Assembly (NCBI RefSeq): GCF_001194135.2
Contig: NC_068993.1
Span: 56,283,210-56,347,209, forward strand
Reading direction: 5' to 3'
Length of the DNA: 64,000 nucleotides
Source of the DNA: Octopus bimaculoides
Lineage: Eukaryota
The translations under genes and the position numbers were made by a program. This document shows positions 1 to 64,000 of this stretch, piece by piece. A model generated the notes under the pieces. The model did not search any database. It saw nothing but the letters and a program-made list of their open reading frames with translations, and was not told where the DNA came from. Within the stretch, counting starts at the first letter, position 1. Each line of letters opens with the position of its first letter.

Positions 1-250
1 AGTACACTCTGACTGGCTCCCGTGCTGGTGGCACATAAAAAGCATTACCTGAATGTGATCGATGCCAGCGCTGCATGACTGGCTCCCTGTGCCGGTGGCA
101 CGTAAAAAGCACCCACTACACTCTCAGAATGGTTGGCGTTAGGAAGGGCAGCCATCTATAGAAACAGTCAGATCAGATTGAAGCCTGGTGCAGCACCTGG
201 CTCTTCACACCTCAGTCAAACCATCCAACCCATGCCAGCATGGAAAACGG
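1..250 (+). mobile_element. RTE-X LINE 3'-tail repeat
   Basis: Same sequence as 19716-19970 (gtggcacgtaaaaagcacccactacactct...ttaggaaggg...catgccagcatggaaaacggacg). Confidence 0.75.
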
Positions 251-610
251 ACGTATATATGACGGGCTTGTTTCGGTTTCCGCCTACCAAATCCACTCAC
301 AAAGTTCTGGTCGCCCCAAGGCTATAGCAGAAGACCCTTGCCCTAGGTGCCACGCAGTGGGACTGAACCTGGAATCATGTGGTTGGGAAGCAAACTTCTT
401 ACCACACAGCCATATCTATCTTTATGTTCTGAGTTCGAATTTCGCCGTGGTCGACTTTGCTTTCCACCCTTTGGGAGGTCAATAAAATAAGTACCAGTTG
501 AGTACTTGGTGGTGGTGGTGGTGGGGTGCGGTCAATGTAATCGACTATCACCTCACCACCACAAATTTCAGGCCTTGTGCCTATAGTAGAAAGGATATTA
601 AATAGTCTTA

Positions 611-811
611 CTCTTTTACTTGTTTCAGTCATTTGACTGTGGCCATGCTGGAGCACCGCCTTTAGTCGAGCAAATCGACCCCAGGACTCATTCTTTGGAT
701 GCCTAGTACTTATTCTATCGGTCTCTTTTGCCGAACTGCTAAGTTATGGGGACGTAAACACACCACCATCAGTTGTCAAGCGATGTTGGGGGGGGACAAA
801 CACAGACACAG

Positions 812-850
<39 letters not shown>

Positions 851-1022
851 CACGTACATATATACGACAGGCTTCTTCCAGTTTCTGTCTACCAAATCCA
901 CTCACAAGGCTTTGGTCGGCCCGAGGCTATAGTAAAAGACACTTGCCCAAGATGCCATGCAGTGGGAATGAACCCGGAACCATGTGGCTGGTAAGCAAGC
1001 TACTTACCACACAGCCACTCCT
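611..1022 (-). mobile_element. tRNA-derived SINE, family A (head, CA/TA microsatellite, body)
   Basis: Head on the minus strand gagtggctgtgtggtaagtagcttgc...gggttcattccc (A/B-box-like). Near-identical copies at 1930, 16705, 23664, 52655 and 59308. Confidence 0.85.
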
Positions 1023-1489
1023 CCAGCTAAACTATTTTCTTAATTCAGTATGAAAATGTTTTTTTATTTTCCAAAATGACCAGCAACTGTTTTTTATATC
1101 TGTCCAGTTGAATGAATGCCATCTGCTCGTTTCATTTTAAATACTGTTCTTATTCTTTTATTCTTTTTCCTTTATTAAACTATTTTCCTTGTATATTGCA
1201 ATAAATAAGTAAATACCAGTAAGAAAAAAAAAAAAGAAAAAAAAAAGCAAGTGTTACAATCAATAGTCTCTCTTTTCTACTCAATACAATAAACATTTTA
1301 TTCACTACACTGGTCCTGTTATTTGACACAATCATAAAGTATATTGAATATATATGCCTTAGTGTGTATGTGAGAATGAGTGTGTTTGCACGCATGCGTG
1401 TACGCATGTGTGTACGTGTATGAACATTTATCCCTACTACAATAAATACAATGTTTCAGATTATTTGATTAAACAAAACTCAAAGCTCT

Positions 1490-1822
1490 CTGGCTGTGTG
1501 CTAAGTAGCTTGCTTACCAACCACATGGATCCGGATTCAGTCCCACTGCGTGGCACCTTGGGCAAAACCTTGTAAATGGATTCAGTTGACGGAAACTGAA
1601 AGAAGCCTGTTGTCTGGTATGTGATGTGTGTCTGTGTGTATTTGTCTCCCACCACTGCTTGACAACCAGTGTTGATGTGTTTACATACCCATAACTTAGA
1701 AGTTCAGCAAAAGAGACCAATAGAATAAGGACCAGGCTTAACAAAAATTGAGCACTGGGGTCGATTCATTCAACTAAAGATAAAAGTTGTTCGAGGTGGT
1801 GCTCCAGCGTGGCCACAGTCCT
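1490..1822 (+). mobile_element. SINE family A, opposite orientation
   Basis: ggctgtgtgctaagtagcttgcttaccaaccacatgg...ggtgctccagcgtggccacagtc. Confidence 0.75.
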
Positions 1823-1929
1823 GTTGTTTGACACCATCACAAAGTATTTTGTATATATCAATGCCCCAGTGTGTGTGTGTGTGAGAGAGTGAGTGTTCGC
1901 ATGTGTGCGTGTACATGTGTGTGTATACT

Positions 1930-2396
1930 ATTTACTCTTTTATTTGTTTCGGTCATGTGACTGCGGCCATGCTGGAGCACCGCCTTGAGTCGAGCAAATC
2001 GACCCCAGGACTTATTCTATCGGTCTCTTTTGCCGAACCGCTAAGTTACGGGGACGCAAACACACCAGCATCGGTTGTCAAGCGATAATGNNNNNNNNNN
2101 NNNNNNNNNNNNNNNNNNNNNNNNNNNNNNNNNNNNNNNNNNNNNNNNNNNNNNNNNNNNNNNNNNNNNNNNNNNNNNNNNNNNNNNNNNNNNNNNNNNN
2201 NNNNNNNNNNNNNNNNNNNNNCATACATATATATGACGGGCTTCTTTCAGTTTCCGTCTACCAAATCCACTAACAAGGCCTTGGTCGGCCCGAGGCTATA
2301 GTAGAAGACACTTGCCCAAGATGCCACACAGTGGGACTGAACCCGGAACCATGTGGTTGGTAAGCAAGCTACTTACCACACAGCCACTCCTGCGCC
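1930..2396 (-). mobile_element. SINE family A (spans N gap)
   Basis: Same head and body as 611-1022. Confidence 0.85.
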
Positions 2397-2589
2397 GATA
2401 TTTTCAGAATGAGATGGCAGTGTAGGTGTGAGAGGCTGGATCTGGTCAGTCTGAAGATAAAACAAGTAGAACATGGGCTAAATGTGGCCAATTTAAATGC
2501 TAAAGGGTTAATTGGCAAAATACAACCATCCGTAAATCTAACAGTATGTACAGACGTTGATATTTGTTTATTCCTGTTACATTCTACAG

Positions 2590-4437
2590 GTCCTAATCAT
2601 GCCTGACAGCCATGATAATTGCCAGGAACTATTGAAGAAGATCCAAGATGAGTGCAAAAACAAAGGCCTTCCTGATTTCATGAAAAGGGAGTTCACCATG
2701 TTGCCGGCAACTACTGCGCAAAACAGTTCCAATATTCCCAAGATACGACTACTGCAATGGAATGTTCTAGCACAAGGTAAATTTCTCCAAATAAAAATTC
2801 TCTATTAGCTTCTGTCTCTTTTGTGCGTCTGTTTCACTAGGCTGTAAGGACATCATTGCCAGCTTCTTTCCGATAGTTTGATAATTTTAGGCTGGTTGTT
2901 ATTGATGTTTAGCTCCAGGTCAAGACCTGACCCAACACCCCTTTCATTGAAAGCGTTCCAGCTATGTTATTATCTTCTTCTGGTTCTGATCTAACAAGCC
3001 TCCATGATTGTATATATGAGTATGTATGTTGAAATATGTATATACATATATAAGGAGGTGTCTTGTGTATATATATATGTATGTATATACATACATACAT
3101 ACATACATATATACAAGATAAGGCATAAATAATGGTCATTATATATTTGTTTATTGTAGTAAATTATGTAGATTTTCACTAAATTAAAGAATATTCTTTT
3201 CTCCTCTACGCGCAAGGCCTGAAATTTTGGGGGAGGGGGGGCAGTCAATTAGATTGACCCTAGTACGCAACTGTTACTTAATTTATCGACCCCGAAAGGA
3301 TAAAAGGCAAAGTTGACCTTGGTAGAATTTGAACTCAGAACGTAAAGACAGATGAAATACTGCTAAGCGTTTCACCCGGCATGCTAACATTTCTGCCAGC
3401 TCGCCCCATCTTAGTAATCTGAACAATATTGTTAGCCTGGTGTACTAAGAGAGAACTTATAAAGTATTTTGCCTGGATTAATAATGACTCTGTATTGTAT
3501 ATACAGATAGACAGACAGGCATATAGACTCGGACAGATAGCTAAGAAAGATTGAACTGTTTTCACTGTTGCATAATTCTGTAATCCAGTTATTTTTCTCT
3601 CTTTCAGCATTGTCAGTAGGAACAGACAATTTCATCTTGTGTCCTATGAGTGCACTTTCTTGGGATACAAGAAAACTTCGAATCCTAGAAGGTATTCTAA
3701 ACAACAATCCAGATGTTATCTGTTTAGAAGAAGTCGATCACTTTGACTATTTATCCTCACATTTGACATCTGTTGGGTATTCTGGAATTTTTCAGCCTAA
3801 ACCAGATTCTCCTTGTCTGTATTTAAGCAACTCTATGGGACCTGATGGTTGTGCCTTATTTTACCGAAAAGATTACTTAAAACTGTTGGATTTCCAGAAA
3901 ATTGGTCTTAAAAGCGAAGATGGGAAGCTGATGAACCAAGTAGCCATTCACTGCTTGTTGAAGATTATTTCTGGTGCTGAAGACGGCAAAGACAAATTCT
4001 CTGTAATTGTCACTCATTTGAAAGCAAAAGATGGCTTTGAGAAACTACGTTACGAAGAGGGTAATTTCATCTTGGACTATATCCATAAGAATGCCAAATC
4101 ATGGCCAGTTATTGTCTGTGGAGACTTCAATGCAGATCCCATGGAGGAAGTCTACAAATCTTTCTCAAAGAGTGATCTTAAACTGTTTAGTGCCTACACA
4201 AAATTGTCAGACGAAGGCAGTGAACCATCATATACAACGTGGAAAGTGCGTGATTCTCCAACAGGACCAGTAGAAATTTGTCGGACTATTGACTACATAT
4301 GGTGCAGTCAAAAGTCTTTAGAAATTCTTTCACTGCTCGATCTCCCCAAAGATGAAGACGTTGGACAAAACCGTCTACCTTCACATTCCTACCCATCTGA
4401 TCATCTTTCTTTAGTTTGTGACTTCCAATTAATCTAA
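2590..4437 (+). CDS. NOCT: Nocturnin (CCR4-like EEP-family NADP(H) 2'-phosphatase); coding exons 2590-2776 and 3608-4437; 5' exon(s) probably upstream of the window
   Basis: Acceptor ctacag|2590, donor CAAG|gtaaat at 2777, acceptor ctttcag|3608. The phase-1 join gives IRLLQWNVLAQALSVGTDNF. EEP/nocturnin motifs are present: DVICLEEVDH, PKPDSPC, GPDGCALFY, THLKA, GDFNA, YTTWK, TIDYIW, YPSDH. Stop TAA 4435-4437. In-frame ATG at 2599. Confidence 0.95.
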
Positions 4438-5289
4438 CATCTTCATTGAGTTGTCATTGCCTTCTTCTTTTTCTTCTTCTTCCTTAACATTTCTCCTTCT
4501 TCATTGCCTCTTCTGCCTCATCTTCATCATTAATATGTTTTCATTTGCTTTTCTATTCCTCATCTTCTTTCCTACTCCCCCCCCCCCCNNNNNNNNNNNN
4601 NNNNNNNNNNNNNNNNNNNNNNNNNNNNNNNNNNCCCACTTTCTCCTTCCTTCTTTTTTTCTCTCCTTTATTTTGCCTTTTTCATCTTCTTTTATGAATC
4701 TCACCAACTCCCATTTCTGCAAATGTGATATACATATATTTTACAAGAAACAAAATTTTAACAACACAAAATTACACAGAATTAATTTAAACAATTAAAA
4801 TCACTGACACACAAAAAAAAAATCAAAGTAACATAAAAAAAAAAAAATGAAAAAAATACTCACCTAAACTCTCCTGTACAGTTTAACACAAACACTTTTA
4901 TCAAGTAAATATATATACTGTACATTTCTAATCATATTATTCAGAAAATTATAAATTTTAAATTTTGACTCCTATTTTGCTTGTCTATTTTTATTATTTA
5001 TCTTAAAATTACCCATCATTCTATTGCAGATGTTTATCTTTTTTTTGACAAGAATTTTGTGTGTTTGTAGTTGTTTAAAACCCATGGCAGTTTTGATTCA
5101 TCAAACTGATGATGTTGATACCCGTGGGGGTGTGATACTTTGTAAAATTCGATTTTGATTTAGTGGAGCCATTTGATATATATAGATTAACCAAATAGAT
5201 GCACATGTATGAACTGCTAATTTAACGGTAAATGCCACAATAATAATTATAGATAAAATTTCTTGATATATATATATATATATATCATC

Positions 5290-5635
5290 ATAATCATCAT
5301 CATCGTTTAACGTCCGCCTTCCATGCTAGCATGGGTTGGACGATTTGACTGAGGACTGGCAAACCAGAAAGCTGCACCAGGCTCCAATCTGATCTGGCAG
5401 AGTTTCTACAGCTGGATGCCCTTCCTAGTGCCAACCACTCCGAGAGTGTAGTGGGTGCTTTTACGTGCTACCGGCACGAGGACCAGTCAGGCGGTACTGT
5501 CAACGGCCACGCTCAAAATGGTGTTTTTTACGTGCCACCTGCACAGGAGGGTGTTTTTATGTGCCACCTGCACAGGAGCCAGTCCAGCAGCACTGGCAAC
5601 GACCTCACTCGAATGTTTTTTCACATGCCACCGGC
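5290..5635 (-). mobile_element. RTE-X LINE 3'-tail repeat with a short internal tandem duplication (5521-5580)
   Basis: Reverse complement of the 19716-19970 tail, starting with (CAT)n. Confidence 0.8.
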
Positions 5636-6771
5636 ACAAGTGCCAGAAGATATATATATATACACAAAAAAGTAACAAGTTTACAAGGATTTTTTTTTCT
5701 TTAAATTTTATATGTAAAATATATTTAAACAAAAAAACAAGAACAGTAACAATAACATTTTTTCTTCTTCCATCCTTCTTCTCAAATTTCTTTCAGCAAA
5801 TAAAATAAAAGTTTGTTCTGTATAGATATAAATCTTTCAAGTTAATAGGATCATTGATATCAGCAGAAGTTAACGTACCACAGACAACAACACACCAAAA
5901 TACAGTCACTTCAGTTGCAGTTCATTTCGGATATATACCAAAATAACATATTTATATCCTTGAGGTTTAAAAGGGAGGTGGTAGTGGTGGGCCCTCATTT
6001 TGGCAAGAAATCGGTGTGTATGTGTGAGGAGGAGTTGTCACTTCAAATGAAATAAAAAGATGTGACACAAGGTATTTCATACAAGAAAGTTACCCAGTTT
6101 TTTTTGTTTTCTTTTTTTTTTATTTTGCTTTTCACTGGAAGAATAATTTAAATAAATTTTCGTTTCTTTGGTTAGAAGTAGAGTCGTGAGAGTGCGTGTG
6201 ATTTCACACAGACTCTTGGGAGACCAACAAAAATCTCAAGAAAGCCCAAATTTGAGTGAAGGGTAAATATAAGTGTGAGCACATTTTTGTGTGTAGTTGT
6301 GTGTGTGTTTGAGCTGCCTTAAGGTTACGCATTCAAGATATCAGTAAAGATATGTGATGAAAGCTTGTTACTCGAGTGAGAGTGAAGTTTAACTGTCTCT
6401 CTAAGCTGTGCGATGCTCACACTTCTTGGGATAACAATGAGCAAAGAGACACGAGGAAACCTTGACACTTGAGTGAGAGTGAAACCTATCTGTGTTGTTA
6501 GCTGTATGATACACACTCTCACTAGGAATGAAAGACCTGAGAAAAGTCACATGCTTAAATAAGAGTGAAGCTTAACTATCTGCTTGCACTTACACTCAAA
6601 AAGATAACAGAGATAACATTTAACATGAGGTAAGCATGACATTTGAGTGGGAGTAAACGTCTGTATATATATGTTTAATAGTCACACTCTTGGGAAGTTA
6701 GTGAGTAAAAGGAAACACTTGAGTGTGAGGAGTCATTTGTGTCCAGAGGTTTAACAATGATGGTGACATTC

Positions 6772-9289
6772 TCATGATATATGTGAAGCAGGAGTTGTGG
6801 GTGATGGGGACATCTGAGGAAAGGACGAGGTTACACTGGGGTTCTGCTGGATAAGTTCTCTGTGGCAGGAATAGCTGTGGGGGCTGATTTGAATTGGAAT
6901 ATGGTGTATCAGTGTTGGGTCCATCACTTGGAACACAAGCTGTAAAGTAAAGAAAAATAATTGATTTATTAATTAATAAACAATAATTAATTGTGGCAAA
7001 ACATTTTCTTTAGCCTGATATAAAATCAACCCTAACCATAACGAGAACTACAGTTAAAGAAGGGTCTCAAGACAAATATAAATGTTGAGGGCTTATTATC
7101 AAACCCTAGGTCTACATTACTCCTTAGGGGTCATAAGGCCAGTTTTCTGGTTTCTCTGGTGTATATATTCCTTCCTGGAAAGGGATGCCAGTCTGTCATA
7201 GGATTACTCGTTTTTACCAGCTGAGTGGACTGGTGCGATGTGAAATGAAGTGTTTTGCTCAAGAACACAATGAATCACCCAGTCTAGGAATTGAAACAAC
7301 AATCTTATGCTCATGAGTCCCAAACCCTAACCACTGGGCCATGTGTCTCCATGAGCTGAACTATGATAAACAGCAATCTATCCATAAGGTAGCACATCTG
7401 GCACTTTACTAATTCTGCTGCTCATTACTCTAATGTTAATATTAATCATTGTTCCCCAAAGTTTGGAATGATGTTACCATGGTTATAGAAATCTCTGTTA
7501 CTGGACACAACAATGATTACCTTTTAATGATGATAATAGAAAGGTTTCAAATTTTTGCACAAGGCAGTAATTTTAAGGGGAGGGGTTAGTTAATTACATC
7601 AACTCTAGTACTCAACAGATACTTATTTTATCAACCCCAAGAGGATGCAAAGTAAAGTTGGCCTTGGTAAGATTTGAACTCAGAATGTAAAGAGTCGGAA
7701 GAAATGCCTGTTTTGGCCAACACATTTAACAATTCAGCCACATTCGTGTCTTGTTTCTTTTAATAATAATGGTTTCACATTTTGGCACAAAGCCAGCAAT
7801 TTTGGCGGGGAAGGGGGCAAGTCAATTACATCGACCCAGTGTTCAACCGGTACTTATTTAATCAACCCAGAAAGGATGAAAGGCAAGATCGACCCCAGCA
7901 GACACCTTTTAATAATAATGAAAGCAAATAATTTGTTAAACAGGTGTGAAGTCATTGGTTAATAAAATAAGATTTTTTCCAAATAATACATTATTTACAC
8001 AATTCTTGATTTTTTTATTGCCCACAAGGGGCTAAACGAAGAAGAAACAACAAAGAACATTACACATGGGGCCAAAATCGAGTGAAAATGAATAAGTAAA
8101 ATGAACAAATAAAAGGATGGAACTGTTCCAACATCTAGGATGGTACTTGGTGACAGGAAGAACATTCGATTGCAGAAAATCTGCATCAATAAATTTTGTC
8201 TGCCAGTACCGTGTGACTGGCACTCGTGCCGGTGGCATGTAAAAGCTCCCACTACACTCGGAGTGGTTGGCGTTAGGAAGGGCATCCAGCTGTAGAAACC
8301 ATGCCAAATCAGCTTGGAGCCTGGTGCAGCCTTCTGGTTTGCTAGTCCTCAGTCAAATCGTCCAACCCATGCTAGCATGGAAAGCGGACGTTAAATGATG
8401 ATGATGAACAATAAAAGAGTGATTATGAAGATGATGATTTCTGACACTACACCATTGTATTATAATGTTCAATATACTCTGTTTTACTACTTCTGGTACA
8501 TCACATGCATGCACACGTGTACATCCATGCCCAAAGAATGGAGACCCTTACCTCAATGTAGGGATAAAAAGCTGACTGGTCTGTGATTTTGAAATAAGAT
8601 TCTGTATCAAACAGCAACTTATACACTGTTGTCTTAACGATTTTTTGTCCAGCAAGGAATGCAACATGGCCATCAATGCTACTGGCACTGGAATTAAAGA
8701 AATACAAACATGTCAAAAAAACAATGAGAACAACCCAATCACTAACACACTGATCCTTTCTTCTAAAACATGATAAGCCATGTGGTTTCTCAACAAGAAA
8801 TCTGTTTTGCTTTGGCCCTCTTCTTTCATACTTCAATCCAGCACTGGATTAATCATTAAGCAAAATGATCATGTGCTTAATGAATCAAGGAAAGGAGGGT
8901 ACCACAGAAATGATAAATGGTTTATGGCACAAAAGAAATCACTTCAAACTTGCTAAAACAAGTATTCCAAGTGGTTTATATGATTGGAAATATAATTTCG
9001 AAGTGTTCATGGTGTCATAGAGAGGAGTAGATCAAACCAGTATGAACCAATCAAGACTCAAACTGTACAAAATGATGAGTATTTTTCTTACTTAGAATGT
9101 TCAACTCCTTTTGTTTTTTTGTTTTTTTTTTCAGAAACTGCACTTTAGTGTTAAACAAGTTTCTTACCTTTTCTGAAGCAGTTTCCAAGATCGCTTCTCA
9201 ATCTGAATAAATAATAAGACAGGTACCCCAGTTGCAGGCAGACCTTTGGAAATATCAAATACATGGCTAGAAATTGGAGAAGTTACTTC
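6772..9289 (-). CDS. URAH: 5-hydroxyisourate hydrolase / transthyretin-like domain, divergent; exons 9289-9168, 8687-8552, 6939-6772
   Basis: All three junctions are GT-AG and phase-compatible (2, then 0). Spliced product: EVTSPISSHVFDISKGLPATGVPVLLFIQIEKRSWKLLQKSASSIDGHVAFLAGQKIVKTTVYKLLFDTESYFKITDQSAFYPYIELVFQVMDPTLIHHIPIQISPHSYSCHRELIQQNPSVTSSFPQMSPSPTTPASHIS*. It matches the HIUase/TTR motifs HVxDxxxGxPA, YKLxFDT, FYPYxE and HxP...SPxSY. The first exon has an acceptor and no ATG. Confidence 0.88.
8200..8405 (+). mobile_element. RTE-X LINE 3'-tail repeat (intronic)
   Basis: Matches 19800-19965 and ends in (ATG)n. Confidence 0.8.
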
Positions 9290-10263
9290 CTGCAAAATAA
9301 TGTCGTTATGGAAAGGAATTAATGAGAATTGTAATGGGAGAAAAAAACAGAAAGGGAAATACATGAAGAACTGAGAGGGAAATTAACAAAAAGAGAGAGA
9401 GAGCAGAAAAACAAAGGGAGGGAGTGAAAACTGAAGTCTAAAGGATATATTTCTTTTACATCATTTTCCCCAATCTTTTTATCCAATCTAAATTGGTTAC
9501 AACAGGTATTTTTATAACCATTCTTCGCTGGGATAATTGGATACTACAACCTAAAACACATTCAACCATGAAATAGCAGTTGAGCCTGTTTTGGTTTTGT
9601 TTGCCAAACCAGGGGAAACAGTTATCTACCTTGCTCAATGATATAACACAAGCTGTCATAAATTTCATATATCATCGTCGCCTGTTGCTATAGTAGGTGT
9701 TCAAGGTGTCACGTAGTGGGGGGGTCAATCTGAAATTGTGTGGGTGGGAAGTGAACTTCTTAACCACACAGATATGCCAAAGTGGTTAGTGTTAGGAAAG
9801 GCATCCAACCATAGAAACCACGCCAAAGCAAATAGCAGAGCTTGGCGTCGTCTTCTGACTTCCCAGTTCCTGTCAAACCATCTGAGCCATGCAGGCATGC
9901 TAAATAGATGTTAAATGATGATAATATATACATACATACATAAATATATATATATATTATGTATATAATATAGTAATAACCCTAGCTGGAATTTATAAAT
10001 ATTTTAGATATTTCAAAATATTTATAAATTCCAGCCAAGGATTATTATTATTATTATTGTTATTATTACTATATTCATCCTACATTATATCACCACAGAT
10101 TGGTGCGACCCAAAAAAACTGGTATTTCCAGTTGGCATCATTAGGTTTTGGCTGGCATAATGGAATAGCGTATTCAAAATGTTTCCCCGTAAATGAACTT
10201 AAAGGATATGTATGTATGAATGTATATATGTATGTGTGTGTGTACTCTATGTGTGTATGTATG

Positions 10264-10402
10264 TGTTATAAAACAAAGAACTGTGTGCGATCGGCAGTCC
10301 AGTGTTGGTAGCAGTTCACTGTGAGCCTCTGATATTGAGTGTTGAGTCTTGTGTAATAGTAATAGTAGTGTGTCGTGTAAACACTTTCTTCCCCCTGCTT
10401 CA
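10264..10402 (+). mobile_element. Partial LTR homologous to 51604-51744
   Basis: tgttataaaacaaagaactgtgtgcgatcggcagt...gcagttcactgtgagcc...gagtcttgtgtaatagta...ctttcttccccctgcttc aligns colinearly with the Gypsy LTR. Confidence 0.75.
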
Positions 10403-10404
10403 TA

Positions 10405-10705
10405 AAAAGCACCATTTGATGGCGTGGTCATTGCCACTGCCATCAGAGTGGTCCTGTGCTGGTGGCACGTAAACGGCACCATTTCAGTGTGGTCAATGCC
10501 AGTGGCCTCATGCTGGTCGCACCTAAAAAGTATTTACTACACTCTTGGAGTGGTTGGTGTTAGGAAGGGCATCTAACCGTAGAAACCTTACCAGATCACA
10601 CTGGAACCTGATGCAGCCTCCTGGCTTGCCAGTCCTCAGCCAAACTGACCAACCCATGCCAGCATGGAATGCGGACATTAAACAATGATGATGATGATGA
10701 TAGTG
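10405..10705 (+). mobile_element. RTE-X LINE 3'-tail repeat (intronic)
   Basis: Same family motifs, ends in (ATG)n. Confidence 0.75.
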
Positions 10706-10782
10706 ATGACAACCAGGTCTATCACAGATCTGCTGATGAGCAAAGAAAAGCAAAGCGGAAGAGAACTAGAAGCACAAAAATG

Positions 10783-13700
10783 TTAATATACCATATCTCG
10801 TGTCCCTCGTTTCTTTTTCTTTGTGTGGCCATCGTTACAGTTGATGATGTTGTTGTTATTATTATTGATATTGTAATTATTATCATTATTATTATGAATG
10901 TTGTTGTTGTTGTGGTTAACCATGTTGCTGGTGTTGTGATGAAGCGGAGGGTTGAGTTCCTTTTTGCGTTTGGCTTTCAGGTTGTTAATGTCCCTCGTCG
11001 TCAGCTGTTTGCCAGTCACATTACAGATATACTCTCGGATGTTCTTAGTCTTCATTCCAATGTCTATTAGCCGATATGTCTCCGCGAGGACATGGGGTGA
11101 CAGAGACTGCCTGCGGTTCTCAGGGTACATGTGACCCAGCATCTGATGTGAATGGTTTAAATTGATGGATCGTATCACCATCCTCTGTTTCTCTCGGTCA
11201 ACTGATGCAGCAATTAGAGCAGGACATCCAGTTTTATATGTTCTGAAATTCAAAAGGGAAAACAGGTTGTTATTATTATTATTATCAAGGCAGTGAGCTG
11301 GCAGAATTGTTATAATGCTGGGTGAAATGGTTAGTGGTATTTCACCCATAGACACATTCTGGGTTCAAATTCTGCTGCGGCTGACTTTGCCTTTCATCTT
11401 ACATAATAAATTAAGTACCAGTGAAACACTGGGGTCAATGTAATCAACTCGTCCCCTCCCCCAAAATTTCAGGCATTGTGCTTTTAGCAGAAAGGATTAT
11501 TATGGCAGCTGACTGGACTGGAGCAACATGAAATGAAGTGTTTTGCTCAAGAACACGAGTCGCCGGGTCCAGGAATCGAAACCACAATCTTACGATCATA
11601 ATGCTGAAATCCTAACCACTAAGCCACACACCTCTTGTTCGACCCATATAAGCAGAGAAAAGGTGTTAAAACGATAACGATTTATATTACATTCGCATGT
11701 GGAGTGCGATGCAGTGGTTGACAGAGGAAATCTCTTTTACGGTTTATTGTCTGAACTACTTTTGTAACTCGAGAAGTTTTCACTACGATTGTAGCGGTTG
11801 AGAGGGAGTCGAATATGGTTCATATGCTGAGGTGGCGTTTTCTTAACAGAATAACACAAACTCCAGATTGGAGACATGCAGTAACAATTAAGGTCAGATG
11901 GAAACTCTATATATGATAATTGGTTACAAGTTTTGGTTCAAGTCCAGCAGTTTCGGGGAGGGGGGGGGGCTAAGTTGGTTACATCGACCCCAGTACGCAA
12001 CTGGTATTTATTTTATCGACCTCGAAAGGATAAAAGGCAAACTCGACTTCGACGGAATTTTAACTCAGAACGTCCAGACGGACGAAATGCTGCTAAGCAT
12101 TTTGTCCGGCGTGCTGACGATTCTGCCAGCTCGCCACCTTGTTTGTATATGATAATTAAGATCCTTTTTTTTTTTTTAACATTAAGCACAAACTGAAGGC
12201 AAGTATGGTAACAGATGAGGTTTAGTGAAACGAGAGTTCATATAATTCGTGGCCTTTCCTAACACAAAACCCAGGCTAAACATTAATCATGACGAAATTT
12301 AATGAAAGTTTATCAAATATGCCGATCTTTCCAAACACTAACACTAGAATGAAGAGAATGGTGGTACCGCAATGTGAAGCAAATCAAGCCAGATTCAACA
12401 TCCCTAGAATCAAACACATCTAGAACCATTCCGTCGCTCAAATTATTTAGATATAGTTTGTACAGAACTACGTTATCATACGTGTCCTTTTTTTTTTTTT
12501 TAATAATTCCATTTTACCAACGTTTGTACTTACTATTTGATAACACAGGTAATAATTAGTTTCTTTCAATCTACTGTTTCACTTCTATATGAATGGTAGC
12601 TATCTGTCTAAATACCTGTGTATCTATGTACTAATCATTAATAATATCCGCCAGTCTTTCCATACATATAGCAACATGTCTAAATGATAATAAATTTATC
12701 TGCCTATCTACATAACTATAGATTACACATACACACACAACAACACATAACTATCTACAACATTTGAAACGTATTCGTAGAAAATTTCAGCAAAGAAATA
12801 TCCATTTTTCAGAAAATTATTAGAAAACAGTGTTGGGTGTGAAGAACACACGTCTGTAATCACACACACACAGAGTATTAAGAATAAAATCTTATATCGA
12901 CACCCATGCTTCGTTTTAAGGATATAAAAAGTTAACAACGAGTGATTAACAACAGGTGGGAAAGAGAAAGAGAAAGAGAGACAACAACAGACAGGTATAG
13001 ATTGATCGAGAAGAAGAAAACACCACATGAGATATCTCGCACTAAAAAGAAAAAAAAATCGTGTGTTGCAACCACATGGTTCCAGGTTCGATCCCACTGC
13101 ATGGTATTTTAGGCAAGTGTATTCTGATACAGCCTTGGGTTCACCAACACCATCGAATGAAATTTGCTGAACGGAAACTGCGTCGGAACCCATCGGAGGA
13201 ACCGTTCTTGTTTTGTGTGGAAGTGTGTGTGCGTGTGTGTTTATGTTTACGCTAGTCTAAAACCGGTGTTGCTTATGTTGTGTCCTTTTATGTTCCGTAA
13301 CTTAGCAATTCAACAATAGAGATTGATAGATGAAGTACAGTGGTCAATATGATAATGAAACCAGTAAAAGAAAAAGAATATAAAGAAATGGACGAAATAC
13401 TTTTGGTTGGGTCGTATACCAGGTAAGGTCCGCCGTCTTGAATAACCAAATTGTTTACAAACATATTTGACATATTTGTATTTGAACTTCTCGTCTAAAG
13501 GTTCAACTTTGACACATCGGGATCGGTTAGCTTTGGCAATTGTTTGACAGTCATGGATGGTGAACACAGCATTTGTTAGCTTACAGACAGCTGCTATGGC
13601 AGAAGACAGGGCAGAAAAGTCTTCGAACTCATCACCAGCATTGAGTAAATCCCGACAAGCTTCGTTTGCCCCAATCTCAATCAGAGCTTTGCTCACAAGT

Positions 13701-13966
13701 AAATCCTCGCTAAATTTGTCCGAGCTCTGCTCGTGCTGATGTTGTGGTTGATGGTGGTATTGTTGTTGTTGATGATGATGTTGGTATTGTTGCTGTTGTT
13801 GTTGTTGTTCGAGTGTGGTTGTAGTGAGGACAGTGCCCGCCAGAACGTCAGCGGCCGAGGTGGATGACAGTTGCTGTTGAGGTATGACCACCAGTTCGGT
13901 GACCGATGTTGGAGTTGCAGTTGATTGTTCGGTGGTGAGAAGGCTTACACTCTCTGTCGTTGCCAT
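10783..13966 (-). CDS. Mutator/MULE-derived ZSWIM3_N/FAR1-type DNA-binding-domain protein; exons 13966-13401 and 11242-10792 (or read on to stop at 10783)
   Basis: ATG at 13966 in strong context (aaagATGg) with an in-frame TGA upstream; the ORF-track start at 13987 is a TTG. Donor CAAAA|gtattt at 13400, acceptor ttcag|11242. The join gives AGDEFEDFSALSSAI...FTIHDCQTI...YKYVKYVCKQFG...RPNQKTYKTGCPALI...IRSINLNHSH, the Cys/Cys/His/His pattern of MULE/FAR1/ZSWIM3 N-terminal domains. It is followed by an HTH-like segment (GKQLTTRDINNLK), poly-Q/H and poly-N tracts, and KKKKR. Confidence 0.8.
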
Positions 13967-14137
13967 CTTTGCATGGACAGGGTCCAAGAAGAGCCCTGGT
14001 CAAGGTAATGCTTCCACTGAAGGTGTAAATAAGTGGCCTGGCCGTGAAACTGCTCCAATGATCAACCGGTGTGGAACAGGAATGAAGAGGTCCTCTTAAA
14101 GACATTAGAGAGAGAAAACAAGAGTTATCCCACATTT

Positions 14138-14146
14138 ACTTCCGGT
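14138..14146 (-). promoter_or_regulatory. ETS/GABP-type site ACCGGAAGT about 170 bp upstream of the ATG at 13966
   Basis: Exact ACTTCCGGT on the + strand in a locally CpG-containing segment. Function not shown. Confidence 0.4.
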
Positions 14147-14905
14147 CAGTTCACAGCACAACGTAACCGGGTCATTTCATCTTAGTTGTTTGTTTTCTCC
14201 TTTTCTTCGTTAATTATTTAATTATTTTATTCTTTGCTTGCAAGTTTTTGTAAATTACTTTTCTTTTTGCTTCTAAATTGATTTGTTTAAGAATTTTGTT
14301 TGTAAATTTTATTTAATCATTGTGTGTGTATTATGTTTAAGTGGAGGCGCAATGGTCCAGTGGTTAGGGCAGCGGACTCGCGGTTTCGGTTCCCAGACCG
14401 GGTGTTGTGAGTGTCTATTGAGTGAAAACACCTAATGATCCACGAGGCTCCTGCTGTACTCTTTCACCACAACTTTCTTTCACTCTTACTTCCTGTTTCT
14501 GTTGTGCCTGTATTTCAAAGGGTCTTCATTTGGTCACGTTCCATGAGAGTGTCTTGCTCAGACCATGAACATTTCAGCCGACCCTCATAATAATAAGAAT
14601 TATTATCATACCTGCATTTGTTTTAATGTTAACATTGAAAAGAATCCACATTTTTCATTAAAAAAAAATTTGGACCTGGGTTTGCACCCCCTCCTAAGCG
14701 AATTTTGTTGCTGGGCTATCGCACACACGTGCAACCTTTTTCAAGAAGCAGGCTGCATGAGACATGCCTCATCAAGCGAGCCGCACTACTGTAGAAGATT
14801 AAAGGCAATTTTTTGTTAGGCGTGCCATTCTGAAAGTACAGCAGGTTGCAGTCAGCCTATAGATGTTTGTACATTACACAGGTAACGTCTGACACAGACA
14901 ACTAA

Positions 14906-14931
14906 GTAAACAGTGACGTCATAACCACGTG
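14906..14931. promoter_or_regulatory. Clustered forkhead (GTAAACA), CRE (TGACGTCA) and E-box (CACGTG) motifs
   Basis: GTAAACA 14906-14912, TGACGTCA 14914-14921, CACGTG 14926-14931, lying between the divergently oriented minus-strand locus and the RRM gene. Confidence 0.35.
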
Positions 14932-16704
14932 CTCTGCACTATATGGTGGGAAAACAACATTGACCTACACGTTTATCTTTGAAGAAAAGAAAACCGTAAA
15001 CATTTTATGCAGCATAACAAGTTAAAGGAAAATTACGTACGATATAATCGGAATCTACATCATTTGAAAAGTATTTACAGAAAATTTTATTCAAAAATAT
15101 CCCTTTTACTGGCTTTTAGGGGAGCACCTTGTGTAGGTATACCTGAATATACACATACATACAATTGTCTATCCGTGAGCGTGTGTAGAGCGAAAAAATA
15201 ATTTAGCGGCGTAGAATCTACAATATTTTTGTTTTCCTTTTCGTTGTACTTAGATAACTTCCGAAACTCTTCTAGCTTCAGCATGTTTTATCCTTCCAAC
15301 TTCAGCATGTTTATTCCGAAACTCTATCCAACTTCATCATGTTTGTTTCCCCACCTCATTTCCTTTTAATACTGCTTCCTTTGTCGTATAAGAAAATACG
15401 ATGCCGAGACGAAGCTGAAAATGTTTATATACTACTCTTATATACAATACTTAAACACACACACACATTGCGAAACCGTGTCGCTCAACGCATGTAAAAG
15501 ATTACCCCTTGTTTCTCCGAATCCGAAATATCACTCATCTTACATTTGTGTGTTCGTTCAAACAACACACTTGTCATATAATATGCACTTTCTCATTTGT
15601 TGTTTTGTCTCAGATTAACCATTATGGACCGTTAAATGTTTTTAACGAGTCCTTTTCTAGTCTGTAGTGCTCTTTCAGAGAAATTTGGCTGCGGTTTTTG
15701 GCAGGTCAAGAAACCGCGTACAACAGGCATAAAACAGCACCAGGCTGGTCGCACTACTGAATAAATTGAAAGCAATTTGCCGTTAGGTGTAGCATTCCGA
15801 AAATGCCGTGGACTTCCTGAATGGCACATCTAACGATGTTGAAACTTCTTACAAAATACAGGCATCGATATGGGGTTAAGAAGCTCGCTTTGCAATCACT
15901 TGGTTTCAGGTTCAGTCCTATCGCGCGACACTTTAGGCAAGGGTCTTCTGCTAAAGTTCTGGGCCCCATCACCGCTTGACATCCGTGTTGGTTTGTTTAT
16001 CGACAAAAGTGACCGATAGAATCAGTATCAGACTTAAAAGTAAGGGGCTACTTTTTCGAATCCCCGCTCCTATAACTTTTGAACCAGTAATAAAAATAAA
16101 AATAAAAATTCAGATTCATGTTTTCGATATCGGAGAGTTCGCTGCCTTTCAGTTTCCGTCTACCAAATCCATTCAAAATGCTTTGGTCGGCCCGAGGCTT
16201 TAGTAGAAGACACTTGCCCAAAGTGCCACGCAGTGGGACTGAATCCGGAACCATGTGGTCAGTAAGCAAGCTACTTTATTTCATAAATATTTGCCATAAA
16301 GGCATTACAAAGAGTGGACGAACAAGGACAGACAAACATAAAAAGGGTGAAGTAGCTGTATCGATTAAATATTTACAATTTTAAATATACAATAATAATT
16401 TGATTATATTTACAATGTTCGATTAAAGCATTGTTCATTACAGATGCAAGCTACTTATAGCACAGCCACTTCTACGCTTATATAAACACAATTTAAGTTC
16501 ATTATTCAATTATGAACTTTATTGATGTCAATTGCTTGACTCAACAGCAACAGTTGATGTTTGTTGCACGTGTAAACCGAAATATGAAATTGACAAAGGA
16601 AAGTTTGAGATGGAGATGTAGAAGGCCGTGTAGAAAGTAGACAAGTTTGAGAGGCGACACATTCTTTGTCAATAGTAACCTGGATGTAAGGGAAATTTAG
16701 CATA

Positions 16705-17097
16705 TACTCTTTTACTTGTTTCAGTCATTTGACTGCGGCCATGCTGGAGCACCGCCTTTTAGTCAAGCAAATCGACCCCAGGACTTATTCTTTGTAAGCC
16801 TAGTACTTATTCTATCGGTCTCTTTTGCCGAACCGCTAAGTTACGGGGACGTAAACACACCAGCATCGGTTGTCAAGCAATGGTGGGGGGACAAACACAG
16901 ACACACAAACACACACACATATATATATATACACATATACGACGGGCTTCTTTCAGTTTCCGTCTACCAAATCCACTCACAAGGCTTTGGTCGGCCTGAG
17001 GCTATAGTAGAAGACACTTGCCAAAGGTACCACGCACTGGGACTGAACCCGGAACGATGTGGTTGGTAAGCAAACTACTTACCACACAGCCACTCCC
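16705..17097 (-). mobile_element. SINE family A, full length
   Basis: Complete body, microsatellite and head. Confidence 0.9.
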
Positions 17098-17751
17098 TCC
17101 GTGACATGTGCGCAGTTGTTCCACTTTTTTCCAGAAAAAATGTTTTTAAAAGTTTTTAGAGGTTTAAAGTTTGATAGTTTTCACGCAACCAGGAAACAGG
17201 ATTTGGNNNNNNNNNNNNNNNNNNNNNNNNNNNNNNNNNNNNNNNNNNNNNNNNNNNNNNNNNNNNNNNNNNNNNNNNNNNNNNNNNNNNNNNNNNNNNN
17301 NNNNNNNNNNNNNNNNNNNNNNNNNNNNNNNNNNNNNNNNNNNNNNNNNNNNNNNNNNNNNNNNNNNNNNNNNNNNNNNNNNNNNNNNNNNNNNNNNNNN
17401 NNNNNNNNNNNNNNNNNNNNNNNNNNNNNNNNNNNNNNNNNNNNNNNNNNNNNNNNNNNNNNNNNNNNNNNNNNNNNNNNNNNNNNNNNNNNNNNNNNNN
17501 NNNNNNNNNNNNNNNNNNNNNNNNNNNNNNNNNNNNNNNNNNNNNNNNNNNNNNNNNNNNNNNNNNNNNNNNNNNNNNNNNNNNNNNNNNNNNNNNNNNN
17601 NNNNNNNNNNNNNNNNNNNNNNNNNNNNNNNNNNNNNNNNNNNNNNNNNNNNNNNNNNNNNNNNNNNNNNNNNNNNNNNNNNNNNNNNNNNNNNNNNNNN
17701 NNNNNNNNNNNNNNNNNNNNNNNNNNNNNNNNCTCTCTCTCTCTCTTTCTA

Positions 17752-17805
<54 letters not shown>

Positions 17806-18877
17806 GTACGGCAAGCAGCATATTTGATTCCCAAAACTCAGTAAAGATACTATTAAAACCAGAAAATTGTAAGTAAATTTGTATTAATAACAACACTTAA
17901 ATATATTGAATGAATGTGTTTAAAGCTAAGTGAAATTCTTCGTCCCATTTCACTGTTAATATTCATTAATTTGTCACCTGGCGATCGTAAAAAACGAGAA
18001 GGAAACGAAGAAATGTTGTCACTGAAAAATGCAAATTCTTTTAATGTAATTCTTCCTCGATATGCTTGCAAGGTTGTAGATTACAACTGTTTGATAACTT
18101 CGAGGGAAGAAATTGTGGAGGGAACTTAGATTATTCTTTCTTCAGCCGCTCCGACTTTGTTACCTCTCAAGTTCCGTAACTTAAATCTTTTCCACTTCCC
18201 TTTTTTTCTTTCCCTCTCCTGAATTCAAAAGCTTGAAACGGCAACATTGCGTAATCTACGTTCTCGAAAATGTATCTCTGCAGAATATCATTTAAAAATA
18301 TAGATTTTAAGGATATCTATGAAGAAACAAAGTCGTGAGATAGCAGTATGATCGCCCCCCTCCCCCATTAAAAAAATTGTGATGTTATTTTATTAACGAG
18401 CGTATCTCTGCAAAATTCCAGGGGAAAAAAATGCATTTTTTAGAAAGTTTTGAAGAAACATACAACCAATCAGAGCTCAACTATCAAACTAATTTGGGAG
18501 CTCATAAGAAGTGATGGGCGATAAGATAAGGTCACTTGAGTAAGGAGTGACCATGCTTCTTTTCTCTTTTAAGAATGGTTTTCTTCCTTTTATATCTCTG
18601 AAGAATGGTTATACAGCTTCAATATGATTACCATTTTAATTTCATTCATATAAGTTACATAATCATGACAGCTATAAGACTTTGTCCTTTCTTTGGTCTC
18701 TAGATATCATTTAAAATTTTTAATTGTTGATATGACATAGTGTGTCACATGTGTTTGTATATTGTCTTTATTCTCCTTTTGGTTGAAAAATAAACAGGTT
18801 AATTAACAGAGTACAGTGTCTACAAGTTGATGAGTACCACATATTCCCCTCCATTTTCTTATTGCTATATATAGGTT

Positions 18878-19966
18878 GCCCCTGGGAGCTCCTCTATGCT
18901 GATGACCTTGCACTAATTGCGCAGTCACTATCAGAACTAGAGAAGTTTAAGGTGTGGAAGCAAGGACTAGAATCGAAGGGCCTTAGAGTCAACCTAGCAA
19001 AAACCAAAATCCTAATAAGTAGGAAGGTAGATAAAACACAAGCCCCTTCAGGTAGATGGCCCTGCTCAGTATGCAGTAAAGGAGTAGGTAGTAACTCTAT
19101 AAGATGTACCCGGTGTAAGCTATGGACACATAAGAGGTGCAGCAATATCAAAGGCAGATTAACTACAAAGTTAGTCTTTGNNNNNNNNNNNNNNNNNNNN
19201 NNNNNNNNNNNNNNNNNNNNNNNNNNNNNNNNNNNNNNNNNNNNNNNNNNNNNNNNNNNNNNNNNNNNNNNNNNNNNNNNNNNNNNNNNNNNNNNNNNNN
19301 NNNNNNNNNNNNNNNNNNNNNNNNNNNNNNNNNNNNNNNNNNNNNNNNNNNNNNNNNNNNNNNNNNNNNNNNNNNNNNNNNNNNNNNNNNNNNNNNNNNN
19401 NNNNNNNNNNNNNNNNNNNNNNNNNNNNNNNNNNNNNNNNNNNNNNNNNNNNNNNNNNNNNNNNNNNNNNNNNNNNNNNNNNNNNNNNNNNNNNNNNNNN
19501 NNNNNNNNNNNNNNNNNNNNNNNNNNNNNNNNNNNNNNNNNNNNNNNNNNNNNNNNNNNNNNNNNNNNNNNNNNNNNNNNNNNNNNNNNNNNNNNNNNNN
19601 NNNNNNNNNNNNNNNNNNNNNNNNNNNNNNNNNNNNNNNNNNNNNNNNNNNNNNNNNNNNNNNNNNNNNNNNNNNNNNNNNNNNNNNNNNNNNNNNNNNN
19701 NNNNNNNNNNNNNNNAGTGCCCCTGGACTGGCTCTTGTGCGGGTGGCACATAAAAGACACCATTTCGAGCGTGGCCGTTTTTGTGCGGGTGACACGTAAA
19801 AGCACCCACTACACTCTCTGAGTGGTTGGCGTTAGGAAGGGCATCCAGCTGTAGAAACTCTGCCAAATTAGATTGGAGCCTGGTGTAGCCATCTGGTTGC
19901 ACCAGTCCTCAGTCAAATCGTCCAACCCATGCTAGCATGGAAAGCGGACATTAAACGATGATGATG

Positions 19967-19970
<4 letters not shown>
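18878..19970 (+). mobile_element. 5'-truncated RTE-X-like LINE (RT C-terminus plus Cys/His finger, N gap 19181-19715, then 3' UTR and (ATG)n tail)
   Basis: CPWELLYADDLALIA...GLRVNLAKTK...WPCSVCSKGVGSNSIRCTRCKLWTHKRCS. After the gap comes the repeat tail gttaggaagggcatccagctgtagaaac...catgctagcatggaaagcggacattaaacgatgatgat. Confidence 0.8.
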
Positions 19971-19999
<29 letters not shown>

Positions 20000-20258
20000 T
20001 ATATGTATGTATATGTCTACATGTATAACCACATACGTATTTACTGAAGAGAGAGTGTGTGTGTGAGGGAAAGTTGCAAACCAAACTGGAAGTTATGTTA
20101 CAAACTGATTTGACCAAAATTATTATAGCAATATGTTTTAGCCAACTGTTATACATGCTTTATTCTTTACACGAGTCTCTTACAGTATAGTGTCCTTTAG
20201 AACTACCCTCACTTCACATCTTGGCAACTCTTTGTACCTAACCATTTCTCTTTTGTAG

Positions 20259-23200
20259 AGTGTATTAGCAGCAAACGACAAAATTATGATGAACTCCAAA
20301 CCTAATCAAGTGTTTTCCTGCCATATTAAATATTTACCAGTTTCTGTAACCAAGGTATTTATTTGAACACATTTGTTTTCTATTATCTTTTTCTTTTACT
20401 TATTTCAGTCATTAGACTGTGGCCATACTGGGGCACCGCCTTGAGTTCTTAGTCGAATGTATCTGTAACAAGATTGGAAAGATGACACCAAATAGGCTAG
20501 GATAATGTGTATGTAAGAAGGTTTCAGATTTCAGTGTATGTGGATATAAGAAATATCAGAAGGAAATGTTTTCTTAATAAACATCACAATTCATTCCTTG
20601 ATGGTAAATCACACACGTAGTAGTAAGCACATCAAATCAACAGGGTGTATCGAGACACGAGTTAATTTCTTGATAATCATTAAGGGAGTTAGATTCAGTA
20701 TTTAGTTGCAAATCTAAAATATCCAATGTGCAGGAGTGGCTGGGTGGTAAGAAGCTTGCTTCCCAATCCCGTGGTTCCTGGTTCAGTCCCACTGCATGGC
20801 ACCTTGAGCAAGTGTCTTCTACTATAGCCTCAGGCCGACCAAAGTCTTGTGAGTGGATTTGGTAGACAGAAACTGAAAGAAGCCTGTCATATATCATCAT
20901 CATCATCATTTAATGTCCGCTTTCCATGCTAGCATGGGTTGGACGATTTGATTGAGGACTGGTGAACCAGATGGCTACACCAGGCTCCAATCTGATTTGG
21001 CAGAGTTTCTACAGCTGGATGCCCTTCCTAACACCAACCACTCCGAGAGTGTAGTGGGTGCTTTTTACGTGCCACTGGCATGAGGGCCAGTCCGGCGGTA
21101 CTGGCAATGGCCACAATCAAGTTGTGTTTTTTATGTGCCACACATACATACACGACAGGCTTCTTTTAGTCTTCATCAACCAAATCCATTCACAAGGCTT
21201 TGGTCGACCCGAGGCTATAGTAGAAGACACTTGTCCAAGGTGCCATGCAGTGGGACTGAACCTGGAACCACGGGATTGGGAAGCAAGCTTATTACCACAT
21301 AGCATACAAACTGATGTAGTACATAATGTAAACATTCAAACATTGCTGTGATCTTCCCAAATCCTGCTGCGTTTCGCATGCAGTTTTTGGTCTTCCAAAT
21401 TTGTCTTGGTGTATAAGTTGAACTATCTTATTTGACTGTAAATCCTGGAAGATGTGGTAGTCAGTGGGGGCAAGATCAGGTGAGTACGGTGGATTAAATC
21501 ATTTTCAAATCCTTTCTGATAATTTTCAAAGGGAATAAATTAATACTGTTCAAAATATTGTTTTATCTCAGAAATTTTAGCAACAGTTAATTCATTCGTT
21601 ATTTGATTCATGGAGTTTTTCCTTGTCAAAAGCATCGAACAGGGGTAGAGGACACATTGATATGTCAGCCATTACACATGCTATGTGGCTGAGCGAAAAT
21701 GCTAGTCAGCAAGCCCTTGAGTCATGGGAACAGGGTCATTTCTTTTGATTGTCTCACATGAGGTGCCCAGCAACAGTGAGAACAGCCAGTAGAATGGGTT
21801 TTTTTTACTTTTTTGCAATGGTTCTGATATTCCATTTAGTGGAATTTTGGTGAATGATCACCAAACCAAAAGTTCTTTCATTACAAAACCTAAGATTAGT
21901 AGCCTGAAAAATTGTTATCCTCCTCATCATTGTCATCACCATTGTTGTCATCATCATGATGTTTGTCTTCCCTGCTGACATCGGTCAGATGGTTTAACAG
22001 GAGTTGGCCAGGCCGGAGACTGCACCAAGCTCCACTCTTTTGGCATAGTTTTTACAGTTGGATGCTCTTCCTACTATTAAGAATAGTTTGTCATGGACGT
22101 TTGGATAGATTAGATATTGTGTTTTATTGTAAAAACTGTTGTTATCTTTATTTCAGAGTCAAGTTGCAGATATCTTCTCGGCCTACGATGATATTTTTGA
22201 AATCTATATCAGTGAAAGAGTGGTGGAACAGAATTACACATTTGGGTGAGAGAAACGTTCTTTACTTAAAGGATGGGGAACTTTATGTATTTATTGAGGT
22301 TTGTTAGCAAATGTTGGACAAATGGTACAAATTGATCCATATTGATATAGAGCATAGATTGGTTGAGAGGGTATATATATGTAGGGTTGCAGTGGTTACT
22401 AATCGTTGCTGTTGAAACATGTTTGTAGTATAGGGTTAGTTGATTATGTATTATATAAATCTTGATTAACAAGGTTGATCAATGGCAAGTCCCAAGATAT
22501 ATATGTAATGAGAATGTGGAAGTAAACAGTGTAGTTTATTATAGTTTTACAGTGTCTGTGCTACTACCCTGTCCCCAAGATGACAAGGATATCAACACCA
22601 GACTCTTCTAATTGTTTTATTTGACAGTTTTGTCAGATTTAAGAGCCAAGCATCAGCCAACCATGCAGTGAAGTTTGTAACGGGAAAAACGCTGAATGGA
22701 CAAAAATTGCTTGTCTCTCATGCGAAACCATCAGGTAAATATTCAAACACCTTTACGCATCTATCCCCTTTCTTCTCTTTCCTTTTTCATCCTCTTAGCA
22801 AGACAACTATCTCTCTCCCTCTTTTATACTTTTTAACCTTCTCATAAACTGACACAAAGCCACCTCCCTCAATACTACTCTCCTCACCTGTCAATTGAGG
22901 GGTCTTTGTATTGCTAGTTAATATGGTGACCCCCTACTGGTGCTGGCACCACAAAAAAAAAAAGCACCTACCACACTCTGTAAAATGGTTGGTGTTTGGA
23001 AGGGTGTCCAGCTGTAGAAACCATTCCAGAGCAGACAACAAATTTTGGTACACTTCCTTGGCATACCAGCTTCTGTGAAACTGTCCAACCCATGCCAGCA
23101 TAGAAGGCAGATGTTAAATGATGACAATGATGATGAATCTTTTATTGTTTTATTTGGTCTGCTGTCATAATGTAGCATTGCTTTCAAAAGCTTTTAAAAA

Positions 23201-25970
23201 ATTATATGCACTCCACTATGCTGATGAGTCTGGTGCAGCCCTCCAGCCTTGCCAGCCCTGGTCAAACCGTCCAACCCATGCCAGCATGGAAAACGGATGC
23301 TCAGTGATGATGATGATGTTACACTAGCTCTGCTGTTCCACTGTTATCAGTTATAACAAACTTTTGGCTTCCTTGTTTTGGCAGTAGCGGTGAACCCTGA
23401 GTCTTCCAGATTAATGGTCAGCACCGTTAGGAAACAACTTCAAGAAGAGTTTGGTAAGATTTTCTTGTTTTACTACTTTTGTTTAAGTTTTAATTTAAAA
23501 GAAGATATTTTCTAAAGTTTTTACAAATCAGTATTTACATAAAACCAAAGAAGAAAAAAAAGAAAAAGTTGATGGATTTTTAAAGATTAAGTTGGATGCA
23601 TGTGTAAAGCTGTTGATGATGATGATGATGATTGCAGTGACAGTGAAGAATTCATTCATGCATTTACTCTTTTACTTGTTTCAGTCTTTTGACTGTGGCC
23701 ATGCTGGAGCACTGCCTTTAGTCGAGCAAATCGATGCCAGGACTTATTCTTTGGAAGCCTAGTACTTATTCTATTGGTCCCTTTTGCCGAACCGCTAAGT
23801 TATGGGAACGTAAACACATCAGCGTCGGTTGTCAAGCGATGCTGGGGGGGGGGGACAAACACATACACATATATACGACGGGCTTCTTTCAGTTTCCGCC
23901 TACCAAATCCATACACAATGCTTTGGTCGGCCTGAGGCTATAGTAGAAGACACTTGTCCAAGGTGCCACGCAGTGGGACTGAATCCGGAACCATGTGGTT
24001 GGTAAGCAAGCTACTAACCACACAGCCATTCCTGCACATTTGTTTGTTTGTTTCTTTAATGTCTGTTTATTTGTGGGTTGGACAGGTACTTGCTTCATGC
24101 AGCATTCTATGGCCAGCTGCTCCTCTTGTGGCTATTCGCCAGCTGTTTATCAAGCACACATAACCAACGGAAGAGCATTGTGGGAAATGGACACTATATG
24201 AATGAACAAACGCATGCACCACTAACTCTGTGTGCACGTGTGTGTGTAAATATGTATATCCAATCATAAAATCCTGCTTCAAAATCAATTCCTGTTCAAG
24301 CTTTGCTACGATGAACAAATGGATATTGAAGAAACAAATGAATGTGCGCACACACACACACACACAAATACAGATATTTATATATGTACATTGTTCATTA
24401 TTTACATTTGACAAATATATGTCATCATCTTGTTTGTTAACACGTTTCGGATGATATACCCTCCAGCCTTCATCAGATGTCTTGGGGAAATTTTGAACCT
24501 GGGTTCTCGTTCCTAAGGTATTTTTCGATGTTGTTATTATTATTATTATTATTCAGGTCACTGCCATATGCTCACGGGCATATGGTGTAGTGGTTAAAAG
24601 CGCAGGCTACTAACCCCAAGATTCCGAGTTCGATTCCAGGCAGTGACCTGAATAATAACAACAACAACATCATCATCATCGAAAAATACCTTAGGAATGA
24701 GAATCCAGGTTAAAAACTTCCCCAAGACACCTGATGAAGGTGAAACATGTTAACAATATGTTTCAGCCGAAACATTGTGTTAACAACAAACAAGATAAGG
24801 ACAAATATCCATCAAATGTAAATAATGTAAATAATTCCTCATCTCATAAATATAGAAACTGTATTATATATGTATATGTTGTTTACAGCTTCTACAGATG
24901 GAGAAATTGATGAACTTCTGGAGGAGGCTACTTCTAAAAGATGGATGAAATCGCATCACTCGTCCTCAGAATGTGCTTTTTCTTTGGAACTGACCGATAT
25001 TCTTACAGACACAATGGACTACAAGTAAGAACCAAACAGCTCTAATTGATGTTGTTGAGTCCCAGGTCAGCTCTGATCCACCAGGCCAATAAAGACATTC
25101 CAGCTTTGACCATTCCTTTTATTGAAGCACATTATCTACAACTACATTATGCAACATGTCTTTTTTTTTTTTACTACTTTTTGCTTAAGTTGGGTTGGAT
25201 TTGAGGGATATTTGGCTGCTATTTCTAGCAGGTCTAGCGACCATGTAGCGGTACTCTCATTGGGTGGAATGCTTGTGGTCACCAGATCTAGTGCTAATAT
25301 GGAATTGTGCAATAGAGCAGTGAGCTGGCAGAATGGTTAGCATGCTGGGCAGTGCTCAGTGGTCTTTATGTTTTGAGTTCAGATTCCGCTGGGGTTTACA
25401 TTGCTTTTCATCTTCTTGCGGGGTCAATTAAATAAATATCAGCTGATCACTGGGGCTGGTGTAACTGACCTACCCCGCTCCTACAAACATGCCGGCCTTG
25501 TTCCAAAGTGTGCAAATGGCAGACACACACACGTGTAAAAAGCTAAATGTTTTTGCAGCTCTTAGTTCTTTTACATTCTGAGTTCAAATCTTCCTCATGA
25601 ATGCTTTTTTTCCTTTTTCCCATTCATTCTTTGAGATTGATAAAGTCCAATACCTTGGATGTTACAGTTAAAAACTGACTATTAATGTTATTTATGATGT
25701 ATAAATCATTTAAATATCATTGTACATGTCGTTATAATGCAGTAAAATAGTAACTTCATAAGCAATTCACTAAGGTTCTAAGTAAAGTCAAACTCAGTAA
25801 CCAAGGTCATAAGTAAAGTAATAAGTAAAGAGTTATTTTCTTTTGATGTCTAATTTTTGTTTCTATTTTCTTCCAACAGATACTGGAATGAATTTTTCTC
25901 AAAACAGAAGGAAATCTCGCGGAAATTGAAGATGATTCAAATGCAAACATCAGCTAATGGTTCAAGATGA
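20259..25970 (+). CDS. Single-RRM RNA-binding protein, about 186 aa from ATG 20286; exons 20259-20354, 22157-22245, 22628-22734, 23385-23453, 24889-25024, 25880-25970
   Basis: Six GT-AG exons with consistent phases (0,2,1,1,2). Product: MMNSKPNQVFSCHIKYLPVSVTKSQVADIFSAYDDIFEIYISERVVEQNYTFGFVRFKSQASANHAVKFVTGKTLNGQKLLVSHAKPS...EISRKLKMIQMQTSANGSR*. RNP2-like CHIKYL, RNP1-like YTFGFVRF, and a typical RRM end (LNGQKLLVSHAK). The 5' end is unresolved. Confidence 0.85.
20893..21135 (-). mobile_element. RTE-X LINE 3'-tail repeat, near-identical inverted partner of 19800-19965
   Basis: The reverse complement differs from the upstream copy at only a handful of positions over about 165 nt (by eye). 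Confidence 0.85.
22935..23125 (+). mobile_element. RTE-X LINE 3'-tail repeat, diverged
   Basis: gttggtgtttggaagggtgtccagctgtagaaacc...ccaacccatgccagcat...gttaaatgatgac. Confidence 0.7.
23664..24026 (-). mobile_element. SINE family A, full length
   Basis: Complete body and head. Confidence 0.88.
24391..24830. repeat. Fold-back: two inverted ~170-bp SINE-body arms around one tRNA-like head (24575-24645)
   Basis: The left arm ending ...ttattcaggtcactgcc (24565) is the reverse complement of ggcagtgacctgaataa... (24639). Complementarity continues through cgaaaaataccttaggaa, ccccaagac and tgttaaca. Confidence 0.85.
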
Positions 25971-26769
25971 AGGAAAGAAATGACAATGGAACTGTGGAAA
26001 ATAACAGATTGGCCTATTGTCTTTGAGAGGGCAGAGAGACTGAGATTGTCCTATTGTCTCAGAGACTGATTGGTTTTCTTTGTGAGGACAAAGAGTATAA
26101 TAGATTCATTAACCTAAAAAGAGAGAATGACAAAGTGATTCTTTGTTCCAAAGAAGGAAGAGAGAATATCAGCAGATTGAACCATTGTTCATATGTGGAG
26201 ACAGAGCATAAATCTGATCTGTTGTACTTCAGAGAGAATATGATAGACACAGCAGTTCTTCCAAGAAGAGAGAACATATTATAGAGTGACCTTTTACTCC
26301 TGAGAATGGAGAGACTATAATGGATTGAGTCATTGTCCCCAAAACAGAGACACAGAAAACAAGCTCACCAAGTGTAGCATGATCTGCAGTAGTAAGTATT
26401 ATGTCCTACAGAAGTAGATTGAGATGGGAGAAAGCTGAAGCTAGACGTGGCTGTGAGGTTCTTCATTGCAAATAGGCATATAATGGTGAGGATTAGTGAC
26501 TGTTTAATGTGGTGGAAATTGCACAGGAGAAACTGTTATATTGTGACGATACCCAGAAGGTTGTCGAAAACTTGAGTCCAGTCTATTTTCATCACAAAAG
26601 TGACCAGTTTTGTGTTAAATAGTAATAAATATATTGTTCATTCCAAACCTGTGTTATATTTTCATTAAGCTAAGACAGCATGGAGTCAGTTCTAATCCAT
26701 TTGTTGTTGATCATAATGGAGTTAATCATGTGATGTTTACTAACCACACATGCTAGCATGAATTGGAGA

Positions 26770-27200
26770 CACCTTTCCATTTACTGAGCTCCTTTGTCAC
26801 CTCTTCATGCAGTCGAGCCTCTTGAGGTCAACTTACATCATTTTTATTTCCATCTTCCTCTGGGATTGCTTGACACATTTTTTTATCCAGTTATCATCAT
26901 TCACACACTTCACATGTCCATAGCAGCTCAGTCGTCTCTCTTGCCCGTTACACAGATAGTTCTACCAATACTCAGGTTGTGCTTGTTCACATATCTTGTG
27001 GAACATGCCTAATTTTTTTTCCACCCTTTACTTACGTGCCACATTCAAAACGTTGTGTTTCATAACCATGGAATATCATAATTTGTACAGAGGTGTCATA
27101 CAATCTACCTTTCATTTGCAAACAGAATCTCTTCCTTACCAGCATCAGTAAAAGTTTCCTGGAATTTTTCCACTCCATTCTTACTCTGGCAGCTATATTT
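26770..27200 (-). mobile_element. Degenerate RTE-X-like LINE ORF2 C-terminal fragment
   Basis: AARVRMEWKNSRKLLLMLVRKRFCLQMKGRLYDTSVQIMIFHGYET resembles ARxRxGWKKFRELLPLL...KGRLYxACVR...HGSETW. A frameshifted RRLxxYGHV-like segment follows. Confidence 0.7.
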
Positions 27201-27208
27201 TCTGAGCA

Positions 27209-27410
27209 GCGAGCTGGCAGAATCATTAGCACGCCGGGTGAAATATTTAGTGGTATTTCGTCTGTCTTTATGTTCCAAGTTCAAATTCTGTTGCGATCCA
27301 CTTTGCCTTTCATCTTTTCGGGGTCGATTAAATAAGTACCAGTTATACACTGGGGTTAATGTAATCGACTTAATTCTTTTGTTCTTGTTTGTCCCCTCTA
27401 TGTGATTAAG
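27209..27410 (+). mobile_element. tRNA-derived SINE, family B; other copies at about 425-600, 3225-3412, 7560-7900, 11295-11500, 11948-12136, 25320-25520, 28070-28236, 49083-49342, 50150-50300, 56850-56960, 58190-58375
   Basis: gcgagctggcagaa...agcacgccggg...gttcaaatt...ttgcctttcatc...ggggtcgat...aagtaccagt recurs throughout the window. Confidence 0.8.
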
Positions 27411-27714
27411 TGGTTTATCAAAATAATCTCCCCCAAAATAGACAACTATAAAGTACAAAACAATTAATTATCCATCACATTTTAATGTTGTCAGGTGTTT
27501 TATTAACATAACAATATTAGTACAGCTCTCTTACTGTCATCTCTTGTTTGACTCCATCCCCACCAGCTGCTCCTCCTCCTCGGTGCCTCGGACAAAATAC
27601 TAATTAATAGGGCACAAGATGTTTTGGAGAGTTTGTTTTTTTCTTCTATTTTGTTTGAAAAATGAAATTGTCTTTAAATAATAGTTGTCTTCATTATTAT
27701 CTTCCTCCACTTCT

Positions 27715-27827
27715 TCATACAGCATCTTTCTTGTTCATAGGTTCACTATCGTCATCATGCGAGTTGCTGCTGAGAACCTCTCTAATGCGGCTAACCAGAC
27801 CATCGTCGTCGTACATTGATCGGGACC
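27715..27827 (-). CDS. DNAJA3: DNAJA3 alternative terminal exon B ([37 protein letters not shown])
   Basis: Long polypyrimidine tract and ttctgtag| acceptor, phase 1, open to [13 protein letters not shown] resembles the [11 protein letters not shown] motif of exon A. Confidence 0.65.
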
Positions 27828-30800
27828 CTACAGAAAAAAAGAAAAGAAAAACAAAATAAAAAAAAACTGTATGCACAGCATAATTAATACCCCCCACCGG
27901 CTTATGTAACACCACCATTCTCCCACTAATACTGAAGTTACCCTCAATTAACTTAGCCCGAACTACAACACTTTGGTATCGACCACCTGATACAAGTGCT
28001 AAACAAGAGAGAGAGAACTAGTAAACTTCCATATGGGCCACCAATACCAGCAGAAATCTGACATATAAGTCGGCGAGCTGGCAGAAACGTTAGAAAAGTC
28101 TATTACATCGACCCCACTGCATAACTGGTACTTGTTTAATCATCCCCCGAAAGGATGAAAGGCAAAGTCGACCTTGGCGGAATTTGAACTCGAAAACATT
28201 TTGCCCAGCATGCTAACGATTGCGCCAGCTCGCTGCCTTAATAAAAAAATATAATTAGATTAAAAACGGATATTTAGTGTGATTTTAGATTCACTGTCTT
28301 AATGAAAGACAGGATTGTCATGGATGGAATGGTCAGGGTTCAACAGGGATTAAACAAGAGAAATAATGAATGAAACACTGGAGTATGAAGTCCTAGGTAC
28401 ACTATGTTGCATAAGAGACTGGATGATTATTCATGGTTAATGAAGAACATGATGATGTGGTGTTCATGCTTTTTCCAAGGACATTAGTTATGTCTGTAAA
28501 TGAAGGGAAGCAGCTGTGACTGGGAGATGAAATTGGAAATAGTAAAGCTTGTGCGATGAAGAACTGCACTTTGTTAAAAACTAAGTTTTCCAAAAGTTGA
28601 TACTCTATATTTACACCCATCTCACTATACATACCCACCCTATCACCATGGATAGGGCCATCTACAAGCACACATACCCACAAATTAATTTCAACCTGAC
28701 CTACAACCCTGTTTATTTTTCCTATGTCACACCTGTCTCTATATGAAATACTGGAAAATTTTAGGTGCTATTGAAGAGGTGTGACAGGGGCCAAGGGCTA
28801 ACACAAAGCAATGACTGAAAGGCCCCTTTACCGACAAGTGATAATGCTAACAAGCAACAAGAGAGAAAGGGAGAGAGAGAGACAGATGAAGTTTGAAGGT
28901 GAAAGTTGAAAACGAACCCGGGTACTGGAGGTCAGGCTAGGTAACATCTAGTTAACCAAATATTTTACGTTTCAATTTGCCTAGAAAACCATTATCATGA
29001 TCATGATCGTCATTAGATGAGGGACTAGATTTAGGGGCTGATCCCTTTCCTGATATATTTTCTGTGTTTTCCTTCTTATCTGAAAAGAGAGGAAGTGCAC
29101 AGAATTATTTATGTTATTGGTATTAATGTGAACAAGTTCGTGTTTAGTAACGGGAGGAGGACTATATATAAAAAAATTTTTTTAAATTTAAAAAAAAAAC
29201 TGCAAAGTGCTAATCATGCAAGGGAAAGTGGGGGTAGTATTGAACACCTGATTGATTTATTGAGACAATGAGTGTGATGATCATAACATCTACTTTTCCA
29301 TGCTTGCATGGGTAGAGTTTTCTACATCTGGATGCCTTTCCTGATGCAAACCCTCACCTGTTTCAAAGCAAGGTAGTAACCTTCCAGTCTAATGAATAAC
29401 AAGCAACATGAAAAGGGTTGCAATTAAGAACATGTTGCACAGCCTTTTGTTCAGAAAGGTTGTACAACATGTCAAGAAGCTTGGACATATTTGCGGTGGA
29501 CTGCAAGCAAACAATACGGTCGATAAGAACAGTGAGGTTTCTGTTTACAGTTGGAGAACGTGTGAAGACGAGGGGAAATATGAAGGCATTCACTCTTTCT
29601 CTCATGGTGCTGGGGTCATGTAAAAAGCACCCAGTACATTCTAAAGTGGTTGGCATTAGGAAGGGCATCCAGCTGCAGAAGCCATACCAAATCAGACAAT
29701 GGAATCTGGTGTGGTTCCTGACCTTGCTTGCTCCTGTTAAACTGTCCAACCCATGCCAACACGGAAAATGGATGTTAAATGATGATGATGGGGATCACAC
29801 ATACAAAGAGCATCTTCAGTTTCCATCTACCAATTTTATAAGTTTTTTTTTTTTTTCCATGTCACTTCCACATGATTACAGCTGTTTCATGACCTTCTTC
29901 ATGTAATATTATTAATTTCAGTATCCAAAATTATAATACATATTTACATCAATAACGTTGCTATTATGCAAAACTGTGTGTGCGCATATAACCTCTCACC
30001 TGGAAAACAGCACATTCTGAAAAATGTTGCTTTTTCAGAAAACAAAAAAATAGTTTCACCATTCCATTTCTTTTTACATTAGCAACAGTTTCAGCTTAAC
30101 AATAATACTTTGTTGGGTGCATTTTGCCATTTTGGTGGCAAACTGCAATCTAGAGTATTCAGTGACATCAGTTTGTTGTATTGGGCATACCACATAGTAG
30201 GGTGGAGGGTTGACATGGGTCAGTAACTTGATCTTCGTTTGGTGAAGTATTAACATCAACAGTTTTTATGTGAGAATAAGTAAGAGCATGTGGCCTAGTG
30301 GCTAGTGCACTGCACTTATGATCGCCAGATCATGGGTTCGATTTCTGCACTGAGCAGCAGGTTGTGTTCTTAAGCGAAACACTTCATTTCCTGTTACTCC
30401 AGTCCAGTTAGCTGTAAATGGATAATCCTGTGACGGAATAGCCTTCCAATTTGGGGAGGAATGTTGGCCTGCTCACCCAGCCAGTGAGATGGCATCATTC
30501 GAAAACGAAAATGATTTGAAGCGCATTGTGACCAGTGATGTATAACTTTGCTGGTCACTAAGTTACATTCGATAGTGTGGCTGATACTGCAATATAATAG
30601 TGTGAAATGTATAATATATGCATGTGTATGCACACGCACACACACAGAGATAAGCAAACCAAATCTTGACTAAAGCAATCCCAGTTTTAAGTCAGTCAAA
30701 CATTAACACGACTAAATCATTGCTATACTCCAAGATAGGAAGGTCTGAATCTGGCAATGAACCCCCTCTCTCTCATTATCCCCTCAACAGACAAATGAAT

Positions 30801-30904
30801 TCATTGACAACCATAATGAAAGTCTAAAAATCCAAAGAGTTATCCATCTAAATGGTATATCAATCACAAAAGCGTCCGTATAAATGTTATATAGACCAAA
30901 GATT

Positions 30905-30974
<70 letters not shown>

Positions 30975-33900
30975 GATATATAAACCATGAAGCTCTGATA
31001 CAACATACTTGTCTGTATGAATGATATACAGACTACAAAATGGTCTCTGTAAATGGTGTAGAGATCACAGAATTTGTTTGTAAAAAATGGTATTTAGACC
31101 AAAGACTTGCCCATCCCCAACCATTAAAAAAGAAAGAGATTTTTGTTTTTTTACCATTAACAAGAGAAAAAAAGCAAAAAGAAAGCAAATAACTAAGTAT
31201 CCATATAATTCTTTTGTCATGATTTTGCTTAAGATTGATTAAGCATGGCAATTTCTGTCTCTTATCCTTACTCTGTAAGAAACACTGAGCCAAACGGTAT
31301 ACAGACCAGAGATGTCTCTATGTACGATATATAAGACCACAGACTTGTTAAACTAAATGGTATAGTCCACAGAGTTGTCTAAATGGCTTGTGTACCAAGG
31401 TCTTAACTGACAGAAAGATATAAAGGTTTTAGACCTATCCAGTGAAAAAGTGTATACACAACAGACTTGTTTAACTGAATGGTTTAGAAAACAGACTTAT
31501 CAAACTGAAGGGTATAGACCACAAGCTTGTCTAACTGAAGGGTATAGACCACAAGCTTGTCTAACTGAAGGGTATAGACCACAAGCTTGTCTAACTGAAG
31601 GGTATAGACCACAAGCTTGTCTAACTGAAGGGTATAGACNNNNNNNNNNNNNNNNNNNNNNNNNNNNNNNNNNNNNNNNNNNNNNNNNNNNNNNNNNNNN
31701 NNNNNNNNNNNNNNNNNNNNNNNNNNNNNNNNNNNNNNNNNNNNNNNNNNNNNNNNNNNNNNNNNNNNNNNNNNNNNNNNNNNNNNNNNNNNNNNNNNNN
31801 NNNNNNNNNNNNNNNNNNNNNNNNNNNNNNNNNNNNNNNNNNNNNNNNNNNNNNNNNNNNNNNNNNNNNNNNNNNNNNNNNNNNNNNNNNNNNNNNNNNN
31901 NNNNNNNNNNNNNNNNNNNNNNNNNNNNNNNNNNNNNNNNNNNNNNNNNNNNNNNNNNNNNNNNNNNNNNNNNNNNNNNNNNNNNNNNNNNNNNNNNNNN
32001 NNNNNNNNNNNNNNNNNNNNNNNNNNNNNNNNNNNNNNNNNNNNNNNNNNNNNNNNNNNNNNNNNNNNNNNNNNNNNNNNNNNNNNNNNNNNNNNNNNNN
32101 NNNNNNNNNNNNNNNNNNNNNNNNNNNNNNNNNNNNNNNNNNNNNNNNNNNNNNNNNNNNNNNNNNNNNNNNNNNNNNNNNNNNNNNNNNNNNNNNNNNN
32201 NNNNNNNNNNNNNNNNNNNNNNNNNNNNNNNNNNNNNNNNNNNNNNNNNNNNNNNNNNNNNNNNNNNNNNNNNNNNNNNNNNNNNNNNNNNNNNNNNNNN
32301 NNNNNNNNNNNNNNNNNNNNNNNNNNNNNNNNNNNNNNNNNNNNNNNNNNNNNNNNNNNNNNNNNNNNNNNNNNNNNNNNNNNNNNNNNNNNNNNNNNNN
32401 NNNNNNNNNNNNNNNNNNNNNNNNNNNNNNNNNNNNNNNNNNNNNTAACTGAAGGGTACAGACAACAGACTTGTCTAACTGAAGGGTACAGACAACAGAC
32501 TTGTCTAACTGAAGGGTACAGACAACAGACTTGTCTAACTGAAGGGTACAGACAACAGACTTGTCTAACTGAAGGGTACAGACAACAGACTTGTCTAACT
32601 GAATGGTACATAAGCCACTAGACCCTGACTTGTCTATATCAATACTAGACAACAAGCGTCTAATTCAATTTCCAGTCCATATATTTACACTCGACCAAAC
32701 AAAATCATAAGAAACCAGAGCTTAAATGTTACCCAACTAAACAATAGAGTCCAAAGAACGATAAAGAGCTAGGGTACTTACCAGAGGTAGTTTTCACTAC
32801 TTCATTTATGGTACCATCAACACCTTTTTCATTTTCAGCGTAGGCAAGTAAGAGAGACTTTTGTGATTGAGTTAACGATCTGTAAGAGACAACAGTCAAA
32901 ATATTTTATTTAGGTACAGGCACTAATATTCAGGTCTTCTACACCTTCATCGACAGTAACAACAACAATAATAATGATAATCAATATTATAAAAAAACTA
33001 GATCATGCATTCACTGTCACTACTTCCATCATAGATGTTAGCAGTGTGGGAGGCAAGTTGGATGTAGGTATAAAGAGAACACAATTCTTCGCACATGGTC
33101 AGATGTATGTTGCATTATCAAAAGCATCAAGAAAAGGAAATATAAAAATATTAACTGAGATAAATGAAAAGGGGTCCATTTGCTGACAAGTTGTGTCTGC
33201 AAAAAAAGATTCTACAGTGATGTGAGACATTCATTACTCTCTTTTAATTGAAACGTATTTAAGTTTCTTTTTAATTGCTATGAAAGGGACACTAGAAACA
33301 CTTAAGACATCTATAAGTGAATATAATGAAACAACAATATAGCAAAACTCAACTCTTCATATTGGTAAATGTAATTCATTGATTCCAACTAGAGAATCTA
33401 TTTTCAAATTCACTCAAGTGAAGAATTCATGAACATTTTCCATTGACAGTCTCATCTCTTTCCCAATTTTCATTATCGTATTTTTTAAATGTATCATGGA
33501 TTATTTTACTGATTACGGAAAAAACTATAACAGAGTCTTTGTTCAATTCATGAGCACTTTGTCAATTTACTCTATAATTTATGTGATCCTCCGACTGTGA
33601 GTCCACTGCCCTAACCACTGGACCATTTCGCCTCCGCTAGTAATAATAATAATAGTAAAATTTATGTATACTTACTTAGGTATAGAAATATGTATATGCA
33701 CAATATGATCACCAAACCCTGAACTGTTCACTCTTGATATTCCTTTCCTTGGTAGTCTAATATAATCATGTGACTGTGTTCCTGCTGGGATCTGGGACAA
33801 GAAAAGAAGAGAACCTCAGGTGAATCAAACAGGACGGAAGGTGGGTGGGAGCTAGATGGACATTCCAGCATTTTATCAAGGTTAAGAAGAGGGTGGTTTC

Positions 33901-36839
33901 TAGTGGGGTGGTGCATAATTATTGCAGCCTTTTTTCAACAAATTTTATTCAACAAAAACAATAACAATATTTAACAAAAAATATCTTTAAATGACGGTCT
34001 GGCAGTCTGCCAAGCAAATGGGAAGCAGTAATTGAAGTAGATGGTGAATATGCTCCAGAATAATCGTTTAAAGATGTTTTAGTTACATGTTATTGTTTTT
34101 GTTGAATAAAATTTATTGAAAAAAAACCCCAATAATTATGCACCCACCCAATATATTATTCGTTTCTCTTGCCATTCCAACCCCACCAACATCAGATCAT
34201 ATAAGTGTCATTGATGAGCTAAACTATGAATGACTTACATCCTCAACCACAGACCTTCTTTATCATCATCCTCATCATCATCTAATGTCCACTTTTCCAT
34301 GCTTGCAATGGTCAGATGGAATTCGTCGAGGCAGAATTCTTGTTCTCAACCCTCACTTGTTTTGAAGTAAGATATTTTCCCATAGCTAGACATGTTTTTC
34401 ACAGAAGACTAGAAACGAACAACCTTGCTTAGAACATGATGACAAGACAAGGGCACACACACACACACATACACATCATATATATATATGAATGATAGGC
34501 TTCTTTCAGTTTCCTTCTAGCAAATTCACTCCCAAGGCTTTGGTTGTCAAAGGTGCTGTGCAGTGGGACTGAACCCAAAACAACATGGCTATGATGCAAG
34601 CTCCTTAACCACACAGCCACCCCTATGCCTTTGAAACTTAAAACATCACACATATCCAATAACCCCTCAAGTCAATGCAGGATGTCAGTGGCTGACATCC
34701 AGTCCTTAACTAAGACACTTGTTTACCTAAAAAGTTGCAAAAGTCTTTCACTCAAGAAATACTGGTTGGGGCAAAAAGAATCCCCCCACACATACACACA
34801 TTAAAGAAAGTGATAAAAATGTCTCTAGTAATCACTGGATGACTTACTTTCAGTGAGAGTGTCTCATAAATTCCTTGGATCTTCTTGGAACCACCTAGAA
34901 CTGCCTGTGATAAACTGATGTGAACATTACTGTGAACATCAGCACCATCACGCCAAAACTGTTTACTTTTGGAAACCTGAAACATAACATTACAGATAAG
35001 TAGTGGTAGTAGTAGTAATAGAAGTGGTGGTAATTCTAATTCTAAGCTTTCCATGTTCCCAAATGGTTAAGAAATTTGATTCCCAGCTATGAATCCCTTG
35101 GTCCATCCCCACCCAGCATGGTTGGTGTCTTGAGTTCATATCTCCCAATACAGCTTCCAATCAGTCACATGATTCTAGATGCAAGAAGAGGGAATCGTTG
35201 ACCGAATCAAACCTGTAAAGTGTTGACATTTGTCACCAGGGAGATAAAAAAAACCAACTGATTTACACATGGCAAGAGAGATTTTGGAAGCCAGGTTGTA
35301 GATTATTGAAGCTATTTCAATATTTGACTAGTGCTTATTTTAACAGGCCCTGGAATGATGAAAGGCAAAGCTGGTCTTGGCAGGCTTGAACTCAGTATTA
35401 AACATAAAATTGAGTTACACTCTTCTATGTGCAGTACTGGTTTTGTCATTTCACTGCTCTCTGATTTTGGTACATAAGAGAGTTTACAGTTAATTAATAC
35501 TGACCCCAAGGCATGACTGGTATTTATTTTTACTGAACCTGGCAGAATTTGCTTTCAGAATGTAAAAGAATGTAATAACTAAATACCACATGGGGTCTAG
35601 TACAGAACTCTACATGTTCTGCTAACCACAACAACACACCTACTACAGCCACCACCAAGAGTGACTAATGTCAAAACAAAAGTTCCAATGAACTCACCTT
35701 AAATGTAATGAAAATTTCCTGAGTCCCAACTGACATCCGTACCGTTTGACCATCTTCCACACCTGAGGACAAATACATTACAGTCATTTGTTTTGCTTTA
35801 CATTCAGTTTTTTTTCTGTGTTAGTGAAGAAGAAGCACTCCATCGGTTACGACATCAAGTGTCCCAGCTGATACAATTAATGGAACAGCCTGCTCATGAA
35901 ATTAACGTGCAAGTGGCTGAGCACTCCACAGACACATGTACCCTTAACATAGTTCTCGGGGATATTCAGCGTGACACAGAGTGTGACAAGGCTGGCTCTT
36001 TGAAATACACGTACTACTTATTTTTGTCAGCTGAGTGGACTGGACCAATGTGCATCGCTGGGAACTGAACTCACGACCTTATGATGAGGCGAATGCCCTA
36101 ACCACTAAGCCATGCACCCTCACGAGTTAGTACAGGTTACATGAATATATATTACTGAGGAAGTGTTTTACAGCTGGAGACCCTTCCTGTTGCTAACTTT
36201 TGTTTTTCAAGTAAAGGATTCTGTTGCCAGGGAAATGTCAATAAGTCTCAGCACTTGTAAACAGTCATTTACGTTCAGTTTCCATCTACCAAATTCACTC
36301 ACAAGCCATTGGTTAGTCTGAAGTCACAGTAGAAGGCACTGACACAAAATGCAACTGAACTGGAAACCAAACAGACTTCTTAAATACAGCCATACATGGA
36401 GCTCCAGCATGGTCTCAGTCAAATGACTGAACCAAAATAATAAAAGAACACACACACACACACACATATAGGCAGACTGAAACGGTAGAATTTGAAGTGG
36501 TCTGTGCTGGCAAGATTCAGTTTATAAAATTCAAAAGACAGAAAATACTCAGAGTTAAATAGTTTTGTAAGGGACTATAATACTATCCTTATATATGAAA
36601 CTCCCACATTTTTTAAACCTAATTTTTGACAAAAAAGGGTTCCTTATACACATTAAAATATGGTACATATGATTAAGGAATTGTTTAAAGCTGGATGCCC
36701 TTTCAAGTAAGGGATTACCTCACTTGTCTTTGAAAGGGTAGAATTACTTGGTAATTTGTTAACTGGGAAATTCAACGAATGGGATCATCCACACCAGTCA
36801 ACTATCAATTCTTGAAATCCAAAGCCTAAAACAACAACA

Positions 36840-36895
<56 letters not shown>

Positions 36896-37465
36896 CACTA
36901 CCACCACCACCACCACCATACTTACCTGCGGGTACAGGAACTGTGAGTTTTTTCCGTAGAATCATCTGACCTTTGCCCGCACATTCTGAACAAGGATGGC
37001 TGATAAGGACCTTTGTACCATGACACTTCCGACAGGTAGTCTGCATTACAAATGGTCCGGTGCTAACCGTTTCCTGTTTACAAGAAAGAAAGAGAGAGAA
37101 TAGTGAAGAGTAATATCACTTGACGGTTCAAGGGCTGTAGCACTTCCAATATACAAAGGCAAGGACTGAACACACAACTATATTCTCTAAAAGGGGAAGA
37201 TATGAGGGGGGGGGGTGCTGAAAAGTTCCTGGCTTTAAGGGTATTGCAAAAGGCCTGGTTGGAGGCCCAACATTTGGAGTTCTTTTAGAGGGATTAGAAA
37301 AACTGAAGGACAGCTGCAATAAGTGTGTGAACCTGTGAGGGGAATACGTTGGATAAAAATCATAATTAACTGGTCGTCCTGTATTTTCTTTTACCCAAAG
37401 CCAGGAATTTTTCAGCAGCACCTCATGTATACATATACATAGCTGTATATGTAATAAGAGAAGGA

Positions 37466-37541
<76 letters not shown>

Positions 37542-40500
37542 TTGGTGCTTGTAGATCTGTCACTCTGGTTGCCACAAACACACAGAGACAGAGTCAGAAA
37601 CACATAGAACATAGAGACACTAAGAAGCACATACAGACACACACACACACACACACAGAGGCAGAAACACTTAGAAGCACACGCATACAAGGAGAAACAC
37701 ATAGAAGCACACACACACACAAGGGGAAACACATAGAAGAACATAGAGACACTAAGAAGGACACACAGACACATGCACAGAGAGGCAAAATCACTTAGAA
37801 GCACACACAAACACATAGAAGCACCCAGAGACATATTCAGAAATAAAAGCTGCCTGTACTTACCACTCCAGTTCCGTTACAGAAATGGCACCTGACAGGT
37901 TTGGTGCCAGGTTCTGCCTTCTTACCACCACACTTTGGACATAAGTCTTTCACATTGACACTGATGTCTTTGTTGATGCCGCGTGCAGCCTCTTCAAATG
38001 TTATATTCATGTAAAACTAGAGAATTAAATTAAAAAAAAAAAATCAGAAACAGATATCAACTAAAATACATGTGACATTCATGCCATTCTCAATACATTA
38101 GTAAATAACAGGACATTCTTTATAAGCCTGGTACTTATTCTATTGATCTCTTTTGCTGAATTGCTAAGTTATGGGGACGTAAATGCATCAGCATCGGTTT
38201 TCAAGCGATGGTGGGGGGTGGCCAAACACAGACACAGAAACATACACGCACACACACATAATGATAAAAGCAATATAGGTAGAACCACTCTCAAAAATCT
38301 ATCAAATGACAGACTCAACCTCAGTGGAAACTAAATTTAAAACAGAGACAATAAGTAGGATGTTGTAAATTATCATTTGCTTCTTTATTATCAATGGTGA
38401 TGATGATGATAATGATGATGATGATGATAAAGGTATTATAAATTTATTTTACCTCGGAAGCTGGTGCAAAACCGAATTTTGATTCTTCAAAATCTTGAAA
38501 ATTACCAAAGCCAGACATTTTAAAGCCGGCGTCACCAAATATTTTTCTGAACAGTTCTTCAGGGTTAATTGTACTTTGGAAATTCTCAAAACCTTAAGAG
38601 AGACAAGAAGACACAATATAAAAGAAAGAGAAAGAGAGAGAGTGTGTGCGAGAGAGAGATTGTTTGGAAATATAATTACTCAGTTCTAAAGGAAGGATGT
38701 AGTGGCTGAAAGGTTGCGGTGGTGGACTACTGATGCAAAATAGGTGAAAAGTTCAAAGGTTGAGAGTCACTGTTGTTCATCAGGAAGTTGAGGAATTCTA
38801 TGTAGTTATGTGATCCCATCCACCAGGTGTTAGACATCTCTTTAAGGAAACTACCATCCAACTCTTGTTAGATGGCTATTTATCTAAGCCTCACAGTAAC
38901 TACTAATCTGTCACCAGTGAAATGTAGATTATAACCTGACCAGACAAACTGACAGGTAGATGATAGTGTGAGACAGTTGATCAGATTACAAGTTCAACTT
39001 TAAGAACAAGTTAATCTTGCAAGGTTAATACTGACACAAGGCAGTACAGAAGGACTAATACTCAGTCTTTTAAAAGCTAAATCTCCTGCCAAAAACTGCC
39101 TGCCTGGTGGCACTGTCTGTTTCATCTCTTGAACAGAAAGGCCTCCTTACAAGGATTTGTCTTTCCCTTCAGAGCCAGAAAACACTTCAATTCCCAAGAA
39201 TGACTAAATACCTTCTACAAAGCTCAGGTGAGAGCCACAATGCAATACTATTTCCATAACTGGAATGATGCTACTGACACACATACAAGCATTCTACACC
39301 GTATCTAAAGAAAAAAAAACCACCAATCAGATTGGCATGAACTTTCCCACAAACACCCTCTGTCTGGCTCACAGAAGTGCTGTCCCCATTTTGTCTTTCC
39401 TGTCAGTATTTCAAAGGACTCTTTTCAGAGCTAGCTGCTTTCTTGTCAGTTGCACTCGTCTCTCCTACTCTCCCTGCTCACATTCTGTCCAATTTATTAG
39501 CGCCACATTAATCACACTGAATAGTTTTTGCTTTTCCAGAACATTTGACCTCTGAGAATCCCTCCCCCAGTCTCCAACTTGCAAACATCCAAGTGGGATG
39601 TTAATGGTATCAATCTCTTTACCTGATTGCGTACTGCCAAATCCATGTGATCTTTGATTGCCAGCAAAACCACTCTGTCCAGACATTCCAAACAAGTCAT
39701 ACTGTTTCCTTTTTTCAACATCTCCAAGAACCTGTGAAGAAAATCCAATACGATTTCATTTATCTCTGACACAAAGATACGTTTCGCAGGCAGGGTGACA
39801 TACATCCAACCAGAGTAATTAACCACAACAGATGAACATGCAGGGGCAGAGATTTATCATTCATTAGTTTATCATCTGTAGCTGTCATTCACTCAAGGTC
39901 TAACCCAGGGGTCCCCAAACTTTTTAGACCATCGACCCCTTCATGGAATCCTTGACCCCCCCCATCCCGGCATGTACAAGAAAATGAATAATAATAATTA
40001 AGTAGATGTGCATTTATTGAACCCTTGAATAGTCCCATCGACCCCCAGGGGTTGATACTGATCCCTTTGGAAACTCCTGGTTTAACCCTTTAGCATTCAG
40101 ATTATTCTATCAAATGTAATGCTTCACATTCATCATTTAACGTCCACTTTCCCATGCTGGTATGGGTTGGATGGCTTGACATGGAGCTGGCTAACAGGGA
40201 GCTGTCCAGACTCCAGTTATCTGTTGTGGCATGGTTTCTCCGGCTATAACAGAAGACACCTGCCCAAGGTGCCACACAGTGGAACTGAACCCAGAATCAT
40301 GTGGTTGGGAAGCAAGCTTCTTACCATACAACCACGCCTGTATATTTTTAGAATGACACTGAAGGATAGGTGTGACAGGCTGGATCTGGCTGGTTTGAGC
40401 ATAAAAACAGGTAGCATATTTGGGCAGGATATGGCCGGTCTAAATGCTGAAGGGTCAACAGGCATTGATTTAACATGACACAGCGTAATATCACATCATG

Positions 40501-41092
40501 TAAATTATGTAAGAACTTACCTCATAGGCTTCGGAGACTTCTTGAAACTTCTTAGCAGCGGTAGGATCGTTCTTGTTGACATCTGGATGATATTTCTTGG
40601 CCAACTGCACAGTAGATAGAATAGGAAATGAAGGACATTTGTGTATATGTGCATGTTGAATGAATGTGGGCACGTGTCTGTGTGTGTGTGCATGCATATG
40701 TTAACCTGAGAAATTATGACTTTGTTCCCATGAAGTTAATAGCATTCACTTAGGCTCTTTACAGCGATCATTTATGATTTTGGTGAGACAATAAAAACAA
40801 TATCTCTTTTGATCATAGTGATTTCCAAGTGCAATTTCTGAGGCATTAGGAAATTAACGAAGGTTATTTGCCAAGGATGCAGCATAAATGAGAACAAGAA
40901 CCAATTTTCAGCTGCATGACAAGTAAACATTGGAGTTTGGCACAGTCATCTGGCTCATTGACTCCTATCGTACTGCATTAACTTTGGATATCCTTGCTGC
41001 TTATTTTGATTTTGATCACCTTATTTTGAAATTGTATGAATAATACCATACTTAAGTCTGGTGCCTAAACTTAAGTACCATATTCACCTTGA

Positions 41093-41129
<37 letters not shown>

Positions 41130-42975
41130 ATGATCAAACAGACTCCAAAGACACTGGTGTTGTGTTGGTGTTGGTCTGCACCAGCAAGACTGATATTATT
41201 TAAGAAAATTGACAAAAATCATAGTGACCTTGCCATGGAGAGTGGGAAAATCTAACATTTGGACGGAGTCCTTCTTTAAGGAAAGTTGACAGGAGAGAAA
41301 TTAATAAGAGACAGAGTTTTACATCATCTACGTTGGAAAAAAAAAAAAAAATTGGCTGCAACTGATAAAGAACGCAAGACCAAAGGAACTTCATACATGA
41401 ACAGGAAGTAGTAGGAGAGAGAAACAGTGCGAGAAAGGTAGAAAGAAAGAGGAATGGAATGGAGAGAAAATGAGAGAGAAGAGAAGCAGTCGATAAGAAC
41501 AAGGTTAGACAAAGCCAGTAGTAAAGAATTGAGCACAAACCCGATAATAAGCTTGTTTTATTTCCTTTTGGTCAGCACTTTTGGAAACTCCTAAGACATT
41601 GTAATAATCCTGTTTGTTGAGAGTCTGGCTTGAATGAATAAGTCGCGCATGTGTTGTTGGTATTAAAGATTTCTTCAGTTTTTCTACAGAAAACGGCAAA
41701 AATAATATATAAATTGAAATATTTGAAAACAAAACAACAAATAAACTAGAGATGGCAAAATGTTAATTAAGAGTCAAAATGGTGGATTGTCAGAATCAGT
41801 AGAGTGTGAAACGAAGGGTTTTGCAGTATTTGGTTAGAGTCCGAGTTCAAACCCCATTGGGATCAACTTTGCTTTTCATTAAAGAACCAATAAGGTTGTT
41901 CTGTACAGTGCAGCACAGAAGGGGTCCTCACTGCTCAATGTTGGGTCTGTTTGTGCAAAGTGATGAGTGAGAAGAGAGGGCAATTGAAGGGTGAGAAGGA
42001 GAAAGAAGAGAGAGCATGGAGGGAGTGGTGGCGCAATACTGGAATGGGGGAAGGAGTTTAAAGATGCTAGTATCAAGAATATAGCACAAAAAAATCCACA
42101 GCCTCATTCTTCAGCAAAATGCACACACACACACACACAAGCGTCCTACCGACTTTATTTCCTCATAACTTAGCAGAAAAACTCGGATTTTTTTTTAAAT
42201 GAATGAGGTAACAAAGCCAACACGTATGAGTTTTCTGAAGCTCCTCTCCTTGTCACCCCACGGAATTTTTTTTTTTTTCAAAGCCAATTCCGATATAATC
42301 GGAATCTACACCACCTGAAGCATATTTGTAGAAATTTTCATTAGAAAATATCCATTTTTCTGGAAGTTACAAGGGAAACACGACATATTGGGGAGGAGGG
42401 GAGCACTTCAATAAGTATGTCTAAACACACACACACAAACAGGGGCCATCACTGATATACTTCTGAAGTTGCAAAGACGAAACGAACTCCGACTTTTGAA
42501 CTATCGCTAATAGCGAAAAGACGACGGACCGGCAAAATGGTTTGTGTCTTTGATGATGTAAAAAACCTAATGAGATCGATCATAAAGACAGAGTTAAGAA
42601 AGCAGATTTTATTTAATAACTTCAACAAGAATTTTAGACGAGAAACTTTACCTAATGCTGGGATATGCATTATAATAGATGAATTATATAACATATAATT
42701 TACACACACACACACGCAGAAAACAAACAACTACAAGAGAGTTACTAGAAATAGCAACCAAATCTTTCTTAAAGCAAACATTAAATAATGTAGTCTGTCG
42801 TTTTATACTACAATAATAATAATAATAAAAGGGCGGGGCGGAATGGTCAGAGTTGAGATGACTTTAATCCTATGTTTATTTAATCAAAATCGATTTGGGA
42901 TACACCACAAATGTGATTTACACACACACACGAACATACTATCATAGATACACGTGTGTGAAGAGATAGATTGAT

Positions 42976-43007
<32 letters not shown>

Positions 43008-44950
43008 TGTGTGTGTTATAGAAACAGGCACGCGGCTACCACAGTAGAAAAATAGAGGTCACCTCGTCAGGAAACTTCTAGTTTGACGTCATATTTACTT
43101 TATAACGAATGATAAGGTAATAAAAGATTGTGGAGAGTCTGCATATATATATATATAGGGGTAGACTGGGTGATGAGGAGATGGGGCGTCGAGGAAGGCG
43201 GTGCGTAGTCCACGCTTTTCTCAAGGGCATTAATAGTCACGGACGGGGTGGCAAATCGAAACCGAACAGCGACTTTCGGATCGGCCGGAACATCGCCCTA
43301 TTCGCTTTATAGCAGCAGGGCGGCTTTCTGGTGTGAGATACATTGAAAATAAGATTGGATAGTCATGGCTAGAGCGCCGTGATCAAAAATCTATGTCAAC
43401 AGTGTTGACCTTGGGATAACCAAATTCACCACCACTATTTACCGTTTTTTTTTTAAAATTTCATAAATATGTTCCACATCGTTTGAAGTAATGGAGGTGG
43501 AACGGCGAGAATGCATGAACGTCACACAATCACATTCCTACTCGGCAACCAACTTAGCAGGCGAATATGATTCTTAAGACAAGGTTTCGATTCTATTAGG
43601 AATCCGTTTCAATAACTACTTTTCACTGTGTGTGTGTGTGTACTGTTATCATTATAGTTATTAATTGATAGAAATCAACCATAAATATTTAATCCAAGGC
43701 CGGTATTTTAAACGGAAGCCGTAAAAAGGGACGTAACTAGATATCGCAATACATGTGGTCCGGCGCTCGACCGATTTTGCACAAACATTAGCTCGGCTTG
43801 TCTCTCCGTAACTTCGACATAAATTCGAATATTTATAGGAGACAGAAGTGAAGGAAGATTAATTAATTAAATAATAAATCCTAGTAAATTACTGGTGGTT
43901 ACGAAGCGACCCCACAACAAATCACTGAATTTGATTTTTGCTACGGGAGGTCACAGGTTGTGTAACCCCACGTCAACACAAATCGAGAAAACCAACGAAC
44001 GTCGGGATTCTAGCTATTACCACTCACACCAAGGGGATATCTAAAATTATTATATTATCAAATGTATCCTTCCGCTTATGATTGAATAGATAGATGTATC
44101 CTTGCGTTTGTGAGATTTGGCTGCTATATCTTGCAGCTCGAACCACCCTGTAGAAGCTCCTAGTTGAGCGTAATTTACATCGATTTTATACATTTCAGCC
44201 ACAACTTCACCCTTTTCGAGAAAAATCTCTCTTGCCTCATGTCTCACTAACAAATAACTATAATATAAAAAATGGACAATAACAGTTGAAACATGTTGCG
44301 CAGTTATTGTTTCTCAGTCCTCGGTCAACCCAAATGAAGCTGACAACAAATAATCAAAATTAACTCGAGCCATGATCATCCCTCCCACACGTTTTTTTTA
44401 AAGACTACCAAGGGTTACAAAGTGTGATCTGAGACGAATTTAGCTGCTATTTATTCAACATGTCGAACGGTCATTGTGAGGCTCTCATATTGTTAGTAAG
44501 TCTTACAAAACTACGAAATAAATTCAAGGTAAACTGATATGGCAATGCGGTTTCACTCTCCGCCATACATTCCATAAACGATTAGCCTCGTCGAAAATAC
44601 AGGATATTTTATTACCAATGAAGTTCTTGGACCTGCTAGAAATAGCAGCTAAACGTCCTTCAACTCACACCCTATTGTCAAGGACACGTTTAATAATATT
44701 ATCCGAGGTACATTTAAAAAAGCTTGGATAGTCATGAATGGAATGTGCTTGATCATAGACGTGGTGTACCAAGAGATGACTTCAGGCTAAAACAACACCA
44801 CGGAATCAACAGCACGTGTGTTGACTAACTACTTCCCGTTATCGAACATGCTGTTACATCTTATGAAAATGGATGGATCACATGTCAGATGGGCGAAATC
44901 TGTTTAAAGTCAGAATTAAAATTCAATGCAAGGATAGACATTGTTTTATA

Positions 44951-44997
<47 letters not shown>

Positions 44998-47519
44998 TGA
45001 GCCTGTACTGATGGACATTCTCTGAATCAGCTGTCGGACTGTAGAGCGTCAAAATGTCATCACATCCCGATAGCATCGCTAACTTCCAACGATTAATATA
45101 AAAGAATAAATACATACACAAGGTGTTACCAAAGCTGTCGTCATTAAGGCTCAGTGTACAGATGATGGTGTAGTTGTAAAGAAATAAGGGTTAAAATAAC
45201 CTTAACAAAATACCAGCTCAGTATCCCTACAATTTCCTTATTTGTTGGAGACGGTGATCGATATGCCTCTTAGATAATATTATCGTTAATAGGTAAAGAA
45301 AAATCAGGCTTAACCAACCTAATCAAGTTAATTCTGGAATAAATTGTTTCTTTTTTAATTGATCAAAATTATTTCCCCCTTTCTCTTTGAATATGTCACA
45401 AACAATTCGCGCTCGATTTTTGCTTTTTTCTTCCAATTAAGAAAATGTCATATGAGAAGTTTTTGCATATCATTAAGTAGATCACGTCTTAAATTATCTT
45501 TATATATATTTTATTATATTTACACACACACACACACATACCCAATATTTGTCTATCTCACGAGGTCTCAACTTCAATTGAAGAAATACCTGTTGGTGAA
45601 CTAGGAACAATACGATCCCCCCTCATCTGTAATGTCATAGGTGTTAACAACGATTACGTACATTGGCACCAAAAACATATTGTAATGTATTTTATGAACC
45701 CTCACCTTATAATTAGAAGAATTAAAGACAAAATCGACCTTTGCCAAACTACCTTCTGACAATGTTAATAATAATAATACGGAATAAAAATACGTATTGC
45801 CACGCACACACGAAACTTTCAATACTTCGAATGCGTAAAATGAGTCGGATCCCTTGTTTAATATCAAACTAACTAGTCGAGTAAACCGAGAGTTAAATAT
45901 GTTCCAAACATGACAATTCCGTCTTCTTTTAAAGACTGAAAAATGTTGTTCTACATCAGATGTAAGACAGTAGGATACGATACAATTGGAGATTTAGATG
46001 CCATTTCCAGCAGGTCAAGCGACCGTAGAATGACCGCTTTTTGTAACCAAAGCTTAAAAGGTCAGCTATTCAGGTTTTCAGTGATCGTTAATTTACGAAA
46101 AAAACAAACAAAATAAAATAAAACATATTTAGGCACGTACAAACAGTTTCGTAGGTTAAACTTAAGGTCTACCCTATACACGATTACGTAAGTGGGACGT
46201 TAAGAGACACATTTATTAGTTTCCCAAGCACAGGTTCATTAGTCTCTACCGGATTTCATTAGTGGGTGGTGTACCATAAAACTATGTCCACTATGCATCT
46301 TCGTGTTTTAATTTCAATTGTTCCCAATGTTTATAGATTTTTAAAAAAATACATTAACATTTGCAACTGCTTAAAGCGAATGTTTCCTTCTTGTTTCCGT
46401 TTCATATTGCCGAGTAAATATTTTTTATTCACCTGGGATTTCACTTCAGAAGTGAACAAAGTTAGATTAATTCTCCATATACTGCCAATTTACCATTTTG
46501 TATATTTTCAATATATCTGTCGACATGTGAGTATCTCAAGTTTAATATTTTTTTTTTCATCGTCTCTGTATAAATCAGGTTTTTCAGTTTGAATGGTTTT
46601 TAGTTCCCTTTAATACGAATTCAAGTTTCCCCTTAAAGGACGTCCAAACTGCAGTTCTATAATTCACATGGGATCTTACACATTCGTAATTGTATATTTT
46701 TGTGTTTAATTAAATATTATTATACCCATCGCTATATCTAGTAAAGAGTTTGTGTGGAATGCTGGAAGGATGATGTAATGTTGTGACATTAATGACCTTT
46801 CCACTGAATGAAGTGACATGAAACGGTTTCACGTAGAACTCGAAGACCAGTTGCGGCGACTCGGGGGGGGGGGGAATGATTAAAAACAGCTAGCTCAGTC
46901 CGTTCACATTATGGTCTACTGTTGCATATTTTTATCGTTCCCAGAAAGGGTTAAAAAAAAAAAAATTTAATCTGACACGGGAACTCAGAAATAAGAATAC
47001 AAATAATTTCTAATAAGGGTAACGAATTTTGTAGAAGAAAGGACATGCTTCCATGACCTCAGTATTCCACTGACCGGTATTTCTTTTATCGACCCTGGAA
47101 AAGTGAAAGACGAGGGTGAGCGACCCACGCAGGATTTGAACATAGCTAGAAACAACAGCCAAACTAATAATGGGTTCTAATATTGGTAGAAAAGAAAGAG
47201 CACATGCAATTAAATCATCCGTACTATATAACTGGTATTATTTTTTGTTACATATGTATATAATTTATACCGGAATGTTCGATAATACACATATATAGAC
47301 GCACTCACCTTGCCGTGACGAGACCTCTGTGTAGAAAGCCACATTTAGCGTAGTGAACCATCGACTTGATGTAAATTGATAGTTAGAAAGACGAGCAGAC
47401 GGTAAATGACGGTCGATTACTACTTGACAAAGTTGTTTTAAGGAAATATTATTACTACTACTGTTGTTACAGATATGTCTGAGACACCAACGTCCAGCTA
47501 CATGTCTGTAAGAAGCCAT
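27715..47519 (-). CDS. DNAJA3: DnaJ homolog subfamily A member 3 (Tid1, mitochondrial Hsp40); exons 47519-47309, 41683-41541, 40604-40521, 39731-39623, 38592-38453, 38016-37864, 37073-36926, 35762-35698, 34976-34848, 33791-33676, 32879-32782, then 29079-28952 or 27827-27715
   Basis: All junctions are GT-AG and in phase. Exon 1 [15 protein letters not shown]... is presequence-like (aaagATGg, donor G|gtgagt). J domain DYYNVLGV...KYHPDVNK...[11 protein letters not shown]; G/F region [12 protein letters not shown]; four zinc motifs [28 protein letters not shown]; C-terminal [30 protein letters not shown]. About 502-507 aa. Confidence 0.95.
28952..29079 (-). CDS. DNAJA3: DNAJA3 alternative terminal exon A ([42 protein letters not shown])
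   Basis: Acceptor ctctcttttcag|, phase 1 matching donor 32781. The ending [12 protein letters not shown] resembles the Tid1-long C-terminus GFLSKLKKMFTS. Confidence 0.85.
29600..29790 (+). mobile_element. RTE-X LINE 3'-tail repeat, diverged
   Basis: aaaagcacccagtacattctaaagtggttggcattaggaagggcatccagctg...gttaaatgatgatgat. Confidence 0.7.
30285..30545 (+). mobile_element. tRNA-derived SINE, family C (central ttcttgagcaaaacacttcatttc domain); related copies at about 7130-7350, 11505-11630, 36020-36120, 57958-58130
   Basis: A box tggcctagtgg, B box gggttcgattt, shared core. Confidence 0.7.
30905..30968. repeat. (AT)n microsatellite
   Basis: Direct observation. Confidence 0.95.
31490..32605. 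repeat. 30-bp minisatellite in the last DNAJA3 intron (mostly inside an N gap)
   Basis: Left unit gtctaactgaagggtatagaccacaagctt, right unit gtctaactgaagggtacagacaacagactt. Degenerate units extend left to about 31030. Confidence 0.95.
32990..33165 (+). pseudogene. Helitron/Pif1 helicase C-terminal remnant
   Basis: [23 protein letters not shown] resembles the motif FSHGQLYVALSRV...IKIL. Confidence 0.55.
33903..34151 (+). mobile_element. mariner-derived MITE
   Basis: Imperfect ~90-bp TIRs (ggtgcataattattg...ttattcaacaaaaacaataac) resembling mariner ends. The short core encodes [15 protein letters not shown], a mariner C-terminus. Confidence 0.8.
36832..36918. repeat. (CAA)/(CTA)n/(CCA)n compound microsatellite directly beside a DNAJA3 donor site
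   Basis: Direct observation. Confidence 0.9.
37201..37429 (+). mobile_element. mariner-derived MITE (second family)
   Basis: TIRs gagggg..gtgctgaaaagttcctggcttt / aaagccaggaatttttcagcagcacctc, TA-flanked. The core encodes [21 protein letters not shown]. Confidence 0.8.
37445..37790. repeat. (GA)n followed by a degenerate tandem of acatagaagcac/agacact units
   Basis: Direct observation. Confidence 0.75.
39906..40079. mobile_element. hAT-type MITE
   Basis: TIRs caggggtccccaaac / tttggaaactcctg. The 8-bp TSD is gtctaacc / gtttaacc (7 of 8 match). Confidence 0.75.
44090..44253 (-). pseudogene. Possible pogo/Tigger transposase fragment (CENP-B-type HTH)
   Basis: [10 protein letters not shown]...LGASTGWFE resembles the LIxEKARxxF...FxASxGWF motif. 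Short match only. Confidence 0.45.
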
Positions 47520-48022
47520 CTTTACTACCGCTACTGTTGTTGTTGTTGATGATGGTAATGATGATAGTGGGGGTGGTTGTGGATAACAGAGTGTAAGAGA
47601 GAGGAAGGGAGGTTACGCTCGCCAGGGGAAGTAACTCGTCGGTGTCTATGAGACTCAGTTAACCTCTCGTACATAACATCACATTAGTCTTTTATACTCT
47701 TCGCATACACAAGCGGGCGGTGATATAGACATACACACACACTTAAACACAATAGATACATACATGCATACACGCAATAAATGCACACACATTTATATTA
47801 ACTCACACATAACGTACACACAAGCACACGTGCACAATCACATATTCACAACAGACACACACACAGAAGAAACGGATGGGTTGATGCAAAAACAGGAAAA
47901 AGTACAAAAGAAACGAAGAATAATAAAAAATGCTTTCAGAATAGACACAAGGGCAAAAGGAATGACATTTCTGGGGAGGGGTGTAGTGGATTGCATTGAC
48001 CTCATAACCTGACTGGTTCTTT

Positions 48023-48232
48023 TTAATCTTTTATTTGTTCCAGTCATTTGACTGCGGCCATGCTGGAGCACCGCCTTTAGTCGAGCAAATCGATCCCAGG
48101 ACATATTCTTTGTAAGCCTACTACTTGTTCTATCGGCCTCTTTTGCCGAACCGCTATGTTACGGGGACGTAAACACACCGGCTCGGTTGTCAAGCGACGG
48201 TGGAGGGGGGGGGGACAAGCACAGACACGCTA
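48023..48232 (-). mobile_element. SINE family A, body only
   Basis: ccagtcatttgactgcggccatgctggagcaccgcc...gacaagcacagacac. Confidence 0.8.
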
Positions 48233-49082
48233 ATATACGACCTATGTTATAATCTCCACTCTTGTTTATACAACGAATGGGGCAAAACTAGCCGGTATAC
48301 AGCACTTACTCGGTATTACCTGTATCTTTGGGTTTGGTTGAATCCAATACCCTTCTTAACCTTATATATACATANNNNNNNNNNNNNNNNNNNNNNNNNN
48401 NNNNNNNNNNNNNNNNNNNNNNNNNNNNNNNNNNNNNNNNNNNNNNNNNNNNNNNNNNNNNNNNNNNNNNNNNNNNNNNNNNNNNNNNNNNNNNNNNNNN
48501 NNNNNNNNNNNNNNNNNNNNNNNNNNNNNNNNNNNNNNNNNNNNNNNNNNNNNNNNNNNNNNNNNNNNNNNNNNNNNNNNNNNNNNNNNNNNNNNNNNNN
48601 NNNNNNNNNNNNNNNNNNNNNNNNNNNNNNNNNNNNNNNNNNNNNNNNNNNNNNNNNNNNNNNNNNNNNNNNNNNNNNNNNNNNNNNNNNNNNNNNNNNN
48701 NNNNNNNNNNNNNNNNNNNNNNNNNNNNNNNNNNNNNNNNNNNNNNNNNNNNNNNNNNNNNNNNNNNNNNNNNNNNNNNNNNNNNNNNNNNNNNNNNNNN
48801 NNNNNNNNNNNNNNNNNNNNNNNNNNNNNNNNNNNNNNNNNNNNNNNNNNNNNNNNNNNNNNNNNNNNNNNNNNNNNNNNNNNNNNNNNNNNNNNNNNNN
48901 NNNNNNNNNNNNNNNNNNNNNNNNNNNNNNNNNNNNNNNNNNNNNNNNNNNNNNNNNNNNNNNNNNNNNNNNNNNNNNNNNNNNNNNNNNNNNNNNNNNN
49001 NNNNNNNNNNNNNNNNNNNNNNNNNNNNNNNNNNNNNNNNNNNNNNNNNNNNNNNNNNNNNNNNNNNNNNNNNNNNNNNNNC

Positions 49083-49342
49083 GGCAGACGAAGTACCGCT
49101 AAGCATTTTGCCCGGTGTGGTAACGTTTCTTATTTCTTTATTGCCCACAAGGGGCCAAACATAGAGGGGACAAACAAGGACAGACAAAGGGATTAAGTCG
49201 ATTACATCGATCCCAGTGCGTAACTGGTACTTAATTCATCGACCCCGAAAGGATAAAAGGCAAAGTCGACCTCGGCGGAATTTGAACTTAAAACGTAGCG
49301 GCAGACGAAATACTGCTAAGCACTTCGCCCGGCGTGCTAACG
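49083..49342 (-). mobile_element. SINE family B, young full-length copy with a second partial head adjacent
   Basis: ggcagcgagctggcagaaacgttagcacgccgggcgaagtgc on the minus strand, with tail to ttgtgggcaataaagaaataag. Confidence 0.85.
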
Positions 49343-49535
49343 TTTCTGCCAGCTCGCTGCCATTCTATATTATGTCGACCTTGACGGAATGAAAGATAAA
49401 GTCGATCTTGGCGTGATTAGAACTCGGAGCATAAGAGCCAGATTCCACCTAATAACGGCTTAGGATTTAGACAAAAAGCCCAACAGTTTCAAACCCTCAA
49501 CTTGACTGTTACTTCATTTTATTGAACCCGGCAGC

Positions 49536-50146
49536 GCGAAATTTTTTTCTCATGGGAGTTCCGGACCTCAGAAAATGAATTCATTTGGATACAGCCAATC
49601 AGAGCTCACCTCGACTCTGTTGTCAAGTTAACAACCACACTCTACCAAGTAAACTCAAGACGAAGAACGGTGTTATAAGTTGACCAATCGCCAAGTTATG
49701 CCTGATATTAGAAGTCAAGTTATTAGATCGATTTGTATCTATACCTATTATTGGATTTTGTTAGGGCCCCATATGGTAAAGATGTGGATGAGAAAAATAT
49801 GGGTACAGGATGATGTGCTAGCAACCCTCTCCCCTTACTGCTTTACAAAGTAAACAACAACACAAATAACTACGCAGAGGCAGCCATGGTTGAAACAAGA
49901 ACAAGANNNNNNNNNNAACAACACAAATAACTACGCAGAGGCAGCCATGGTTGAAACAAGAACAAGAACAACAAGCATTCTTAAAAGAGAAAAGAAGCAT
50001 GGTCATTCCTTAGCCAAGTGACCTTATCTTATCTCCCATCACTTGTTATGAGCTCCCAAATTAGTTTGATAGTTGAGCTCTGATTGACTGTATGCAAATG
50101 AGTTCATAGCTGGAGTCCAGAACTCTAGTGGGAAAAACAATTTCGG
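49536..50146. mobile_element. Non-autonomous DNA transposon with ~75-bp imperfect TIRs and an 11-bp TSD (MULE-like), inserted into a SINE-B remnant
   Basis: TSD aacccggcagc at 49525-49535 and 50147-50157. TIRs cgaaatt...atgaattcatttggatacagccaatcagagctca and its reverse complement. An internal segment is shared with 18468-18575. Confidence 0.8.
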
Positions 50147-50399
50147 AACCCGGCAGCATGAAAGGCAAAGTTGACCTTAACGACATTTGAACTCAGGGCG
50201 TAAAAGTGCCGGAACAAATGCCGCATGATAGTTTCCGATGCTCAAATGGTTTCTGGTTTAGGCACAAGGCCAGCAATTTTGAGGGAAAGGAGTGTAGTCA
50301 ATGTCATCGATCCCAGTAATTGATTACTTTATTTTATTGACCATCGAAAGGAAAGATCGCTCTCATGTTCAAGCGTGTCAACTGGTATCAGATAAGAAA

Positions 50400-51763
50400 A
50401 AATATCAAGACCAAATCCATGTCATGGGTGCGGTGGTCTACATTTTAAAAATAACCGTCCGTTTAGGTCGTAAAAAGTCGCACTGTAGGACAGAACCTGA
50501 AAAAGGGCTCAACAGAAAAAATCACGTGATCAGGTTATCGGTGACAAAAAAATATGAACGAGCCTCAAAGGAAATTTGTGTATGTAAAAATTAATAACAC
50601 AAACGTAAAGTTACAATTGGATACGGGTAACGATATCTCGAAAATTAACACAGATACATGGGGAAAAATCGTGAGACCTAGATCAAATGAAACTTTGAAA
50701 ATTGCCCGTGGTGTTTCAGGAAAAAAATTATATTTTAAGGGCGAATTGAGAAGTGATATTACTTTTCGTGAAAAAACCTTAAAAGCCAATATTTTTGTAT
50801 TAAATGATACACTAAATTTATTCGGAACTGACTGGATGGAATTATTTAACTTATGGGACCTCCCCATAATCTTTTCTGAAAGAATGTGAATGGTTTTCCC
50901 TCCGCCCTATCATCCTGGTCAAATAGACAAGCAGAGCGTTTTGTTGACATCTTCAAGAGGGCGTTGAAAAAGGCGAACAATGAAGTAATGGACGACCTTG
51001 TACTTCAGCAATTTCTAAGAGCGTACCGAGTAACACCTGATCCGAATACGCTGTCGGGAATATCATCCGCAGAATTGATGTTTGCTAGAGAGGTCAGATC
51101 CGTCTTTGATGAACTGATGCCGAGTAAAGATAAAAAATTAAAAAAAGCAAACAACAAAAATATTTCAAAATTCTTCAAGTTAGGCGACTAAGTTTTTTTA
51201 TAAAAACCTATAGATATGGTAAAGAAAGCTGGCAGGACGGTGTAATTATTAAACAAATTGGAAGTATGTTATTCCTGATAAAAGGGAAAAAATGTCGAAC
51301 ATAAAAGACATATTAATCAACTTAAAAAAGAGATACACGGAAAAGATAGTCACGAGAAATGAAGTATTGTACGGTACGTTTGAGGTATCAACACCCAAGA
51401 AATTTGAAACGACACATTTTAGCACCAGAAGACGGAAAAGAACGGAAACACTGGAACTGAACCCTAAGTGTAAGATATATTAAAACTCTGAGTGGAGTTC
51501 AATTTTCAAAAGGGGAGAGTGAGGCGAGACTAATTCTATAAAGGGGAGATGTTGTGGAAGGATTCCGACCATCCAGTAAGTGATTACAAGTGGAATGATT
51601 CATTGTTATAAAATAAAGAACTGTAAGCGATTGGCAGTTCGGGTTGGTAAGCAGTTCATTGTGAGCCGTGACTGAGAGCGGTGAGTCTTGTGTGATAGTA
51701 TTCGTATTGCGTCTTGTAAATACTTTCTTTCCTTCCTGCTTCGTTAAAATTATATATCCAACA
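50400..51763 (+). mobile_element. Internally deleted Ty3/Gypsy LTR retrotransposon: gag zinc-knuckle remnant, protease, integrase C-terminal part, PPT and 3' LTR (51550-51763)
   Basis: PCHGCGGLHFKNN (50411); VKLQLDTGNDISKI...NLFGTDW (protease); SNRQAERFVDIFKRAL...FLRAYRVTP...SSAELMFAR (integrase); PPT aaaggggaga followed by TGTTG...CAACA containing AATAAA. No RT/RNaseH between protease and integrase. Confidence 0.88.
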
Positions 51764-51777
51764 CTAGGATATAAATG

Positions 51778-52030
51778 GGAGGCGCAATGGCCCAGTGGTT
51801 AGGGTAGCGGACTCGTGGTCGGTGGATCACGGTTTCGATTCCCAGACCGGGCGTTGTGAGTGTTTATTGAGCGAAAACACCTAAAGCTCCACGAGGCTCC
51901 GGCAGGGGGTGGTGGCGAACGCTGCTGTACTCTTTCGCCCCAACTTTCTTTCACTCTTCTTGTTTATGTTGTGCCTGTAATTCAAAGGGTCAGCCTTGTC
52001 ACACTGTGTCACGCTGAATATCCCCGAGAA
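51778..52030 (+). mobile_element. tRNA-derived SINE, family D; second copy at 14341-14540
   Basis: ggaggcgcaatggcccagtggttaggg...ggtttcgattcccagaccgggcgttgtgagtg...ctgctgtactctttc is shared by both copies. Confidence 0.75.
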
Positions 52031-52154
52031 CTATTGGAAATCAGATAATGGATAGAAATATATTCCATTTGAAGCTATTATTCATCAGAGATTTCTTGAA
52101 TAAAAAATATTGATCGTGGTTCTAATTTCACACGGATTGTAGTTAAGTCACCTG

Positions 52155-52510
52155 TTCTGGGTGTTGTGCAACTGGTTCAGACAAAAGTTCTTGTCATCGG
52201 AGAAGAACCAGATCATCCTCAGCTCAACAAGATGCTTCAGCTTGTTCAAGAACTTCTTTGCTTTCGTCAAGCGATTCTCTTCGGCCTTGGCTGTCAGAAC
52301 TTGTCCCTAGCGCCTCTTATACGAGCGGTAGTGAAGGTCCTGTTGCAGAGCCAAGTTCATGGTGACGATTCCAACAATCATCTCTCGCCAAAACCGAGCA
52401 CGGTTCTTTCATCACCTTGTCTTGCCGTTGTTGCATAGATTCCGGCGGGCAGCTAAACTTTTCTCAATTACAGCTTCAATCTTAATGCTCTCCAACACGT
52501 TAAACTGTCC
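52155..52510 (-). pseudogene. Degenerate Tc1/mariner transposase, maT/DD37D-like
   Basis: LHYRSYKRR*GQVLTAKAEENRLTKAKKFLNKLKH...WFFSDDKNFCLNQLHNTQNR. The FSDE/DK first catalytic motif and HNxQN motif are present; in-frame stops. Confidence 0.75.
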
Positions 52511-52654
52511 CTGAAAAAGGAGACATAAAGAAAAAAAAAATCGCTAAATTTAGCCCGAATTCTCTGTATACAGAGAATTTAGCTTTTAAGTTTTATTTTC
52601 CTGTTCATCTCATCAAACTTGTTTCTTCGTAATGTTCACTTCTTTTATCTTTCA

Positions 52655-53052
52655 TCTGTTTTAATCATTAGACTGCGGTCATGCTGGAGTGCCACATTGA
52701 AGAATTTTTAGTCGAATGAAACGATGCTAGTACTTACTTTTTAAAGACTGGTACTTATTCTATCGGTCTCTTTTGTCGAACTGCCAGGTTACGGGGACGT
52801 AAATACACCAATACTAGTTGTCATGCGGTGTTGGGGAACAAACACGAAACACACATACGTACATGCGTACATACTTTCGTAAATACATACATACATACGT
52901 ACATATACATATGACAGGCTTCTTTCAGTTTCCGCATACCAAATCCACTGACAAGCCTTTGGTTGGTCCGAGGCTATAGTAGAAGACACTCACCGAGGGT
53001 GTCGCGCAGTGGGACTGAACCCAGAACCATGTAGTTGGGAAGCAAGCTTCTT
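52655..53052 (-). mobile_element. SINE family A, full length, more diverged
   Basis: Complete body, (TACA)n and head. Confidence 0.8.
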
Positions 53053-53678
53053 ACGATATAGTAACGCCTGAGATAGCAAAATAAATCTTAGACTTTTGAG
53101 ACAATATTGATAGTCCGGAGTTGACAAACTTCCATNNNNNNNNNNNNNNNNNNNNNNNNNNNNNNNNNNNNNNNNNNNNNNNNNNNNNNNNNNNNNNNNN
53201 NNNNNNNNNNNNNNNNNNNNNNNNNNNNNNNNNNNNNNNNNNNNNNNNNNNNNNNNNNNNNNNNNNNNNNNNNNNNNNNNNNNNNNNNNNNNNNNNNNNN
53301 NNNNNNNNNNNNNNNNNNNNNNNNNNNNNNNNNNNNNNNNNNNNNNNNNNNNNNNNNNNNNNNNNNNNNNNNNNNNNNNNNNNNNNNNNNNNNNNNNNNN
53401 NNNNNNNNNNNNNNNNNNNNNNNNNNNNNNNNNNNNNNNNNNNNNNNNNNNNNNNNNNNNNNNNNNNNNNNNNNNNNNNNNNNNNNNNNNNNNNNNNNNN
53501 NNNNNNNNNNNNNNNNNNNNNNNNNNNNNNNNNNNNNNNNNNNNNNNNNNNNNNNNNNNNNNNNNNNNNNNNNNNNNNNNNNNNNNNNNNNNNNNNNNNN
53601 NNNNNNNNNNNNNNNNNNNNNNNNNNNNNNNNNNNNNNNNNNNNNNNNNNNNNNNNNNNNNNNNNNNNNNNNNNNNNN

Positions 53679-54030
53679 TTCAAAGCATTGTTCTTTCTGT
53701 TCTGCCTGCGCTTCTCTGCACCAGCTTTCCTGTCACTTTCATATTGTCGGGAACCGCTGTGAACAGCGACCCGCCACTTCGCCACTTGGTCCTATCTAAA
53801 GCTGTCTGCTCCCATGATGACGGGTCAATGTTGAAGGCCTTCAGTGATACCTTTAGGCTGTCTTTAAACCGTTTCCTCTGGCCACCATGGGAGCGCTTGC
53901 CGTGCTGGAGCTCACCAAACAAAAGCTTCTTGGGTATTCTGTAGTCTGGCATGTGGGCTACATGACCAGCCCAGCGAAGCTGAGTTCTCATCAGGATGGT
54001 AGGGATGCTTGGGAGCCCGGCACGAGTGAG
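53679..54030 (-). mobile_element. RTE-BovB-like LINE ORF C-terminal fragment
   Basis: EILTRAGLPSIPTILMRTQLRWAGHVAHMPDYRIPKKLLFGELQHGKRSHGGQRKRFKDSLK...WEQTALDRTKWR. Confidence 0.85.
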
Positions 54031-54534
54031 GATTTCCTTCAAAATTACAAGTTTTATGAACGACCAAAATACAGAATTACTTCCCTTACTATTGTTGTAG
54101 TAGAGAGTTATTTCCCTTAGCAGACGCTCTAATCTTTGACGTTTCACTAAATATTATAGAGCTTATTTCACTAAAATTTCGTTTCATAGAATTTCTTGAC
54201 CCTTAACAAGGCGTATTAATTTCTCTATATTCGTAGTTAATACATAAAATACACAAAGTAAAAAAAGTAAAATATACACTAATGGTATAACTTTATTTGC
54301 GAAATTACTTTTTTTTTTTTTTTGGCAAGCGAATTGCAGAGTCGATAGAGCGTTGGATAAAATGCATCGCGATATTCGTTCCGACTCTCTGTGCTCTGTG
54401 TTCAAATCCCGCTGAAGGCAAGAGTTCCTGTTATCCTTTCGTTGTCTGTAAAAAGAAGAGTAACAGTCGTTGGAGCAGAAAAAAAAAAAAAAATTAAATG
54501 GACATAACTAAATACACCAAAATATGGGCAGAAA

Positions 54535-54843
54535 AAATGTTTCCTAGTTGAAGTTCCCGATTGTACTGAGCAGACTTTGACAGCATTGAGTGAACGATAG
54601 ATTCTACCTGAGAGTCTCATAGTAAATGGTGTCTAGCGATCTTACAATAACATTGGAATTCTAAATGGTGGTGTATACACTCACGAGGTGATTGTAAATG
54701 AAGATTTCATTCACCTTGCCAATGAAGACGTCCACACGCAAAATATAGAAAATATGTGGATGCGTGTTACACACAAATTACGCCGTTAACTTGGAATTTC
54801 AGAGGCTTTGTTTGTTTCCTATTTGCACGAGTTCATACGATGC
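54535..54843 (+). pseudogene. Degenerate Merlin (IS1016/IS1595-like) transposase
   Basis: CFLVEVPDCTEQTL...R*ILPESLIV...*RSYNNIG...YTHEVIVNEDFIH...VHTQNIENMWMRV...LRR*LG...FVSYLHEF. The HTQNIENMW motif is characteristic of the family. Confidence 0.8.
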
Positions 54844-55139
54844 AATTCAGTAGACAAGAATAAGTCCCTTTACTTCGTTTTACGCAGGTAAACTGAATAA
54901 TTACCCAAAATACTATTGGTGTTGCTTAGTGATATAAATGTTTCAGACGGTCTTCTTAAGAATGTGACAGAAAAATTTCAAAAAATAAACAGCGAAAAAT
55001 GCCAGGAATTAAAATGTACAAGGGAACTAACTCTTTACAAATCTCATACAAATTGTAACCGTATGAATTATTTCCCTTGCTCATCGTATCGCAGTCGGAG
55101 GTTTCGTTGTATCAATATCTGTTCAAAGGTAGTGAGATC

Positions 55140-55165
55140 CTTTTCTCTCTGTCTCTCTCTCTGTC

Positions 55166-55216
<51 letters not shown>

Positions 55217-55232
55217 CCCCCTCTCTCTCTCT
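55140..55232. repeat. (CT)n/(TCTG)n microsatellite
   Basis: Direct observation. Confidence 0.9.
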
Positions 55233-55478
55233 TTGTTTTTTGTACTAAGACAAAAGTATAGCTGATTTCGTTTTCCCAACTATTGTTAATGATATGCCTA
55301 AGGTGTCTCATCACAAATCCATGCTACTGTTTTTACTTGTTAACGGCCTTGTCGTATGCCTCTAACTCCTCTGTGGAGTCGTAAAAGGTGTCATTATGAC
55401 ACGTAGTGGGTCGTTTCAGACATTTTTAGACCTGTGGTATCCATACCTCTTTGTATTTGATTAGTGCCGATTTCTTCC

Positions 55479-55513
<35 letters not shown>

Positions 55514-56464
55514 TGACGGACAGACATACAGATATACAGACAATTAGAATGAAAGAAAGCAGGAAAGAGAAAAACAGCGCTGAATTAACCATCAAGTACG
55601 TCGTTAAGGCAGCAAAGGAAGGTGGTGGTGGTGGGGGCATCATAGAAACGGTAAATGGTTTACGGCACAAAAGAAATCGCTTGAAACTTGCTCAAATAAT
55701 ATTCGAGATGCTTTACCTCTACTAAGTATAGAAACAGATGTGTTACGTAAGGTTAATTTTGAGGATCTGATCAAAAACTTTAGAATTATAAAAACTTTTC
55801 AAATATAAATAAAGTGGAAGTATATAAAAATAAACATTATTGTCTATCTTTTTGTTAGTTTTGTTTCATTTTGAAAAATGAAAATTTATTTTATGGCTTA
55901 TAATTGTTTATATTTTGAATGAGCACCAAAATCCTTTATAGACCTTAATCCGGCCCGAGAGGGATGAATCGACCCTCGTACAAAATTGTTAATTCATTTA
56001 TAGGCCCTGAAAGGATGGTAAGGAAAGTTGAACTGAGCGGTATTTGATCTCAGAGTGCAGAAAGTCAGAACGATTGTCACAATGCAGTCTATAAGATTGC
56101 TTTAACGAGTCTGTCGATCGGTCACCTACATAATCACTGGACCGAAAAAAAAAAAAAATTTAATTAATATTTTTTTTTACTATTTCATTGACTATATCTA
56201 GTCTGCAAGGTGGTTTTGTATTATATATGCACCATGTACGTTTTATTCTTATATATATGTGTGTGTATATAATTAGATTATATATATTATTAATTTTATT
56301 GTGTTTTGTTATGTGCATGAACTCCCGGTCCATAGAAAAATTGTCTTGCATGAAACTGATCTGTGGTGCAAAAACGTTTGGGAGCCGCAGCCTTCGAGCT
56401 GTAAATAAGGGGTGGGATCGGTGGGTAATACTATTTTTTTTTTTTTTGCACTGTAATTTGTCCT

Positions 56465-56610
56465 TCACCTGATTGTCGGTCCACGGCCATTGCCTCATCC
56501 TTCCGAATACCGGGCTGGTCTTGATCATCTTGCGATTTAGTTTGTCACTGAGATTACCATAACAATGGATTGCACGTCGAAGACAGGTAAAAGTGAGTTG
56601 CCTCCATGCA
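56465..56610 (-). mobile_element. Degenerate RTE/BovB-like RT C-terminal fragment
   Basis: FTCLRRAIHCYGNLSDKLNRKMIKTSPVFGRMRQWPW resembles FTYLGSxIxxxGxLxxEINxRIxKASxxFGRLRxRVW. Confidence 0.5.
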
Positions 56611-57529
56611 GCTCCCACACCTCGAATTATGACGTCAAGCCGCATACAATCAAGTGGAAAATAATTTTGAAAATTAATGCCATATGTTAATGGATAAAAA
56701 AAATGTAAACTATGTAAGAAAATGTAAACTATGCAAGCTGAAAGAGCGGAGATCCTTTAAAGATCTAAGAAATCCATCTCACTGCTGAATTCTGGATCTG
56801 AAATCTTCAGCAGATTTAAACAAATGGATAAATTCCTGTTGGCAAATTGAGGTCAACTTTGCTTTCCATCCTTTCAGGGTCGATAAAATAAGTACAAGTC
56901 GAGTATTGGGGATCGGCGTAATCGGCTAACCTCTTCATTTTGAAATTACTGAAGTTGTGCAAAAAAAAAAAAGAAAAAAAAAAGAATTGAAACCATTAAT
57001 CAAAGGAGAGACATAATTAGGTTGAAGTCATTTACCAACGGTTTTCACTAATTGGTTCTTAAATAATCTTTGAAACGAAAACTTGTTAATTTTTATGGTA
57101 GGTATTTTAAGTGCTAATCTTTATGCTGCAGATGAATTTTTAATAAAACATTTATTTTCTCATTAAACAGTTGCCATAGTAATTTTTGCCGTAGTTATTT
57201 ACGCCGTAAAGGTTTTACTGCAAACATTTACGCTGTTAGATATCTTTGTTGTAATATTTTAAAAAAAGAAAAGAAAAAAAAGCCGAACAAACGGCAGACC
57301 ATTATTCCATTTAATGAATACAGCTGCATCACTTTTCTGGTCCTTTTTAATGTTCTCATTAATCCTTTAATCCTTCCTTAATCTCTGCTCCTCAACATGG
57401 TAAATGCACAGTTCATATTCTGCATTCCTCTTTTTCTTAATTTAGTTACGGATTAGCGTGATAAAAGTCTCTTTAACTCCGAATGAGAGAGGTTGCTACA
57501 TACATACACATCTGTATTAAGAGGCTACA

Positions 57530-57577
57530 ATATATACACACACATACATACATACATACATACATACATACATACAT

Positions 57578-57610
<33 letters not shown>
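57530..57610. repeat. (TACA)n/(CA)n microsatellite
   Basis: Direct observation. Confidence 0.9.
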
Positions 57611-57611
<1 letters not shown>

Positions 57612-59307
57612 TAGGAGGGTTGCCCCCATCAAGCGGTTATTAAATATGTTGAAACCTTTTTTTTTGTTTATTTTTGTTGAACTTAATTTACTAATTTTGT
57701 GAATGAAAAAAGTAAAGACCACGTACATGTTTCCCGACTTCACAACCTCATTAACAGCGCCCTCTATGCTTTATAAGCAAGTCTTCTGCCTTACCCCTAA
57801 AAAAAACCCACCCTTAAATTTTTTTTTTTTTTACACAACCCCTCCCTTTTGGGCTACGGGGAATACGAATCTGCCAAAAAATTGGCAAAAATCGACATTT
57901 CTAAATTATTGGCCTTATGCTAAAATTTGGAACCGTTATTTATACTAATGTGTGTGAAGGTGCGTGGTTTAGTGGTTTGGGCATTCAACTCATGATCGTA
58001 AGGTCATGAGTTCGATTCCCGGAAGCATATTTTGTCCTTGAGCAAAATACTTTATTTCCCGTTGGCGAAAAAGAGTTGCATCTGTAATTCAAAGGATCAG
58101 CCTTGTTACATTCTGCTGAATCTCTCTGAGGCTACTCGTGTTTGTGGATTGTTCAGCTGCTTGCACGTTAATTTCACGAGCCAGCTTTAGGGCGGTGATC
58201 TGGCGGACAAAATGCTTCGCGGTATATTTCGGCCGTCATTGCGTTCTGAGTTGAAATTCTGCCAAGGTTGACTTTTGGAGTTTGTAAAATAAGCACCATT
58301 TGAGCACTGCGGTCGATGTAATCGACTAACCCCGTTCCACGAAATTGCTGGTTTCCTGCCAGAAGTTGAAATCATTATTTACACGTATCTGTATTTTAAT
58401 TATTTAAATAAATTCAATATTTGTTTAATTGACCAAGGTGACCTTCCCTGGTTCGGAAAAGTCAGCAATCTGGGACGACTTTGGAATAAAGGGTTCCGGA
58501 AAAATCAATGATGCCCGTGTAGTATCTGAGTAGTGGGATATGATTCAGTCGACTAAACCCATAAAACGAGATTTGTGTTCGCGAAGTTTATAATAACATT
58601 TATAGAGAGCCTCAAATGCTGAAATAATATTATTTCAGCTCAAAATAATATTATTTGTGGAAGGCTACAAACCTAGAAAGAATGAATAGAAACGGGCCCG
58701 AGGAGAAGAGATGAGGAAATTCGCTATGCATCAAAGAATGGTATCTGATTTAGCAGGAATATACGGGGATGAAGTTGTTCTGATATATTTTCTTCTTTTA
58801 GTTAGGTGAAGTTTATAACTTAGAAAGTGTTGGATAAACACGAAACTGGTTTAGCATTTCAATATGCATCGCAATCAGAGGATACTGATTGAAATGAGAC
58901 ATAGGCCTAGGAAGAGAGGACGTGCATCTACTAGTTTAAAAGAATAGTGGCTGTTGCAGCTTCGGTAAAAGTGAATGTCATTTCATGCTAGAGGGAAATT
59001 TAGCTGTTATTTCTGACAAATCGTGAGCTCTTTTATGAGCTCGAACTGTGTGTTGTCCAAAAGTAACGGCGAGTGCGATGCTGTGGCTCTCATTCCATGA
59101 CTATATGGTATCTATGTTTCGGTGAGGAAACATGTTACTCACTCAACTGAAATTTTTCTTTCAGTTGAAGAAAGAAAACAAAAACCTTGTGTAACCAAAG
59201 AGGAGATAATCCTCAAAATAATGGCAACTTAACAAAATCATTTATATGCCCCCCCCTCTCTCTGTATATATCATATATACACATATATATCCTCTGTATG
59301 TATACTC

Positions 59308-59671
59308 ATTTACTCATTTACTTGTTTCAGTCATTTGACTGCGGTCATACTGGAGCACCGCCTTTAGTCGAGCAAATCGACCCCAGGACTTATTCTTTGT
59401 AAGCCTAGTACTTATTCTATCGGTCCCTTTTTGCTGAACCGCTAAGTGACGGGGACATAAACACACCGGCATCGGCTGTCAAGCAATGCTAGGGGAACAA
59501 ACACAGACACACAAACATACACACACACACACACATACATATAAATATACATATATACGACGGGATTCTTTCAGTTTCCGTCTACCAAATCCACTCACAA
59601 GGCTTTGGTCGGCCCGAGGCTATAGTAGAAGACACTTGCCCAAGGTACCACGCAGTGGGACTGAACCTGGA
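59308..59671 (-). mobile_element. SINE family A, truncated by N gap
   Basis: Body plus most of the head. Confidence 0.88.
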
Positions 59672-62600
59672 NNNNNNNNNNNNNNNNNNNNNNNNNNNNN
59701 NNNNNNNNNNNNNNNNNNNNNNNNNNNNNNNNNNNNNNNNNNNNNNNNNNNNNNNNNNNNNNNNNNNNNNNNNNNNNNNNNNNNNNNNNNNNNNNNNNNN
59801 NNNNNNNNNNNNNNNNNNNNNNNNNNNNNNNNNNNNNNNNNNNNNNNNNNNNNNNNNNNNNNNNNNNNNNNNNNNNNNNNNNNNNNNNNNNNNNNNNNNN
59901 NNNNNNNNNNNNNNNNNNNNNNNNNNNNNNNNNNNNNNNNNNNNNNNNNNNNNNNNNNNNNNNNNNNNNNNNNNNNNNNNNNNNNNNNNNNNNNNNNNNN
60001 NNNNNNNNNNNNNNNNNNNNNNNNNNNNNNNNNNNNNNNNNNNNNNNNNNNNNNNNNNNNNNNNNNNNNNNNNNNNNNNNNNNNNNNNNNNNNNNNNNNN
60101 NNNNNNNNNNNNNNNNNNNNNNNNNNNNNNNNNNNNNNNNNNNNNNNNNNNNNNNNNNNNNNNNNNNNNNNNNNNNNNNNNNNNNNNNNNNNNNNNNNNN
60201 NNNNNNNNNNNNNNNNNNNNNNNNNNNNNNNNNNNNNNNNNNNNNNNNNNNNNNNNNNNNNNNNNNNNNNNNNNNNNNNNNNNNNNNNNNNNNNNNNNNN
60301 NNNNNNNNNNNNNNNNNNNNNNNNNNNNNNNNNNNNNNNNNNNNNGTGGAAGGTGTTTGTAAGCCATTTAAAATAACACACAAAATCCGTTTGATTCACT
60401 TCAACATTTAAATTTAATTTGTCAAAATATTTTCGTCGCTTTGAGACCGCCACCTGTTCACTGACACAATTCTGTGCTATATATACTCTCTATGTTTGTA
60501 TATATATATGCTGTGTGTGTGTGTATGCAGAATTTCATATTCAGCTGTTATTGATTATTTCTTTCCAGCCAATTGATGTGAGCAGTCAATCAGAAAGTTG
60601 ACTGAATGTAACGCCCCCAGATACGGATCTATAATCCTACTTAGTATACACACACACGTGCGCACACACACACGTGCGCACACACACACGTGCGCACACA
60701 CACGCGCGCGCTTATACATTTTTCAAAACAGTTGTAATGAGGAAATATGGCTACAGCTGTTGGGCTGGAACTAGTTGAAAGAAATAATTTGTAATAATAC
60801 AATAGTATTGAAGTAATGTAATATTATCATACATACAAGCAAAGTCATACAGATAGAATACGAAAGGATGTACAGATTAATATAAATATGAATCTGTCCC
60901 AGACACGGCGCTGTGTTTCGATTGCGAACTCAACCTCTTCACTGGGCAATCATTATGCGCATATTTACAGCCTCCCCCACACTCTTACACAAAGTGTGTA
61001 TAAATATATTTCCGTTCTTGTAATTCACATAGACAAATAGACATCGACTAATCACGCGCGCGCGCACACACTGCAGTGGTTAAATATTTCACCAAGATGA
61101 ACTAAGTTTTAACTGTCTTATTAATGGGCATCTATCCATTATAAAGCTCCTGATATGTAATTAACATCTCGGTTCATTACCCACCCACCAGTAGAGTGCT
61201 CTGAAAGTATTTTTACTACCTAGGACAGTTATAATTTCTAGTGAATATGTAAGGAGACCGCTTCGACCCCACTCAACCAATGACCATCTCTCATTTCTGG
61301 AGAGCGTCTAAGATACATTTGCTCACGTATCACTCTTTTTGTTTTTTGTTTTAAGACACCAAAGATTCAATTAATGGAAATTTAGTTGCAATTTCTAGCA
61401 GGCCAGGCAGCCTCATTGGCTGGAACGAGCAAATTTAAGGAATTTGAATCCAGGCAGGTACCTTATAAGCACTCTAGTATAATCTAGGTTCTGATTAACC
61501 ACATCAAATGATATGGTACAATGGGAAATTGTTTAAGGTAAACAATCACACAATATTTCACTTGATGATGAAATCCTAAGTTTTCTTTGGATTTTATACA
61601 GCATACAGAGTGTATATTCAAGACATTAAAGATAAGAATGGAGAAGTATACATTCTCGAAAGCTTCTCGAATACTGTAATAAACAAGCTTTGGAGGATAT
61701 GTAATTCCTCATTCTTATTTTTAATATCACACACACATACACACACGCGCATACACACAGAGTAGTTTCGTTCTCGCCTACAAAGGAGTATTGATGTCTT
61801 GTGAGTAGACAGTAGTTGCTTCTTTCCTCCAATCCCAAAATGTATTAAATAAACAACAACCCAAAGAATATGTTTTCTTAAGTATTTTTGTGTCGCCGAG
61901 TACGTGTGCACTAATGTAGCAGACAAACAACACACAAACACACACACATTCAAAATTTGTAGCTTGGTAACTATGTACTCGATATGTACGTACGTACGTA
62001 TGTATGTATGTGCCAACATCAAAGTGGTATGACGTATAAGGACGTTTGCACGTGACTGTGGCGAACTCATCGAAATAAAGTCCTTCCCAGCTCTTTATAC
62101 GAATGAGAGGTTTCGCAGAAGCTCAAGAAATCTAGATGCATGCAAACAGGCACGTATTGCATAAATTCCATTATGTAATAAAGATATTCTACGCCCTCCA
62201 GAAATTCTTCCGTAGCAACGTTGTACCTATTAAATATGTCCAACCAGAAGTCTAGCTCTTTATGATCCCTTGGAACCTTTATGTTTTGTAACGTTTCGGT
62301 AACGTCTTAGTGGATATGGCCTCTCACAATCGCCCAGATGCTGCACATGTTTTGAACATCTCGGTCGTGACGACCTCTTTACAGTCTACACACCTCTTCT
62401 AAAATTCTACATTCCATACTGGTACCTTTGCATTGATTTATATATATTATTATTCCCTTCACTACAACATTCCCTTCGCAGAATTCACAGTGTTTTTAAC
62501 ATGCACGAACTGTCGAACACCAATTATCACACTGATGGACACATCACCAAAACTGGATCTCAGTCACCTGTTACAGGTGATGGGGAAATTATCTGAGGTG

Positions 62601-63151
62601 ACAAGCACCAGATCTATCTTGAAACATAACCGGGTTGTGGCAATTTCATAAATACAATTGCTGACAACACTGGGTTACCTGGGAAAGATCCCTCAACCCA
62701 TTTGCTTTGGGGATTGGATGTAAACGCAAGTCAGAGTGGAGGAGAGCAAAAGCCAAAAAGTTATAACTGTGGATGCACAAATCATTTGAGGGCTTTCTAC
62801 CATGTGGTGAAAGGAAGCATATGATTTCCTTCCCGTCCACATACACGCGCGCGCGTACATTGGTTTATGTCAGACAAACGGGAGAGGAGTGCTTAATGCA
62901 TATTGTAAAGAATATATTTTATTTAATTGAAAATGAAGCTAAGAGTCTGTCTTGCGACTCGAGTTTCAGGCCATTGTGCTCGCCTGAAGAACGCGATGGC
63001 ATGAAACTCTCCCTCGTATATATCTGTGTGTGTGTGCGTGTGTGCGTGTGCGTGTGTTCGTGTGTGCGTTTGGTTGGGTGTGTAGTTTTGGCGGACCAAA
63101 CAAGGGAAATAGAACCCAACACATGCATATATATATATATATATATATATA

Positions 63152-63191
<40 letters not shown>

Positions 63192-63329
63192 TTTAATCAG
63201 TTTGTAAAGTTATATAAGTGATTCAAGGGCCGAGAGTTGCGTGCTTTGCACTTAAGAAAAGGGTGAGACACACTTTCGGTCACTTACATAACTCAACGAC
63301 TGATAAGTATATACATACATACACGTATG

Positions 63330-63366
<37 letters not shown>

Positions 63367-63859
63367 AAGTACGTACGTAAGTACGAAAGTAGGTAGGTAG
63401 TTACGTACGTGTGTATGTATATATGTATATATGTATGTATGTGTATGCCAATATAGCTAACCTAAATGTTTATAATGAACTCATCAAACAAACACAGACG
63501 CAAGAGATAACGCATACTGTGATAATCGTTGTTACTGTCATCATCGTCATCATCATCATCATCATCATTAATTATGATCCCTTTAAAAGGTGATAAGATA
63601 AAGGTGTCTGTCGTAGAAGACGAAGGTCAGAAAGAGGATTCTGGACCTCTCAAATGAAAAGGAGAAGTAATAGAAGGAAAGGGGGGTTGAGCACTCAGGG
63701 CTTTTACCAAGAATTTAGTATATGGGGTTTGGGGTTGAGGTGGGGGTTCGAAATCAACAGGATTTTGTAGGTTCTCAATTTGGTAATGATAGAGCAAACA
63801 GAATAAAATATGAATGTCATACGCACAAAAACACATACTTTAACTCATACACAAATACA

Positions 63860-63864
63860 TATAG

Positions 63865-63897
<33 letters not shown>

Positions 63898-64000
63898 TGT
63901 ATGTATGTATGTATGTATGTATATATATGTATATAAACACATATATATATGTACATATATATATATATATATATGCATATCTATCTATCTATCTATCTAT
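63860..64000. repeat. (TATG)n/(TA)n/(TCTA)n compound microsatellite
   Basis: Direct observation. Confidence 0.9.

What the first reader, a model, noticed from the sequence alone, without database searches (positions are those of the whole stretch)
6772..13966. Candidate chimeric gene: transposon-derived DNA-binding domain fused to a HIUase/transthyretin-like domain
Seen: the MULE/ZSWIM3_N exon has a phase-0 donor (GAT ATG|gtatat, 10791) just before its stop codon. The first HIUase exon starts at a phase-0 acceptor (ttgcag|GAA, 9289) and has no ATG of its own. Joining the five exons gives one ~480-aa ORF (...KKKKRGTRDM|EVTSPISSHVFD...). By eye I find no AATAAA/ATTAAA on this strand between 10783 and 9290. 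Established: ZSWIM3/FAR1-type domains derive from Mutator transposases and bind DNA; HIUase/TTR domains form tetramers with a central ligand channel. Inference: a domesticated, possibly tetrameric and ligand-responsive nuclear regulator (poly-Q, KKKKR putative NLS). I do not know of this architecture having been described.
Basis: partly seen in the sequence, partly recalled or inferred. Interest (0 to 1): 0.88.

Follow-up and report, generated by a model that had tools for sequence, protein, structure and literature searches.

The report
Transposase DNA-binder fused to dead HIUase
Octopuses, argonauts and cuttlefish share one real, conserved gene that joins the DNA-binding head of an ancient jumping-gene enzyme to a copy of a purine-breakdown enzyme that seems to have lost its chemistry, which most likely makes a new kind of gene regulator.

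Summary
Five minus-strand exons (13966-13401, 11242-10792, 9289-9168, 8687-8552, 6939-6772) join into a 480-aa ORF. Transcript contigs from four independent studies follow exactly this path, and the displayed raw reads crossing the exon-3 acceptor all continue into exon 2. No separate HIUase first exon is expressed. Argonauta hians and the cuttlefish Acanthosepion pharaonis have the same five exons with the same intron positions and phases. Gene order matches Argonauta, and both halves are under strong purifying selection (omega about 0.04-0.06). The N-terminal half is a WRKY-GCM1-type zinc finger plus a three-helix bundle, as found at the N-terminus of ZSWIM1/3-type MULE transposases; no transposase core remains. 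The C-terminal half is a clear HIUase/transthyretin domain that keeps both catalytic His but has lost the catalytic Arg (His387) and the terminal YRGS (now HREL plus a 26-residue tail). The most likely function is a nuclear DNA-binding protein that oligomerises through the TTR-like domain and is no longer an HIU hydrolase. Tetramer formation, DNA binding and ligand sensing are inferred, not tested. The annelid Capitella has the same architecture, probably by convergence. No paper describing it was found.

The parts
13967..14367 (-). 5' UTR (minimum extent)
   Evidence: The X9 transcript contig reaches 14367; the X10 and X1 contigs reach 14195 and 14099. The true start is uncertain because 14236-14500 is repeat-rich.
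13401..13966 (-). Exon 1 coding part (aa 1-189): variable N-terminus, poly-Q/His tract, first half of the WRKY-GCM1/ZSWIM3_N domain including zinc ligand Cys170
   Evidence: ATG at 13966-13964; donor CAAAA|gtattt at 13401/13400. All four contigs use this donor. The same intron position is found in Argonauta and cuttlefish.
13727..13810 (-). Poly-Q/His low-complexity tract (aa 53-80)
   Evidence: Sequence EQQQQQQQYQHHHQQQQYHHQPQHQHEQ. Its length and sequence vary between species.
11243..13400 (-). Intron 1 (phase 2), repeat-rich
   Evidence: Skipped in all four transcript contigs.
10792..11242 (-). Exon 2 (aa 189-339): second half of the zinc finger (Cys195, His219, His221), three-helix HTH-like bundle, KAKRKKE, poly-Asn linker, KKKKRG
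   Evidence: Acceptor tttcag|AA at 11242; donor GATATG|gtatat at 10792. The Cys/His ligands are invariant in 21 homologs. Model pLDDT is 85.
10957..11097 (-). Three-helix HTH-like bundle (aa 238-284)
   Evidence: Helices are confident in both models. R232, D273 and N276 (N-domain positions R147, D188, N191) are invariant across homologs. Weak Foldseek match to the RcsB DNA-binding domain.
10804..10941 (-). Poly-Asn linker (aa ~290-329) and basic KKKKRG motif (aa 330-335, putative NLS)
   Evidence: Linker length varies widely between species. Transcripts carry one more Asn codon than the window.
9290..10791 (-). Intron 2, the fusion intron (phase 0), 1502 nt
   Evidence: Removed in contigs of X1, X7, X9 and X10. 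Ten displayed junction reads carry exon-2 sequence. No poly(A) signal inside. A phase-0 intron sits at the same place in Argonauta and cuttlefish.
9168..9289 (-). Exon 3: first TTR/HIUase exon (aa 340-380), with catalytic His348 kept
8552..8687 (-). Exon 4: second TTR/HIUase exon (aa 380-425), with His387 in place of the catalytic Arg
   Evidence: Present in all four contigs. Its intron positions match those of the canonical Capitella HIUase.
6772..6939 (-). Exon 5 coding part (aa 426-480 plus TGA): His438 kept; Cys450-His451-Arg452-Glu453-Leu454 replaces T-Y-R-G-S; 26-residue Pro/Ser/Thr-rich tail
6123..6771 (-). 3' UTR (minimum extent; contig lengths in X1, X7 and X10 suggest it runs to about 5770)
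   Evidence: The X9 contig ends at 6123, next to AATAAA at 6124. The X1, X7 and X10 contigs extend about 230 nt beyond 6000.

Best explanation
This is one bona fide gene conserved in coleoid cephalopods, a host-transposase fusion. Its first two exons encode the N-terminal DNA-binding module of a ZSWIM1/3-type Mutator-like (MULE) transposase: a WRKY-GCM1-type C-C-H-H zinc finger followed by a three-helix bundle. The transposase catalytic core has been lost. Its last three exons are a copy of the 5-hydroxyisourate hydrolase (HIUase) gene that lacks a first exon and start codon of its own. Shown: the fused mRNA is the main transcript, the structure is shared by octopus, argonaut and cuttlefish, and both halves are under strong purifying selection. 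Inferred: the protein enters the nucleus (basic motifs KAKRKKE and KKKKRG) and binds DNA through the zinc finger and helices. The TTR-like domain probably assembles it into a dimer of dimers, as HIUases and transthyretins do, so several DNA-binding heads act together. The poly-Q/His N-terminus would provide regulatory contacts. HIU hydrolysis is probably lost: the catalytic Arg is His387, the Tyr of YRGS is His451, and a 26-residue tail removes the terminal carboxylate that positions the substrate. The remodelled His/Cys-rich pocket may have gained a new ligand or metal.
For: ORF and splice sites. Domains above Pfam cut-offs. Contigs joining all five exons in X9, X1, X7 and X10, from four studies dated 2015-2023. 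Raw reads: 14 cover the start of exon 3, and the 10 displayed loose ends (7 in X21, 3 in X23) read the reverse complement of exon 2's end; one read is unspliced. At the donor, 13 reads stop at 10792 and 2 read through. Coverage of 9408-9691 is about 0. Orthologs cross the junction in O. vulgaris, Argonauta and Acanthosepion, with identical intron positions and phases. Gene order DnaJ - RRM - gene - Exo_endo_phos matches Argonauta. Omega is 0.042 (N half) and 0.063 (TTR half) against Argonauta; against cuttlefish pN is 0.08-0.10 with saturated pS. N domain: closest relatives are ZSWIM3-like MULE transposases, the Cys/His ligands are invariant in 21 homologs, the model has pLDDT 85, and the best PDB matches are Aft2-DNA (prob 0.99) and WRKY domains. 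Aft2/Rcs1 are MULE-derived WRKY-GCM1 factors (PMC1702500). TTR half: PDB sequence hits to HIUases at 3e-20 to 1e-16. Substitutions at near-invariant catalytic positions are shared by all three cephalopods. Roles of His7, Arg41, His92, Tyr105, Ser108 and the terminal tetrapeptide: PMC8272043.
Against: No experiment shows DNA binding, nuclear localisation, oligomeric state or loss of enzyme activity. The Foldseek E-values for the N domain are weak (6e-3 at best). Both catalytic His residues are retained, so residual or altered catalysis is possible. S108A alone barely affects Klebsiella HIUase, so part of the argument from the C-terminus rests on the tail and on the Tyr and Arg changes. No usable model of the TTR half or of a tetramer was obtained. 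I could not establish whether cephalopods have a separate canonical HIUase. Expression is low in the three raw-read runs, so junction counts are small.
Confidence: 0.62

Rival explanations
1. It is still a working HIUase (uraH, as the cuttlefish record is named), and the N-terminal transposase-derived part only adds targeting or regulation to the enzyme.
For: The Transthyretin/HIUase domain is strong (85 bits) and closest to HIUases, not transthyretins. Both catalytic His (348, 438) and the Arg of YRGS are kept. The copepod BrkDBD-HIUase fusions keep the complete catalytic set, so DNA-binding domain plus active enzyme may exist elsewhere.
Against: The Arg41 equivalent is His, a change seen in only 6 of 132 domains. 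The Tyr105 equivalent is His, and Gly is Glu, both unique to cephalopods. The chain continues 26 residues past the position whose free carboxylate positions the substrate and stabilises the Arg. Deleting the tetrapeptide strongly reduces catalysis (PMC8272043).
Confidence: 0.1
2. The N-terminal WRKY-GCM1/ZSWIM3_N module does not bind DNA here. It serves as a protein- or RNA-interaction module, so the protein is an oligomeric scaffold and not a transcription regulator.
For: The function of vertebrate ZSWIM3 is not established (my own knowledge). The structural matches to DNA-bound WRKY-class domains are weak. There is no PDB sequence relative.
Against: The zinc ligands, basic loop residues and following helices are invariant with those of intact MULE transposases, where this module recognises transposon ends (PMC1702500). 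Basic NLS-like motifs are conserved.
Confidence: 0.12
3. The fusion is an artefact: read-through or conjoined transcription of two neighbouring genes, or a mis-assembled contig.
For: Two reads run through the donor at 10792 in X22, which would give a ZSWIM3_N-only protein ending ...RDMVY. The O. vulgaris models are truncated.
Against: Four independent assemblies give the same five-exon contig, and raw reads span the junction. The HIUase part has no start codon or first exon, and there is no coverage upstream of exon 3. The junction, phase and reading frame are conserved across octopus, argonaut and cuttlefish. The O. vulgaris truncation is explained by exon-4 skipping in the model.
Confidence: 0.02
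4. It is part of a mobile element, a MULE that captured a host HIUase fragment (Pack-MULE-like), and not a domesticated host gene.
For: The N domain groups with transposase N-termini. The introns and flanks are full of repeats.
Against: No transposase core is present in the window. Exon coverage is at single-copy depth, unlike the repeats. The same flanking genes are found in Argonauta. Omega is about 0.05 on both halves over a long divergence.
Confidence: 0.02

Closest known systems
Host-transposase fusion genes of tetrapods (e.g. KRABINER, SETMAR, PGBD3-CSB; Cosby et al., bioRxiv 10.1101/2020.05.07.082677)
   Same: A transposase DNA-binding domain is joined by splicing to host exons. With age, only the fused transcript remains, and the fusion is under purifying selection.
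   Different: That survey covers tetrapods, and the terms Mutator, MULE and transthyretin do not occur in its text. Here the host partner is an enzyme-derived oligomerisation domain, not KRAB or SCAN, the transposase part is N-terminal, and the lineage is cephalopods.
MULE-derived WRKY-GCM1 transcription factors: plant FAR1/FHY3, yeast Aft1(Rcs1)/Aft2, Candida Rbf1 (PMC1702500)
   Same: The same class of insert-containing WRKY-GCM1 zinc finger, recruited from Mutator-like transposases to host regulation. Aft2 is the best structural match.
   Different: FAR1/FHY3 keep the degenerate transposase core and SWIM finger, while this protein keeps only the N-terminal module. None of these factors carries a TTR/HIUase domain.
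Vertebrate ZSWIM1/ZSWIM3 and ZSWIM3-like MULE transposases of crustaceans and fish (P0008, P0013, P0014)
   Same: They are the closest sequence relatives of the N domain. ZSWIM3_N is above the Pfam cut-off, the C-C-H-H ligands are the same, and so are the following helices.
   Different: Those proteins continue into the RNaseH-like/MULE and SWIM domains. Here that part is absent and a TTR-like domain stands in its place.
Vertebrate transthyretin, the classic HIUase duplicate that lost catalysis
   Same: A duplicate of HIUase whose active-site residues and C-terminal YRGS were replaced while the fold was kept. PDB hits include reconstructed HIUase-TTR ancestors.
   Different: TTR is a small secreted hormone carrier with different substitutions. 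This domain is intracellular, fused to a DNA-binding module, has His/Cys-rich substitutions and a long tail, and arose independently in cephalopods.
Capitella teleta ELU04385.1 (CAPTEDRAFT_223509), 428 aa
   Same: The same domain order: ZSWIM3_N/FAR1-like finger, helices, acidic linker, then a TTR domain with degenerate catalytic residues.
   Different: The fusion point lies inside one exon, and no N-domain introns are shared. A canonical HIUase lies directly upstream. Neither domain groups with the cephalopod one (bootstrap 4/200 and 0/200), so it is probably a convergent fusion.
Other multi-domain HIUase proteins: plant TTL (OHCU decarboxylase + HIUase, PMC2834698); copepod BrkDBD + HIUase; parasitoid-wasp Cys/His-rich N-terminus + TTR domain
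   Same: An HIUase/TTR domain at the C-terminus of a longer protein. The copepod and wasp cases also pair it with a known or likely nucleic-acid-binding head.
   Different: TTL is a bifunctional enzyme of one pathway. The copepod proteins keep the full catalytic set, and the partners there are different families.

Membership tests
HIUase / 5-hydroxyisourate hydrolase (EC 3.5.2.17) | Transthyretin/HIUase fold domain (Pfam PF00576) | tested here: met
   85.1 bits against a 25.3 cut-off, covering profile positions 1-108 of 109. PDB HIUases match at 3e-20 to 1e-16.
HIUase / 5-hydroxyisourate hydrolase (EC 3.5.2.17) | Two catalytic histidines (His7 and His92 in Klebsiella numbering) | tested here: met
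   His348 and His438 are kept in all three cephalopods.
HIUase / 5-hydroxyisourate hydrolase (EC 3.5.2.17) | Catalytic arginine (Arg41 equivalent, D-G-R) | tested here: not met
   His387 stands at this position. R is found in 118 of 132 family domains and H in only 6, three of them cephalopod.
HIUase / 5-hydroxyisourate hydrolase (EC 3.5.2.17) | C-terminal tetrapeptide Y-R-G-S ending the chain | tested here: not met
   It reads H451-R-E-L454 followed by 26 more residues. Y is found in 124 of 132 domains and G in 122 of 132. Signature role: PMC3646786 and PMC8272043.
HIUase / 5-hydroxyisourate hydrolase (EC 3.5.2.17) | Homotetramer with hydrolase activity on 5-hydroxyisourate | not testable with these tools
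   Needs protein biochemistry. No multimer prediction was available.
Vertebrate transthyretin | Small secreted protein with a signal peptide, in the vertebrate clade | tested here: not met
   The domain lies at aa 340-454 of a 480-aa protein behind a DNA-binding module. It is closer to HIUases than to TTRs in the PDB search.
WRKY-GCM1 zinc finger of MULE transposases (Pfam ZSWIM3_N / FAR1 class) | Significant match to the family profile | tested here: met
   ZSWIM3_N scores 48.8 bits against 27.8, and DUF5575_N 37.5 against 24.1. The Pfam FAR1 model itself is not matched by the octopus protein. It is matched, below its cut-off, by Capitella P0007 and by transposases P0008, P0010 and P0014.
WRKY-GCM1 zinc finger of MULE transposases (Pfam ZSWIM3_N / FAR1 class) | Conserved C...C...H-x-H zinc ligands | tested here: met
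   Cys170, Cys195, His219 and His221 are invariant in 21 homologs.
WRKY-GCM1 zinc finger of MULE transposases (Pfam ZSWIM3_N / FAR1 class) | Four-stranded sheet fold like WRKY, GCM1 and Aft2 | tested here: met
   The model has pLDDT 85 with four main strands. Foldseek top hits are Aft2-DNA (prob 0.99, E 6e-3) and WRKY domains (prob 0.4-0.5); the E-values are weak.
WRKY-GCM1 zinc finger of MULE transposases (Pfam ZSWIM3_N / FAR1 class) | Sequence-specific DNA binding | not testable with these tools
   Needs SELEX, DAP-seq or EMSA.
Autonomous MULE transposase / ZSWIM1-3 full-length proteins | RNaseH-like (DDE) MULE catalytic domain and SWIM finger | tested here: not met
   Pfam finds no MULE, ZSWIM1-3_RNaseH-like or SWIM hit. 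tblastn with three ZSWIM3-like proteins (transposases P0008 and P0013, plus paddlefish P0010) hits only exons 1-2 in the whole window.
Host-transposase fusion gene | Transposase-derived and host-derived domains in one spliced mRNA and ORF | tested here: met
   Contigs from four studies and junction reads; a 480-aa ORF.
Host-transposase fusion gene | Immobile, orthologous and under purifying selection | tested here: met
   Gene order matches Argonauta, the exon structure is the same in three genera, and omega is 0.04-0.06.

The most novel reading that the evidence does not exclude
The TTR-like domain is more than an oligomerisation module: it is a remodelled ligand or metal pocket. His348, His387, His438, Cys450 and His451 from two chains would line the old active site at the dimer-dimer interface. 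That would make the protein a small-molecule-gated (purine or urate-like metabolite, or metal) tetrameric transcription factor built from an enzyme and a transposase. On this reading the same solution, a DNA-binding head plus an HIUase-derived sensor, evolved repeatedly in cephalopods, an annelid, copepods and parasitoid wasps.
Probability: 0.2. Interest if true: 0.85.

Novelty: new variant of a known kind. Interest (0 to 1): 0.62.

Why it matters
Domesticated transposase DNA-binding domains are a known source of new transcription factors, but most documented cases come from vertebrates, plants and fungi, and the partners are standard regulatory domains. Here the partner is a former purine-catabolism enzyme. 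This would be a second, independent case, alongside vertebrate transthyretin, of an HIUase duplicate giving up catalysis for a new role, this time inside a DNA-binding protein. The gene has been kept nearly unchanged between octopus and cuttlefish, which implies an important function in a group known for unusual gene regulation. Similar DNA-binding-head plus HIUase architectures in an annelid, copepods and wasps suggest a recurring design principle: a stable tetramer, perhaps with a ligand pocket, as a module for regulators. That principle could be tested directly. On the practical side, current annotations mislabel the gene ('uraH') or truncate it (the O. vulgaris models skip exon 4).

Tried and rejected
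1. Full-length AlphaFold2 with the 5-sequence alignment gave mean pLDDT 37 and was unusable apart from helices 238-285. A 21-sequence N-domain alignment then gave a good model.
2. The search for homologous proteins with the cephalopod + Capitella alignment and with the TTR domain alone found nothing new. The second missed even known relatives, so this is a limit of the word index and not evidence of absence in squid, Nautilus or other molluscs.
4. A single origin of the cephalopod and Capitella fusions was tested with per-domain scores and NJ bootstraps and by comparing intron positions. It has no support, but the domains are short and saturated, so it is not excluded.
5. Alternative first exon 9668-9630 for the HIUase part: rejected, since coverage is about 0 in 9408-9691 and nothing else was seen joined to exon 3.
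6. Remnant of the transposase core in the introns or elsewhere in the window: none found.
7. Exon-4 skipping, as in the O. vulgaris models: only 1-2 raw reads reach the exon-5 acceptor, so this is inconclusive. All four contigs include exon 4.
8. A PDB sequence search with the N domain found nothing meaningful.
9. Literature searches for the architecture found nothing relevant.


Full report
**1. The observation**

On the minus strand, five exons with canonical GT-AG borders join in frame into a 1443-nt ORF of 480 codons. They are 13966-13401, 11242-10792, 9289-9168, 8687-8552 and 6939-6772.

- Exon 2 ends ...CGA GAT ATG|gtatat. Reading through the donor gives Val-Tyr-stop.
- Exon 3 begins after ...ttttgcag| with GAA GTA ACT, in phase 0, and has no in-frame Met.
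- The 1502-nt intron between them has no AATAAA or ATTAAA on this strand.
- Pfam places ZSWIM3_N (48.8 bits, cut-off 27.8; DUF5575_N also above cut-off) at aa 109-221, and Transthyretin/HIUase (85.1 bits, cut-off 25.3) at aa 345-452.

**2. Is the junction used?**

Yes. Transcript contigs from four runs in four different studies (X9, X1, X7, X10; 2015-2023) each follow the same path: 5' UTR and exon 1 | 11242-10792 | 9289-9168 | 8687-8552 | 6939 into the 3' UTR.

In three deep raw-read RNA-seq runs sampled at about 6 %, 14 reads cover the first bases of exon 3.
- The ten loose ends displayed (7 in X21, 3 in X23) read ATATCTCGTGTCCCTCGTTTC..., the reverse complement of the last bases of exon 2.
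- One read continues into the intron.
- The three X22 reads were not displayed.

At the donor, 13 reads stop exactly at 10792 and 2 read through. Expression in these runs is low, so the counts are small, but they all agree.

**3. Conservation**

The database holds five close relatives, and all five read across the junction:
- *Argonauta hians* 'hypothetical protein', 555 aa, both Pfam domains.
- *Acanthosepion pharaonis* 'uraH', 397 aa, both domains.
- A 265-aa cuttlefish-like transcript fragment.
- Two *Octopus vulgaris* models that end ...LLQKSLCSK.

That *O. vulgaris* ending is exon 5 read out of frame after the 136-nt exon 4 is skipped. It is either a model error or a minor isoform.

The genomic loci of *Argonauta* (L002, gene 4.4 kb) and cuttlefish (L001, gene 24.7 kb) have the same five exons. 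The intron positions, phases and GT-AG sites match, including the phase-0 fusion intron (...GAG ATG|gtaagt ... ccag|GAA ATG in cuttlefish). Gene order is also shared between the window and *Argonauta*: DnaJ - RRM - this gene - Exo_endo_phos.

Nei-Gojobori estimates against *Argonauta* give omega 0.042 for the N-terminal half and 0.063 for the TTR half. Here dS is about 1.4, close to saturation, so these values are rough. Against cuttlefish, pN is 0.08-0.10 with saturated synonymous sites.

Both halves have therefore been kept together under purifying selection since octopods and decapodiforms split, roughly a quarter of a billion years ago (the date is my own knowledge, not tested here). Only the poly-Q/His N-terminus and the poly-Asn linker vary.

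**4. The N-terminal half**

An exhaustive profile search of 1.84 billion representative proteins shows that its nearest relatives outside cephalopods are ZSWIM3-like proteins. These continue into the ZSWIM1-3 RNaseH-like/MULE transposase core and a SWIM finger, i.e. Mutator-like transposases or their derivatives.

Homology covers about 175 residues, taking in both the zinc finger and the helices behind it. In an alignment of 21 homologs, Cys170, Cys195, His219 and His221 are invariant (full-length numbering), as are an Arg, an Asp and an Asn in the helical part.

AlphaFold2 on this alignment gives a confident model (mean pLDDT 85, pTM 0.64) with a four-stranded sheet and helices, followed by a three-helix bundle. 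Foldseek against the PDB puts the Aft2-DNA complex first (probability 0.99, E 6e-3) and several plant WRKY domains next. The E-values are weak, but the hits are consistent with one another.

Aft2/Rcs1 and FAR1 were identified as MULE-derived, insert-containing WRKY-GCM1 fingers by Babu et al. 2006 (PMC1702500). No trace of a transposase core exists in the protein or anywhere in the window. So this is the DNA-binding head of a MULE transposase, cut off from the rest of the enzyme.

**5. The C-terminal half**

It is an unambiguous HIUase/TTR domain. By sequence it is closest to a reconstructed HIUase-TTR ancestor (3e-20) and to zebrafish HIUase (1e-16), and further from transthyretins. Its two internal introns lie where the canonical *Capitella* HIUase gene has introns. 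What is missing is only the ancestral first exon.

The Klebsiella HIUase active site uses His7, Arg41, His92, Tyr105 and the C-terminal Ser108. The free carboxylate of Ser108 helps position the substrate and stabilises the Arg, and deleting the YRGS tetrapeptide strongly reduces catalysis (PMC8272043; PMC3646786).

I compared these positions across 132 family domains:

| Position (Klebsiella) | Usual residue (count of 132) | Cephalopods |
|---|---|---|
| His7 | H (128) | His348, kept |
| Arg41 | R (118); H in 6 | His387 |
| His92 | H (131) | His438, kept |
| Thr before YRGS | T (122) | Cys450, unique to cephalopods |
| Tyr105 | Y (124) | His451, unique to cephalopods |
| Gly107 | G (122) | Glu453, unique to cephalopods |
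| Ser108 (chain end) | S (93) | Leu454 plus 26 Pro/Ser/Thr-rich residues |

All of these changes are shared by octopus, argonaut and cuttlefish. Canonical HIU hydrolysis is therefore unlikely, although this has not been measured.

**6. How it most likely works**

*Shown:* a single conserved mRNA and ORF, with a transposase-type zinc finger plus helices at the front and a catalytically degenerate HIUase domain at the back. Both halves are under constraint.

*Inferred from the families:*
- The front binds DNA.
- The conserved basic motifs KAKRKKE and KKKKRG (KKKKK in cuttlefish) direct nuclear import.
- The back forms the dimer-of-dimers typical of HIUases and transthyretins, so up to four DNA-binding heads are held together. 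That would favour cooperative binding to clustered sites or DNA bridging.
- The Q/H-rich N-terminus offers regulatory contacts.

*Speculative:* the old active site, now lined by three His plus Cys450/His451 from each of two chains, binds a new small molecule or a metal and makes the regulator ligand-responsive.

I put about 0.6 on the DNA-binding oligomeric regulator that is not an enzyme, and above 0.95 on the gene structure itself.

**7. Origin**

The layout fits the host-transposase fusion route described for tetrapods: a transposon inserts in or next to a host gene, is spliced to host exons, and the fusion later becomes the sole transcript (Cosby et al.). Here a MULE N-terminal module would have been spliced onto exon 2 of an HIUase copy through the ancestral phase-0 first intron.

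*Capitella teleta* ELU04385.1 (428 aa) has the same domain order and also lacks the catalytic set, with a canonical HIUase gene directly upstream. Four observations argue against a shared origin:
- Its fusion point lies inside one exon.
- It shares no N-domain introns with cephalopods.
- Both of its domains rank near the bottom of the similarity lists to the cephalopod domains (36 of 43 and 134 of 140).
- NJ bootstraps give 4/200 and 0/200 for a cephalopod + *Capitella* clade.

I lean towards convergence, but these short, saturated domains cannot settle it. The *Capitella* model could not be checked against RNA.

**8. Comparison with what is known, and novelty**

By membership, the protein carries a ZSWIM3_N/WRKY-GCM1 finger (features met) and a Transthyretin-family domain (fold met). 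It fails two defining features of an HIUase enzyme (catalytic Arg, terminal YRGS). It is not a transthyretin and not a transposase.

It works like a host-transposase fusion transcription factor, and its HIUase half parallels the HIUase-to-transthyretin transition. I found no paper describing a MULE/ZSWIM3-type domain fused to a TTR/HIUase domain, or this cephalopod gene. The gene models exist in public databases as 'hypothetical protein' or 'uraH'.

I file it as a new variant of a known kind, with interest about 0.6. The mechanism of origin is established biology. The partner domain, the lineage, the depth of conservation and the apparent recurrence of DNA-binding head plus HIUase architectures are what make it worth following.

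**9. Limits**

- There is no biochemical evidence, and no model of the TTR half or of a tetramer.
- Raw junction read counts are small.
- Whether cephalopods keep a separate canonical HIUase is unknown.
- Tissue of expression is unknown, because run identities are coded.

Noticed in passing
Proteins P0040 (copepod cluster), P0039/P0044/P0080/P0065 (parasitoid wasps); not in the window: The HIUase/TTR domain sits behind other likely nucleic-acid-binding heads. In copepods (Neocalanus, Calanus transcriptomes; 28-member cluster) the head is a Brinker DNA-binding domain and the catalytic set, including YRGS, is intact. In Diachasmimorpha, Copidosoma and Chelonus the head is a Cys/His-rich N-terminus with no Pfam match, and the TTR domain ends YRG[TVM]D[RS] or YRDILR.
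   Followed up: partly
L003 about 7011-7455 (Capitella teleta KB302363.1), directly upstream of the Capitella fusion gene at 8001-10510: A canonical 136-aa HIUase gene (THILD, DGR and HYHVPLLLSP present) lies head-to-tail with the Capitella ZSWIM3_N-TTR fusion gene. This suggests the fusion there arose from a tandem duplicate.
   Followed up: partly
Protein P0010 (Polyodon spathula XP_041088089.1): A paddlefish protein joins ZSWIM3_N to a Nucleoplasmin domain, another oligomerisation module (pentamer-forming, from my own knowledge). This is a second example of this transposase head being attached to an oligomeriser.
   Followed up: no
window 10847 (+ strand), inside exon 2: Transcript contigs from all four studies, and part of the raw reads, carry three extra bases (TGT on +, one more Asn codon) relative to the window. 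This is a length polymorphism in the poly-Asn linker, so the protein is 481 aa in those animals.
   Followed up: partly
Proteins P0001, P0003 (Octopus vulgaris); corresponds to window 6925-6939: Both O. vulgaris gene models end ...LLQKSLCSK*. This is exon 3 joined directly to exon 5 with a frameshift (exon 4 skipped), so it is an annotation error or a minor truncating isoform. P0003 also carries an unrelated N-terminus resembling a retroelement.
   Followed up: partly
window 8272-8555, 9692-10259, 10544-10700, 11396-11679, 11964-12247, 14236-14500: Intronic and flanking SINE-like repeats, several sharing the motif ...CATCATCATTTAACGTCCGCTTTCCATGCTAGCATGGGTTGG..., show RNA depths hundreds to thousands of times higher than the exons. 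They generate hundreds of spurious 'joints' in read mapping.
   Followed up: no
window 2587-4431 (+), 20923-25025 (+), 27718-27834 (-), 18841-19179: Neighbouring genes are shared with the Argonauta locus: an Exo_endo_phos-family gene downstream (71 % identity over 285 aa), an RRM-domain gene and a DnaJ gene upstream. A transposon-like ORF is similar to a 618-aa ORF in the Argonauta locus.
   Followed up: partly
window 6124 and about 5770 (minus strand 3' UTR): The X9 contig ends at 6123, beside the AATAAA at 6124, whereas the X1, X7 and X10 contigs run about 350 nt further, to about 5770. This may mean two poly(A) sites, i.e. short and long 3' UTRs.
   Followed up: no

What the first reader, a model, noticed from the sequence alone, without database searches (positions are those of the whole stretch)
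6772..9289. HIUase homologue with altered catalytic motifs and a C-terminal extension
Seen: the N-terminal His (SSHVFD) and the HxP His (HHIP) are retained. The conserved DGR is DGH, and the terminal YRGS* is replaced by CHRELIQ... plus about 25 extra Ser/Pro-rich residues, while splice sites and frame stay intact. Established: the DGR Arg and the C-terminal YRGS line the HIUase active site, and vertebrate transthyretin arose from HIUase by losing these features and becoming a ligand carrier. Inference: an independent enzyme-to-binder shift rather than a pseudogene.
Basis: partly seen in the sequence, partly recalled or inferred. Interest (0 to 1): 0.72.

Follow-up and report, generated by a model that had tools for sequence, protein, structure and literature searches.

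The report
Dead urate-pathway enzyme fused to DNA-binder
The three exons are not a stand-alone enzyme gene: they encode the tail domain of a 480-residue octopus protein, conserved in octopus, argonaut and cuttlefish, that joins a transposase-derived DNA-binding module to a remodelled, almost certainly non-catalytic copy of the urate-pathway enzyme HIUase.

Summary
On the minus strand, exons 9289-9168, 8687-8552 and 6939-6772 encode an HIUase/transthyretin-fold domain (Pfam PF00576, E 3e-24). Both catalytic His are kept, DGR is DGH, and YRGS-stop is HREL plus 26 Ser/Pro-rich residues.

The gene model was incomplete. These are the last three of five coding exons (13966-6772) of Octopus bimaculoides XP_014779890.1 (480 aa). 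Upstream exons encode a ZSWIM3_N/FAR1-type CCHH zinc finger, a three-helix module and a poly-Asn linker with basic clusters.

The same fusion, with the same altered motifs, occurs in O. vulgaris, Argonauta hians and Acanthosepion pharaonis, and in uninterrupted Sepia-like mRNA contigs. Intron positions and phases match an oyster canonical HIUase gene, so three HIUase exons were captured by exon shuffling.

The domain is not decaying: dN/dS is 0.04-0.07. Of 32 derived changes, 26 are shared by octopus and cuttlefish, so a burst on the coleoid stem was followed by a freeze. All four substrate-contacting positions are now His.

No canonical YRGS paralogue was seen in the window or in annotated cephalopod proteomes.

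Verdict: a conserved pseudo-enzyme domain in a probable nuclear DNA-binding protein. It is not a pseudogene and not a transthyretin-like free carrier. Its role (oligomerisation, or metal/ligand sensing) is inferred. It is annotated in databases but undescribed in the literature searched.

The parts
13401..13966 (-). Coding exon 1 (566 nt; ATG at 13966-13964). Encodes a Gln/His/Thr-rich N-terminus (residues 1-82) and the first half of the ZSWIM3_N/FAR1-type zinc finger, including Cys170 (13459-13457). It ends in phase 2 at a GT donor.
   Evidence: Exact spliced mapping of XP_014779890.1 (P0157) onto the window; Pfam PF21599 over residues 109-221, E 1.1e-12; coordinates.
10792..11242 (-). Coding exon 2 (451 nt). 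Encodes the second half of the zinc finger (Cys195 at 11226-11224; His219-x-His221 at 11154-11146), a three-helix HTH-like module (residues 238-285, 11097-10954), and a poly-Asn linker with basic clusters KRKK (280-283) and KKKKR (330-334, 10821-10807). It ends ...RGTRDM at a phase-0 GT donor.
   Evidence: Helices 238-249, 254-265 and 271-285 are the only confident part (pLDDT 82-91) of the N-terminal AlphaFold model. Basic clusters.
9168..9289 (-). Coding exon 3 (122 nt), the first exon of the HIUase-derived domain (EVTSPISSHVFD...LLQK). It carries the retained catalytic His348 (9265-9263). It starts at a phase-0 acceptor (ttttgcag|GAA) and ends in phase 2.
   Evidence: The exon is also 122 nt in Argonauta and Acanthosepion.
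8552..8687 (-). Coding exon 4 (136 nt): SASSIDGH...FYPYIE. D385-G386-H387 (8674-8666) replaces the invariant DGR.
   Evidence: The exon has the same 136-nt length, the same boundaries and the same phases (2 and 0) as the middle exon of an oyster canonical HIUase gene.
6772..6939 (-). Coding exon 5 (168 nt including TGA at 6774-6772): LVFQVMDPTLIHHIPIQISPHSYSCHREL plus tail. His437-His438 lie at 6906-6901, His446 at 6879-6877, and C450-H-R-E-L454 (replacing T-Y-R-G-S) at 6867-6853. The 26-residue Ser/Pro-rich tail lies at 6852-6775.
   Evidence: The AlphaFold model is confident up to about domain residue 118 and disordered over 121-141, with an extra short strand over R-E-L-I.

Best explanation
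The three exons encode the C-terminal domain of a five-exon, single-copy host gene, Octopus bimaculoides XP_014779890.1 (480 aa). In a coleoid ancestor, the last three exons of an animal HIUase gene were spliced behind two exons that encode a transposase-derived DNA-binding module: a ZSWIM3_N/FAR1-type CCHH zinc finger plus a three-helix module and basic clusters. This replaced the HIUase's own N-terminal targeting exon(s). The captured domain kept the transthyretin fold, but its active-site pocket was re-lined in one burst (R387H, Y437H, Y446H, T450C, Y451H, G453E, S454L, LLL to IQI, and the free C-terminus buried under a 26-residue tail). It has been frozen by purifying selection since. Shown here: the gene structure, the fusion, its age, the loss of the hydrolase signature and the selective constraint. 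Inferred: the domain no longer hydrolyses 5-hydroxyisourate. It most likely serves the DNA-binding half as an oligomerisation module (all characterised family members are homotetramers). Its His-lined inter-subunit pocket may bind a metal ion or small ligand. The protein most likely acts in the nucleus. The confidence of 0.6 covers the whole statement: about 0.9 for the descriptive part (fusion, conservation, loss of signature) and about 0.5 for the inferred role.
For: Gene model: P0157 maps exactly to five minus-strand exons. Architecture: Pfam gives ZSWIM3_N (E 1e-12) plus Transthyretin (E 6e-24), with a weak FAR1 hit in the Sepia-like mRNA-encoded orthologue P0154. Orthologues with the same junction and the same DGH/NGH and SYSCHREL motifs: O. 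vulgaris (L004), Argonauta hians (P0002), Acanthosepion pharaonis (P0178) and Sepia-like mRNA contigs. mRNA proof of the fusion: contig L005 has an uninterrupted 422-aa ORF, while the same exons span about 25 kb in the cuttlefish genome. Synteny (RRM_1 gene, this gene, then a convergent Exo_endo_phos gene) is conserved in Argonauta and O. vulgaris; in the window the Exo_endo_phos ORF lies alongside, and locus L007 carries the RRM_1 neighbour. Animal HIUase origin: intron positions and phases and the 136-nt exon are identical to an oyster HIUase gene. Constraint: dN/dS of the TTR core is 0.038 (Obi-Ovu), 0.068 (Obi-Ahi) and about 0.03-0.045 (Obi-Sepia, dS saturated), equal to that of the zinc-finger region (0.03-0.04); Fisher p 1e-4 to 3e-27. 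Burst then freeze: Tajima relative-rate test gives 32 octopus-unique against 7 oyster-unique changes, p 6e-5; 26 of the 32 derived states are shared with Sepia and none is octopus-only. Signature loss: all 52 canonical sequences in the alignment end in YRGS and have Arg at the DGR position. Cephalopods differ at 18 of 44 highly conserved positions, clustered around the pocket, and keep 23 fold-core positions. Fold intact: pLDDT 87.5; Foldseek TM about 0.9 and rmsd about 1.5 A to HIUase and TTR structures. Literature: the active site is two His, Arg, Tyr-Arg-Gly-Ser and the terminal carboxylate; the conservative R41K substitution alone cuts the catalytic rate fivefold (PMC8272043). Y108F, Y116T and Y156T abolish activity (PMC4324301). 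Zn sits in the E. coli TLP active site, and Cu and Zn inhibit the Salmonella enzyme (PMC3528726).
Against: No biochemical or localisation data exist. Tetramerisation, DNA binding, nuclear localisation and metal or ligand binding are all inferred from family properties and sequence. The zinc-finger part of the N-terminal model was low confidence (pLDDT below 50), and FAR1 itself scores below Pfam's cut-off. Both catalytic His and the Arg of YRGS are retained, so some residual or altered hydrolytic chemistry cannot be excluded. Several interface-adjacent residues changed (LLL to IQI), so the quaternary structure could differ. The absence of a canonical cephalopod HIUase rests on annotated proteomes and a word-indexed search, not on whole-genome searches.
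Confidence: 0.6

Rival explanations
1. One reading: a stand-alone HIUase paralogue that became a free ligand carrier, a convergent 'invertebrate transthyretin'.
For: Catalytic Arg, Tyr, Gly and Ser are lost and the C-terminus is extended, as in vertebrate transthyretin (PMC4324301). An in-frame ATG at about 9364 precedes a hydrophobic stretch in what is otherwise intron sequence.
Against: Exon 9289-9168 starts at a canonical acceptor, and the annotated protein and orthologues in four species join it to upstream exons. mRNA contigs show the fused ORF. No signal peptide is present at the true N-terminus. The channel-opening Ile-to-Ala change of transthyretin is absent (I352 kept; alignment, PMC4324301).
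Confidence: 0.04
2. The domain is still an enzyme: an HIUase or a hydrolase of a related substrate, tethered to a DNA-binding module, with His387 and His451 substituting for Arg and Tyr.
For: Both catalytic His (H348, H438) and the Arg of YRGS (R452) are invariant. R41K in Klebsiella HIUase only lowers the rate fivefold (PMC8272043). Strong purifying selection on pocket residues fits any function that uses the pocket.
Against: Tyr replacement alone (Y108F, Y116T, Y156T) abolishes activity in three homologues (PMC4324301). The terminal Ser carboxylate that orients the substrate and pairs with the Arg no longer exists (PMC8272043). All 52 canonical sequences aligned keep R and YRGS. The peroxisomal targeting-like motif seen in oyster and scallop isoforms is gone.
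Confidence: 0.1
3. Decaying pseudogene, or an annotation chimera that merges two neighbouring genes.
For: Public proteomes do contain likely run-on models that join TTR domains to unrelated domains (BrkDBD, cadherin). The O. vulgaris and A. pharaonis models of this very gene are faulty.
Against: dN/dS is 0.04-0.07. Frames and splice sites are intact in four species. The junction sequence is identical across species. mRNA contigs are uninterrupted. Exon 3 has no start codon of its own.
Confidence: 0.02
4. A mobile Mutator-like element that captured HIUase exons, so a transposon cargo rather than a host gene.
For: The N-terminal domain belongs to the FAR1/ZSWIM family derived from MULE transposases (PMC1702500). 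The window is rich in transposon fragments.
Against: No transposase core or SWIM domain is present. Only one copy is seen per genome in the searches. The position between the same neighbours is conserved in Octopus and Argonauta. Introns are conserved across coleoids.
Confidence: 0.02

Closest known systems
Canonical 5-hydroxyisourate hydrolase (HIUase/URAH, EC 3.5.2.17; e.g. zebrafish 2h1x, oyster XP_062620821.1)
   Same: Same Pfam family and fold. Same intron positions and phases and the same 136-nt middle exon as an oyster HIUase gene. Both catalytic His and 23 of 44 highly conserved core positions are retained.
   Different: Arg of DGR is His. YRGS with its free carboxylate is HREL plus 26 residues. 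LLL is IQI, and there are four new His and one new Cys. It is not a stand-alone protein of about 120-150 aa with a PTS2-like leader; it is the C-terminal domain of a 480-aa zinc-finger protein. The lineage evolved 4-5 times faster than bivalve HIUases before freezing.
Vertebrate transthyretin
   Same: An independent descendant of HIUase that lost catalytic residues, replaced the Tyr of YRGS and extended the C-terminus while keeping the fold (PMC4324301).
   Different: Transthyretin is a secreted, stand-alone tetramer with a signal peptide. Its channel was opened by Ile-to-Ala and Tyr-to-Thr changes (PMC4324301). Here Ile352 is kept, the Tyr became His, both catalytic His are kept, and the domain is fused to a DNA-binding module with no signal peptide. 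It is not orthologous, because the change arose on the coleoid stem.
ZSWIM1/ZSWIM3 and plant FAR1/FHY3 (domesticated Mutator-like transposases with WRKY-GCM1-type N-terminal zinc fingers)
   Same: The N-terminal domain matches Pfam ZSWIM3_N above its cut-off and FAR1 weakly. It has a C-x24-C-x23-H-x-H pattern (PMC1702500).
   Different: Only the DNA-binding end is present. The transposase core and SWIM finger are absent, and an HIUase-derived domain takes the C-terminal place.
Arabidopsis TTL and other OHCU-decarboxylase-HIUase fusions
   Same: An HIUase-family domain sits as the C-terminal module of a two-domain protein (P0038; PMC2834698).
   Different: Those fuse two consecutive enzymes of one pathway and keep the full catalytic signature up to YRGS. 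The cephalopod partner is a DNA-binding module, and the signature is lost.

Membership tests
HIUase/transthyretin superfamily (Pfam PF00576) | Sequence match above the curated threshold over the whole domain | tested here: met
   86.2 bits against a cut-off of 25.3, profile 1-108 of 109. The same holds in the full-length protein and its orthologues.
HIUase/transthyretin superfamily (Pfam PF00576) | Transthyretin-type beta-sandwich fold | tested here: met
   AlphaFold pLDDT 87.5. Foldseek top hits are HIUase and TTR, with TM about 0.9 (normalised to the target) and rmsd 1.4-1.6 A.
HIUase/transthyretin superfamily (Pfam PF00576) | Homotetramer (dimer of dimers) | not testable with these tools
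   No multimer prediction or experiment was available. This is inferred from the family only.
Catalytically competent HIUase (EC 3.5.2.17) | N-terminal catalytic His (His7 in Klebsiella numbering) | tested here: met
   H348 is invariant.
Catalytically competent HIUase (EC 3.5.2.17) | Arg of the DGR motif (Arg41) | tested here: not met
   It is His387 in all four cephalopods, and Arg in 52 of 52 canonical sequences.
Catalytically competent HIUase (EC 3.5.2.17) | Second catalytic His (HxP; His92) | tested here: met
   H438 is invariant.
Catalytically competent HIUase (EC 3.5.2.17) | C-terminal Tyr-Arg-Gly-Ser tetrapeptide ending the chain (free Ser carboxylate) | tested here: not met
   The tetrapeptide is H451-R-E-L454, followed by 26 residues. 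All 52 canonical sequences end in YRGS. No alternative YRGS-type ORF end exists in the window.
Catalytically competent HIUase (EC 3.5.2.17) | Hydrolysis of 5-hydroxyisourate | not testable with these tools
   This needs a uricase-coupled enzyme assay.
Vertebrate transthyretin | Secretory signal peptide; stand-alone protein | tested here: not met
   The domain is internal to a 480-aa protein. The N-terminus MATTESVSLLTTEQ... has no signal-like hydrophobic core, judged by reading the sequence.
Vertebrate transthyretin | Channel-opening substitutions (zebrafish HIUase I16 to Ala, Y116 to Thr) | tested here: not met
   I352 is retained at the I16 position (alignment). The Y116 position is His, not Thr. 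Residue roles are from PMC4324301.
ZSWIM3_N / FAR1-type (WRKY-GCM1) zinc finger | Match to the family profile | tested here: met
   PF21599 scores 48.8 bits against a cut-off of 27.8. PF03101 FAR1 scores only 21.1 against 28.1, in the Sepia-like mRNA-encoded orthologue P0154, which is below the cut-off.
ZSWIM3_N / FAR1-type (WRKY-GCM1) zinc finger | Conserved Cys/His metal ligands | tested here: met
   C170, C195, H219 and H221 are present. C170 and C195 are invariant in all orthologues. The His pair is present wherever the region is modelled.
ZSWIM3_N / FAR1-type (WRKY-GCM1) zinc finger | Four-stranded WRKY-GCM1 fold and DNA binding | tested here: inconclusive
   The AlphaFold model from six sequences has pLDDT below 50 over this part. 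There is no solved relative by sequence.
ZSWIM1/3-type domesticated MULE transposase | Transposase core and SWIM zinc finger | tested here: not met
   No such Pfam hits in P0157, P0154 or P0002.

The most novel reading that the evidence does not exclude
The dead HIUase pocket has become a sensor. Histidines now occupy all four substrate-contacting positions (H348, H387, H438, H451), with C450, H437 and H446 beside them. Doubled across the two-fold inter-subunit interface, they would form a high-affinity site for a transition metal (Cu or Zn) or for a purine catabolite. Occupancy of that site would control assembly or DNA binding of the zinc-finger half. That would make this a coleoid-specific, ligand- or metal-regulated transcription factor built from a metabolic enzyme and a transposase fragment.
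Probability: 0.15. Interest if true: 0.8.

Novelty: new variant of a known kind. Interest (0 to 1): 0.55.

Why it matters
Transthyretin is the textbook case of an enzyme (HIUase) turning into a non-enzyme through a few pocket changes. This cephalopod gene is a second, independent natural replicate of that transition, and its outcome differs. The fold was not released as a carrier. It was welded by exon shuffling onto a transposase-derived DNA-binding module and has been kept for the whole history of coleoid cephalopods.

It gives a concrete, testable system for three questions: how pseudo-enzymes are recruited, what a transthyretin-fold pocket can be re-tuned to bind, and how lineage-specific regulators arise in a group known for genomic novelty.

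It also corrects public annotation. The gene is labelled 'uraH' in Acanthosepion, truncated in O. vulgaris and named 'DDB_G0292252' in O. bimaculoides. If the absence of a canonical HIUase in cephalopods is confirmed, it also bears on whether they retain enzymatic uricolysis.

Tried and rejected
1. The word-indexed protein search with the 141-aa domain alone found nothing. Only the exhaustive search revealed the orthologues.
2. I looked for a start codon for a stand-alone gene. The in-frame ATG at about 9364 lies in a polypyrimidine tract just before a canonical acceptor and is not used in any orthologue model or mRNA, so I rejected it.
4. A six-frame regex for [YFHT][RK]G[SAT]-stop over the whole window gave no hit.
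5. A search of solved structures with the N-terminal 211 aa gave no significant match.
6. The AlphaFold model of the N-terminal region from six sequences was too poor over the zinc finger (pLDDT 52 overall). I did not fold-search it.
7. Rfam scan of the window at gathering thresholds returned nothing.
8. Literature searches for mollusc, cephalopod or octopus HIUase or transthyretin-like proteins, and for cephalopod urate oxidase, found no description of this gene.
9. The PNAS PucM paper (PMC1502532) is not held. I took residue roles from PMC8272043 and PMC4324301 instead.
10. The exact look-up of the O. vulgaris model P0051 and of oyster isoform P0005 failed. P0057 and P0172 worked instead.
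11. dS is saturated between Octopus or Argonauta and Sepia (pS above 0.7). Those ratios are only bounds, so I rely on the Octopus-Octopus and Octopus-Argonauta pairs.
Full report
**1. The observation**

The window is AT-rich animal DNA with assembly gaps and transposon debris. On the minus strand, three exons (9289-9168, 8687-8552, 6939-6772) are bounded by canonical AG and GT sites. They join in frame to give 141 codons.

The product matches the HIUase/transthyretin family PF00576 over 108 of 109 profile positions (E 2.9e-24). It matches solved HIUases and transthyretins at E 3e-20 to 1e-8.

- SSHVFD carries the N-terminal His.
- HHIP carries the second catalytic His.
- DGH stands in place of DGR.
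- CHREL plus 26 Ser/Pro-rich residues stands in place of T-YRGS-stop.

**2.

The first of the three exons starts at a phase-0 acceptor and has no initiator codon. An exhaustive profile-free search of 1.8 billion representatives found only two close representatives. In both, the domain sits at the C-terminus of a much longer protein.

Cluster look-up identified the following:
- Octopus bimaculoides XP_014779890.1 (P0157, 480 aa)
- two truncated Octopus vulgaris models
- Argonauta hians GAB1601753.1 (555 aa)
- unnamed Logan assemblies

A further search with the full-length protein added Acanthosepion pharaonis 'uraH'.

P0157 maps without a single mismatch onto five minus-strand exons of the window: 13966-13401, 11242-10792, and the three exons above. 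The window is therefore O. bimaculoides, and the finding is the C-terminal third of an annotated gene.

**3. Architecture of the protein**

Pfam finds two domains: ZSWIM3_N (residues 109-221, E 1e-12, above its cut-off) and Transthyretin (345-452). DUF5575_N overlaps the first. There is a weak FAR1 hit in the Sepia-like mRNA-encoded orthologue P0154.

The first domain has the C170-x24-C195-x23-H219-x-H221 pattern. This is typical of the FAR1/MULE branch of WRKY-GCM1 zinc fingers (PMC1702500).

Residues 238-285 form three helices. They are the only confidently modelled part of the N-terminal half (pLDDT 82-91).

A poly-Asn linker follows, with basic clusters KRKK and KKKKR.

There is no transposase core, no SWIM finger, no signal peptide and no PTS2-like motif. 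A PTS2-like nonapeptide is present in oyster and scallop HIUase isoforms.

**4. The fusion is real and old**

The junction is the same in Octopus, Argonauta and Acanthosepion...RDM|EVTSPISSH...QEM|EFPSPISSH and ...KEM|EMSSPISSH. The 122-nt and 136-nt exons are conserved in all three.

Two Logan contigs are spliced RNA. L005 (ERR12374249, 2264 nt) carries an uninterrupted 422-aa ORF with both domains. L001 (SRR29271464) joins exons 2-5. In the cuttlefish genome the same exons span about 25 kb.

The neighbours are conserved in Argonauta and O. vulgaris: an RRM_1 gene upstream and a convergent Exo_endo_phos gene downstream. In the window the Exo_endo_phos ORF lies alongside, and locus L007 carries the RRM_1 neighbour. 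This argues for a host gene, not a mobile element.

The O. vulgaris annotation merely skips exons 4 and 5. They are intact there and differ from O. bimaculoides by two residues over the 141.

**5. Origin of the domain**

An oyster canonical HIUase gene (P0172 on L006) has these features:
- a phase-2 intron at ...EIER|GTTNNDGRG
- a 136-nt exon
- a phase-0 intron at ...FYPFVE|VVF
- a phase-0 intron just upstream of the domain

The cephalopod genes have the same positions, phases and exon length. So the domain descends from an animal HIUase gene. It was captured by exon shuffling through compatible phase-0 introns, which replaced the leader exon(s).

**6. Not decay**

| Region and pair | NG86 dN/dS |
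|---|---|
| Domain core, O. bimaculoides - O. vulgaris | 0.038 |
| Domain core, Octopus - Argonauta | 0.064-0.068 |
| Zinc-finger/helical region | 0.033-0.044 |
| Tail, Octopus/Sepia - Argonauta | 0.17-0.28 |

The domain core is as constrained as the zinc-finger region, while the tail is looser. Fisher tests of nonsynonymous against synonymous proportions give p 1e-4 to 3e-27.

**7. Burst then freeze**

I aligned the cephalopod domains against 52 canonical HIUases, all of which end in YRGS and carry Arg in DGR. Of the 44 positions conserved at 85% or more, cephalopods keep 23. These are fold-core residues such as Y402, F406, Y411, F420-Y-P422 and S444-P445.

They differ in all four species at 18 positions. 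Those positions crowd the pocket: T346S, T347S, L350F, T352I, R387H, Y437H, V439I, LLL441-443IQI, T450C, Y451H, G453E, S454L and others.

Tajima tests show 26-37 cephalopod-unique against 5-11 bivalve-unique changes, with p 6e-6 to 2e-3. Of 32 derived octopus states, 26 are shared with Sepia and none is octopus-only. The remodelling therefore happened on the coleoid stem and has been held since.

**8. Consequences for catalysis**

Published structural and mutational work places two His, the Arg, and Tyr-Arg-Gly-Ser with its free carboxylate in the active site at the dimer-dimer interface (PMC8272043). H-to-A and Y108F in Salmonella TLP abolish hydrolysis, as do Y116T in zebrafish and Y156T in amphioxus (PMC4324301).

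Here Arg, Tyr, Gly, Ser and the terminal carboxylate are all gone. I infer loss of HIUase activity with high confidence, but it was not measured.

The fold is intact: pLDDT 87.5, TM about 0.9 and rmsd about 1.5 A to HIUase and TTR structures. R-E-L-I is predicted as a short extra strand, and the last 20 or so residues as disordered.

**9. Likely mechanism (inferred)**

The domain probably supplies what the family always supplies: a very stable homo-oligomer with a symmetric inter-subunit pocket. Here it supplies this to a DNA-binding module.

The four positions that contact the substrate in Klebsiella HIUase (His7, Arg41, His92, Tyr105) are all His here (H348, H387, H438, H451). C450, H437 and H446 lie beside them. 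Four of the 26 stem substitutions are to His.

Zinc already localises to the canonical pocket of the E. coli protein, and Cu and Zn inhibit the Salmonella enzyme (PMC3528726; PDB 2g2n appears). A metal or small-ligand site is therefore a reasonable, untested extension of the model.

**10. A canonical paralogue?**

None is in the window. I queried the 5.8-billion-protein set, which includes the Octopus, Argonauta and Acanthosepion proteomes, with an oyster HIUase. The top 120 hits were bivalves, echinoderms, a brachiopod and bacteria, with no cephalopod.

This is a weak negative. Whole-genome tblastn is still needed.

**11. Comparison and novelty**

The gene is a member of the HIUase/transthyretin superfamily. 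It fails the signature of the enzyme, and it also fails the defining features of vertebrate transthyretin.

Other two-domain proteins with this fold keep the full YRGS end: OHCU decarboxylase fusions, and probable annotation run-ons with BrkDBD or cadherin domains.

I found no paper describing this architecture. Databases list the gene only as hypothetical, as 'DDB_G0292252' or as 'uraH'.

I rate it a new variant of a known kind: a pseudo-enzyme derived from HIUase in a new domain context. It is of moderate interest now, and of high interest if the sensor reading proves right.

Noticed in passing
L004 21468-21603 and 24050-24217 (O. vulgaris OX597826.1): The O. vulgaris models CAI9732081.1 and CAI9732080.1 end after exon 3 with '...LLQKSLCSK'. 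Yet exons 4 and 5 of the HIUase-like domain are intact downstream, with canonical splice sites. A full 490-aa CDS can be assembled from them. This is an annotation error, not gene loss.
   Followed up: yes
L003 (Acanthosepion pharaonis CAHIKZ030000701.1), protein P0178: The cuttlefish orthologue is named 'uraH' although it lacks the HIUase signature. Its model also omits 38 residues of the zinc finger that are present in the mRNA-derived P0154.
   Followed up: partly
window 3568-4437 (+): A 289-aa ORF matches the endonuclease/exonuclease/phosphatase family (PF03372, E 2e-19). It is convergent with the gene studied. The same neighbour is present in Argonauta (L002) and O. vulgaris (L004), so local synteny is conserved.
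   Followed up: partly
window 34752-35054 (-): An exon-like ORF matches DnaJ_C (E 2e-7). A DnaJ gene also lies upstream of the orthologue in Argonauta (L002), which extends the synteny.
   Followed up: no
window about 4.6 kb, 17.2-17.7 kb, 19.2-19.7 kb, 31.6-32.4 kb, 48.4-49.0 kb, 53.1-53.7 kb, 59.7-60.3 kb: Runs of N (assembly gaps) inflate the ORF list with X-filled pseudo-ORFs. None touches the five exons.
   Followed up: no
window 31450-31640 and 32440-32655: A 30-nt tandem repeat (translating as [10 protein letters not shown] and similar) flanks an assembly gap on both sides.
   Followed up: no
window 18862-19176 (+), 50554-50889 (+), 50886-51191 (+), 53680-54147 (-): Retroelement debris. 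18862-19176 has a weak reverse-transcriptase match plus a PHD-like finger, and 50554-50889 matches a retroviral-type aspartyl protease. The two other ORFs gave no Pfam hit; I suspect they are retroelement-derived only from reading their sequence.
   Followed up: partly
window introns, e.g. about 8230-8400, 9780-9900, 10560-10680, and 7560-7700 / 7780-7900 / 11420-11480: By eye, two kinds of short interspersed repeat recur within and around the introns of the gene, in both orientations. I did not run the repeat finder on them.
   Followed up: no
proteins P0015, P0032, P0068, P0095 (public proteomes): Canonical YRGS-ending HIUase domains are annotated at the C-terminus of proteins with a Brinker DNA-binding domain or cadherin repeats. 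These may be gene-model run-ons or further real fusions.
   Followed up: partly
proteins P0003, P0091, P0115 (metagenome-derived): These proteins carry two tandem HIUase-like domains. P0003 and P0091 have degenerate internal ends (SYKGS, TYQGS). P0115 has an internal YRGA and ends in a canonical YRGS. They show further variation of the signature outside cephalopods.
   Followed up: no
one search hit list: No gastropod HIUase appeared among the 120 best relatives of an oyster HIUase, although bivalves, a brachiopod and echinoderms did. The enzyme may be absent or very divergent in gastropods as well as cephalopods.
   Followed up: no
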